From: Mytilus californianus
Taxonomy: Eukaryota
DNA length: 64,000 nucleotides
Assembly (NCBI RefSeq): GCF_021869535.1
Contig: NW_026262690.1
Span: 117,738,001-117,802,000 of the forward strand
Direction: 5' to 3'
Shown: positions 1-64,000 of the stretch, in pieces
How the letters are laid out: each line of letters begins with the position of its first letter
Numbering within the stretch: the stretch's first letter is position 1
Program-made: the position numbers and the translations under genes
The notes under the pieces: generated by a model
The model's input: the letters and a program-made list of their open reading frames with translations, nothing else
Told to the model about the DNA's origin: nothing
The model's database searches: none

Positions 1-65
1 GAAGGTGTGAATGCATTTTGTGGCAAAATTCTAATTTTTTAGACAAATTACTATTCATTAATTAA

Positions 66-184
66 TAATGCTTCAATGTTTGTTCCTCATGAAATATTAG
101 TACTAATGTTCAATGTTCGTTCCTCATGAAATATTAGTACTAATGTTCAATGTTCGTTCCTTATGAAATATTAGTACTAATGTT
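66..184. repeat. 37-bp tandem repeat, about 3.2 copies
   Basis: Unit aatgttcaatgttcgttcctcatgaaatattagtact repeated head to tail. Confidence 0.9.
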
Positions 185-594
185 GTGATAAAATGTACAA
201 ATTACGATTAAAAAAGGTTGAACAACTGTTATTTAAAATGGAATATAAAAGTATCACAATAGTCAATATTCTGGGATAACTAAATAAAAAGTTAACAAGT
301 TAAATATATTTCTATCTACAAATGCATATCAATTGTATAAATAAAATGTGCTCATCATCCAGGTAAATATACTGAATCTATGTCATCCAATACCTAAACA
401 TTAATTAAGTATTTCAAATTGTGGTAGTAAATCTTTTGAGAAAAAGATATGTGCCGTCTCGTATACAACAAAATTAACAGCAATTTAATGGACAGTATGC
501 TATTTTGTGTATGTACATGGGAATGGGAAGCACTTATAAATAGTTCTAAAAACTTAACATTGAACTATGTTAATTCTTAAAATTAAGGGGAATA

Positions 595-802
595 CTGTGG
601 ATTCATTTATTTTCGTGGGTACCAATTTTTGTGGATTAAGGGAAAATTGTATTTTCATGGATATTTGATTTCGTGGTTTTGCCAAAGTATGCATACCAGC
701 CTAATACAAATTTATACTTCGTTGAACTTTTAAATTCATGGTTCACGTATACCCATGAAATCCACAAAAATTGGTTTCCCACGAATAATAATGAATCCCC
801 AG
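595..802. mobile_element. Tc1/mariner-type MITE (about 40-bp TIRs, TA target duplication)
   Basis: TA|ctgtggattcatttattttcgtgggtaccaatttt ... aaaattggtttcccacgaataataatgaatccccag|TA. A longer member of the same family lies at 44502-45335. Confidence 0.8.
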
Positions 803-2511
803 TATGACTAATAAGTCTAAATCATTTTTAAGATGAGTTTTCAGATGTTAATAGCAGCAACTCTTAAAAAATGTGAATAAAAGACAATGATGGGTATATG
901 TCAATGAGACAACAACCCAACAACATAAAATAACAGGAAACATTTTTAGAAGCCTACAGTATAAACTTCATCAAGAATGGACAAAGCAGAAAAGTTATCG
1001 TTTGAACTATGTATAAGTTTCAAAGTCACTATACCATAAGTGGGTCAGGCAGGGGCACAAACACTGCTAGAAACTGTGATGCACTGATGCTAATGCAAAA
1101 GCATTGCAACTGCTTATGATGTATTTGATAAAATTCAGAAAAAAGGAACTAACCAAAAAAAAAAACCCACATTTGATTGTGTAAGGAAATATTTCAAAAA
1201 GTCTCTGCAGCAAGAGTAGGACAGGAAGAGAAACGCATATCTCACTTGAAAAAATGACAAACATGTACATGTATGCTAATGCAGCAGATGCCAGAAAAAT
1301 AACAGTTATATGTCTCACTCCCTCTAATGTTAATCAACATGAAAATGAATTAACTCTTTTTCTTTGTACTTTCTCCTCATAGAAAGTTATGCAATTATAA
1401 TTATCTGAATATTCTGAATGAGAAAAGATATAAAAGATATAATTTTCAACCAGCTACCATTGACTAGCTAATATACTGATGTCATTATAAAACATTTTCA
1501 TAGTCACTGTACAAAGATGTAGTACAAATTGTATAGGCACTGAGTAATAAAAAATCTTTGTCAAGACAGTACACACAAGGTGCTTGCTCTTGCTGGAGAT
1601 TATTTACAGTGAATGTTAGTGACGAACGTGAATCACTCACATATACTTTACATAAACTGTAAACCAACTTATTTTCAAGGATACTATTTTTATTGTTTAT
1701 TAGTCCTTTCTAGCTTAATTGATACAATTTATTTCTGCAATTTTTTAAAAACTTTCTTGACATATTTAAACATGTTGAATAAGGAAATATCCAAGTTTGA
1801 CATGTTAATGATGACTATTATTTAAATTTTTTTCTAGTCGCCAAAATAAATCACTAATGAAAATAATTTGGTTTACGGTAGTTATTCAAATCGACTTTCA
1901 CCCTGTTGTACAGTGGATCTCTCTACACTATTGTAAACGTGCAAATTTTTGTACAGGGATAATTTCGATTATTGAATAACAACTTAAAATGCGCAGATAC
2001 ATAACACACACAAATAGTATACACAGATCAATAATATTGATGTGAAGGGCCCATTTATTGTTGGATGCACCAATTTTACCCAGCTCATAAATCACAAAAA
2101 AAAAACAAGAAACATCCACATTCTCATGTATCAAGAATAAATCACCTTGTGTATTTGTTATAACAGAAGCACTATGCAGTTAACTATTATGAATGTTTTG
2201 CATATTGTTTATAAATTAAATCTAAAATTGGTTGAAAAATATATTTTCTAATGCTAAACCTGCAACACCTATTCAACAACAAAAATTTGGCAGTAATAGG
2301 AAAAACATGTCTCTTGGAGACACACTCATTCATTTAATTTCTTGTAAGTATGTTCTCTTTGAGACCATACAACCATATGTTCTCTTCAAGACCATACAAC
2401 CATACCATTTGCATAGTAATTAATTAAAATAACCTATAGGTAATGTTACTAGCCACTCGGAGCAAGACAGCCTAAGCTGATTTGAAACCATTCCTTTTAA
2501 ATTTTCGCTGG

Positions 2512-5500
2512 TCATGCAATACCAATGGTTTCTTGGAGTCCACTTTGAGAATTAATGCCCCTAGCTGGTGGTTGTACTATATGAGAGAATTCTGATGAAT
2601 ATTGGTCATTGTATGAAATGGCATTGGTCCATGAGGGCGATGCTAGCAAATGCCCAAGATTTTGTGGAACACTTCGATGACTCTCGTCTAATGTCTGACC
2701 ATTCATAGCTGTTATTTGGGCATCTAGATCAAAGTTTTCACTATGCCAACTGAATGGTCGCTGTGACATACTTGGTGGTCCTTGTCCACTTGGGTAAACA
2801 GCTGAGAGACGACGGGGATCAAAATCATGTGATATTCGTGATATTCTGGAGTCAGTGGATCGTATCGTTGAATTTTCATACGATTCCACACTTCCGTCCA
2901 TTGGTTGTGATACTTGCATATAAAGAGACTTGTCATTACATAGGCCATACATGAGAGGTAAGGATAAAGCATGAGTATCAGCTTTTATTGTTTCCAGCTC
3001 CGGATGTAAAGTTTCACCAGAGTTCAACTCTGTTGTAGATGTGCTCAGAGTTGGCTGAAATTTAATAAAACACATCAATCACATAATTACTGCAAGAATG
3101 TATGTATGCATCTGAATGTGCTTATTAATAAATTACCTGAATAAAAGTGCTATATTTCCGATTAACAAAATGATTAATGTGAAATTTTATATGTTGTCAA
3201 GTTGGCTCTTTTTATAACTGACTATTGGGTATGTGTTTTGCCTTTTGTTGAAGCTGCATGGTGACCTACAAATGTATAGCTGCTTACATCCATTTCAGTT
3301 GGACAGTAGTTGATAGTTGTCTCATCGCCAATTATACCACATCTCCTTATTTTTATATTTTCTAAATTTATTAACTTTCATGTATTACCAGAATACCAGA
3401 TTTCTAATGAAATCCACAGAACTCTGGATGGTTAGCTATGTTAAACTCTGTCACACTTTTTTAAGTTACATCTACCATTAACAAAGTTAAATGTAGAATG
3501 TTGAGTAGGATCTGCTTAACCTTCAGAGCACCTGAGATCCCCCCCCCCCCCCAGTAATTTCCGAAGGGTTTTTAAGTTGCTTAGTCTTTTTATGTACTGT
3601 TTTGTAGACTGTTTTTTGTCTTTTCACAGCTTTTTAAAATGTTTTGCCATGATTCTGTCAGACTCTCTTATCAACTTAAATTAGTTTTGTTTCTCCTTTG
3701 GTATCTTCAGCCTCTTTTTTCATATACGTGTAGAAAAAATCTTCTCAAAAGGTCTAAAGTGAGGTTAAACATTATATTTACAGTGTATGTAAAATTGTAA
3801 CTGGTATCCCAAAAATTCAGAATAAAAGAACAATTCTCACCTTTTTCTCTTCATTATCAGATGGTTCAGTTGGTAGTTTATCTAATGATGTATTACTATT
3901 ACAAGAATGTTTTGAATCATTTAAATGCTCTGACATATCTGCAAACATTGGTGGTGGTGCTAACACTTCTTGTTCATGTAATGTCCGTTTAGTTTCTGTG
4001 TAGGACGAATTTGACATGTTACTCTGACTAACATAAGAATTCATCCCCGGAATCATCATTTCGTTAGACACATACATCACACCTTGATTTTCAACAATTT
4101 GACCAGTAAAACTCTCCTGGCTATAAAAATGGTTCAAGTTTTGTGAACCTGACAAATCTGTTTCATAACCTTGTTCATGACTATGATAAAATTGGTTCAT
4201 GTTTTGTGAACCCGATAAATCATGATTAGGATAAAATTGGTTCATGTTTTGTGAACCTGATAAATCATGATTATGATAAAATTGGTTCATGTTTTGTGAA
4301 CCTGATAAATCATGATTATGATAAAATTGGTTCATGTTTTGTGAACCTGACAGTTCATGATATTGATAATACTGTGGATCAATGTTTTGTGAACTTGTCA
4401 GTGCCGGATCACAGGCCTGCGCTGCCTGCATCTGTCCATTAAAAGTATTATAATTGTTATATGCTGGTAACTGATACATCTGTTTGTTATAATGATAATA
4501 CGGAGATATGTGATTATCACTTGTGTGAATCTGTAACTGTGTCAAGTTACTTTTAAAACTGTCTGCACGACTGGCGCTTCGACTGACTGGCTGAGATAAG
4601 CAAAGTCGCTCATTATGTAGACTGGTCGTTGGAGTATGATTCATGTAAATAGGAACATTCATTTGCTGTGAGCTGTACAATGGCAAAGGCATGGCATTAT
4701 GTACGGGAAAATGTCCTTGAAATCTTCCACTGCTGTTTGGAGAAATATCCCTTTCTATAGAATTGCCTGAATAAGACGTTGATAAAGTTCCGCTATAAAC
4801 AGTATGGTGGTGTTGTTGAGATATACTGACTATTCGATCAGGTGATCTATTCATCTGCCGATTACCACCAGCAGGTCTACCAACGGAGGATGACTTGAAA
4901 AGTTCTCTTGGTCCAGATTCTGCTCCAGGACTTCTATTCATCTTTGAGGATGGCATATAGTCTGTTGGTAAAAGATAAAATAATAACGTAAGAAAGATCA
5001 AGGATGGGATATAGTATCTGTATGTTGGAGACGAATAAATAACTATATAAGGAAGGTCAATGTTTTCATTACTACAGAAAATGTTATCATTTATTTTCTT
5101 TTTATCCTTTTCGGTTATATCTACTCTTCCAACGTTTGTATTAGGTTTTTGATTTTCAAACATTTTAGCTTCGACCAACACTGAACAGAATGTAATACTC
5201 TAAACACACATCTGGTTTGAGCAATGTTAGTTTTGTTTTGTTTTTATACTTCAAACTTGCTCATGATGGCTTTCAAAAGATATATTTCAATGATACAATT
5301 ATATCTTATATTTCAACATAATTATATTTGCAGGTACTTTATGATTTTCAAATTCTTCCTAACATTGTAGTTGCATTCATGGAAGAAAAGATTCAATTTG
5401 CATTATATGTTGCATAAATAATACCTTGCCAAAAAAGTTTAACATATTTAGAAATAGATATTATAGTAAAAACTTACTTGGTAATGTAGAAAATGCATTG

Positions 5501-8500
5501 TTTTGACTAGGTGTACCAAACATTGGCGGTGAATCTATCATTATTTCCCTGTTGTGTTCTGAAATAGATAGAGATGCTTGTAAAAAATGTTCTACTGTTA
5601 ATTGTATCAGCATTTCTTTGTTCGTCTGCTATTTAATTATTTCTATGGAAGTTATTCAGAACTTCAGATTTAGATAAGACACAAGTAACTTATAAATGAA
5701 GTCTGTATAGTGATATCAAGATGTATACTTTATGTAAACTTTTATTTTGTTGGTTACTCTTGATCGATTGATTGTTGGTTGCTTAATGGTTTACTCTTGA
5801 CATTTAACCTGCATCTCATTTAGTTATTTTTAATAAGTAAATAGATATATTAACATTTGGATGCTACATGTAAATGTCAAGAGAGAAAAACAAACTATTT
5901 CTAGAGGTGCATTATTCAAGTGGGACGCATAATAACAGCTTTGGATAACAATGCATGAAAACCATTTGTCAAAACAAAATGTTTCGACCACCTTTAAGAA
6001 ATTCTTTGTTTGATGTTGCCTACCCATGCCTAATAGGGTTGGGTAGGCAGGGTAGGGATTTTTTTTTTTTTTTTTTTTGCCAAGAGCATAAGTTCTATGT
6101 TTTAGACAAGAAAACAAAGTGAGAGCAGGAAAAAATCTTTAAAAATAAAAGAAGAATGTGTCGAGGACATGAATGCCCCCTCTTAAGCTTCATCAAACAT
6201 ATGAAAAAGGGACGGACGGATGGAAAGATGGAAGGAAGGAAGTTCAAGGGTAACAATTAATGCCCCCGTCGCCAAATTTGAAATGATTTGTGTCATAAAA
6301 TTTTTCAGGCAGGCTGCTTTTAAGGTGGGTAGGTAGGCAACATCAAACAATTTAAATTTTATTTTTGGTCCTATCTTTTTGGAAAAGCCAAATGTTTAGT
6401 GACAAACCGTAAGTATGGTAAAAATCAAATGGAAATACATCTATACAATATGTAGGTTCAATGTTTATTTAGAATAACCTGGACACTTTTCCTTGTTACA
6501 GACTGTATAATGACCTCTAGATTTCTATATCAGTTTTATTTATTTAGCTAGATTTTGTCACAGTATTATTTACCCTTCCTCTTCAAAACAATAATCTGCA
6601 TGTGTCATTTTCTAATTCTTAGTTGATTAAAACTTTCCAAACCATGTTGCTTTGAAAATTTCTTTAAAAAAAACATGTTCTCTTTGTCAGATGTTGTTGG
6701 GCATCTTTTTTTATGTCACCATATAAATCATAACCAGAGAACAACATAATAGTTCAGACTGTCTTGAATTCATATCGATGATAGTTGAGAATGAACAAAC
6801 CACGTTGATTTTTATCACAACAAACAAATGTTTTATACCACAAAAAAAAAACAAAACAGATATGTCAAAGTTAGCTACAAAGTGTCGAATAGTCTACCAA
6901 CTCTTTGTGCATTTCTCTACTCTTGAAAATCAAATTCCAAAAATGTATCGGTTGAGTGTGAAAAAATATTGTATCCAACTCATTGCAGTGATAGAATCTA
7001 CAGTCAATCCTGTATATAAGAAAAGGATGGCCTGGCAAGACAGACTTTTGGTTAATAAAGGTGCCCTTTAAACAAGTACCAGGTTTGACTGCATATTAAA
7101 CAATATAATTTTGATAAATTCCCAGTACCTTCATCCTCAAAGCTGATTGTCATTTTGTCACTAGCTATGCCTGAAGTTGTATTAGAACTGGCATTGCTGA
7201 CAACTGAATATCTCACATTCAGTACAGATTTAGTGCTAGGTGACAAACTCCCCCTAAATGATCCTCCATGTGCCTTTAAGTCTTTAGGGTCACTATAAAT
7301 GTACAATTCTCTGTATCTTTTCTTATCTGAAATATACATTTGTACAAATATATTAATTTATGCATTGCAATCGACGGTACAGAAAGGGTCATATTTGCCA
7401 GTCATGACCGATTCAAATAACTGAAATGAGATTCCAATTTTTGTCAAATTGAATTGGACAATTTTCAGAGATCTAAGTTTTCAGCATTATTTATGAGAAT
7501 TTCTAATATGTCTTCCATTCAAGGAAGAATAACTCAATTTTCAAACTTCTGATTTACAGAAGTTGCAGTTTATTAGAAAGGAAACAATGATGTAAAATTT
7601 CTATAGTGTCCCATGCGATGTAGCAGATGTGCCATTTCTTTTCTTTCTTCATAAGTTTTACACATACAATACCTTGGAAAAATAAGGTAACTTTTCGTAT
7701 TCAACATTTTAACAAAAACTTAAAGGTGAAATTTGAGAGAAGAGTAGAATGTCTTTCGTTGACATAATCCAGCTAAGTAGTAGTGTACATGATTGTTTAC
7801 CTTGTTCCTCCAAATGTCTTATTTCCATCAATTTAGGATGTATTGCTAACTGGAACATGTGTGTTTGTTTACATAGTTGTAACAAGTATTTTGATTTGGT
7901 ATCACAGTCTGTGTAATAAGCAAATTTCCTCCCTTCAGGTGCACCAGCTGCTCGGATCTCAAATTTCTTTTTCTGTAAATAAATAAATATAAATGGAGTA
8001 TAAGTAAAATAGGATAGAAATTCAACACATACAACTACAAGAGATTTAAATTTATTACTAATGGTATTTAAAATTCTTTGTAACAAATATCTAATGAGGA
8101 ATTTAAATTTATGTTATTTAAACCTTCATGTTCCTTTCCTAAATGTTTAACAGCACCTAAAAGTTTTGCCTTACATTTTTGCAGATTAAATGTTTAATTA
8201 CTGCACCAATAATGTTAATTTTAAATGCTTCTGGTAAAAAATTGACCACTGGTCCCTATTTGTAAATAAAAAAATCGTGATAAAATAATAATTTAGAACA
8301 AATCAATGACTGTCATATGCTGGTAGCTTAAGTTGTTGATAAATATTGTTTTATAATGATGTTCTGTTATAGTCTCAATATTGATAACATACTTCAAAGA
8401 ATAATTTTCCAATATCTGGCCACAGGAATGTTGATATCAAATTCTTCAGGCTTTCATCTACCTCCTGTTATATAAAAAATACCACATTTTTACAAATTAG

Positions 8501-11500
8501 TTGTAACTATATTATTGCATCGTAATTTTATTTTAATTTGTATGTATTAAAGCTGTAAATAATTTTGTTATCATTCTGTATATAAAAAAGTTTTCAAAAG
8601 CTGGTAAAACAGGTGTCTGACCTATTTTTAATCCAATTCTCCCGTTCATAATCTAAAGAATTATCTTGTTCACATACCAAAATGAACATAACATTATGCC
8701 AACTCTTAAATATCTATTGTTTGTAACATTGTTTGCCAATGATAACGTTTAGGTGTATGCTTTTTAAAATTTTAATGCAGAATGCATTGGGATTCTGAAA
8801 AGGTGAATTGTACATGCAATTCTTAATTTTTCTGGTCATAAGCATTCCTATGCACTTTTCATAATTTCTTGAATGGAAATAAAGTTGATATTTCAGTCTT
8901 AACCTTGGGTTGCTTTTTTAACATCAGGACCTATTATATTACCTCATATATTTCTATTCCTTTTGCACATATTCCAAGCCATGCATTCCAATTTTTATCT
9001 GTTTTTCTTTTCTTTAATCGATAAAAATGCAAGTTATATGCAGCTGGTGATATTGATGCCTCTTTGATAAATTTAAATTCTGCCTCAGACTTGCTAAGGT
9101 TGTGCAGATCTTGATGTATCAATGGAGTATTCTTACAGATATAATCTTTCCCTCTCTTGTTACAGATCTGTAATACATAGACTGTACAATAAGAATACAT
9201 TTGTTTATGATTTATCATATATTGATATGCTGTGTAAATAAAACTTGTGCTTTAGATCATAATTCTAATAAAAAATGTCTTGGAATTATCTCCCCTGATT
9301 TTCCTTATTTGATATTTCTTTTAAAAATTAATAATCAGTTCTTAATTTTGAATAATAATGTAAATATGTGAAGACATAAAACTTTATTAATCAAACATAT
9401 CGTTACAGTATTTGATTCCCAACAGAGCAGAATTTGCTAATTAAAAATGAAATGAATAATAAAGATATGAAAGGGACAAATCCAGATACACAGAATAAAA
9501 GAATTTCACAAGAAAAAAAATGAATGATACCTGTTTACAAGCATAACATATTGTCCTTTAGTAAATTGAAGTACCATATACAAACAAAATGTTTCAAATG
9601 CAACAAATTACCCAAGCAGGAAAATATTCTCTGGGATCAAAGTACTGTCCACCATGTTTAGATTTGATATAGTTTCCATTATCAGCTTGGAGGGCATAGG
9701 AGACCAGCTGGAAGCATTTCTCCTCTGTAGAAACATGACCATAACTGTGTATGTTGTCTTTCAGCTGAAGAAAGTATAGGTGGCGGGTCACCTTTTCCCT
9801 ACAAAATAAAATTCATTCTAAATGTACACAAGTTGTTTTTTTAACAAAATGAATATCAGACTTCTTCTAAACAAACTTACTCCTCTTGAGGCTAAAGGAT
9901 GATGACGGATGTTTAACATCTAGTGGCAAATTAGAACATGTTACTGTGATAGGAATATGAAGACAGTATTGTACTAAATAGACATGCCTAGCAGCATTTT
10001 TAACATGCTAGTTCACAATGTATCAGGCAGTCTGAAGACATGTCAATCTTCATAGACATATAATTCTAACTTTGAGCCTACAAGTCTTTGCTCTTCCTCT
10101 TAAATGTCAAGTACTTAGCAGTGAAGCAGCAAATACCAATGTTCATGTCTTTAATTGAACAGGCCCAGGATCAATCCTTGACCTCCCTAACTTGAGGCGA
10201 GCATGCTACCATGAGATTCTGTTAAGGCTAAAGGATAGATTTCAAGCATGCAAATAGATAACGTAATTTTAAGCGGGAGAGAACTACAGTTTAACTACAA
10301 TTATATATAATTTTCATCTTTAGAGTAAGTTACATAAGTATTACTTTAGTAGAAATTATTTGGCTTTTTATACCTTACCAATGCCATCATATTAAAAGTA
10401 AATATTCAACTTCTTTACACTAAAATTCCTGTTCATAAATGTTTTTTATTTGGAAATCTTACCTCAATAAGACAATCTGGTCAACATAAAACTGAACACG
10501 AAAGTAAAGAGAAACTAGTGGCTGGCCATCTGTATCTAAGCCCTGCAAATATATACACATGATAAGTTTTATTTTTGATATTGTTTCTTGCCATTTTTTC
10601 TAAATAACTTGTACAGACTGTATATTTGTATAAACTGTCGTGATACAATGTATATAGTCACTTTATATTTTAAGCTTTGTACGTGACATTAACAATACCT
10701 TTCTTACAATTTTATTAATGACATTTTCTTCCTTTTCTTAGACTTAATCTTTATGTTCCCATATAAATGTAGTTATTTAGTACGTATAAATTTGTATAAC
10801 CAGCATGTAATATATCAGCTAGCTAGAATATGACAGCAGTGAGAGTAACCTAATCAAATGGCTCTTTAGCAGAGCTATCATTTCACAACAGATTTTTCAT
10901 ACCGATAATATGAGACCTGTTTGCACGTTTTTTTTCTTTCAATAATTATAGCTTCCATCTAAAAAAGATATATGTATGATTGCTCTGAATACTGGAAAAA
11001 GTTGTCTCCCTTGTCTTGTTTATTTCTATATTAGGTACTAGTTAAATATATACAATGTGTACAAGAAGTTATTGGTTCCATAATGAATGATAATTGGATA
11101 TCACTTGATGTAAACTTGAGTTAAGTAATTTCAATATAATAATCCACAACTCCTTTGAGAGTTAATTATCAATACTGACAATTACAAAAGCGTAGTTCAA
11201 ACCAAGCTATATACAATTCACAACAGTTGTTAAACCTATTTCGTTTATGGGTAAAAAGTTTATTCATTTTTTCAAAGCAAAATGAATGAGTGTAAATATC
11301 ATAAAATCGCAAAATTCTTTTAAAGTTCTATAACAAAGTTACATATGTACCTCTGAGGTTCCAGATTTCCAGCTCTTTGGAGCAAACTTGTGAATTTTTT
11401 CTTCTAAAGGAAGAAAGTGATATTCTCCATCTGTAATGAATATAAAATTATTTATACTACCGGTACTACAAATTCAGAGAGGAACTGTCAAGGTGCAATC

Positions 11501-13206
11501 AAATGTAAGTCATTACTGGTATATATATTGCGTTTCAATTTGGCTGTGCATGGTACGCCTATTTGGCTGGTTGTAATGTAATATTGTACTTATATGTATT
11601 TATTATACTGTATGTATATATATACAGGTTGCACTAACCTACCCTTAAAAAATTCTTTGTTTGATGTTGCCTACCCATGCCTTCTAGGGCTGGGTACGCA
11701 AGTAGGGATTTTTTTTATGGCCAAAAACATAAGTTACATGTTTAAGACAAGAAAACGACATGAGCACAAAAAAAGCTTAGATAAAAAATTTGAAAATATT
11801 TTTGTCATAAAATGTTTTGGTAAACTGTTTTTTAAGCTTTTTAGGTGGGTAGGCAATATGAAACAACTTTAATTAATTTTTTTGCATCTTATTGTTCATA
11901 GTACTCTTTAACATGTTTAAGCCTATACTTTCTTATATTTAAAAGTAAAAGAAGAAATTTGTCTGAGAACACAAATGCCCCCTGTACAAGCTTGCCTTTA
12001 ATATGTGAAAATACTTTTTGAGAGCTTTGATGTCACTGCTAGTTTTTAAAAGAGTTCTATTGTTAGAGTGTGGAAATGAAAAAAAATTTCAATTTCAAAG
12101 TTATAAAAGGGCACAACTCTAGAATGGTAAGTGACTTGCTGCCCAAATTTGAACTCTTGTCTACGAGTTTTGGGTCTTAGCACTGTGCATGAGTTTCATA
12201 AAAAGTGGATGAGGAAAACTTAAATTAGAGTGCAGAGACAAAAATGAGACGAATGGAAAGTCGGTCAAGGGTAACACTTAATGCCCCCTTCAAGCAGCGG
12301 ATATAAAAAATACATATGTTCAACATGAATTTATGGTTAACATTATCTAACTATCTATCTACCTTTTTTCTGTGCCAGTCCAAAATATTCAGTCTCTCTT
12401 AAACTAAGTTGAGTGGCTATCTGATTAAAAACATCTTGAAATTTTGATTTGACCTGTGAAGATAACAATTTTAAATATCAATTAAAAACAATAGCATTAC
12501 AACTTGACAAAACTTACAACATAGAACAAAGTTGCAGAATTTTTTTGAATATTTACATACTTGTACATGTATAAAAATAAGAAGATGTGGTATGACTGCC
12601 AATGAGGCAACTCTCCACATTTCATGACATCACAAGTAGCAAGAAAACAGGTAAATTTACATTAATTTCTTGGACAGGAAATAAAAAGTGCATGTGTTGA
12701 CAAAAAAGATCTTTTAACGTAATGTTACTCCTTTGTTTGTTAATGTATATGTATGTTTCCCACTAGACTTTTCACTTATTTTAACAAACATAAGTTTCTA
12801 CTGTTGGTTTGAATTTTAAGGTTTCTTTCTCATTGACATTCAACCCACATCTCTTTTTATTCATACATATTCATTTAAAAAATTGGTCATGTGACAATAA
12901 CCTCATCATTGATATATATGTATATACAGGTTTAAAATTTTGTACGCCAGACACACATTTCGTCTACAAAAGACTCATCAGTGACAATCGAATCAAAAAA
13001 GTTAAAAGCCCAAATAAAGTATGAAGTTGAAGAGACAAGACTTAGTGACCAACTTAGGTCAGAATTTTATTCATATAGTGGTCTTTATTTATAACAGAGC
13101 TATTTGTACTCACATCAACATTTATTAAACATTGTGTACCATCCAGCAGTATTACATTTACAACCTTTCTCTTTTTCCCGGCATGATGCAATGTTAATGA
13201 GGACAT
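2512..13206 (-). CDS. FRMD6: FERM domain protein of the Expanded/FRMD6 (Willin) family, about 980 aa, 12 coding exons
   Basis: Exons (minus): 13206-13114, 12453-12363, 11430-11351, 10542-10463, 9798-9612, 9167-8943, 8464-8393, 7972-7801, 7326-7129, 5558-5478, 4961-3841, 3054-2512. All are GT-AG and phase-consistent (2943 nt). The translation contains FRMD6-type FERM segments (LRETEYFGLA, LYFRVQFYV, YALQADNGNY...YFDPREYFPAWI, KRGKDYI, KKFEI...GRKFAYYT) and the TSGIAS motif after the FERM domain. An upstream non-coding exon ends at a GT donor at 14781. Confidence 0.9.
3490..3725 (+). repeat. Fragment of a high-copy interspersed repeat (ggatctgcttaaccttcagagcacctgagatc family; possibly Penelope-derived)
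   Basis: Reverse-orientation copies of the same motif at about 15255-15490 and 22840-23095. The family assignment is from memory only. Confidence 0.6.
4121..4400 (-). repeat. 45-bp (15-aa) coding tandem repeat inside the FRMD6-like large exon
   Basis: (HNH)DLSGSQNMNQFY four times near-perfect, plus degenerate flanking copies. Confidence 0.9.
5985..6375. mobile_element. MITE with ttgtttgatgttgcctacc inverted repeats, interrupted by a short HINE-type insert (about 6150-6270)
   Basis: ttgtttgatgttgcctacc ... ggtaggcaacatcaaacaa. An uninterrupted related copy lies at about 11630-11885. Confidence 0.6.
9895..10215 (-). mobile_element. Degenerate tRNA-derived SINE (Nin/Deu-like central domain)
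   Basis: The reverse complement shows a tRNA-like head, attggtatttgctgcttc...gagcaaagacttg, and ...gaactagcatgttaaaaatgc...tagtacaa, shared with the copies at 15497-16790 and 35690-35930. Confidence 0.6.
11955..12310 (-). mobile_element. HINE/MgE-like non-autonomous Helentron-type element
   Basis: aatgcccc sub-terminal repeats at both ends, remnants of a gacg/gtcc microsatellite and one satellite-like monomer, in reverse orientation. Confidence 0.55.
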
Positions 13207-13440
13207 ACTGTTTATAAACTCTTGTTAATTTCCATGAACTTTAGATCTAGGTATATCTGAAAATAAAGATATTTATATAAGATTTAGTATTTCTGTTTAA
13301 AACTATTCATCTTTGACAAAGTTACTACATTGATTGTATATGTTGTATGTGCAATTCAAAGTATGAAATATTGATTAAAAATGGAAAAAATATCTCTCAT
13401 TTCAGGAAATGTATTTATTAACTTGTGTACATGTGCTCCC

Positions 13441-13591
13441 AGAGTTCTCGAAAGGTGGTGGTCCGAAGGTTTTGACCACCAAAATTTTACAAAGGACCAA
13501 CACAATTTTGGTATTTTGCAATAAGTATAAAAGTGAGGACCAGCAGATTTTCTTTAAGGACCACAAGGGAGAGTAAGATTTCGAGAACTCT
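13441..13591. mobile_element. Short MITE-like element with 13-bp TIRs
   Basis: agagttctcgaaa ... tttcgagaactct. Confidence 0.55.
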
Positions 13592-13935
13592 ATCCCGCCT
13601 TTTCATTTTATTTACTATGAATAATACAAGATACTTGTGTATGTATACATCAAAACTGTTTATTTCCAGCAATAGAAACTTTCAGATTGTTCAAGAACAT
13701 GAATGAAGTTGAATCAGTATGACATTGACAAAACAATGAAATGCTGGGAAGTGATAAAGGAATGATATAAACTTGTTTAATACACCCTTTTCAATGACTA
13801 ATACATAATAAATATTTGACACCTACAATCATTTTACAATGAACATTTAAGAGCAAAAGGCTCAACTTCGATCCTAGTCCATAGTGTAAGAGTAGTCTTT
13901 TAATGTTATGTGCCAACAGGTAAAAATACTATAAT

Positions 13936-14138
13936 GAGAGGGGGTCAGACCTTTATCGGGACTCAGGGATCAGGTGTTTTAAAGCTCGGGATTTCGGGAT
14001 TGATCCTTTCGGGGTCAGGGAATTCTTTTTTCGAATTTCAGGATGTCGGGATTTAAATTTCTTTAAATTTGGGACCTCAGGATTTCATGTTTTTAAGCCC
14101 GGGATTTCGGGATCAGGACCCCTCTGACCGCCCCCTCT
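13936..14138. mobile_element. GC-rich MITE with internal cgggatttcggga repeats
   Basis: gagagggggtcaga ... tctgaccgccccctc, flanked on both sides by tataat. Confidence 0.65.
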
Positions 14139-14780
14139 ATAATAGTGGCCGTGTACAGATAAGCTAGTATACTACATGATCTTAAATTTGGCGAATGATT
14201 TTCTCATATCATGCATATGAATGGTCACATTTTGTCAAGGCGGGACTTTTAGTATGGGTTTTGTTCATTGTTAAAGGTTGTGCACTAACATGTTACCTAT
14301 AGTTGCTTACAGCCACCTCATTTGGTGCCTGGTGGATGGCAATTATACCGCATCTCCTTATTTTCATATAACTTATAAATAAACAAGAAAAATGCAGATA
14401 GTTAACTCTACTAATTTATTGAAGACACCATGCTAGCTACCACAACTAAGTTCTTACATTAAAGTAACCAATCTTTTTTTTCACAGGCCCATCCTTGCAA
14501 TAAATGGTACAGGCATCTAAAATATTTGTGGCCAACAGCAGGACGGCATGTTTTATAATCATAAATTACATTCTTTTTGTGAAAGAATAATATCAACAAA
14601 TGGAAACATTTATATTCTTTACATTTCAAGCCTTACTTTCAACAGTATGTTCATAAAAAGACAGCATAGCAGTGTAGGTTACTCAAGCGATGAAAATTTA
14701 CGGTGCTCCGGGCTACGAGAATATGCCGCTCAGCTAAACCACCACAAGAAAAGGAATTGTTAACCTAAAAAGTTATTTAC

Positions 14781-14830
14781 CTTGTGCAAAATTAAAATAT
14801 CGGGATGATATAACGACATCACGCTATGAA
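14781..14830 (-). other. Probable first (5' UTR) exon of the FRMD6-like gene
   Basis: Strong donor AAG|GTAAAT at 14781/14780. It splices to the acceptor ttttcag at 13256 upstream of the ATG. The TSS is not defined. Confidence 0.5.
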
Positions 14831-15591
14831 ATTGCCATTAAATGATCTAATGAGTTATTATTCAACAAAAATTCCGCACATTCCAATCTTCTTTGTGGAT
14901 TTACACCATTAGTAGGACACCTGTGCCTCGATTTCAAAACAAAAATAATCTCTAAAATGTAAAATAGATTAAATGAATATTTGTATATATTTACAGTATA
15001 CATAATAAACCAAATATCATCAACGCGCACTCGAATTATTTACTTTATTCATTATGTAAATATTAGTGTTTTGAGACTATACATCTCAAATCTCCCTAAT
15101 GACCCAAAAGCATGACCAGAAGGTACGATTTAATGGCTATAATATGACATATAAATATATAAGTGAAAACAACTGAGAAAAATGCAAGAACCAAAATAAA
15201 ATCATGAAGAAATGTTGAATATCCAAGTTAAAACGGGTTCATAGATTTACTCCAAAACACCCTAAAAGTTAAACACACCAAAAGAGAGAATGTCCAATAA
15301 AAAAACAGACAATATGTATATATTTATACATATACCATGACCATAAATAAAAACGATGAAAGACAAACAACAATAGCAAATATTACTTAGAAAACTTAAA
15401 ACTGAGCAAAACAAATCAAACCAAAAACCGGGAGTGAACTCAGGTTCTCTGGAAAGGTAAGAAGTTCCTGCTCCTCCTGTAGCACCCTGGGAGTCAGTAT
15501 AATGATGTGTTCCGGTAAGGTGACATGTCTTCCTGCGGACTGTTACCTTGTGAACTAGCATGTTAAAAATCCAGCTCAGCGAGTTGGTCTA

Positions 15592-16687
15592 CTGGGGCCT
15601 GTTCTATACTAAAATGATGTGCATGGCGATCTACCACAGAGCGAGGCGAGGCGAAAATGTTTGCCGAGCGTAATGAGGAGAAAAAATTTTTGGGACCATT
15701 TTATGCAGAAAATGATATTTTTTTTCAGTTTTTAGTCATAGGAGGGTTAAAAGAGGTGCTACATCGTGTACATTATAAGGACTTATAGACAATTCAGGCA
15801 AAACTATTCAGAATTCTTTTGAATAGAGTAAATCATGGTAAATTGAATACATAACCAACACATTTTTGTGAGACAAAATTTACTCAAAATTTTCCAAAAA
15901 TCTGCCCTTCAGGTCTTAGCAGAAACGAACTTCTCCATTACTTTGCCAACATTCACACTGAAATCCTGATGAATATGCATTAATGCTAGCGATGATAACC
16001 TATTGTTATTCATGGTTGATCGTACATATGTTTTCAACCAACGTAGTACACTGAACAATCTCTCCGCAGTAGCACTTGTTACCGGCATTGTCAACATAAT
16101 ACTCAAAATAGTATCTACAGAAGGATACAGCACTGGGCTTACCACATCAAGTGTCTCACACAGCGAAGTTGGCATCTGATCATCGAGCAACCTCCCTATT
16201 GAATTTGTCTAAATTACATGCCAGGTCAGTCTCATATGTCTCAAACAATGTTGCGATTTGTTCGTTGGTTATATTTCCTACAACAGGAGGAAGCAGGTAC
16301 TGCCCAAAGAAGCGATTTTCTGATGATATATCAAACGAGACTCCAGTTCCATAATCATGTGGTCTATGAACGCAAAATATAATGAAACTTTCCAATACTG
16401 TTTTGGCGTGTTTGCAGGGTGATTGGCTCTGATAGTCTGTCGACCACATCGCCTCGGCATTTTTTCAACGATATTGAAGGGTTCAGATAAATCTAATGCT
16501 GATTGGTACATCTCATTCCAAACCAAATGCTGTTATTTAATGACATTTCATCAATTAAAAAAGCGACAACATATTATATATATATGTATTTCCTTTAAAC
16601 ATTTTATTCATATTTTTTTTGCCCTTTTTTTTCAGCATGCCGATGTGCACTTAACTGCGTGTTGGTGTATACGGAGCTACACGCCTG
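15592..16687 (-). pseudogene. Internally deleted hAT DNA transposon with a frameshifted C-terminal transposase (hAT dimerization domain; ZMYM1/THAP12-like)
   Basis: ORF pieces 16526-16278, 16449-16180 and 16190-15909 give MPRRCGRQT..NHP...YW..SLYFAFIDH and PVTSATAERLFS.L..LKTYVRSTM..NRLSSLALMHIH. A hAT-type terminus CAGGCGTGTAGC starts at 16687; the other end is truncated. It is inserted in a SINE with gtcta duplicated on both sides. Confidence 0.85.
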
Positions 16688-16929
16688 GTCTAGTACAAAG
16701 CAGGGTTAATATTCATATTTCATTAACATGTTCCCATCCTAAATATGCATATCAATTTGCCACTGGACATTAAGCAGCCATCCATCATCCTCATCATATC
16801 AACTGGGAGATATATACTTCTTATGCAGGCGCTGCTAGAATGTTGTAACAAGAAATTGAAAGTTTATAATTGGAAAAACTGAAATAATCTCTTTTTCCAT
16901 AAAGTTTTTTATTTTTCTGAAGAAGAAAA

Positions 16930-17390
16930 ATGCATTTAAAATCTATTTATCTAGTTCCTGCAGGTGCACAATTTTGACTATTCAGAGTAAATTTAGCAGT
17001 GAAAAAATGGCCATATTTTAAAATTCCATTTGGTGAACCTTAAATATTGACTTTTAAATAATTTTTCACATTTTTGCCTATAATTTGGAAAAATATAATA
17101 GATATAAGTATAACCAGTGTAGACAGCAAAGATCATCAACAATACGATAACTACCATTGTCTGCAAAGAAGCCAAAATGAACCAAAAATTTTGGATGACT
17201 CCTTATTGGAGCCGTTGCCCTGAAATTACCATTTTCACTGTTTATTTTTTTGGTCTATAATCTGGAAAAGTAATGATAGATCATGTAGGTAGAAACTGTA
17301 GACAACAACAATGAGCTAGCAACACAAGATAAACAAAAATGGCCTATTATTACAAGGTGATCTATTCAGGCTCTTAGGAGTCTCTTGTTT
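16930..17390 (+). mobile_element. Degenerate Helentron/Helitron-type element related to 59340-60341
   Basis: Shares gactccttattggag monomer sequence and a degenerate 3' end caaggtga...caggctct..gag.ctctt. Confidence 0.5.
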
Positions 17391-17509
17391 ACTTTAAATA
17401 CTTGTACAATCGTGTATTGATATACATATTGTTAAGTAATATTTATATTTCAAACAATGCTTTTGCTTTTATTGTATTTTTGAAATTCATTATTTGGTAT
17501 CTGAAAGCA

Positions 17510-17600
17510 ACTGCTTTGATGTCTCTGTATGATAATTTTCCTTTGGTGTCTCTATGATAATTTTCCTTTGATGTCTCTGTATGATAATTTTCCTTTTCAA
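17510..17600. repeat. About 26-bp tandem repeat, 3 copies
   Basis: tttgatgtctct(g)tatgataattttcc x3. Confidence 0.85.
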
Positions 17601-18142
17601 GCTACATGACTGAGCGTGGATTTTCTCATTCCAGTAGAGTGAGAACATGATGGTGTCATAAAGCCAATGTCATTGAATATGACTAGGAAAATAATGATAA
17701 ACAAATTATCTATGGTCTTTCAACTCATGGAAGTTTCTCGGCTGGGTCCCATCTTGGTGTTATTGTCCTTGTCGAGATTTCTGCCAAGAAACCCTCTGGT
17801 TTATAAAGTCATAAATAATCTTTAATTTTAGTCTCTCATAAATTTGTATAGATTGGCTCTTGTATTTTGTGTGTTCATTATGTTATATACTCTTATTACT
17901 ACTAGGGGGTGTTTAACGACCTTGACTACCCATGAGGGTCTCGCACTGTTGATAACACCTATAAGTAAATGAAATGGCAAGTTTGTTGTTCTTGAGATGG
18001 TAACGAATTATAGAGGCAAAGACAAGGGCACTAGTTGGTTTTAAAATGTTATTTGCTATGAGATTTCTTTTTTGGCCAAAGCGGGGACTTTACCATTGCT
18101 TTATTAGGAGGTACCCATTTTGCATCAGTAACTTCTCCTTAA

Positions 18143-18849
18143 AGGGGCACTAGCTGTCAAATTCATGTTCACCGATTTCACTCAAATTCTCATATTTGAT
18201 TTATAACAATGTAAAACATTTATCCAAATTATATAAAAAGTCTAAAATAAACAATATTCCGGGCATGGGCTCGATAATATGGAGCTTCGTGATGTGTGTA
18301 TTTTAGTCTAGACGCCATCTAATTAACTGTCGAGTTGACCCCCGTCTTCCTCCGATTGCCATATAAGCGATATAAACATACATTTGTAAATAAAGATATA
18401 AATAGATAGCAGAATCGTGCATTTGGATTTTTCTATGTCTGTTTAATTTCATATTATAGATTAAAAATATATGTTAATCATCGTTTTTACCTGTATAAGA
18501 ATGATTTTTTGTGGATCGAATCAGTCAATCAAATGATTTACCTTTGTTTCACTTTCAATGTTGACATTTTTTCCTTTAAATAATTGAACACGCACAATGC
18601 ATGCGGTATCCATCTCTAGCCAAGGGGTTAAATTGAAGTTCACATGAATACGGATTCAATGAGGTCGAATTATTCACTTGCAAGTGAATAATTCATCCTC
18701 AATGTTTCATCTAAAGCTTATTTTGACAAAACTGAACCATACTGGCTGCTAAAAGCGATATATTATTTCACTATTTCACTTTCATTAACTAATGATTGAA
18801 CAAAAAAAATCATATTTTATATTTTTTATATATAGTAGCTAGTGCCCCT
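18143..18849 (+). mobile_element. Kolobok-type non-autonomous element / solo-LTDR-like unit (707 bp)
   Basis: TTAA|AGGGGCACTAGCT ... AGCTAGTGCCCCT|TTAA: 13-bp TIR, TTAA TSD, AG...CT termini. A second copy lies in reverse at 51434-52020. Confidence 0.85.
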
Positions 18850-19530
18850 TTAACCCTTTTAATAATTAAAACGTTCTCACAATCTTAACTTTATAATGCT
18901 ACTGTGCCCCTCCTATTTTGTTTTTTGATCAGAATCATTTCACCTTTTTCTTCAGCTTATCATGTACACACTAAGGTACACATTTATATCCCCTTTATCA
19001 TTTTATAGGCTTTGTTCACACTTCCTTCAGTTTTTGCTGTTTTAATCATCTGCAAACAAAAGATTTCACAAAATAAACATTTGGGCCTATTACAACATAC
19101 TATGCGGTATAGGTTTTGCTCATTGTTTAAGGCTGTATGGTGACCTATAGTTGTTAACTTCTATGTCATCTAGTCTCTGGTGGAGAGTTGTCTCATTGGC
19201 AATCATACCACATCTTCTTATTTTTATATTTCTTTGAAAACTTTAATGTCATAACAATGGAATGCAAGTATGTATGATGCTTCATGTCAGAAAACTAAGA
19301 TGTCCATCTTTTCTTTAAATAGAAAGTAAAGGAAAATTTCTATCGAAGAATGTTATTTTACCAATTTCCAGCAGACTTGATTGACCCTATCCAACATTCA
19401 GGATTCTCTTTTTAGTAATTGTAACAGGGTTCAGTTAATAGCTGTAAACATGGTAAATACAAAGTTACATTTTGTTCTATTATTTTACAGATGAACATTC
19501 AGACCAGGAAATACCTATTGCTGTAATAAA

Positions 19531-22500
19531 ATGGAGAGGAGTGAACATTCATTAGAAGACATACTGGCTCCCATCAACACTAATGACAAATTAGTTTTAG
19601 TGGATACATATAATTATAAGTATGAGGCGTCTATAGAATTTGCTTTAAAAAATCACTTACAAAAAAATTTGAAAAGTTCTTTTCTACTCACTTGAATAAA
19701 GAAATGAGAGTACAGGTTAAAGATGAATAATAGATGTAGTGTATACATCAATGAGATGGCAATACCACAACCAAAATAACCAAAAAACATCTACAGGGCA
19801 ACAAAGTCTTTAAAGACAGTGTAGAATGCATATTTTTAACTGACCCACATTATGTGTCATGAATTTTCTGGTTAATTAAGTCCTTTTTTACAGTATGGAT
19901 ATCTGTCTAATTTTTGACAGTTATATGGTGACCTACAGTACAGCTCAGGTAGATTTTGTCACTTCCACATGTCCAACTTGGGTGTCCAATACCAAGCCCT
20001 GCAACTTAAACCTTAAATATCATGATTTTGTGAAGATATCATATTGAATTGAAATTTCATACATGCAGTTTGTCTTTTTTAATTAGGCATCAGAGTTTTC
20101 CTGAACTGATAAAACGATTGGAAAAGTTGAATAGTCTGGTACTGAACAGTAACCCAGACCCTGACTGGATACCAAGCTTTATCAAGTGTGTGATCTCATG
20201 TTATTTACAGTGTACAGAATCTATAAAATTGTCAAGGTCTGTCTTCAAGGTATGTTATGATGCAGGATGTGTCCCACAGCTCTTGTTTCGTGTAATTATC
20301 TAGCCACCTCCCTCTCACATTCCAAAATTTCTTTTTTATTGAATATATCCAAAAGGAATTTTATTCTTAGAAAAAAAATTATGGAAAAAATAAATAGATA
20401 ATAGGTGAACACAAAATTAATATCAAATAACAGTCTTCGCAATCAACCACAGTCCCACCAGCCCAGGCTTGTAAAAATGCTGTTGGGCCAGTAAAAATCA
20501 TCTCTACAATCCAATAGAATCTAACTAAGATTTTCGTAAAATTAAACTTCGGGCCTGTAGATTTAAAAGTATATCGTGAAGACTGAAATAAACCTGGAAA
20601 TCACCAGTACAATGTACCTTCCATGCTAATTGCTATGATATTAAATCAAAGTTGAAACCCAACAATGTATCTTTGAAGCCCTCTTCACTCTACAATATAA
20701 AAATAAGAAGATTTGGTATGATTGCCAGTAAGACAGCTATCAACCAAAGACCAAAGGACAAGGATGTAAACAACTGCAGATCATACTTAATGGTCCTCAA
20801 CAATGAGCAAGAGTTCTATATACATAGTATGTAGTTTTTTGTAGATGAAATGCACCTCTGGCATACAAAATTTTAAGCCGGGCATCAATGTTTATATAGA
20901 GTATTTGATTTTTAATTTCAGCTTGCTCAAAAATGGTATGATTCCCATTCAAAGATTATAGAGAAAGAGTTTGATGGTTTCTTTTTCTGTTTAATGCAAG
21001 AAGGTGACAATGTCAAAAAACAGCTTATGACAGGTATGACTTAAACTCTCTAGTTAGTCTATTTTGTACCAATATTAATTTAGGGGTTTTTATATATGTA
21101 ATGGACAATTTGTCACAATTGGAGACAACTTCCCTAATAAATACCTCCAGTTTATCCTGCACTATTCATATTCAAATGGTTAGTTTTCATAATTTCTATC
21201 CACGTTGTTAATATTTTCAAGTAACAAAAATTACTTGGACATTAACCACAAGGCATCAAAATGAACTATGACATGAATTGTAATTTGAGTATTGCTAATT
21301 TCTGATAAAAGCAGGATACCAGAAGTTGATATTTTTACAATACAAATATTACATCAGTTTTTTGTAAAAAAGTTTGCATAGTAAAATGGTCTAATTTAAG
21401 ATGAAAAATAAAAAGATATTGGATAGATAAATATGAGGCAACATTTCAATTGTACATGTATAAAGAAAAAATATGCTAGAAAATGATGTTCTCTGTAGGA
21501 TATCTGAAGGCCGCTTATAAGGCCAAAATATATACTTGTTTCCTGTCTAATCAAAGAAAGGCCAGGTCAAATGCTTGTGACTTATGAGTGAGGTAATAAT
21601 GTCAAAAATGTTTCAGTGGAGATACAAAACGAAAAAGACAAAAGCAACTATTAAATATCAGATTTCAGCCTTTCAACAGGCATAGGTCAGTGTGAGGGTG
21701 AACCTGTTTATGAGCTCTCCATTTCTTTAATTTCATGTATTTTTCTTTCTTTTTGTGATATTTTCCTCAACTATTAACTATTTTTTACACAGTATCCAAC
21801 CTTCTCGAGAATAATGACTATGGAAGAATTTTTTTTGAGAAACATCACACAGAAGTCATAACATGGTTAGATAAAAGGCTGAAAAGGATACTTAAAACCA
21901 TCCCATTATCTGTCAAGGAGACAGAGGAGATTTATATATACTCAAGGGTATGAATTATTTTAGGAATATTTTGCAGGATTATAAATATTTTTAGAATTTT
22001 TAGTCCCATACCGACGAAGTTTGCACTCTGTCCGTCTGTCTGTCCGTCCGTCCGTCTGTCCATCCGTCAGTCCGGCAAAACAGTTTTCCAGACTTTTTTT
22101 CTTCATGCTTGAAGATATTGATTTGATATTTGGGGTAGTGTTTTATCATGGCAAGTTACAGGTCAAGTTCGATTTTCACGATTTTAGCTTTTCTCCTTGT
22201 TCAGTTAAAGCCCTTTCCCTAGAATTAAATTTTTGATGAAATACTTATTAATTACTAGATTTCTATTCCAAGGGAATTAACTCATTTTTTAACTTTCCCT
22301 AGAATTAAATTTATGATGAAATACTTATTAATTACTAGATTTCTTTTCAAAGGGAAATAACTCATTTTTTTTTTTTTTAAAGATTTGTAAAGACATTGTA
22401 TTAAGATAAATGACATTTTGGATTTTTTTCCTTTTCTTTAGTAAATTGTTTGAAGAATTTAGTGGTAGGTTTGCTCCATTACAATGAATTTTTAACCGGT

Positions 22501-25500
22501 AGGGGACTATGTACCATGCAATACTCACAGAATGCTTGTTGTTGTTGTTTTACATTTACATGAAATTAACCAAAATAAGTATTCAACCAAAATAAATTTC
22601 CGTTTCATGTTTCTTCAATTTTTTATTTCTGTGTTGCTTATTTTTTTCTATAATTTTAGATAAGCTAGAGTTATTTCCCTTTGAGATGTTAATTACATAT
22701 ACTTTTGACATTTCAAAGTTGTTTTTCAAATCTTTACAACATTGACAACATTGATACTTGCAATTTATAGTTGTTTGATCATACACTTCAATAACATATT
22801 TTACCTTTGCTTAAAAGTAATTTTATTGACCATAATAAAATTAAACAAAAAAGATACAGAAGATACTAAGGGAACATTTAAAACTTGTCAGTTCAAAAGA
22901 AACTGACAATTCCATGGGTAAAAAGAAAAAGACAATAAAAAGACAAACAAATGAACAAAATACTACATAGAAAACTAAAGACTGAGAAACTTGGACCCCC
23001 ATCAAAAACTCGTGTGATCTCAGGTGATCCAGAGGGGTATGCAGATCCTGCTCCACTAGTTCCACCCATCATGTTTCTTATGGTAAGTTTTTGAAGGAGC
23101 AACCAAAGGAAAACACCAGAATTTCCAGAGATCTTATTTTTTTTATTTTTTTTTATTTCAGATAGTATTACAGATGTATCAGTTTTGTTCTTCCACCTTT
23201 GCTGTACCAGTATTTGATGACAGAGCTAATGAAAAATCAGTGCAGTGTATACAACTTTTTCAACATCTTATCCAGGTTTTAGCAGAAGAGGTAAAGTCTG
23301 TCAACAAGTTTCTGTCTGAAATAGAAAATGTGCATTGTATATTTTATGTGCTAATTATTTTTGGATTTTTAATTCTTGTTTAGAATTTGATGTCTATTTA
23401 AATAAAATCTAGTCCAGGAAAAAAATGCACGAAGAAATATTCTTAATTTGGAGAGTATTTAAAAGTAAAGGATTTATGAAAAAGTTGTTTACTGAAAAAG
23501 AAACACAAATCTTACATTTTAGTGTACTAGTACTTTCTTCTTTTTGTTCTACATAATTGATATTTTTCATTTCAGTAATTTTTTTTGAATCATGTATTTA
23601 CATACATTTCTATTTGAAAATCCACAAAACATTTGACACAAAAGCAAACTTAAATTGATTACTCTCAGAATTTTTTTTTTTGGTAAATGCACACTGGAGC
23701 CAATGGAAGATGAAAAGGTTTTAACAGAAACAGTTTTTCAAATGGAATATTGGTATAATGCACTAATATATATTTCCTTTCAACAGAAATATGCTGCAGA
23801 TTGTCAATTTATATGTGGAACAGCTGTGAGCCTCTTATTGGAGAAACATGATGATGCAGACACTGGTAGAACTATATTCTGGAATATATACAGGAAGATT
23901 GGATTAGGTATATAAGACAGCCTGAATGGGGGTCATTCCTTTTTTTATTCTTTAATTTATTACACCATTTTTTCCTTTATTCTTTTTTAATTTTGCCCAT
24001 TGTTCTTCTTTCTTTATTCTTTTGTCTATTTTTATACGACCTCAAAAAAATTTTGTGGTCATATATTGGTATCACTTCGTCGTCTTAGTCGTCCAAAGAC
24101 AGTTGGTTTCCGGACAATAACTTTAGTATAATTAAATAGAAATGTATGAAATTTAAACACAAGGTTTATAACCACAAAAAAAAGGTTGGGATTGATTTTG
24201 GGGGTTATGGTCCTAACAGTATAGGAATTAGGGACCAAAAAGGGGCCCGAATAAGCATTTTTCTAGTTTCCAGATAATAACTTGTGGAATGGTGTATGGA
24301 TCTCTCTGAAATTATACCACAAGTTTCCATACCACAAAGGGATGGTTAGGATTTGCTTTTGGGGGGTTATGGCTCAAACCTTTTAGGAATTAGGTGCAAA
24401 AAAGGGGGAAAAACAAGGGTGTCCTGGTTAATGGACAAAAACTTTAGTACAAAACATAAATTAAAGCAGTGTAAGGGAGGTAATTCAAACACATCATTTG
24501 AATAACGTCCCTTACACTGCTTTTAAATTATGTATAAAGAAATGGTTAATGGACAATTTAAAAGCAGTGTAAGGGAGGTAATCCAAACACAACATTTTGA
24601 TTACCTCCCTTACACTGCTTTGAAATTATGTATAAAGAAATGCATATTTATAAGGGAAGACCAGTAAAAATATCTGCAAATGTTGCATATTTTTTTATAC
24701 AAAAAAATCCATATGAAAGATTGGATGACACCATATTTTAAATTCTATTATAAAATAGATTAAGTTAGCACTATGGTAAATTTAAATAGGTAATTATGGT
24801 TGCAAAACTCCATTGGAAATTTGAATTGAGATTATGACCATATCTTGAGGGAAAGAATTTTTTGGGGAGAAAAGGGGGGGGGGGGGGGGGGGGGGTAAAA
24901 AGAAATTGTGGGGGGTCAATTTTTTCTCATTTCAGATTTCAGAAATTTAGAAGAAAAATTCTTCAAATACTTTTTTTTTTTGGCAAAAAAAAACGGGGGG
25001 GGGGGGGGGGGGTCAATTCGCCAACAGCAAAGTGTATGTAGTGTAAAAGCAAAAAGTTGAATATAAATTCAAATTATATAACCAATTCTAAGTTCTTTGA
25101 CTACAGTTATTCTGTGTCAGAAACCTATTATGTGTCAAATATTTAATTACATTCCAAATTCAGACCTGTTTAAGCGCGAATATTGTGTCCATTTTTGCTG
25201 CAACTGTTCAGGGTTGGACCTCTGTGGTCGTATCCAGCTGTGCTCGGAGAAGCAATTTATTTTCTCTATTCTGTATTTTTTTTGCCCTTTATTTTGGACT
25301 TTTTACCCATTATTATCTATTTTGTAACCCCCTTCAAGACCATCATATATTGTAGATGTATCAAAAGGTTATAGTTGGGTTGCACACTTTTGGCAATTTA
25401 TTCAGATATATTAAAGTACAACTCGCCTCTGTCATAATGGCTTCTTCCAAACATACACACATTTCTGTAATAATCGAGAAGTTGGAATATATGGATGAAT

Positions 25501-28500
25501 AATATTATACAGATATGACTAGTATCAAAGATTTGTTAACAAGGGGAATATTAAATATAAGGGAGCTTTGTATCAAATAGAATTTTACAGGGGGGTTCAT
25601 AAATCATTTTATTCATTTGCAGTGCATTTATCATTTAGTGATAATGTTGAAGAGGCTGTCTATAGAGATTTTTATTTTAAGTTTACAATGCCTTTTAATA
25701 TGTGATTATCTGGTTAAATCCAAAATATTTAATATTGATTACTAAGCATAGACATTGTTTGATTACTAATGTCTACCACAAGTTATATACAATTGGAATG
25801 TTATGTTTTCAAACTTAGTATGCATGTTCATTACGATGTGAACATTTGAAATTATATGCCAAAGTAAGGTTTGGACCCCAATTACATTGTTCATAGTCAA
25901 AACTTGAACAAAAACTTATTTTGTAATAGAAGATATTATGAAACCCATGAACCCCCTTTGCTAAAAGCCAAAAGTTTACATTGATTAATGAGAAGCTTGT
26001 TTAATCTTTTTTTTTTTATTTTAGGAGAGGACCTCATCATAGATGTGTTCTCTATAAACAAGAGCCAATCTGAGGAAGACATTCCCAACAAACCTACAAC
26101 TGGACATATAGGAATAATTAAAGGAATGTTATCATGTGGAAACAAAATTTTACAAAATGGAGCTTTTGTTCTAAAATGCTTTCATAAAATTATTAATTTC
26201 TGTAGAGGACCTTTATCATTTCACTACCATGCTTTCAATTCACTGGAACAGTTGCTTAGCCAGGTTTTACAGATAGTTACTGTAATAAAAGTGTTGTCTG
26301 CTGATGCAGAATTAATGTCTGCTATTCCAAAAATAGTTTCAGAAACCATAGATATCGTGTGGCTAAATTGGGATAGCCCTGTACAAGATGTACCTCAAAT
26401 AGTCATTAGAATCTTCTCTGGGATGTTACAAATATGGCAACATGGTTATAAACATTGTGGTTGTCATGACATTATACCTGATTTGTTGTCAAGGTTACGT
26501 AATATGTCTTGGTATGTCAAAAGTCAATACAGAATCATCAGTGTGCTACTGTCTTTTATGGATAGTCAGCTGGTAAGGATCGTTTTTATGTATAATATAA
26601 AAATTCTGACTTTCTTTGCCTATGCAAAAAATAAGGAGATGTGGTAGGATTGCCAATGAGACAACTTTCCTCTAAAAAAAAAATAGAGTAAAAGAATGTA
26701 AACAATTTTTACTCAAAGTATGATCTACAACAGTAAGCAAAATCCATTCTGCATAGTAATTTATAAAAGGCCTGGGGTAACATATGTGAAACAATTCAAA
26801 TGAGAAAATTATAGGCAATAATATGAAAGGAAAGCCAATAATAGCAGGTGTCAACCTACAACAACAACCATTGGACTTAAGACGTTGGACTGGCACATTA
26901 AGAATGTTGAAGTACCCTCATGTTATAGTAAATGATTGATTTTGATTGGTGTTCCCAAATACAGAACATTAGCATCATTATAACATTAAGATGAAAAATA
27001 GAATTAATACAGTAATAATGTTGATTGATATGCATACTCTATGTTACAGATTTTAGATAGTGATATTAGAAACAGACTTTTATTGTGCATGTCATCAAAT
27101 TATCTGGCTCCAAGTGGTGCTGACGTTTATAAAGCATTTCTTATAAAGATGAGGTCAGTTCTATGTTTTTCTATATGAACATACAATTTATACATTCATC
27201 AAAAGATATGTGTTAAATGTCCATTTGATTAATAACCCCCAAAAATGATATATTGATTGACATTGGCACTATTTAATTAAATGAGCAGACAATTTTAGGT
27301 AAATATTTATAAATAGAATTACATATTATTTTCACTTGACTGTAATTTTTGAATTAAGATTATCTCCCCTAGACATATTTGTATTAAATTGAATTCAAGA
27401 AATGGCAATTTTGATTGCTTTTTCAGAAAGAATTTGAAATTCTCATACATTTTATAACTTGTTGGTGTGTTCATAATCCTTTTCAGACAGGCTTTTTTCA
27501 ATTCTTTTATTAACATTGGAACCATATCCAATGTAGCAAAAAAATTGAGGTAAGGATTTGCTATTGTCATAGATGTTTTTTTATATATCAGTTTCAAAGG
27601 AATCTTCTGTGAAGAAAATTTTGTCAGGATTATAAATGCAAACATGGCTACTGACAACCTTTCTACTGCACTTATGACATTGAAGGGATTTTAAGTTACA
27701 ATGAGCTTGTGATTAGACTGTTCATTGAGATTCATCTTTTTTTTAGATCACAAGGAGAATTTGAAGAAGTTTGGACAAGTCAATGGAAGAGAACAATTAT
27801 TGAAGGATTGACTAGTGATAACAGGTATATAGAAAAAAATCAAATACATATTAGAATTTGTCTTATAAGTCTGTTAATGTTTTGGTCATGGTTCTAGAGG
27901 CTTCCTCACATTTTGTAAACAAAAGAAAATGGCGTCCATGACATGTGGTCAAACCTACACATGTTACAAAATTATATCTGACAAAATTCAGATTTCTCTT
28001 GGCAAAAGGGATTTATATGTATATTGCAATAAATTATTCAGAAGAAGGTACATTCAGTCTAAATTATATTTCTGATTCTGTGAGCACTTAGAGTTTTATC
28101 AAAATTCTCCCAACGTATTTCTCTTGTACCGTATATTTAATAAATAAATTCAAACCATTTGAATTTTAAGGGCATCTAATTCGCATTACAATGGAAGACA
28201 ATGAATAAAGACAACACTTTATTAAGAAATAGTTCCTTTTATTAATTAAAAACAAAATTTTCTTGTCTGCAAGATTTTAATTGCATAACTTCCGGGTCCA
28301 TTTCCTGTCAGAAAAACATTAAAAATATCCGATTGTGCATGGTTTTGAACAAATATATATCAGAATATTCTTATCCTATTTGCCGATATATTGTTTTATA
28401 CGATATAATTAACATTAAACGTATAGGGAAGGGTTTGGTGTTTTGAAATAATATTACAATAGCTGATATATTCATTTAGCCGATATCTGATTAGGTGGAG

Positions 28501-31500
28501 TCTACTGTACTATAATGTGAGACTTATTCAATACTTCTGAATAAAACATTGATCTTTAGTTCTTCAATAAAAAGTGCTACTTTCTTTATGAATAAGCCTC
28601 ATGAAATTACAGTATCTTAAAAAAAATGCTGAATTTACCAAAAAGCTGGTTGTTTCAGACACACATGCAGAAATAAAATATTAAGCACATGCTAAAAGAT
28701 GTTTACCTAGATAGTGTGTGTTTTTGCATTGCTGTTTTCATTTTCTGGGTGACACTAGTGATCCTTGTTAATTTAGCCAAAAAACATTACTGAAAATGTT
28801 CTACTTTCACGTTAAAATAGTGTAAATATCTTGTGATACTCTACTTTTATGACATCACAACCAAATTATAGCTTTAAGCTTATACTTATATTAACATTTT
28901 CTTAATGAGCAAACTGTATATTATATACACAACATGGAAATAACCAATATATACTGCAGAAGAATTCATTTTGGTAATACACTAATGTTTGCTATATCGT
29001 ACTTTATGGCGTTTACAATAGCTTATATAAGTTCTATTCACTATTTGAATTCTAGAATACTGTAAAGTAGGATATTATTGCAAGTCTTTTTTTAATGTGA
29101 ATAATGCGACTGGGTTATATATGTATGCCTCTTTTCCTGAAATCGTAATAGTTAATCTCAAATTTTGGTTTGTCAAGTCAAAAAATAAATACTTGCAATA
29201 ATTGCTGAATTTACAGTAATGCTATAAAATCTTAAAAATAACTGAATCAGCACAGATACGATATGACACACAAACAAATGAGCGTTTACTTTTAATTTTA
29301 AGGTTACAGAAGGGTAATCTAGGTTTTTATATTGCACACGAACAAATGAGCTTTAATGTTTATTTTGAAGGTTACAGAGGGGTAATGTAGGTCATTATTG
29401 GATATCGTCAACATTGAAAATTATACCTGAAGTTAAAGACAGTCTGACTGGAACTCTCACTGAAATGTTGGAGAAAGATTCTATACCACGACACCTTGTA
29501 CTCCATGCTTGGGTCACTGTGGCTCAAGTTGTCAGATTATATACTGGAGACTTTCCAATGGTTAGTATTTCATATCTATATGTATATTTTATAAATAAAT
29601 GAAAAGGGAAAATAAGATAGCAATGCACTAATAAAAAACAATAATGCATGTTAAATTTTATATTAAACATGTGTATTTACCCCGGTATGGTGAAATGTTT
29701 TCAAATTAAAATCTGAATTAATTTTAAAATCTTTTATATTTAGATTGCAACACTGACAAACATTCTTTAGAAGCTTGAATTGTATGCATGGATTATTCAT
29801 TTCCACTTTTTAGTGGATTTCAACTATTTTTCAGTCCTGATTTATCCATATTAATTCCTTTATACACACAATTTGGGTTCCTGTACAGCCATTTCTGCTT
29901 TTTATTTCCACAAGGAAAATTCCCTGTAATAACTAAAGGAAAAATTTGACTTCTTCTAACAAATCAAACCTGTCCACCAAATATTGTCATCACTTTTTTC
30001 TTCAAAACCATTGGGGCCCTGTAGGCCAACTGGTCTAATTAGTTCAACTACTGTAATCTCTAGCCAGTCAACACTGAGGTTGTGAGTTGCAGCCCTGCTC
30101 GTGCAGGTGCACTCGACTCCAATCTTAATTGACTAGGATTGTCAGTTTTCCTACCGAAGGTCGGTGGTTTTCTACGGGCAATTCTGTTTCCTCCACCAAT
30201 AAAAACTGACAGCCACGAAATAGCACAATATTGCTGGAAGTGGCGTTAAACACCAATCAATCAATCAATCCAAACTAAACTGAATGACTTCCATATTTTG
30301 TCAACTGACAGTAATGAGTTGTAATGTGTTACACATATATTTTTTAGGATACTGGTTTATTACATGAGTCTATATACAGTAATGATGATGATATCAGATC
30401 AGAAGCATTCAGTGTTCTCTGTTCCTCACTAAAGAAAGCTGGTAATGTATATCTATAAAGAAAGCTATATTTCTGCTCTCATTTGTCCATATGCATTTTC
30501 AATATTTTCTATATCTAGTTGATCTATAATTTTTCTTATTCATTCACACAAACTTTTAAAAGATGAAAAAAAAATCCTAAATTTTTATAGCTTTTAAAGA
30601 AATGAAATAAGAGATATTGCTTGATTTTATATATGGTAATGCTTTTAAATTGGTGATTTTACAAATTGATGTAATTTTTTCTTTAAAGGGAAACTTCGTA
30701 AAAATATAAATAAAATGATATTATTTTCATTATGTATAAAAAAGCACACAAAGTCATAAATATTAACGTTTTATTCCACTAGATAAGAGATCAGCATCGA
30801 TTTTTAATTGAGATTATCAATTCTCTACATGTCGATTAAAAAAACATGTGATATCTATAAACCACAAAGTACCAAAACAAGCAGGGACTAACGTAGTTGT
30901 AAATCAGTGTCGAAATCACTTGTCAGGCGTATGGTTGTTTTAACTGGACAAGGTAATGACAAAAGGAATCCCAGTTTCTCGGTTTAAAAAAAAAAAAGAA
31001 TTATACCAAACAAGTTGTACTACCTATAGGCAAACTTTTAAAACTAACTTGATAAGGAACAATGTTTAAGAAAAGTTTAAGAGTCGGAAAATTCGGCCGA
31101 TTGGACATCTTTTTTTTCTTAAATAACTATGGTCTCGTTTTTAAACTGTTATTTTTTACTAAGTTTATGAAAAAAGTAAATATATAGGGGAATTACCTTA
31201 GAGCAATTACTTTTAAGGATTCTCTCAAAGTTTAAACTTTAAAGTCATAATTAACTAGCGGTGTTCCGTGTAAAATTGTTTTCATAAATCTAATTTGGTC
31301 ATAAGTCTTTTATGCAATACATTTATTCAAGTCTGTCCTTCTCTTATTTGATCATCAGTATGGCTAAAGGAATTATTGCCAGAGGTATTGTGAGGTGACA
31401 CGTCCAGGTATTCAAGCGATTTCCTGTCGGGCTAAAAAAAACTCTTTATTACATAGTTACATAATGCAGGTTCATTCATCGCTTTACTGCTGAGGGTATC

Positions 31501-34500
31501 AGTGTACACGGCCGGTAACTTGGAAATTTCCATTTAAAAAGTATCAGATGTAAAATAATGTGTACATTTTTTGTCTTCAGTCCCACAGTGATATACTAGT
31601 CATTGCTAAACTCATACGTGTATACAATTTTACTACAACTTGTTTATGAATGACATTTCTGGTGTAAAGAATGATATTTATAAAAATCTTAATAATTTTA
31701 GCTAAAGATTTGAGGGAATAAAATCTATTAAGATACTTCCTAGGGTAAAATTTGGAAAAATGTAAGAATATACTCGTTGTCAATAGTTATGGAAAATTTG
31801 AAACATAGCCTATATATATTTATTTCACAAAAATGTATGCGCTTGTCGATCATTGGTTTATACAGATAGAAAGTTATGGAACTATAGATAGTCACAATTT
31901 AAAATATATATTGAAAATAAGAGAGAATAGATTCATATAAATTGCATACATTTAGCATATTTCTGTACATATTAGGAACGGGTATACGAAAAAATTTCTC
32001 AAATGTTGTAGGGGAAAAATACATTTGGTATGTAAATATAAAAAATACACACATCTGGTAGAAAATAAAGTCTCACCAACTATAGCATTTCATAAATAAT
32101 TGTCATTCTTGGTTGAAATGATGAAAGGAGTCATTAAAAAAGGTGCATGTATGCTGTGATAAGTAGGGGTTATCCAACTCCCTAGAAAACGTGTATAGCT
32201 GCAGTTGGGATATACGTTAAATTGTAGAGTCAATTTATGATTCTAACTTTACTAAAAAACAAAAATCATAGTTCCAAAAGGGAATTTAAAAAAAACCAAC
32301 TCACTTCTATTGAAAGTTACAGATGAAAAAAGTAAATTTACAAAAATAATTAGTTCCTGGATGTAATTTAAAAACTAAATTTTAGTTGAGTAAAAAATGT
32401 TTACTCAGAATTTAAACCATTTAACCAACCTAGGACACCTTTTAAAAGATGACTGGTGATGCTTTACAATCGTGATAATTTCTGTGACATTGTACATTCT
32501 TTTTAGGTAGTGATTTACCTTAACATTTTCGGGTATTACAGCGGAACTTCAAGTTTATTACCAGAAGTCCATTACTAGGGTAATGGACTTCTGATAATGG
32601 TCATGCTTCACAATTGTGAGAATTTCTTTGACATGGTACATTCTGTATAGATAGTGATTTACCTTGACATTTCCGGGTATTACAGAGCCACATGTATATT
32701 ACCTGTATATGGTAAGGTGCCGTCCCATGAGGTCTTACGTATACAGGTTCACGTTTATAATGGCGTTCAACACCTTTTTCGGATATAACAAGATTTTATG
32801 ACATTCACACTTCTGAATGTTCTGTATACCAAATTCATATTTTATTTTCAGACCGAATGAGAAAATATTTATTTTCAAGGAAACATATTGAGTATCAAAT
32901 TAATTTCGGTGTTTATTTTTTTACTTGGTATTAAATCACAGAAATTTTAAAATACTACTGCTTGTCCGCTATTAAGGAACATATATACTGTTCCCAGGTT
33001 TAGAGTGGGAATAATGTGTCCTTCTGAAGAATATGAATGACAAGTCTTGCAAAGGTACAAAACATAAAGACATAAAAAATCTGATTCCTCCAGTCTGTCT
33101 TAAATACAAATCACAAACGTTTTCTTGCACTGAATGATATACGATTAACACGTTTCAGCCGAACATAACACATTTATAATTACATCCACCTTTACACTTT
33201 TATTTCCTATGTATATTCGATATTTAGATTTGAATAAATATAAAAAATATAACCCTTTTGAATCATGAAAACTTTCCAAAGTAAACTCCTCATTTTGAAG
33301 TTGATTGTAATACAGTTACAGTGGTTTTTTTCTTTTTCTTAAACAATGAATATCTAACAGTTTTGAATCATAAAAGATTTCTGAAATCAAAAACAGTTTG
33401 TTCTATTGGATAAAAATAAAGGAAGATCGTTAGCTGAAGTAGCCTGAAGAAGGGACAGACACAGTTTCACCAAAAGAGCTCCCGTTAATTATCTAAAACT
33501 TACTTCAGTGTTAAATGATTTTGTGTGATTTCGTTTTTTTTAATCACCGTGTGAACGAGGTTTTATACATGTTTATATATGAATGTTTTATATATGTGAA
33601 TATTTACAATACATTGAAGCAATAGTATTAAAAATTTTCCATGGCGAACTATGTATTTTTTTGGTCCTATTCTACATAGGCAAAGTTGACTTTAGATGGT
33701 TTCCGATATTGCTTAAACACCTTTTGGCCAGGTAACACATACAAAAATTTTAAATATTTAGATTAGAGTGTTTCCGTACATATTTTAACCGTATAAGGTA
33801 AATCAAACGCGCTTTAGATACTCCAATTTTATATAAAAAAATAATTTCGTTTTGATCAGTCAAATGATATACTTTTATTATAACACTTGATTATTAGTTT
33901 CCCCAAGATTATTTCTTTGTTTTTAAACTGATTAAATAAAAAAATCATTTTGATTTTAATAATTTCTCCTTTAGATTTAATTTGAATATTATTTATCATT
34001 TTTATAACATCAGATTTATTCATCCTACATGTATATGAAATACATGTTAAATATCATGATTTGGCTAACAACGGACCTTACCCTTAATATAATTTAATAT
34101 TCCATGGCGATCTATTTGTATTTGCCAACAACCTTTAATATCTATTTTAACTTTGTGTATTAAACTCGACCTTCTGTCTTATAATCCAATCGAAATGACC
34201 TTCACACCTAGCACGGTGTGCCCTGGAGACACGACTTTATACCGATCTGCAAATTACCTTGATTTTATATCAAGCCTTCCACGGATATTGCCAGGGAATA
34301 ATACACATTGTATTAACATAGTCCTAGTGTAGAAATGTTTGCTTGGATTAAGGGTCAAAACGTACCATAACTTATTGTCCTTACAGTTAAAGTTATATTT
34401 TCTAATTTTTTTTCATCATCTTCGTTGGAAAAGAAAATTAAAAAAAAAAAAAAAAAATCTCTTTTTGCATTGTCAACATGTCAAAAATCAAAATGTAAAC

Positions 34501-37500
34501 ATAGAAAATTTTATCTCATGAATCTAAAAAGTTGCATGTCTGTTGTTTTATTTTCTTACTATCAGATGGTAATTAGCTATCAAAATTAGTCATCGGCGCA
34601 CTTATGATTACATTAAAATATGATTAAAGACCAAGACTTTAAATGATTGTACTTTAAATACCAGCATGCAATACTAGGAGTTAACGTCACTTACTACAGG
34701 AAGTAGTCAATAAAAAATTCATTAATTACTGATTTTTTTCTTTATTACTGCACATATAGCGATAAAACTTTGTGAATATGTATTTTATGTTAAAATGAAC
34801 ATATTTAAACTATAAGTAAAAAATCACGAATTTTCTCTTTAATGAAAAATGAAGGTTTATTTCAATGTTTAAATGAAATTGTATTTTCTTACCCTCTTCC
34901 AAATATTGAATAAATATAAAGAACTTTTCAACTCAGTTTTAAGTTTGTGTGACTTATGAAAAAAACCATATTATGCTTGTTCATATTTCAAGTAGGGTTC
35001 AAAATTAATTTCAGAGGTGAAAGGGTCAAACTTTTGCATTTTACAAATTTAAGGTCCCCATTCAGGTTTTCAAAAGGTAATGGACATCGAAAGTACATTG
35101 ATATGAATCCCTGAAAAACCTATAATTAGAAGAAGATGTAACTTATTTAGTCATAATGAAATATGTTGATAATTTTATTTTTTGGCAGATAGAATGAAGG
35201 AAGAAGAAATCAAGTTACTAAAAGAAACCATTCCATACAATTTAAAGATAGACTCTGCACCATTCAGGCACCAGTTGTCATCTAACTTGAAAAAACTTCT
35301 TGTGAGAATACGAGATAGTTACCAGGCAGTCATTAAAGATCAGGATCATTCTGCTTTAGGTACGAATAAAAAAGATATATACAGAACTGAAAGGTTGAAT
35401 CTTTAATAAAAAATCTAAAATCTGACTGACGAAAACATATCAACTTGATGGAAACAAATGTTAATAAACTGATGATACAAAGATATGTCTTGACAATGTG
35501 ACTTAAACACAAATTTGAACAAATTTTGAAACCACCAATACCAGAAAACAAGTTAAGAGGCCCAAAAGTCTTGCATCTATGACTTTCTTTGCCGTCCAGG
35601 AAAAAAAATTAATAGATCGTGGAACCATTTATGATGATACAGCACAAGTGATGTAAAAATTTACACCTTGACCTTTATGTATTGATCATAGAAAGAAGGG
35701 AAAGTGTAGGATCATTCCCCAACCAGGTAAAATCAAAAACCTTAAAATTGGTATTTGCTATTTGTTGCTCTAATGGATACTACACAGTATTTAAGAGGAA
35801 AGTTTGTAGTTTTAATAAAATGCCAAGATGAAGAAGCAAGTCTTGGAGTATACTGTTTTCTAGTGAACTAGTTTGGTATAATCTTGACTCACTGTGTTGT
35901 GTTGGTCCCATACCAGCAGAGTATATTTATATGACATTACATATGTGGGTAATTTTTGTTCCTGGATACTGACTTCAGATTCTTAAAAATGGTAAATCAT
36001 ATATTTTACATAATTTTTATGTGAATGAAATATGTAAAATTTGAAATGTTTACAGTAAGATACTTACCAGTAGAAGTTATTATCAGCTGTATTTTTCAGT
36101 ATTTACAATTTATTCTTTTAATAGATAGATCTTTGGAGTTTGTAAGCTGGTTTTACAAATTGAGTATTGATAACCTAACTATTGGTACTTGTTTCCAAAG
36201 AAGGAAGACTTGCTTAGATTTCATACAAACGACATTGGAAATATTCTTCCCAACAAAGATAGAACTCCCTCTTATCACACAGGAAGCAAGAAAAAGAGGA
36301 TTGTGGGATATGTACTCCCATGATTCCTTGCTATCAGTATTACACTGTATATTGGATGGAGCAGATGAGGTAAGATTTGGAACAGGTTTTGATAAGATTA
36401 TTTGATGTCATGTTTTCACTGAAATAATTTTTTACTTATTGCTGAAAACCTAAAGGTGGAATAAAATTGGCGGGGAGATGTAAAACATTGGCTGAATTTT
36501 ATTGTACATTACCCGTAAAATCCTACTCTCATACAATCCGTAATTTCTGACAAAGTTTATTTTTTCTTTTATTGTAAATAGCTAAAAATTATGTGTATTG
36601 TAAGAATGAAAACAGAAATGAAATCAACCTGGGTCAGTGGATAGCTAACCAACTTTTAAGTACTATCAAAATGTTGTCTATTTCTTTGTTTGTAGATACA
36701 AAATCTGGCTGCTAAATTATTATTAGAATATTATCCATGGCCAGTGACATCATTAGATGCATGTGAAGGAAATGTTGACCTTGCAGAGAGTCTACTGTTG
36801 TCTGCTTTTGAATTGTGTGACAGGCCAAAGCAACATGAGAATCGTAGTGGAGTGCTGCTTTGTCAACTTGTATTTGTTAAGTAAGTCAAAGGAACGTTTT
36901 AAAATGTTTTACACAATATACAGTTGAAATTACACTTTTTATTTTTCCAAAAATACTAGACAATCAGCTACCTATTTTTCGGTCGTATAAGTCGTTCAAC
37001 ATTTAAGATAATGATATTAACTGTAATTTTTCTCTCTTTTAGATATTTTGAATAAGCCAGAAACACTGTAAACAGTTGAGATACCAAAGATGTTATTATT
37101 TTGCAGATTTATATATGAGATGCATTGGTTGTTTTCGTGGTGTTATGAAAGTGGTGAATATACGGTCCTATCAATAGAGAAGGGAGATAACTCTAGCTGT
37201 GATAAATTCCTGTTTTCATTGTTTGATCATATAAACCAGGAAATTGAGGAGTCTCAGTCCAACCTGGTAAAGGCATCAATATCATCTCCTCTGCATGGTA
37301 TGTAATACAGGGAAAATGGCAGAAATATTCCAGATATGTATTCAATTGGTTCTTAGAGGGAAGATTGTTAAAAAGAATGTTGGAATCATTGAATTATTCG
37401 AAAAAATCTTTACCATTTCTCCTTCTCATTGATTTCTGGTTTCACACTTGTTAAAATTGTGGCTATTAAAACCTTGAAAGAAAGAAATATTATCTAGAAA

Positions 37501-40500
37501 GTAAATTGATATGATTTGCTTTACTGTACTTAATGTTAAACTTTAAAAATATAAAGTTTGTTGTTTATGTAAATGTGCCTGAAATTAGAATGAATTGCAA
37601 TTAAAAGTAAATATGTTATATGTTCATGATATTAAACATACCTGCCAACCTCTTGGAGCTACTATGTGGGGGATCTTACTCTCTCAAGCTCCACGACTGG
37701 GGAGATTTTGCCTTACAACTTTTTTTCCTAAAAATGTTGTAGCATGATACACAGTATTTTAATATTTCGGCACAAAAGGATAAAATGTAACTATCAGTAT
37801 CTATAAATTGATTTAAATAGTTAAAACATCATTATTGATGATCTTGGATGTCTTTTAACAATGCAATTTAGTAAAATGAAACAGAAAGTACTATCAAATT
37901 TACTTAAATGATGAAAAAGGGGAATTTTATGTTAAAGCAATAAGTCCAAAAAGGAGATTCCAAAGTCTTACAGGAAAAAGAGGGTGTCTACCTTCTAGAA
38001 CTGGTGCATTGGCCACACTGTCCATTAGGCACTTGAAATCCTGTAATATACTTAAACGGAGTCTTGAGATGTAGAATGCATGTCAGTAAATAAGCTATCA
38101 ACCAGCACTAGAAACCCTCTAAAAAGATCTAGAAGAAATGTAATGCTCTTTTTAAGCTTGAATAAGTATTGACACCATATGACAAGCTCTACATGGACCT
38201 GATTTTTGTGAAGTAGATAATGAAATCAACAGAGATGATCAAACTTGAACACCAAATTCTGAAATGAAAAATAAAAATTGTTCAATATGCAAAAAAAATA
38301 CATAAATGCATCACTGACATTGTGCAATTGTTTTACTTTTTGATCAATTATTCTTTTGAATAATTTTAAAAGTATTTTTCCCTTTTTTTTTATTTTCCCT
38401 TATTTTTTGTTTTAGGATTTGTTAGTGCCTTGACAACCTGTATAACAGAATTATCTAAGAGACAAGCCTGTAGTGAAAAGACTGAAGAGATTGTAGAAAG
38501 TTTCATTGGTCTGAACTGTGATATTGTGACCTCCATGATGGATGTCATGGCAACTGAATCATCTCAAGGTCATTTCTATAAAATAAAAATTTTATTGCCC
38601 CTACAGTAGAGGAGGAGGCATTAAGTGTTACTCTTGGCCATCCGTCCATCCTGTCAGTACAATTTGTGGAGTTAAGATTTTTTTCATTCTTGTAAGGTAG
38701 TTATAAATTTTGTGTAAAAAAATACTAACTTGCAGTATTTTGCAAAAAGCACAAAACCAAGTATCCATTATAATATAATTTTTTCCTTTATCTACGGTAC
38801 CAAATGATGAACTGATCACCCAATTATCTATTTTTTAAATGCAAACCAAGTAATAAAGCTAAAAATTTGGAATAACCTGCAATACGTGAAATTCTTTGCA
38901 AAATCTTGCCTGCACTTAAAAATACTTGTGTCAGAAAAAATGTCTGTTTTCCAATGCAGTATATATATCTTTTTGATAAGACTGAATCATAAAATCACTT
39001 TTACTGTTATCAGCACCATTGAACATGATCTCAGCAAAGAAAGTGTAATGAATTTATGTCTGTTTTGTAGATTCCTGTCCCTCCTTTGCTGAGTTAGGTC
39101 AGGCCATGGAAACTTTAATTACAACAACAGAAACGGATTACTCAGAAACAACAACAATATCATTAGAACACCAGTATTTGTTATCTTGGTGCTGGATAAA
39201 TATTAAAGTAAGAATTTATCTATATTGTGACATTCGAATTTGCTTCATTATTTGTGTTGTAAATATTATTATTTAAAATGTATAATTTTTTATTAATTAA
39301 ATTATAAAAAAAAAATATGAAAATAAGAAGATGTGGTATGATTGCCAATAAGGCAACTTTCCATCGTAGACCAACTTTTATAAAAATTAACAACTATAGG
39401 TTCCTGTATGACCTTCAACAAGGAGCAAAACCCATACACATTGCAAGCTTTAAAATGTCCAGACATAAGTTTGATATGAAGAAATGACTGAAAAGTATGC
39501 CATTAGGACAGACAAATGATGCAGCCAGATGTCTAGTAACAGGAGTTTCAGGTAAAATAGAATTTCATGTTTTTTTTTACCAAATTTCGATATAGAAAAA
39601 GGGTCAGATTGGCCTCCTGTTGTTCACTGGGAAGACATCAAATTAGTTTATAAAGATGGATTCCATGGATACTGCAATAATTACATTCAACTGTAGCAAG
39701 AGTGAGAGTGCAGAAATGTCTAAATGTATATTTTTATCATTGATTATATAATTATAATCTATGAAAGCAAGATTTAAACAACATGTACCAAACATACCAC
39801 ATATCTCTCTTTTAACATTCAATACAGGTGAACTTTACTTATTTTTGATATATTTAAATAAAATTTGTAAAACTCAATGTTTCAGGAATGTTGCTACAGT
39901 CTTGGCTGTCTATGTGAACTTTTGTTAAAACAGAAGGAACAGACAGATAGACTTTCCATCATACTGAGAATAAGGGATGTATTTATCCAGGTTTTAACAA
40001 AGTGTAGACATAGGGTAAGTGTTTTTTATGCCCCTGCTATTGCGGAGGAGGCATTAAGTTTTTTTCCCTTGTCCGTCTGTACGTATGTACGTACATCCCA
40101 AAATTGGTTTCCGTTCTCAAATATTTGTTTGCCCCAACCAAATGTTATGAAACTTATCAATAATGCTTATTACCACAAAACACATATCAAGTTTGAATTT
40201 TGGTGGAATCACTTTTATCGTTCTAGAGTTATGTCCCTTATCAAATGGAAAAATTGCTGAATTTTTCGTTTCCGTTCTCTAACTTTAGTTTGCCTCAACC
40301 AAATGTTATGAAACTTTTACACAATGCTTATTACCACAAAAAACAGATCAAGTTTGAATTTTGGTGGTGTCACTTTCACTGTTCTAAAGTAATGCCCCTT
40401 TACAAATGGAAAAATTGCTGAAATATATTTATTTTTGTTCTCTAACTTTTAGTTTGCCGCAACCAAATGTGATGAAACTTATGCACAATGTTAATTACCA

Positions 40501-43500
40501 CAGATCAAGTTCGAATTGTGGTGGCGTCACTTTTACCATTCTAGAGTTATGCCCCTTTATAAATGGAAAAATTGCTGAATTTTTCGTTTCCGTTCTCTAA
40601 CTTTAGTTAGCCTCAACTAAATGTTATGAAACTTAAAAACAATGCTTATTACCACAAAACTCAGATCAAGTACAAATTTGGGCAGCGTCACTTTTACAGT
40701 CTTTTATAACGTTATTTGCAAGCAGGGGTATCATCTGTGTCCCATGGACACATTCCCCATTAATTTTCTTTAAAAATTGATGAAAATGTTGATTTTTCTT
40801 TAAAAATGAATGTCTACTATAAAGTGGTCCATATCATGATTTCGAGGACCAAATTAGTTTGCAAAGGGGTTATTGTGTTTTTCATGTTCCGGATTCAGTT
40901 ATTCTTTTAATATCTTATTAGGGAATTTTTTTAAGCTATTTCATCTTCATTGGAAAGTTTTGTACATCAAAGTATTTGTACACTAAAGATGTAGACCTCT
41001 TTCCGTAATCAAATAACTTTTAAAACAATTTAAGGTGTGAGATTGGTCTGTTTATGAGTATTTATACATTTATTTCTAAATTCTGTCTTGTAATGGGCGT
41101 ATGCCATTCGCACAGCTTTAATCAATTTTCAATCTTTCATTTGCGACAATTCAATAATTTCAAGATACATTTGTTCCTTTCGAACTTCAGTGCTGTGCTT
41201 TTTTCATGGCGTAAAGGGTTTTATTGTCCTTTGATATTCTAAAGGCTGTAAAGAGATTTTTATATCATTTGATATTTTATTGCTATACTTAGTTATTTTA
41301 GTGGATGTAAACAGTGCTTTTAACCTTAAAATTGACCTGTACCTGTAAAATAATTAGCGCAAAGCAAATGAAAGAAATAATCAGTGCAAATGAAAGAAAA
41401 AATTGGCGCAAGTGAAATGCAGATTGGTCGCAAATGCAAAACGCTGCTTGTAATTTCTTAATTTTAATTCTACTACTGAGAAACTTTATGGTTTCAGCTA
41501 AAAGATATGAACGTACCATATGAGGAATAGAACATTAATATGGAAAACAGCAGAATTCAGAGTTTATGTTGAAAATTTCATTTTGTTCTTGTCCTATATT
41601 CTTTACTATAAAACTACTAAACATGGATATAAAAGGTTGAGGGGTATGATTTTAATGAGACAACAACTAAACAGCACATATATCATGAAAATAATGTGAT
41701 GCAGTTAAGAGTTGTGCCCCCTGATTATGCAGAATATAGCCTTATCTTAAGTTTCCTTTCAATAATTTTAGTATGTGAGTAAAAAAATCCTCAAAATTGC
41801 AACAGAATGGGTTGGACTATTTGATAAAAATCATCTGTTTTTACCTGAGTTATGTCCCTTAGTAATTCCATATATTTTTTCTTTATTTTTTCATTTACAG
41901 TGGCTTTGTTTACTATAAAGCCCAATGATGTGTTTTACCTGTCCTAATGACACATTTTTAATCTTATGTATTTAGATAAAAAACTTCATGTACACAGCAG
42001 TTTCTACTAAATTAAAGCAGTAATGATTTAGGTTTGTTTTCTTGTAGGGAGTCACTGAAGGCTGCAGGTCATCTTTTGTACAGTTTATCGGCCATCTTTT
42101 CACATCAGACAATGCAGATATAAACTGTATACCAAGGCAGATACTAAGTCAGGTAGTAAAGAATCATTTTTATATATATATTCAGAATTTGTATTGGAGA
42201 TAAAGATTTCTTCATATTTTATTCATCTTTAAATATTTTCCTTCTCACCCTGGAGGGTATTTTTGAAAATTAAAATACCCTTGATACTAATAGTAATTAT
42301 GCTTTAATTTATACTGAAAAACTATAAATGACTCAAGTTTTGTATTGACATCAATAATTAAGACATATATTTTAGTTGAAGATAATCTTTCAATTTTAAT
42401 ATTACTTTAAACCAGGATTAAACACAGATGTATTAAATGCTTTTTATACATTTTAAAAAAATTTTGGTATGAATTTTAAGTTGGTAGAAAAATATTAAAA
42501 ATTATTTTATAAATCTGTGTTATTAAATCATTTTTAATTTTCTGAAAATGAAACAAGATATATATTTTTTTTGAAAAAAAGTGAATTTTTAGGAAATATA
42601 TTACTAGATTTATTTGTGACATGCTTACCAATGATTCAAGTATTTACTGAAGACCAAAAACAAAGATGTAAACAATCAATACCTGTACTGTATGGTAAGC
42701 TATAAAAGGCCACTGAACAACAAAAAATGATATGTTTTGAAATCAGCTACAAACAGTGTGATTTAAACCCCGAAAATCTTCAGTCCAGACTGAATTTGTA
42801 TGATCTGTAACAGCTACAGTATGTTATCATCTTGTGACAGATTTAATTGCAGAACAGTTCAGGTTGTGGTTTCACATCTGATAACAGTTAACTGAGAAAA
42901 GACAATGAATTTAGTTTTAAAGAAAAGAAGTTTTATTATCAAAATACATATGCACTGAATATTCATACATAATGATTTGCTTTTGTTTCATCATTCCCAC
43001 TGTCCAATGTATGGAATGTCTTTAGAATTAGGATATTTGGATCTAGCTAAATCCAAAACACATTTTGGCATAATTTCCCGTCTGTGATAAACTACCCATT
43101 CACTACCTCCTATATTTTTCTTTCTGTCCAAGTACTCCTTAGTATACCATACCCCTAAATTGTCCATTATCTTCCAAAACTGTTTATAAATTTCCTTTCT
43201 TATTCCTGAATTTTCTGGTGAAGGTAACTGTCTATGTCCAATCCAAGGTGCAGAGCTATTCGATATAATTACACATGGACCCACCAAACAAAAGGGATAC
43301 TTTCCCTGGTTTCCGACAGTTCCTTGGGGTTCATTTACTCCTCCACCTAATGCTGATGTTTCTTGTTGCATTTCACCTTCAATTGTGGTACTAACACAAA
43401 ATTGATTACAAATCAACATGATCAATTGAAATGAAGTTATATGTAAAGATATGGAAACATTAAAAATTGTAAACACACTTTATAATTTGACCTTCATTAT

Positions 43501-46500
43501 ACATTCTTTACCAAATGACATTTCAAGTATTTGTAACAAAAGTATAACAAGGCTTGGCATCTGCAAGTCATCAGCTTCTTGTTGTCAAATATATGGTCAT
43601 AAATTCATAGCTAAAGAGAAACCATACAGTGACTTTCTTCATCACCAAACTGATAAAAATGCGATGTACTTCGGGCTTTAAGTTAAAACATTAAATGAAA
43701 ACCAAGAAGGGCAGACGACAACCAATTCATAAACTATAGGCTTCTGTCTTGGAACAGACACATAGAAAGGGGTTAAACATGGTTGGCAGCTCTCAAAGCT
43801 CTCCTTAACTGGGACAGTGGTAACAGTTAGATCCCATGATGAAACTACACCTATTTCTTGTTTGTTAAAAGTGATAGGATCTGTTTATTTGTTATTTAGG
43901 CCTTCCATACTTTAAATACCTGTACTTCGAGCTCTGTAACAAGAAGATCAGCAGGATTACCCATCATCATACAGGCTGTTGTTACAGTGGAGAAAAAACA
44001 CAAACAGGTAAATACTATAATGCTATTACATTTTTTATGCCCCACCTTGGGCATTATGTTTTTCGGTCTGTGCGTCTGTTTGTGCGTCCGTCCGTTTGTC
44101 CCGCTTCAGGTTAGAGTTTTTGGTCAAGGTAGTTTTTGATGAAGTTGAATGTTTTTGATGATCTCTCTAATTTTAATGCCAAATCAGAGTTTTATCCAAT
44201 TTCACAGTCCACTGAACATATAGAAAATGATAGTGTGAGTAGGGTGTCCTTGTTCAGGTTAAAGTTTTTGGTCAAGGTAGTTTTTGATGAATTTGAAGTC
44301 CAATCAACTTGAAGCTTAGTACACATGTTCCCTATGAAATGATCTTTCTACTTTTAATGCCAAATAAGAGTTTTGACCCCAATTTCACGGTCCAGTGAAC
44401 AAAGATAGTGCAAGTGGGGCATCCGTGTACTATGGACACATTCTTGTTTATTGTTGATTTAGGAGTACAATAAAATTGCCTTCACAAATCACTTTGGTAT
44501 ACTGTGGATTCATTTTTATTTGTGGTATACCAATTTTCGTGGGTTTCGTGGGTCACAGCGAACCATGAATTTAAGAATTCAACGAAGAATAATCTCGAGA
44601 AATGTGTATGGAGTCGGATGTTTATTTCCGGTTATGTTATGCAGTTCTAGTATAGTGTTGACTGGCGATAAACATTGTAACATTTATTGAAAGAAGATAC
44701 AAGTATTTTGATTAAGTCAATAATAAATATATCGAATATCAGTGATAATTTACTTTTTAAAATTGATTAAAACTGTTCATGGAAAATAACTGCAAGTTGT
44801 TAATTACCGTGTCATAGTTTGGTTTACTGGTGATTAAAAATCAATAGGATTAAGTACGGGGATATTGCCCGTAGGTAATATTGTTTATGACAGGAACATT
44901 TATTTTCTCACCTTTTACTTATATGACTGTTTATTATATCGTGATTAGGGAAATGAGCTTTCAATCATAGAGTTTTGAATGCCTTATAAAATTCCGACAA
45001 GAATTTATGAATTGTAAAACAAACAAATAATTAGTTGTCTCTGTCCATTATTGTAATGAAGTTTTCAATGAACACTTTAGCCTAGAATGACCAAGTGAGG
45101 ATTTTGATAATTCAAAACTTTTTCAATGAACTTTCTTCTTTTTTGTTTGTTTTATTATTGATCAAACCAATGAGGTTATATGATCTCCTAAATCAAAAAG
45201 AAATCCGTAAATTACGTATCTGAATTTTTTAATTTTTTTTTGTAATCAGCGATCCACGAATTTACATATACCACGAAACGTCTTTTATTCTCTATCCACA
45301 AAAATTGATACCCACGAAAATAAATGAATCCACAGTAACTATTGAATTGTGTATAAAGGTATGTAGTGAACAAAAACTAAAAAAATCTCAATAGTTGTGT
45401 TGGTGTACTGTATAAAAACCCCAAAATCCTGATGTAATTTAATATATGTGCCTTTTTACATACTTTATATGACTTATAATTTAATATATGTGCCTTTTTG
45501 AATAGTTTATATGACTTTTGTTTTACTCAATATATCAACACAGTGTAGCATCACCATCGGAAATAGTTACCTTAGAAGCAAAGAAAAAATGATATCAAAA
45601 AGTATCTTTTCTATTCCATGGACAGTAAAAACCATTCGCTGTACAATTTATCCACTTTATTTACATGAATTTTATCTGTGAAAACAAAAGTTTATTTCTA
45701 CAGTGTTGTTCCATGGCTCTTTGAACAGGTCCCATTCAGTCTGATTCTGACAATTTGGAGAGAAAGAAAGTCAATATAGGATCATAATCAACTGTAAATA
45801 GTATCTTCACTATAAGGAATCAGTATCATAAAACTTAACTTGTCAGCAAGATGTAGATTATAATGAATATAAGAAGAATTTGACTTTACCTAACTTCACA
45901 TTTGTTTTTTCCATGGCTTAGGGTACCTATTACAGGATGGTGATGCTGCACTCAAGGTTGATTTGTATTCTCTTAATATGAATTTTCATTATAAATCCAT
46001 ATATAATAGCCCCATATTGGACCACATTAAAAATATGGGATAAATAGATTTTTACATGTCATTTTATGCTTAGACCCAGTATCATCTCTGGACCCCAATA
46101 AGCTATCAATCACATGTGTAAAGTAAGGGCAATATCAGGGCTGATAGCATTGTCTAAGCTCCACTATTGGTTGACAGATGATACAATGGCTGATATAGAA
46201 AATACAATGCTATACATTTATTTATATGTAAATAATTTAATAATCTGCAACAAATAGACTTAATTTCTTATTTCAGAATTGTTTACTTCAAGCCTCCATA
46301 GAAAATTTATTCAGATTGTCAAGTGAACCTCTTCCTCTGCACTACAATGACCAGCATGATCTCCCTCAAGTACATGGTCTCTTCATTCTGAATGCATTAT
46401 TTAAAGATTCCAGTCTGAGTGCACCACTCATGCCATATACAAGTAGAGCTGTGGTGTTGGTCATCCAAAGTTTTGAATCACCAGCTTGGTCGATCAGAAA

Positions 46501-49500
46501 TGCTGCAACAATGTTGTTCAGTAAGTTTTTTTTCTCTAAAAATAAATACTTTAATTCAGAAATTATTGCGTTCATTTATAGTGATTTCGACATGTCAGAC
46601 CAAAATGTTAGAACTATTGTTGCAATGACTGGAAAAGCTTTATACAAATATATGTCAGATTTCAGAATGCGATTTCTTTTTATTGCGATACTCACCCAGT
46701 CGCATTATTTGCTATAATAAAAACTTCACAATAATTTTTGAATTAACAGTCCTCTTATGTAGAAAACAGATACAATTGGCCTCACTATGTCAAATGCTAA
46801 GATAACAGTTACTGTTTTCAATGCTTGGTTTGACTTCTTAAAAGGCAATTTTTTCACATTTTTTTTTATAAATGAAATATAAAGTAGATGTGTTGGGGTT
46901 AAAAACTATGGGATAAATCAATGTGACTATACACTTGCTGAAATTTTGACAATGCAGATATTTGAAGAGCTGATTAGTTACTGTTTTTTTTCAGTATGCT
47001 TACAATTTAAAAATTTGAAATAAGATATATGCATAATTTTCATAGGTTCCCTTGGTATGAGAATATTTGGACAGAAGAAAAACACAATGGAAGAAGTCTG
47101 GAGGGGGATAACTCTGTTGGAATTTGCGGCTTTGTACCCAGAGTTACCTCCAATGATGAATGAGTGTGTAGACAGAGCATTAGAGGAGGATATGAATAAG
47201 ATAGACAGTATTAAAACATCCTTGTTCCCTGTTCTTACATTACTGTCTTACCTTGGACCATCAGATCAGCTCAATGATGAGTATGTTACACTGTTTTTGA
47301 TAGGTGTTTTCATTATATGTACATGATATATTTAGTCTAATGGGGTAAACGTCAAACTGAAGTTAAATGGACAATGACATTACCACAGGAACTCCTTTTA
47401 CATGTCGAACTTTACCATTTTCACAATAAAATTTCATCAAAAATCATATTCTGGAGTAAAAAGGTCTACTTTTGTTTGCTAAGGGTAAACAAAATTTCAA
47501 TAACACAATATCTGCATTTTCATGCCAGTTGTTCTTAAAAACATCATACAATTATAGATAGTATTATTTGATTCAACAGGAATATTGAGATCAAAGAAAG
47601 TATGAACCATGGCTGCCATTAACTATTTTATTAAATTACAGATGTGCCCATTTTTATGCTTTTTGAACTGATAAGTGATGTTCATGTAAATTTAATTTTT
47701 TGTGTTGAATCAAAATAATTTCACATAGATAACTTATCTTTCAGAACATACATAACTTTGGGACATAACATATATAAATTTTTATCAAGTCCTGTGTTAT
47801 ATCTGAGAAATTTAGCAGCCAGTGCCTATGTAGCCTTTGTTCCACATCAATCACTGACTGAGACAATACAATCTATTGGTCAGCAGATATCTACTGCTAA
47901 ATGTAACCAGTTACATGGTCTACTATGCTGTTTACAGAATCTGGCCATACAGGATATAGGGTAGGTATTATCTATAATTTAGTCATCAGATACTTAGGTA
48001 TTTTGAACATACACCTTTTGCTAAAGGTAAAATGCAACATACCAATAGCACTGTGCTGTTTTTAAATTTTAGGCTATTTAACATGTGAAAAATTGTTGTT
48101 CAAGAGCTTGTTTCAGCATGATATTTTGTGTATTTATGATCATTTGCTCTTCAACATATTTCAAATAAATCATAATTTACATGAGGCATCATAAGACTTA
48201 AGAATCTCTGTTTTAGCTATTTATACACTACACAGCTTGCTTGCTGTTCAGGTTGTAGAATTGGTAACAAACATTAAACATTTTTATCTAATCCATCTAT
48301 GGATAACCTGCAATGATAGTTCTTGCCATGCATGGTAGGATTTCTGCATCTGAACACTCACCTTCCTCTTGTACTGTTCAGGATAAACATTCCATCTTCA
48401 AATACATTGGGACAACAGAAATGCAAAAATATATTATGTACTGGTGTATATCATGTACTTTAGAATTATACCTTTTGATTTTGTTAAATCCAGTAATTGC
48501 TTTGTATTTACTAATATATATAAAGGGTATCTTATTCATCAAAGAAATTTCATTAAAAACTATGTCAAGGAAAGATAATTAAAGTTTGAATTTTATCCAT
48601 AATACAAATTGTAAAAGATATTGCATTGTCGTTGGTTTATTTCTACAGGAAACAACATTTATCTTCCATCAAACAGCAGCTTTTGGAGAATATTTTTGTC
48701 ATCACATCTCCTTGTGGAATCGTAAGAGCTAAGTATTTACAACTATTGAAGAAGCTGTGTTGGGATTCTGCAGAAGATATGTTACATCTGACAAACTTAA
48801 TAAAGTTGAAGAGTCAAGGTCATCATGAGGTCATGGTAAGCTATGACAATTAATGATATAAAATTAAGAAGATGTGAATTGATTGCCAATGAGACAACTC
48901 TCCACCAGAGACCAAATAATGTAGATGTTAGCAATGATAGGTCACCATTATGGCTTCAACAATGAGCAAAACTCACATGGCATAGAAAGTTATAAAAGGC
49001 CCGACATGACAAATGTTAAACAATTGAAATGAGAAAACTAGCAGCCTGCTTTATGTAAAAAACAACAAACAAAAATGACAGACATGAACCAATGACAACC
49101 ACTGAAAAACAGGCTCTTAACATGGGAGAGGCACATACAGAATGTGGCTTAGTTAAACATCTCTGTGGGAGCCCAATATATCTGATCAGTTTGCCCAGTG
49201 AAGATTGTAATTCAATTATATATTAATGATAAAGCAAACAAACAATACAAAATGACATCTATGGGTAAAAAAAAATTTAAAAAAAACTAGTTTAAAAATA
49301 TATACTTGAAAATCAATTAGTGTTTGTAATATTATTGATAGGCTAATGGAGGATGCACAGTAACATTGTTCAGTTTGAAAATTAAGCAATAAGAAGAGTC
49401 TTTATCCATACATAGAATGATGACACATATTTTTTAATGGTTTCTTTTTATCACAGATTCTTGTCGGAAATTTCTAAGCACAAATTCTACTACTAAACAA

Positions 49501-51289
49501 AATATACACATTTTTGTTGTTGTTTGCTCTGATATAACAGATTCTATAACACCCATAAGCCAAAGATTTCTTCTTTACAACACAAAGTTGAATCCAGGAA
49601 TAAATGTAGAGATTTTAAAAGGTACTTTTTGCCTTTATTGCTGTCATGCGACACTAGAATTGTCAATAATCAGGGTTAACAGGTAATCATACCAAACTTG
49701 ATAATACTTCTGTTATGCTTATTAGTAAATTTTGTTTAAAAGTCACAAAACATTGAATAGACAGAAACAGAAACTAGTGCTTCTGCACTTTGATTATCAT
49801 TAAAGCACAAGTAGGGTCATTATTCTGCCAACAACTCTTGAACAGTTAGTTAATGCATTGATTCATTTGTTTACAACAAAAAGTTCTACACATTTCTTAA
49901 TACCAGTGACCTTTATACACATAATGGATGAATACAAATTAGCAAGTCTTAAAACATTTTCTTTTTATAATGTCAGGTTGGAGAAAGTTTTGCATGTGAA
50001 GAAGTTATACAGATTAAGCAGAGATGCTGTATATTGAATGGTTTTAAAATCCACACAGTCGTTGAAGAACATTTGAATGTATCAGATATACAGAGTTCTG
50101 TAGCGTGTGTGAATTGTCTACAAAATAATCTACAGAATCTTTCTAATGAAGACATTGTACCTATACAGGTAAGATATACAGAGTTCTGTAGCCTGTGTGA
50201 CAGAATCTTTCTAATGAAGACATTGTACAGATGTACAGATACAGGTAAGGTATACAGAGTTCTGTAGCCTGTGTGACAGAATCTTTCTAATGAAGACATT
50301 GTACCTATACAGGTAAGTCTCAGCTACATTATACATTTTGTAGTTAAAGGATTGATGAAGCAACTCCTTGATTTCATATTGCCTGCTTAAAAATTTTGCA
50401 GCAAACTGTGTTAAAAAATTTCAGTTTCAGCTTACTAAAGCCTTTCTCAAATTGTACATGAAAACGCTGTACTTTGTTTTTGTGAAGGAAATAAAACCTT
50501 TCATTAGAATCTGTTGTTCAACAAAATGGACTTGACACATTATTATGACTCTGTACAGACCAGTTCTACCTCTTCACACCAAGTGCTTTGGGAAGAACTT
50601 GCAAATACCATTATTTATAAAGTTTTGTTTTGCCTTACAAATTTTGGACAGATAATCAAATATCTATGTCATTTGGTCTATGGACAATTATCTGATTGGC
50701 AATCATGGTTCTTTGGTGTCCAGGTGGTCTAAGTAGTTTATCTACAGTTATCACCAGCCTGTCAACACTAAGGTTGTGAGTTCCAACCCCGTTAATGGCA
50801 GATGTGCTCAACTCCTATCTTAACTGACTAGGATTGTCAGTTTTCCTACTGAAGGTTGATTGTTCTCTTTGGTTACTATGGCTTCCTCCACCAATAAAAA
50901 TCTGGCTGCCAAGAGTACTGAAAGTGGCATTAAACACCAACAATCAACCAATCAATCAATCTACAATCTACATCCCGTCTTTATATGAAGAAAAAGACAT
51001 GTGAAATTTTGAATATTGGTTTGGAGAGTACATATTTTAGATTTGATGTTTTCTTTCAGATTTGCTTATCAAAACTGTTAGCATCTGGTAGTGTCCAGTA
51101 CCCTCCATTGCTTCTTGGAATATTACAAGTTATAATAGATCTACATTACAAACATACCAGTAATGATGATGCGGTGAATCACTTGTACGACTACTGGACA
51201 AGGGAAATAACTCATGTAGACAACAATATAAAATCATTGAAGATGGTGATAGGAGCTATCTGTATGGAGAACCATATTAGACTGAAAAG
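19531..51289 (+). CDS. THADA: THADA (thyroid adenoma-associated protein homolog; TRM732 family HEAT/ARM protein), 27 coding exons traced, 3' end probably incomplete
   Basis: Exons: 19531-19619, 20087-20249, 20922-21033, 21793-21947, 23162-23290, 23787-23907, 26025-26572, 27050-27153, 27747-27824, 29371-29560, 30348-30441, 35189-35359, 36125-36369, 36696-36880, 37107-37297, 38416-38568, 39071-39207, 39886-40014, 42048-42152, 43900-44007, 46277-46520, 47046-47280, 47745-47960, 48649-48835, 49977-50168, 50508-50723 (donor uncertain), 51060-51289. The chain is phase-consistent. Family motifs: PYNL..DSAPFR, SPLHG, LSWCWINIKE, LTKCRHRG, TRRSAGLP, DLPQVHGLFILNALFKD, SPAWSIRNAATMLFS, RIFG, SLFPVLTLL, R.LAA.A.V. 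Confidence 0.92.
20695..20830 (+). repeat. High-copy short interspersed repeat (aagaagatgtggtatgattgccaatgagacaactctcca family)
   Basis: Further copies at about 3225-3360(-), 12574-12620(+), 14245-14370(-), 19095-19230(-), 26625-26900(+), 39318-39465(+) and 48862-49160(+). Confidence 0.75.
22212..22372. repeat. 80-bp direct tandem duplication, next to a short gtcc-microsatellite element (22010-22200)
   Basis: ctttccctagaattaaattt.tgatgaaatacttattaattactagatttc...gggaa.taactcattttttt x2. Confidence 0.85.
24030..25258 (+). mobile_element. HINE/MgE-like Helentron-type element with internal monomers and poly-G tracts
   Basis: T-run, then tatacgacc...ggtcatata sub-TIR, a gtc microsatellite, repeated monomers, and a 3' ggtcgtatc plus short hairpin and T-run. 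Confidence 0.6.
24460..24645. repeat. Two tandem copies (period about 98 bp) of a palindromic unit
   Basis: aaagcagtgtaagggaggtaat-(loop)-attacctcccttacactgcttt, twice. Confidence 0.85.
29060..29216. mobile_element. Short TA-flanked MITE
   Basis: ta|ctgtaaa ... tttacag|ta. Confidence 0.45.
30013..30270 (+). mobile_element. tRNA-derived SINE (Meta/V-like core, (TCAA)n tail)
   Basis: Pol III A-box-like ggccaactggt, B-box-like gttgtgagttgcagccc, core ggtcggtggttttctacgggc...tttcctccaccaataaaaactgac, end gtggcgttaaacacc(aatc)n. Related copies at 50712-50960 and, partial, at 57225-57340. Confidence 0.8.
30687..34838. mobile_element. 4.15-kb non-coding Kolobok-like DNA transposon in a THADA intron
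   Basis: TTAA|AGGGAAACTTCGT ... ACGAATTTTCTCT|TTAA (11/13 TIR match, TTAA TSD, AG...CT ends). No long ORF inside. Confidence 0.65.
40022..40755 (+). mobile_element. HINE/MgE-like element carrying about 4 tandem 155-165-bp satellite-like monomers
   Basis: ttttatgcccc...gtccgtc microsatellite; monomers marked by caaccaaatgttatgaaact at about 40135, 40296, 40460 and 40614; 3' ggggtat...tgtcccatggacaca hairpin. Confidence 0.8.
42991..43371 (-). CDS. Small antisense ORF (126 aa from ATG 43371) resembling the P2X7 ballast / Nanor / KolX-like domain, nested in a THADA intron
   Basis: FCLVGPCVI...RKEIYKQFW...LGVW...YL.RK...RREIMPKCVLDLARSKYPNS...PYIG*. Acceptor gtgttag at 43391 just upstream. Identity rests on motif recall only. 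Confidence 0.5.
   Translation of the reverse strand: MQQETSALGGGVNEPQGTVGNQGKYPFCLVGPCVIISNSSAPWIGHRQLPSPENSGIRKEIYKQFWKIMDNLGVWYTKEYLDRKKNIGGSEWVVYHRREIMPKCVLDLARSKYPNSKDIPYIGQWE
44035..44450 (+). mobile_element. HINE/MgE-like element with 2 x about 149-bp monomers
   Basis: ttttatgccccac...gtgcgtccgtcc...(ttcaggttagagtttttggtcaaggtagtttttgatgaa)x2...gtggggcatccgtgtactatggacaca. Confidence 0.8.
44502..45335. mobile_element. Tc1/mariner-type MITE, 834-bp member of the 595-802 family
   Basis: TA|ctgtggattcattt ... aaatgaatccacag|TA. Confidence 0.8.
50086..50320 (+). repeat. Three degenerate tandem copies of the 3' end of a THADA exon, including its splice donor
   Basis: atatacagagttctgtagc...cagaatctttctaatgaagacattgtac...acag|gtaag x3; donors at 50169, 50245 and 50313. 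Confidence 0.9.
50712..50960 (+). mobile_element. tRNA-derived SINE (same family as 30013-30270)
   Basis: ggtggtctaagtagtt...ggttgtgagttccaacccc...gactaggattgtcagttttcctac...cctccaccaataaaaa...gtggcattaaacacc(aatc)n. Confidence 0.8.
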
Positions 51290-51433
51290 GTAAGATCTTC
51301 TGTTTAAAGTTTTTTTGTTTGAATTATTTCACATTTTGTCGTGGGTTTTGCTCATATAGTTGCTTACATCCATGTCATATGTCCTTATTTAGAACAGAAC
51401 ATCAGTTTTCACAAAAAGGAATCATTATATTAA

Positions 51434-52020
51434 AGGGGCATTAGCTACAAGATATAAAAAAAAAAAAATATGATTTTTTTTTGTTCAATCATTAATGAAA
51501 GTAAAATAGTGAAATAATAATTCGCTTTTAGCAGCCAATATAGTTCAATTTTGTCAAAATAAGTTTAAAAACATTGTTGATGAATTATTCACTTGCACGT
51601 AAATAATTCGACCTCATTGAATCCGTATTCATGTGACCTCCAGTTAACCCCTTAGCTGGACATGGGTTACGCATGTATTCAGCTATTAAAAGGAAAAGAA
51701 TATCAACAAAAATCTACAATATGAAATCAAACAGACCTAGAAAAATCCAATTGCACGTGGTCGCTATCTAGTTATATTTATATTTATGTTTATATCAGGT
51801 TATATGACTGTCAGCAGTCTTCAGAGGTCATCTCGGTGGCTAATTAGATGACGTGAAGACAAAAATACACATGAAATGTGTATTATATTATCGAGCCCAT
51901 GCATTGTTACTTGTTTATTTTAGACTTTTTGTAATTTGGATATAGGTTTTGGTATGTTATAAATCAACTATGAGAATTTGAGTCAAATCGGTGAACATGA
52001 AATTGACAGCTAATGCCCCT
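51434..52020 (-). mobile_element. Kolobok-type non-autonomous element / solo-LTDR-like unit (587 bp), reverse copy of 18143-18849
   Basis: TTAA|AGGGGCATTAGCT ... AGCTAATGCCCCT|TTAA. The internal sequence is the reverse complement of the 18143 copy. Confidence 0.85.
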
Positions 52021-52649
52021 TTAAGCAAAACTGGAATGGTCACATTATGCTGAATCAAGCTTTACGAGTAGAGGAGATGCACTAAAAACTAGTTTTAAAG
52101 TCTTAGCTTTGTTCTGGTATAGGAACATACAACAAATCTTCACATTTGAATTGATAAGGCAATCATTTTTTATCTTGTATTCATATAATACATGTATAGG
52201 ACTGTAGAAAACAACTAAGGACAACAAAGGAACAACTTGTGCATAAATAATCTGGAATAGTGGAAAAATACAGTGATATATATATTGTATCAAAATAAAA
52301 AATACAAATGTTAAAATTAATTTGAAGAAATTTGAACAATAAGATATTTTCTGAAGATTTCATTGTCAGATAATTAGATTTTTAATCATTTCTTCAAACG
52401 ATAAAGTTCAGAACAAAATCCAAAACATTAAGGAAAAATAGAACAAAATAGTTTCTTTTTCCATAATTTTAGGTACTGCCTTAATTTACATAGCTGGTTT
52501 ATGTTCCATGAAGCATGTTGTTTTGGAGAATATTTGAACATTTTATTTTAATACACTAATAATATATACACAATTTTCATTTTTCTACTAGTCATATTTT
52601 AATATTGTCACATTAGCATTGTTCATTGATATGCAAAAGAAATGATGGA

Positions 52650-52946
52650 TCATGAAATATCCAGAAGTAATTCTTTTTCAAGTATAGATCTCTTGCCAGA
52701 TTCATAATTAATCAGGTCACCTAATAGAATTTCAAGCCCATCATTGACTTCATCATAATCACTGGATACTGGGAGACTGATGTCCATTATTTCATCCTCG
52801 GCACTTCCCAAACTGCTTTCATTTTTTGAGAGTTCAGATGTACTTTTATGTTGAAAAGATATGTCATCAATACAAGATTCTAAAAGTAAGTCTAATTGAT
52901 GGTCTGATACTGCTTCTTCTCTTGTTTTTTTCTGAACACAATCATC
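52650..52946 (-). CDS. Probable terminal exon (98 aa, acidic) of the minus-strand 2A/NRF1-like gene
   Basis: Strong acceptor ttttcttttcag|GAT at 52946, phase 0, matching the phase-0 donor at 60634. It encodes DDCVQKK...EDEIMDISLPVSSDYDEVNDGLEILLGDLINYESGKRSILEKELLLDIS*. Confidence 0.6.
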   Translation of the reverse strand, partial: DDCVQKKTREEAVSDHQLDLLLESCIDDISFQHKSTSELSKNESSLGSAEDEIMDISLPVSSDYDEVNDGLEILLGDLINYESGKRSILEKELLLDIS

Positions 52947-53301
52947 CTGAAAAGAAAACAGAAAAATGTAAACCTTCTCATATTTGACATCCGGGTAATT
53001 TTGATACAAAAGTTCAAATGTTTTAATTTCTAATGCCAATTTTCTGTTGCAATTCTGATACAAATATTTATGTGTACAATTTCTGTGCAGATATTCCTGG
53101 GAGATTACATTTGGAACAAACATTGTACCAAATAAAAGACTATGATGACAACACATTGCTATGTGACTGTTTTCCCCCAATTGTATGACACTTCTTTTGC
53201 TTTGTAAACAAAGCAATGTTATAATTTCTATAGAACATATAAACTGCAACGGCAGTTGAATTTTGATCAATGCCTGATCTGTTGGTGTTGCTTGGTTGGA
53301 A

Positions 53302-56300
53302 AGTGTAATACCACCATTGTTTTCCCCTATTAGTCTTTGTTAAATTTGCACTTTTCAAAAAATTGTGCAGAATTTATCTTTGTTTCAAATAAAGAAATAC
53401 TTGGCATGAGTAAAGTTTTATCCTGTCCAGTACTATAGACAAAATTTCACATAACATTTCATTGCATATAACAAAATAACCATCACTGGAAGTTAACCAA
53501 TCAAATTTTCACCCCTTTTTTCCTGTGTACAAGCTTTAGTAACCATGTAACCTCAAGTTTCCAAAATATTCTATAGAAACACCAAACAAAAAAAATAATG
53601 GTGCTTTGAAACACCCAAGATATATGTTTATGACTCAGAAATTTTTTACTGCAAGGGAATATTTTTTTTCAACCCTTTTTCGTATGCAACTGGATGTGAC
53701 GTACTATGATTTGGTGGTATTACACCTAAAGAAGACTTTTTTGTTGAATAAACTGAATGTGATTTTTTTTCCTTTGTAAGACTGGTTATTTAAAGCATTA
53801 CAGTCAAGTTTTGTCATAATCAGTTCAATAGTTTGAGAAAAATCTAGTATAATGTAAGACAACATCTACAGCGATTGAGCAAAATTTCTTCGAAAAATAC
53901 AAACCAAGCCACATCATGATAGAATATAGTGTGGACCAATAAATGATCAAATATTTATCTCATCTGCCTACAAACAGTTGAATGTGTTACTAAAGATGAC
54001 TCTAGGATGATAAATACCACTAATGGACCTTTTTGTTTTCATTATAAGGTCCCTTTTGGTCCATTTGTACCTCTCATTTCCTCAAAATTTCAACTTTTTA
54101 GGCCAATAAATCAAAATTTTGGGGTAACTTCCATTCATTTATGAAAGAAATGTAATAATAAATGAGTAATTGAAGTATTCAAGCTGAATGAACTATCCAT
54201 ATAAAAGTTTACGGACTCCATGGAGGTTTCAATAAGTCCATACGTAAAACTTAAATTTACGCCACGTGCCAGAGAGGGACATAAAAAGCTTCCCTTTTAG
54301 TGAATAATTTTTTGCTTTTGCTTCAAAAATAATTTCATTTACTTATAACTGTATATTTAATAAAGTATTACTTAGGAAAAAGTTTTCTATTATAACTAAA
54401 TATAAGAAATAAGGAGAAATAGTCAGAAAAAGCTCCCCAAAACACTGAGTATGGTTTGCTCTGTCTACTAATATTCATGGTAGAGTCCTATTTCCAGGCA
54501 ATTTTTCTCATAAAATGTGTTTTTGAGACTCAATCCACTCAGAATATTTCATTTTTGTAATATTTCACTTAAATAGTATGAAATTTTAACAAATGAGAGT
54601 ACACACAAGGTCAAAGGTGCACGTGCAGCTTCCCATAATAAGTGTAATACCACCATTGTTTTTCCCCTATTAGTCTGTGTTAAATTTGCACTTTTCAAAA
54701 AATTGTGCAGAATTTATCTTTGTTTCAAATAGAGAAATGCTTGGCATGAGTAAAGTATTATCCTATCCAGTACTATAGACAAAATTTCACTTAACATTTC
54801 ATTGCATATAACAAAATAACCATCACTGGAAGTTAACCAATCAAATTTTCACCCCTTTTTTCCTGTGTACAAGCTTTAGTAACCATATGTAACCTCAAGT
54901 TTCCAAAATATTCTATAGAAACATCAAACAAAAAAATAATGGTGCTTTGAAACACCCAAGATATATGTTTATGACTCAGAAATTTTTTACTGCAATGAAA
55001 TGAAGGATTAATTTCCTACTACTGTTAAATTCAAGGGAATATTTTTTTTCGACTCTTTTTCCGTATGCAACCAGATGTGACGTACAATGATTTGGTGGTA
55101 TTACACCTAAAGAAGACTTTTTTGTTGAATAAACTGAATGTGATTTTTTTTCCTTTGTAAGACTGGTTATTTAAAGCATTACAGTCAAGTTTTGTCATAA
55201 TCAGTTCAATAGTTTGAGAAAAATCTAGTATAATGTAAGACAACATCTACAGCGATTGAGCAAAATTTCTTCGAAAAATACAAACCAAGCCACATCATGA
55301 TAGAATATAGTGTGGACCAATAAATGATCAAATATTTATCTCATCTGCCTACAAACAGTTGAATGTGTTACTAAAGATGACTCTAGGATGATAAATACCA
55401 CTAATGGACCTCTTTGTTTTCATTATAAGGTCCCTTTTGGTCCATTTGTACCTCTCATTTCCTCAAAATTTCAACTTTTTAGGCCAATAAATCAAATTTT
55501 GGGGTAACTTCCATTCATTTATGAAAGAAATGTAATAATAAATGAGTAATTAAAGTATTCAAGCTGAATGAACTATCCATATAAAAGTTTACGGACTCCA
55601 TGGAGGTTTCAATAAGTCCATATGTAAAACTTAAATTTACGCCACGTTCCAGAGAGGGACATAAAAAGCTTCCCTTTTAGTGAATAATTTTTTGCTTTTG
55701 CTTCAAAAATAATTTCATTTACTTATAACTGTATATTTAATAAAGTATTACTTAGGAAAAAGTTTTCTATTATAACAAAATATAAGAAATAAGGAGAAAT
55801 AGTCAGAAAAAGCTCCCCAAAACACTGAGTATGGTTTGCTCTGTCTACTAATATTCATGGTAGAGTCCTATTTCCAGGCAATTTTTCTCATAAAATGTGT
55901 TTTTGAGACTCAATCCACTCAGAATATTTCATTTTTGTAATATTTCACTTAAATAGTATGAAATTTTAACAAATGAGAGTACACACAAGGTCAAAGGTGC
56001 ACGTGCAGCTTCCCATAATGAGTGTAATACCACCATTGTTTTTCCCCTATTAGTCTGTGTTAAATTTGCACTTTTCAAAAAATTGTGCAGAATTTATCTT
56101 TGTTTCAAATAGAGAAATGCTTGGCATGAGTAAAGTTTTATCCTATCCAGTACTATAGACAAAATTTCACTTAACATTTCATTGCATATAACAAAATAAC
56201 CATCACTGGAAGTTAACCAATCAAATTTTCACCCCTTTTTTCCTGTGTACAAGCTTTAGTAACCATGTAACCTCAAGTTTCCAAAATATTCTATAGAAAC

Positions 56301-56486
56301 ATCAAACAAAAAAAAAATTGGTGCTTTGAAACACCCAAGATATATGTTTATGACTCAGAAATTTTTTACCGCAATGAAATGTAGGATTAATTTCCTACTA
56401 CTGTCAAATTCAAGGGAATATTTTTTTTCGACTCTTTTTCGTATGCAACCAGATGTGATGTACTATGATTTGGTGGTATTACACCT
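53302..56486. mobile_element. Composite KolobokP-like non-autonomous element, (LTDR-INT)2-LTDR
   Basis: Direct repeats at 53302-53727 (426 bp), 54641-55108 (468 bp) and 56021-56486 (466 bp), each bounded by AGTGTAATACCACCA...TGGTGGTATTACACCT. They are separated by two near-identical 912-913-bp spacers. The whole unit is flanked by GGAA on both sides. Confidence 0.8.
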
Positions 56487-56581
56487 GGAAAGTTAATAAA
56501 AATTCAAAAAGTTAGTCTATGTACTTGTACACTTTTTTGGCTTCATCAAACAAAATGGTTGCCATTAAAAAGTGTCTCATA

Positions 56582-58625
56582 CACGGCCACCAATCCAACT
56601 AAGTCATACACAAATAATATGAAAACAAGTGCGTTAATCCGACTTCCGAGTATGCAGTAGAAGTAATAAACAATCAAGAATTGCTTTACATTCACAAGGT
56701 AAGTCACCTATTTATGTCATAAGCTTTATATTTTAAAAAAAACCGAGAAAGTCATTCGACCCTTTATTTTGTTTTCCTTCATGTGTTATCACAACTTTGT
56801 TGTACATTGAGTAGTATTTTTACTACAGCTTTTCTCCCGGTGAATAACGATACAATCTGCATGAAATTCTTACCGACATCTTATGTTATTTGTTAATAAG
56901 ACACGTTATGCATGAGTACTGGTACATTTATTGATCGGTGTGATATATAAATTAATTCTAGAAAGCAAAATACTTTATAATTGTACTTATTATCAAATTA
57001 TTGCAAGAAAATTAAGAATGTATGGTTAAGAAGGACCATATATGACTTAAAAGTAACGAGTATGATTAAGTGAGAGATATTTTAGTAACCAACATGATGA
57101 TGTTCTTTTACACAATGTCAATGTTAATTATGAATAAATTCATCTTTAGGTACCGTCCTTCCTTTAGGGGATATATATGTAACAGTAATAATTAGCCAGT
57201 AAGCATGAAGGTTTAAATTCAACCCTTTTAAGGCGGATGCGCTCGACTCCTATCTTAGTTGACTGGGATTGCCAGTTTTATTAACCGAAGACCGGAGTGT
57301 CTACTGGAAGCCTTCAACAATAAAAGAAAACTAATAGTCGAAAACTGAGCTAGCAAAACAATCCATTTAATGAAACACGCAGATCAAAACTATTTGCCTG
57401 AAAATGCAAATAATTATTGTACACATCTATTTGCTATTTATTGTTATAAACAAGTTAGCAACCTGCATATCATATATAAATATTCTCGTCCTAAATTCAT
57501 TAAATGAAGTAATCTAAGTTTAACAGCTTCTTACAATCTAACAATGTTTATAAAAATAAGAATACTCGCTCGGAATAGTAAATAACCTCTCAACCAGAAC
57601 CTTATATAAAGAAATGGATGTCTTTGATGAAACGTTAACAAAATGAGACAGCAAACAAACGATAAAAATAATCAAATAACCAACATTGGAAACAAACACA
57701 CAGTTTCAGCTCTCTATAATTATGAAAGAAGGTTGAATACGAATGTATTAAAATAGAATTCTAGATTAAAACGGAATGAGGCAAAATGCAAAGCGAAAAC
57801 TAGTGACGGATCTAAAAAAAAAGGTGGGGGGAGGGGGGGCGATGATTGAAATCGCCTTTTTCTTTGACGACCAATTCATCAATATTGTATCTGTAATAGT
57901 GCGAAAAGAAAATCAATCTGTATTTTTTGCAAAAACGTCAAATTAATCCCTTTAACTTTTCCCATTTGGAACCTGCAAAGACAAGCAAATAAATTTAGAG
58001 GAGAGCTTTTTCAGCAAGCATTACACATATAAAGATGTTTTTTTTATTAGAAAGCTGGATTATTGAGATGTGTAACTACATTATACTAAGAGCAATTTTA
58101 TGATCTAAATTTTTCGTAGTGTGTTCTTACGTTACCACCAATTCATACTTGGTACGTTTTAATCATATATGATACCTTCAAACCATATCCTCCTAGGTTT
58201 AAATCGTTAAAATGATAATAAAGACATATATACACATCTCGCAATGTATAATTGATTTATATATCACACCGATCAATAAATGTACCAGTACTCATGCATA
58301 ACGTGTCTTATTAACAAATAACATAAGATGTCGGTAAGAATTTCGTGCAGATTGTATCGTTATTCACCGGTAGAAAAGCTGTAGTAAAAATACTACTCAA
58401 TGTACAACAAAGTTGTGATAACACATGAAGGAAAACAAAATAAAGGGTCGAATGACTTTCTCGGTTTGTTTAAAAATATAAAGCTTATGACATAAATAGG
58501 TGACTTACCTTGTGAATGTATAGCAATTCTTGATTGTTTATTACTTCTACTGCATACTCGGAAGTCGGATTAACGCACTTGTTTTCATATTATTTGTGTA
58601 TGACTTAGTTGGATTGGTGGCCGTG
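56582..58625. mobile_element. Non-autonomous DNA transposon with about 375-bp TIRs, CAC...GTG ends and 5-bp TSD (Transib/Chapaev/RAG-like group)
   Basis: TCATA|CACGGCCACCAATCC ... GGATTGGTGGCCGTG|TCATA. TIRs at 56582-56957 and 58250-58625 differ at only a handful of positions. No long ORF. Confidence 0.85.
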
Positions 58626-59197
58626 TCATAGGTCTGCTCCCAAGTACAAAAGTTCTGAATTTTCCTATGATAGCATTGAAATAATTTTTTCACATCATTC
58701 ATGCTATATGCTCATTTTAACATGGACAGGCATTACAGGTATATTTGTCAACAATCTACACCTTGATATGCTAGGTTAAAGATATTGAATATAACTTAGT
58801 AAAGAGATAGCCAAGCAAATAAGGACACGGAAGACTTTTTGCAAAAAGAAAAAAATCATGTAAAATTAGATATACATCATGTACAGGTATAAAAATATGT
58901 CAAATAAATTTATGTCATACTTAAAATGAATAAAGTAAAAGTTTGATACAAATTAACTAATGTGTATACCTTAATATTGCTTTCCATTAACTTTAATTTG
59001 CTCACATCATTACCATTGCTTTCATTAGAATATTTCCTTTTCTGAAAAAGAACAAGCAAAGTTGAAACAAAAGTTGAGGTTTTCAAATGATCAATAGAGT
59101 ATAGAATTTCTATTTTTCATGAAACTTTTATACAATGACATAGACTGCAAAATAGAAATGGAGTAAAATTTGATAAATGAGACATTTACTGTTATGC

Positions 59198-59322
59198 AGC
59201 CGGTTGTATGAACGTTTCATTAGTCTAATGAGTCATTAAGTCTTCATTAGCCTAATGCATCATGAAGGCTTAATGAAGACTTGATGACCCATTTGGCTAA
59301 TGCCACGTTCATACAACCAGCT
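59198..59322. repeat. Fold-back / palindromic MITE (about 55-bp arms, 14-nt loop)
   Basis: agccggttgtatgaacgt...aagtcttcattagcc / ggcttaatgaagactt...acgttcatacaaccagct. Confidence 0.75.
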
Positions 59323-59339
59323 AATGGTGTTTAAACTTG

Positions 59340-60341
59340 CTATTTCTGAAAAGGGTGACTATTGTTATGATTTTCAGATCACAAATATCATTGGGGTATC
59401 TAGTTTAAAAAATGTGTCTGATGGCCTCGCCTGCTGACCAAGATGGTTGACATGGCTAAAAATAGAACATAGGGGTAAAATGCAAGTTTTGTCTAAATAA
59501 TTTGAAAACCATCATAAATAGAGAAAATCTGACGAGGCAAAAATGTTCAGAATGTTGGTCTCTACCAACTGTCCATATAAGTCAAAACTGTCAGACGACT
59601 TCTTATAGGAAATTATTGCCCTTAAATGACAAATTTTAGCTTTTTATTTCATTTTTGCCTATTATCTTGAAAACTATAATAGATAGAGAGAAACATTAAA
59701 CTGCAAAAATGATCAGCAAGACAAGTGCTACAAATCAGTTAACATGGTCGAAATCATCAGTCGCCTCCTTATTACAGTTATTGCCCTTTGATGACGAATT
59801 TTACCAATTATTTGTGTTTTTGCCTTATATCTTAAAAATTATAATAGATAAAAAGACACTTAAATAAGCAAAAATGATCATCAAGACAAGATCTACAATT
59901 AAGACTATGGAAGAAATCGTTGACGACTCCTTATTGGAGTTATTGCTGTTTAATGACGATTTTCACCAATTTCGTTTGCATTTTGCCTTATAATTATATG
60001 ATAAAAATTATAATAGATAAATAGAAACTTTAAATCACAAAAATGATCAGCAAGTCAAGATCTACTAACAAGTCAAATTTTGCCGATATAGTTAGTAGAC
60101 TGTTACTCTTTATAGGAGTGATTGCCCTAAAATGAGGATTTTTTTTTACCCTCTTTTGTGTTTTGAGCAAAAACTAAAGAAGATAGAGAGAAACTAAACA
60201 GAATTAATGATCAGCAATACAAGATCAACAAAACAGATTTTTGTCATGAATTCTATTCTCATCTACAATGTTGGAGAATTTCTTTTGTTGAATATGCTCA
60301 TAGACCAAGGTGAGCGACACAGGCTCTTTAGAGCCTCTAGT
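59340..60341 (+). mobile_element. Non-autonomous Helitron/Helentron-type element with 4 x about 166-bp tandem array
   Basis: 3' hairpin GGCTCT-tt-AGAGCC followed by tCTAGT. Monomers marked by atgatca.caa at 59709, 59874, 60043 and 60207. Confidence 0.7.
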
Positions 60342-60633
60342 TATTAAATAGCAAGGGCCTTAACTTTAAGTGACAGAGTGAAGGAATATACCTGAAGATC
60401 ACTGTATGCTTCTAACCAATTTGGCAAATATCCTGTCACCAAAAAGGGGGCTTTGATCTGGTGGATTCAACATTTTAAAGTTATCAAACAGTCAGTTTGG
60501 AACATTGTGAACATTATTTAAATGGAGTCATTGTAAAATAAAAAATCTAATAAATTCAGTCTATTTTTGTTTTTTTTCTTATAACATCTTATTTCTATGA
60601 ATATTTTATCCTTAACAAAGTTAGTGTACTTAC

Positions 60634-63600
60634 TTGTCCTCTTGTCTGTTTTGTAGTTAATTCATATGATTTATTTGTCTCTGGAACAATGACCCTCTGA
60701 TTATTATCAGACTGACCAGTCTGATGAAGATTTATCCATGTTGTTGAAGTTGGATTATTTGACCCATTAGAATCTTTAGCTAATGTTTCCTCTCTGTTTG
60801 ATATGCTCCTTACTTTAGGGGATGTTGTATTTTCTTTGCTTTTTTTTAATTCACTGAGTGACAAAGTATTACTTTCTGCTGGCAATAGTTTATGTCTGGT
60901 AAATAAAGATTCAGTCAGTGTTGAAAAGTCAGTTTTATTGTCAATGTTTGAGGATGAATATTGTGTTGTATCTGTTCCATGATTGGAGCCACTCAATAAA
61001 ATCACTCCTGAACTTGATTTTTGTTGAATTTGTGAAGTCTTATTGACAGAGGTTCCTTGCGAGTTGTCACCATTGCGTAGTTGGTCAATATCTGAGCAAT
61101 ATGGATTGTTGGAATCAAGCATTGTAGGAAGACTGTCATCAAAAGAGATGCTATAACACACTTGTGACTTAGTTGGATAGTCCATGTTGACAGACAGTGT
61201 CATATATTTCCTTGTGACTTCTAAACTGATTTTGGGCCTCTCTTCAGAAATTCTATGCAGATTTGCAAATTTGATTTCAGTTTGGTTTTCAACATTTTGA
61301 CTTGACCACCATTGATGTAATGGGTGATAGACTTCTGTTGTGAAAAATCCTTCAGAGTGCAAGTATGTCAGAGCATAATCTAGTACTGATATGTCTGTCT
61401 GGATTGTTTTTACTCTACATAGAACTTCCTTATGTTTTTTGGATTCCTTTTTGTCAGTTGCATTGACAACATTTTCATAAGTTTCCACTAAAGATTTATA
61501 TTTTGGAGGAATAACTGCTTTTGGATGTTGCAACAAAGTTGAAACAAGTAAACGGTCGGAACAGGTATGTTTGCACTTTCCCCTGTTGAACGGACTGAAA
61601 AAAGGAACATTTGGGGGCCATTGTTTTGGGGGAGTCTTCCAAATTCCATCACATTTTGATTCTGGATCTTTTCCCTGTATAATTTTGCACACAACTGCAG
61701 CAAGGTAGCGTGTTATATCTGCAAATATTTCAGTTTGATTTTTTAACCTTTTACATGGAACATTTCTTATGTTGATTTCTTCAACTTTAAGGCTAAGCTT
61801 TACATGTATATTGTCCAGAGCTTGGTGTAGTTCATCAGTATCTCTGTAAATGATGAAATTCTGTAGAATCGTTTTTATTTTTTCAGTTTCAGTACGGAAT
61901 GTATGCAGCTTATGGAGCAATTGAATTTTATTTTCTGTCCAAGCAGCGATTTCTTTTTTATACATGTTGTGGATATGCACATTTCTATGGTCACAGCATT
62001 GTATCAGGCATTTTAAAAGATCAATATCTGAAATGAAACACCCATATTCATCATGTGGATGATTTTTAGTGTCATAGAATGGTTTATTTGATGGCCAATG
62101 CTCTGGTTTTTCTCTCCACAAGTTTTTTGGTTTGGAATGTGGTGGTTCTCCTTTATACAGTTTAAGAAGAATTGATGACATATCCTGGGTCCAAGCTCTT
62201 TCCCTCTGAGAATCATGTAGCAACTGACTCTTCTTCAATGGGGGTCCTGGATTGATATGTATGTCACCTGAACACCACAATTTATATAGTATAGCTTCTT
62301 TGTACTCGTACTTCTGTGATAGATACTTCTTCAGTTTAGCAGATTTGTGGTGTCTTGTTGATGCAATTAATATAAGAAGCATGATTATCAACATAATTTC
62401 TGTATCTGATTTCTTTCCGACCTGGTCTTCATTTTCTAAAGATTGTTCATCAAAATTAAAGGCATTTAAATAATTTGAAATGTCGACATCACTTAGCTGT
62501 CCTGTTTTCTTAGCATGTCTCAAAATACAAAGGCAGCGATACAAAATTGTTTTTCTCTCTCTCACACTTTCGTCATTAGTGTTGTCTGTTTGGTAGGCAG
62601 GGAAGTTTGAAACAGCAAAAATTTGCTGTAGTTTAGTTCTCATAGTGTTCTTATGAGTTTTAATATTATTTAGCTGTTTCTTTCCTTCTCTGATTTTTAA
62701 CAGATTCCATAGTGTGTGTGTTATTTTAATTAAGAGGTCCCCATTTGCTTGAGTCAAGTTTATGTCAAGAATAATTTTTGCAAGATCACTTCTTTGCTTG
62801 TGATATCTAATAGAGGCAATGTCACGGATAGCCTTTAAGATAATTTCTTCATTTTCCCAAGTCATTTCTTCCACATCACTGAATTCTTTGATTATGTTTA
62901 CAATTCCTTTATCTGCACTGTAGTCTACAAATGTATCAATGTAAATAGAAAGGATTGTTTCTTTTTCTTCATCTAGATGAACAATGAGATCTTCTTCTGC
63001 TAATGATAATTCATATTCTCTTTCTTCATCTATCTCTAGATCTACTTCTGTTAATATGTAGCTTAATATTTTTATCAGACTTCTATACATGCATTTATTT
63101 TCCTCAAATATTGTATCAACTTGAATGGTAGTATAAAGGGTTTCTCCAATTAATTTAAGATGTTGCAGAAATTCAATGACAAAGCCACAGACTGATCTTA
63201 GTAAATCTTCTTTTTGTGGTATAGAACATAACCACATTTCCTGTTTTTGTTGTTTGGTTCGTAGAGAACACCTGTCTCTTAACATATATTTTATGAAAAT
63301 TGTATAGCAATCAACAACAACAAAATTTCTGATGATCTTTTGCAATACTTCTAAAGTTAGTTTAATATTTGTAGTATCTTTTTTAACAATAAATTTATCT
63401 AGAATATGTATTAAAGAATTAAATATGTTCTGTTTTGTTTCAAATTGATCTTCCCTACTTTGAGTCACTTCATCAAAAGTTGATATGAAATACTTAAGAT
63501 TTTCTTCTGTTGATTGGTCAATCGCATTGCTGTGAGTTTTACAAATCATTCTTTTACTGTAACATAATTTAAGTTGATGTTCAAATTGTGAATCAGATAT

Positions 63601-64000
63601 GCCAGTTTGTAAGTCTTCAAAAGTGAACAAAGGATTTTTTAAAAGTTGTATGTCTAAGTAACGTTTAATATTAATGTGTAACATTTCTTTAGACTGAAAC
63701 TTGAGTACATCTTCCGCTAAACTGCAAAGAAACCTAAAATGGTTGTCTCTATCTTGTTTTAAAAAGATACGACTGATACAAAGAAGATGAAGAAGTCTGT
63801 CTAAACCATGATGCATACGAATATTAACAACTTCTTTCAAGAATGGACGCATATATTTATCAAAACAAGCTTGTAAATGTTCAATTTTAATGTTGAGAAA
63901 CTCCTGTGCATTGATTTCAAATTCTTCCTTTACTGTGGCATATCTATAACATTGCAATAATTTATTTATAGCAACTTCATGATGGTACAGAATGGATTTT
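60634..64000 (-). CDS. Large exon (>1120 aa, open beyond the window edge) of an uncharacterized protein: helical region, 2A-like motif, tandem NRF1/Ewg-like domains, Ser/Thr-rich tail
   Basis: Uninterrupted frame from the window end to a perfect donor CAA|GTAAGT at 60634/60633 (phase 0). It contains LWCSGDIHINPGP (motif at 62265-62242) and two KPxxWPxxxPF-type repeats. Confidence 0.85.

Follow-up and report, generated by a model that had tools for sequence, protein, structure and literature searches.

A likely cellular StopGo (2A) element in the interior of a spliced bivalve host-gene family

We identified, in the middle of a protein encoded by a spliced gene of the mussel Mytilus californianus, a 2A/StopGo-like peptide. 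It is likely to be a true cellular StopGo element that selection has preserved in a family of bivalve host genes. The gene lies on the minus strand of the stretch of DNA that we analysed (the window; 64,000 nucleotides of contig NW_026262690.1, positions 117,738,001 to 117,802,000). Its sequence, transcript and splicing are shown here, as are its conservation and the selection on its protein; ribosome skipping itself is inferred. StopGo is seen as a device of viruses and retrotransposons, employed by cellular genes "never or only rarely" (PMC12846837), and the known cellular 2As, comprising those of sea-urchin NLRs (PMC4981915) and most eukaryotic predictions, are N-terminal. We found no description of this bivalve family in the full-text literature searched; members may figure in the supplementary tables of Rao et al. 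2025.

Gene structure and transcript

The annotated product, P0001, is 1368 aa long, is encoded by three exons on the minus strand and is transcribed (Table 1). Its start ATG lies 371 nt past the end of the window (L003:4371, which would be window coordinate 64371). The open reading frame used in the initial annotation was truncated by the window edge, and the codons 565–572 given there for the motif follow the numbering of that truncated frame. The joint across intron 1 skips 1592 nt with ends CT..AC on the plus strand and is present in four of four transcriptome runs, and the length of exon 2 agrees with the 72–73 nt side of the transcriptome joint.

The reading frame is continuous across the 2A site. 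Transcriptome contigs of 4.5–4.7 kb span the site unbroken and include the downstream splice; compared with the genome, they show three differences within the 2A stretch, all of which are synonymous third-position changes. We considered and rejected the possibility that the motif reflects an exon boundary or an artefact of annotation. Neither P0001 nor the other long ORFs of the window contain a reverse transcriptase (RT) or endonuclease domain.

Table 1. Features of the gene in window coordinates, in the order of translation where applicable
Feature	Position	Strand	Basis
Predicted upstream product, CDS, aa 1–709	62245..64000, on to the ATG 371 nt past the window end	-	Full ORF read from L003
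Hydrophobic transmembrane-like stretch T657–T672, TEIMLIIMLLILIAST	62356..62403	-	Top Kyte–Doolittle 19-aa window (1.55); ends 37 aa before the Gly
Basic conserved linker R673–Y690, RHHKSAKLKKYLSQKYEY, from hydrophobic stretch to 2A core region	62302..62355	-	Near-identical in Mytilus paralogues
2A/StopGo-like peptide, aa 681–710 of P0001, KKYLSQKYEYKEAILYKLWCSGDIHINPG/P	62242..62331	-	Translation and family conservation peak
Core octapeptide D703 I704 H705 I706 N707 P708 G709 / P710	62242..62265	-	Codons; published activity of the H-p14 variant; same core in M. edulis orthologue P0002
Predicted downstream product, exon-1 portion, aa 710–1246, up to the splice donor	60634..62244	-	Joint 60634 to 59041, four transcriptome runs
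NRF1/YDR124W-like repeat 1, aa 720–812, motif KPKNLWREKPEHWPSNKPFYD	61936..62214	-	hhalign, sub-threshold PF11001, NRF1 DBD fold match
Repeat 2, aa 879–969, motif KCDGIWKTPPKQWPPNVPFFSPFNRGK, bears the family's invariant residues	61465..61737	-	Alignment A2: invariant R, K, W, P, N
Intron 1, GT..AG on the minus strand, contains highly repeated sequence	59042..60633	-	Transcript joint
Exon 2, aa 1247–1270, begins KRKYSNE, basic cluster	58970..59041	-	Exact P0001-to-window mapping
Exon 3, aa 1271–1368 and stop, C-terminal tail acidic and hydrophobic	52650..52946	-	Exact P0001 mapping

The 2A-like peptide of the window gene

Translated on the minus strand, positions 62242–62331 read KKYLSQKYEYKEAILYKLWCSGDIHINPGP. 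The core is encoded by GGT GAC ATA CAT ATC AAT CCA GGA CCC, and the bond predicted to be skipped lies between the Gly (62245–62247) and the Pro (62242–62244). The window copy, DIHINPGP, misses the strict D(V/I)ExNPGP motif at p14, which is H. In the surrounding context G11 and L7 are present, p8 is W, an unusual residue, and p6 is K, compared with L, I or V in 50 of 52 family sites.

Published work bears on these positions. H at p14 is a rare natural variant whose tested example reached a StopGo activity of approximately 90% or more in reticulocyte lysate (Li et al. 2026, PMC12846837); both H at p14 and H at p16 are over-represented among RNA viruses as rare variants, and the tested examples are approximately 90% or more active (PMC12846837). 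The activity of both variants in the bivalve family is inferred by analogy with these examples. In saturation scans of P2A and F2A (Baral et al. 2026, bioRxiv 10.64898/2026.09.24.754024), E14H is the single p14 substitution tolerated in P2A (score 0.85) and is not tolerated in F2A. L6 and L7 are substitution-intolerant in both scans, L7K is nearly inactive, bulky p8 residues abolish F2A activity, and the tolerance of a position varies with context. 2A activity also needs a suitable upstream context, and some motif-bearing cellular sequences were inactive when tested (Odon 2013, PMC3708506). With K at p6, H at p14 and I at p13, the window copy may be a weak skipper, and its K in place of the family's L, I or V could make it less efficient than its paralogues.

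Conservation of the 2A stretch

The DNA pattern GD(V/I/M)ExNPGP occurs 93 times genome-wide, compared with 0 occurrences of the reversed control. The cassette of the family is present at only nine places in the genome, in copies that are 21–29% identical overall, and four of the seven intact family copies carry the canonical GDVE(I/V/N)NPGP. At the homologous position, same-genome paralogues read LLWCSGDVEINPGP (in two copies), LLWQSGDVEVNPGP and LLWISHDVENNPGP, and two further paralogues have GDIEVHPGP. The M. edulis orthologue, P0002, is 79% identical and retains GDIHINPGP. The peptide sits at the homologous position in all 2A-bearing relatives examined, and the cassette is kept in 17 of 17 family proteins that span the site (five Mytilus species).

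A profile search over 1.84 billion representatives returned 75 matches, and 52 sites, covering five bivalve genera, were compared; the named members come from Mytilus, Mizuhopecten, Pinctada, Saccostrea and Ostrea. Across these sites L at p7, D12, P17, G18 and P19 are invariant, and G11 is found in 50. Position p13 is V or I throughout, p14 is E (49) or H (3), p16 is N (43) or H (9), and p-10 and p-9 are K-rich, while K at p6 occurs twice. W at p8 was demanded by the search pattern, and its invariance is thus by construction. The family departs from the core consensus only by H at p16 or, in the window gene and the M. edulis orthologue, by H at p14.

The 2A stretch is the conservation maximum of the family (0.82–0.87 versus a mean of 0.45). 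For the last 36 codons up to the Pro, the five main paralogues show a saturated pS of approximately 0.84 and a pN of 0.07–0.21; for the next 36 codons, the same pairs give a pN of 0.26–0.59. Different codons are used at every core position among the copies. Since the peptide is retained over saturated synonymous sites, selection has acted on the 2A stretch at the protein level; this saturation also rules out gene conversion as the source of the conservation. The conserved block reaches approximately 45 aa upstream and is longer than viral 2As (18–22 aa). The peptide marks a module boundary, with a helical half that matches no Pfam family before it and a module with a twice-repeated W-P motif and an acidic tail after it. 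The downstream module also appears to occur alone, beginning just after the 2A point.

Several claims of the initial annotation can be judged at this point. It had placed a 2A/StopGo-like motif at 62242–62331, which holds on the basis of the minus-strand translation and the family conservation, and at the boundary between a helical N-terminal half and an NRF1-like and acidic half, which also holds. The same is true of its description of a host-like spliced gene with no RT or endonuclease nearby, as far as P0001 and the other long ORFs of the window are concerned. A lack of NPGP conservation among homologues, which it had named as refuting, is not observed: the NPGP region is the conservation peak and is kept across all five genera. 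Its caveat that the change from E to H may reduce skipping is eased by the activity of the natural H-p14 variant (PMC12846837) and the tolerance of E14H in P2A, which does not extend to F2A.

The upstream half and a possible Bcl-2 link

No Pfam family was found in the whole of P0001, in its upstream half or in nine further upstream halves. An Atlas feature search with the N-terminal half produced only alpha-solenoid-type leads, at 0.90 or less, and we do not rely on them. The hydrophobic stretch is the top Kyte–Doolittle window in 15 of 17 family members (1.5–2.3), and its end always lies 31–40 aa before the Gly. With approximately 16 uncharged residues, it is short and borderline in the window copy (KD19 1.55). 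The upstream product may be tail-anchor-like, in that the position of the hydrophobic segment fits such a role if skipping occurs; membrane insertion is inferred.

In P0063, a Pinctada protein, a Bcl-2 family domain that passes the PF00452 cut-off with 41 bits makes up the upstream part. After it come the hydrophobic stretch, the basic flank and then the 2A, joined by an intron with canonical splice signals. As in tail-anchored Bcl-2 proteins, the hydrophobic stretch and basic flank are found at the usual place of the tail anchor, and the intron lies just past the BH2-like motif. Unlike in those proteins, the frame of P0063 runs on through the 2A into another protein, and the N-terminal parts of the Mytilus members are helical and unrelated. 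The Bcl-2/2A fusion is a single annotated gene model without an RNA check.

The downstream module

The two repeats of the downstream module share the same layout of a helix, a long loop and helices in a structural model (pLDDT 84.5 for aa 710–1075). When a 49-sequence profile (A4) was aligned by hhalign with the mussel's own NRF1 exon, a probability of 86% was obtained (P 4.8e-6, 41 columns), compared with only 6.8% for a Mytilus-only profile. PF11001 gives sub-threshold matches in 11 of 49 members and PF10491 matches one of 49 (E 0.043). The window protein has no match to NRF1 (PF10491) at the Pfam cut-off, and a genome-wide PF10491 scan recovered the true NRF1 loci and not the 2A family.

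Structural support is weak. VIA-align scored the NRF1 DBD (8k4l_B, 8k3d_A) at Z 3.7–4.2, with ranks 4 to 23 and not above unrelated rows; the sequence identity of the NRF1 rows (15–19%) is among the highest of the rows listed. Foldseek searches of the PDB with the 366-aa and 113-aa models returned nothing at E ≤ 0.001, TM values in the ESM Atlas fold search were 0.28 or less, and a PDB sequence-profile search with the downstream module returned only noise. The module has the R-x-(F/W)...KP..W...P-x-W-W-P-x-x-x-P-(F/W) core of the NRF1/EWG DBD (PF10491; PDB 8K3D, 8K4L) and of the YDR124W-like domain (PF11001). It differs from the NRF1/EWG DBD in falling below every curated threshold and in consisting of two tandem repeats instead of one domain. 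We use "NRF1-like" for a remote similarity below Pfam thresholds that has profile support; a DNA-binding function is inferred.

Comparison with known 2A elements

The bivalve family shares with viral class A 2As (FMDV F2A, porcine teschovirus P2A and Thosea asigna T2A) the G-D-(V/I)-E-x-N-P-G/P core, leucines at p6 and p7 (except at p6 of the window copy) and an in-frame location between two protein modules, and its p14-H and p16-H variants are known in viruses. The ...TCGDVExNPGP of the oyster members resembles T2A, LLTCGDVEENPGP. In contrast to the viral elements, the bivalve 2A resides in a spliced host gene with no viral genes and has an extra conserved upstream block of approximately 30 aa, composed of the basic linker and the hydrophobic stretch.

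The 2A-like signals of sea-urchin NLRs (Roulston et al. 2016, PMC4981915) also belong to a cellular, non-transposon family of a marine invertebrate, and they too couple a hydrophobic element to a 2A, with skipping setting membrane versus cytosolic fate. Their 2A, however, lies at the very N-terminus, and their hydrophobic part is the signal peptide itself, whereas the bivalve 2A is found mid-protein after 180 to 1400 residues. The bivalve hydrophobic stretch lies approximately 35 aa upstream and would become the C-terminus of the first product, and the downstream partner is NRF1-like, not an NLR.

The repeated non-LTR retrotransposons of the mussel genome contain many 2A-coding sites, each with a hydrophobic leader and located ahead of APE endonuclease domains (Exo_endo_phos downstream). 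Such APE-type 2As (Odon et al. 2013, PMC3708506) occur in molluscs, including the M. californianus genome, and resemble the bivalve cassette in having a hydrophobic leader followed by GD(V/I)ExNPGP. They differ from it in that they are multi-copy and N-terminal in ORF2, before the endonuclease, whereas the bivalve family lacks RT and endonuclease and is low-copy and old. In addition, their hydrophobic run directly abuts GD(V/I)E, without a W-x-[SC]-G signature. Retrotransposon 2As may have been the evolutionary source of the bivalve cassette.

Alternative explanations

The alternative closest to our reading is that the family element works and that the window copy is weakened or dead, K at p6 and H at p14 leading mostly to read-through. 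The gene would then yield mainly one membrane-tethered factor of 1368 aa with an internal hydrophobic segment, and another release step would be needed. The rarity of K at p6 (2 of 52 sites), the intolerance of the p6 and p7 leucines in both saturation scans, the near-inactivity of L7K and the tolerance of E14H in P2A only all speak for this view. We nevertheless consider it unlikely: the cassette is otherwise intact in the window gene and in the M. edulis orthologue at 79% overall identity, the natural differences within it are synonymous, and a natural H-p14 sequence is approximately 90% active, tolerance being context-dependent. It is less likely still that the peptide has another role, as a juxtamembrane or targeting helix, protease site or binding motif, and resembles a 2A by convergence, with no skipping in any member. 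Direct evidence of skipping is absent, the conserved block extends approximately 45 aa upstream and thus beyond the 18–22 aa of viral elements, and some motif-bearing cellular sequences proved inactive in earlier work (PMC3708506). On the other hand, nine defining positions agree with the StopGo consensus, and the variable positions (p13 V/I, p15 free, p14 and p16 to H) coincide with those at which active viral elements differ. Moreover, the motif is always at the junction of two separable modules, the second of which also appears to occur alone.

We give even less weight to the idea that the ORF is a transposable-element or virus-derived protein with its own 2A and not a host gene. The genome is rich in 2A-coding non-LTR retrotransposons, which are a plausible source of the cassette; however, the cassette is found at only nine places with 21–29% overall identity between copies, the three spliced exons encode no RT, endonuclease, integrase or capsid domain, an orthologue exists in M. 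edulis with relatives in four other bivalve genera, and the retrotransposon 2As differ in their abutting hydrophobic run and missing W-x-[SC]-G. A chance NPGP-type string in a long ORF is all but excluded. Nothing favours it except the single-residue departure from the canonical motif, and against it stand the reversed-pattern control (0 versus 93 genome-wide) and conservation of the homologous position in more than 50 proteins.

Proposed mechanism and significance

In the StopGo reading that we prefer, a ribosome translating the single ORF would fail to join Gly709 to Pro710. The upstream chain (aa 1–709) would be released, and translation would resume to give a second protein (aa 710–1368) with Pro as its first residue. 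The upstream product is predicted to be helical, its final 53 residues consisting of the uncharged hydrophobic stretch of approximately 16 residues, the basic flank and the 2A remnant. The 31–40 residues between the end of the hydrophobic stretch and the break correspond to roughly the length of the exit tunnel, so that the stretch would leave the ribosome only once the chain is released, as happens with tail-anchored membrane proteins. The downstream product, with its two NRF1/YDR124W-like repeats, basic NLS-like clusters and acidic tail, would have the layout of a transcription activator, and chains that escape skipping would be membrane-tethered fusions. The separation into two proteins, membrane insertion, a nuclear or DNA-binding function and the efficiency of the window copy are all inferred, and the two products rest on no experiment or proteomic datum.

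ATF6, SREBP and NFE2L1 are membrane-tethered transcription factors that are freed by proteolysis. They offer a comparison of working principle, in that a module resembling a transcription factor is produced along with a membrane anchor, from which it has to be freed. In the bivalve family, by contrast, release would be co-translational and protease-free, at a ratio set by the peptide sequence and not by signalling, and there is no sequence relationship. The proposal in the initial annotation of an anchor and a freed DNA-binding effector gains support from the hydrophobic stretch, which it had not mentioned, and from the NRF1 profile similarity, although separation is not shown. Its tandem NRF1-like half holds in part, as there are two repeats with remote similarity below Pfam thresholds. 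It had offered a domesticated retroelement-derived junction as an alternative; retrotransposon 2As are a plausible source of the cassette, whereas the ORF as a transposable element is rejected.

A bolder reading, which we are slightly inclined to doubt, is that an ancient cellular StopGo across the pteriomorph bivalves co-translationally produces a tail-anchored membrane protein (a Bcl-2 family member in the pearl oyster, large helical proteins in mussels) and, at a fixed ratio, a free NRF1-like transcription factor. Natural variants of the core (H at p14 or p16, K at p6), perhaps with translational stress, would tune this ratio, and the family would hold the first conserved internal 2A in host genes to have a defined cell-biological logic.

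The family provides an internal 2A in host genes that purifying selection has kept in mussels, oysters, pearl oysters and scallops. If the StopGo reading is correct, animals have taken up ribosome skipping as a means of obtaining, from a single message, two proteins with different fates in the cell; the family would also suggest a new route to tail-anchored proteins. The family further offers a natural series of core variants (E/H at p14, N/H at p16 and L/I/V/K at p6) in a non-viral context and, in the Pinctada gene model, brings a Bcl-2-type protein and an NRF1-like factor together within one lineage.

The motif and its gene

Translation confirms the mid-protein 2A-like motif reported in the initial annotation. 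The open reading frame assigned to it there was truncated by the window end; the full first exon begins outside the window and, with the flanking sequence included, is a 1258-codon ORF. The annotated product, P0001 (1368 aa), maps exactly onto three exons and places the 2A core at D703-I-H-I-N-P-G709, followed by P710. Skipping of the Gly709-Pro710 bond would yield two predicted products, aa 1-709 (upstream) and aa 710-1368 (downstream).

Features of the gene, its relatives and other elements (window positions unless a contig or fetched stretch, L, is named; G000, M. californianus genome)
Feature	Location	Strand	Remarks
Window	G000:C110:117738001-117802000		
2A-like motif	62242-62331	minus	translates as KKYLSQKYEYKEAILYKLWCSGDIHINPGP
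Exon 1	ATG (371 nt beyond window end) down to 60634	minus	exact P0001 mapping
Exon 2	59041-58970	minus	exact P0001 mapping
Exon 3	52946-52653 + stop codon	minus	exact P0001 mapping
Other long ORFs	3817-5181, 2512-3078, 42991-43476	minus	
Other long ORF	25988-26647	plus	
Broken family copy	G000:C99:77615822-77616539		in-frame stops
Broken family copy	G000:C132:119215505-119215822		in-frame stops; GDVEFNPGP still encoded
Module-only paralogues	L005:1423-2868, L007:1450-2856	plus	both on C143, ~20 kb apart
Module-only paralogue	L008:1450-2394	plus	
Module-only paralogue	L013:1099-2178	minus	
P0063 gene model (Pinctada imbricata)	L073:6001-7924	plus	Bcl-2 exon joined to cassette exon
Non-LTR retrotransposons, N-terminal 2A	L060:3-1727, L071:3-1847	minus	examples
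Non-LTR retrotransposon, N-terminal 2A	L069:1231-2367	plus	example
Full NRF1 (PF10491)	G000:C1:23476141-23484937		
Full NRF1 (PF10491)	G000:C1:97225361-97233491		
Single-exon NRF1-like match	C121:26283579-26283752		reads ...GWGKSNCIPVWWPLD
Single-exon NRF1-like match	C87:12284603-12284725		

Assembled transcriptome contigs from four public runs, two of them on record as RNA-Seq, were checked over window positions 58001-64000. In all four runs 60634 is joined to 59041, leaving out 1592 nt that have GT..AG ends on the minus strand, and contigs of 4501 and 4738 nt continue from 60634 to the window end. Since these contigs are unbroken across the motif and the joint is spliced, the motif lies inside one spliced mRNA and does not coincide with the boundary of an exon or gene. 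Expression level cannot be inferred, because the contigs are assembled. Transcriptome and genome differ at three positions within the 30-codon stretch (62263, 62308 and 62320), all of them synonymous third codon positions (D703, Y688 and L684); the closest amino acid change, L712M, falls after the break.

Within intron 1 (59200-60400), summed contig depth reaches 1,000-11,000 and irregular joints and loose ends are numerous, probably reflecting repeated or mobile sequence that is expressed from many loci and is not part of this mRNA. The window's other long ORFs match no Pfam family at E <= 0.001.

Conservation of the 2A cassette

A six-frame genome search with the protein identified 13 places besides the window's gene. 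Seven genomic copies are intact and carry the cassette (hydrophobic stretch, basic flank and 2A core); two more copies are broken. The homologous position reads LLWCSGDVEINPGP in two paralogues, LLWCSGDIEVHPGP in two others, and LLWQSGDVEVNPGP and LLWISHDVENNPGP in one each. From 5.8 billion proteins, a word-indexed search returned 18, exclusively from Mytilus; besides the window's own product, these come from M. edulis, coruscus, trossulus, galloprovincialis and californianus. The cassette is present in each of the 17 Mytilus proteins that span the site, and the M. edulis orthologue (79% identity across the region) shares GDIHINPGP with the window's gene. Conservation in the alignment peaks at aa 678-707, with a majority fraction of 0.82-0.87 versus a mean of 0.45.

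Over the 36 codons ending at the proline, synonymous difference among the seven copies is saturated (~0.84), and non-synonymous difference among the five main copies is 0.07-0.21; the same pairs give 0.26-0.59 over the next 36 codons. At every core residue, codon choice varies from copy to copy. Saturated synonymous difference, low non-synonymous difference and varied codons show that the 2A stretch is under purifying selection at the protein level. The interpretation in the initial annotation, that the motif frees a transcription-factor module, would have been refuted by a lack of NPGP conservation among homologues, and it passes this test.

Four paralogues, whose upstream exons are undetermined, have the downstream module only and begin a few residues past the site of the 2A; no cassette was detected near them. 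In the M. edulis protein P0005 (768 aa, annotated MTHFD2), the downstream module occurs alongside THF dehydrogenase/cyclohydrolase domains and without a 2A; this protein is likely a merged gene model.

In a wider search, a HMMER profile (A3) extending from the hydrophobic stretch through the end of the downstream module found 75 proteins (E <= 0.001) among 1.84 billion representatives. Members with a species name belong to Mizuhopecten yessoensis, Pinctada imbricata, Saccostrea cucullata and Ostrea edulis, all pteriomorph bivalves. When the M. californianus genome was searched in reverse, the Pinctada member and one further member matched back to the family, the former also to the window's gene (E 1.8e-7). 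Four proteins from short contigs (P0067, P0075, P0081 and P0087), with two to four tandem LLLSGD(I/V)ExNPGP motifs ~45 aa apart, match the profile via the 2A region only.

Core variants and activity

We gathered 52 sites with a pattern demanding W at p8, counting the final proline as p19. Leu at p7, Asp at p12 and P17-G18-P19 are invariant, and p11 is Gly in 50 sites. Position p13 is Val (30) or Ile (22), p14 Glu (49) or His (3) and p16 Asn (43) or His (9); p15 is free, and p6 is Leu (26), Ile (16), Val (8) or Lys (2). The sites further share lysines at p-10 and p-9 and, at ~p-28 to p-20, a hydrophobic run.

Few core variants are over-represented in the proteomes of RNA viruses, but His at p14 and His at p16 both are; in reticulocyte lysate, natural sequences with either variant show StopGo at ~90% or above (Li et al. 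2026, PMC12846837). In saturation mutagenesis of P2A and F2A (Baral et al. 2026, bioRxiv 10.64898/2026.09.24.754024), substitutions at L6 and L7 were not tolerated, V13I had scores of 0.82 (P2A) and 0.62 (F2A), and E14H in P2A (0.85) was the only change at D12, E14 or N16 to reach a score of 0.6. By this literature comparison, the family departs from the canonical core only in ways known to be compatible with activity, as selection for skipping would predict. Skipping itself is inferred; the family's element is likely a working StopGo, and the explanation as a whole is, with slightly less confidence, also likely to be correct. For the window's copy we lean only slightly towards a useful degree of skipping. 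It has Lys at p6, where the M. edulis orthologue has Ile, and given the published intolerance of L6 this may limit its activity.

Origin of the cassette

The conservation might be ascribed to recent gene conversion or to an element acting at the nucleotide level; both are ruled out by the codon differences and the synonymous saturation. That the gene family is itself a transposon was also considered and rejected. The DNA pattern for GD(V/I/M)ExNPGP has 93 exact sites in the whole genome versus none in a reversed control. Most belong to repeated families in which a hydrophobic leader adjoins the motif near the ORF start, and only four belong to the gene family. Three of four retroelement-type ORFs tested run on into an APE endonuclease, a leader-2A-APE arrangement already described, and active, for mollusc elements (Odon et al. 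2013). Selection on a host protein remains our reading of the conservation; a retroelement source of the cassette is plausible, as a hypothesis.

The upstream half

No Pfam family was found in the upstream half. In this half lies TEIMLIIMLLILIAST, which has the highest hydrophobicity of any 19-residue window in the whole protein; in 15 of 17 family members the equivalent stretch ranks first as well (Kyte-Doolittle 1.5-2.3). The stretch invariably stops 31-40 residues ahead of the glycine, and the basic flank comes next; this spacing is close to that of one ribosomal exit tunnel. In tail-anchored proteins, a segment so spaced would be exposed only after release, and from this we infer that the stretch may behave in a tail-anchor-like manner.

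The Pinctada relative P0063 has a Bcl-2 family domain at residues 50-138 (PF00452, E 2.9e-10, above cut-off). Its chain continues ...KGKWIK / QAMLLLLSMLLSVSFGG RTRLKH ... LILWVCGDVELNPGP, where the slash marks an in-phase intron with canonical donor and acceptor, and the exon after it codes for the hydrophobic stretch, basic flank, 2A (GDVELNPGP) and NRF1-like module. Bcl-2 proteins are classic tail-anchored proteins. P0063 thus offers independent support for the tail-anchor reading, resting on an annotation model without an RNA check.

The downstream module

Structure prediction for aa 710-1075 gave a model of good confidence (pLDDT 84.5, pTM 0.83) with two similar units, each with a helix, a long ordered loop containing the W-P motif, and more helices. 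The "NRF1-like" label of the initial annotation held in part: profile alignment favours it, but the family lies beyond the range of the Pfam NRF1 model. A profile of repeat 1 (49 sequences) aligns with the mussel's own NRF1 exon (86% probability, P 4.8e-6). PF11001 (YDR124W-like) has a sub-threshold match in 11 of the 49 members and a weak contact at the same motif of the true NRF1 exon. Comparison with NRF1 DNA-binding domain structures gave Z 3.7-4.2 at 15-19% identity, not above unrelated rows.

Past the repeats the sequence is rich in Ser/Thr and carries basic clusters, and the C-terminal tail is acidic and hydrophobic. The window's protein and the oyster, scallop and pearl-oyster members have this layout in common; we infer that it may be that of a transcription activator. 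Ribosome skipping by 2A peptides is already known, as are N-terminal 2As in cellular proteins. An internal, anciently conserved 2A lying between a tail-anchor-like segment and an NRF1-like module in host genes was not met in the literature searched, whose coverage is incomplete (the tables of Rao et al. lie outside it). Two full NRF1 loci, both on contig C1, and two single-exon NRF1-like matches were also located in the M. californianus genome.
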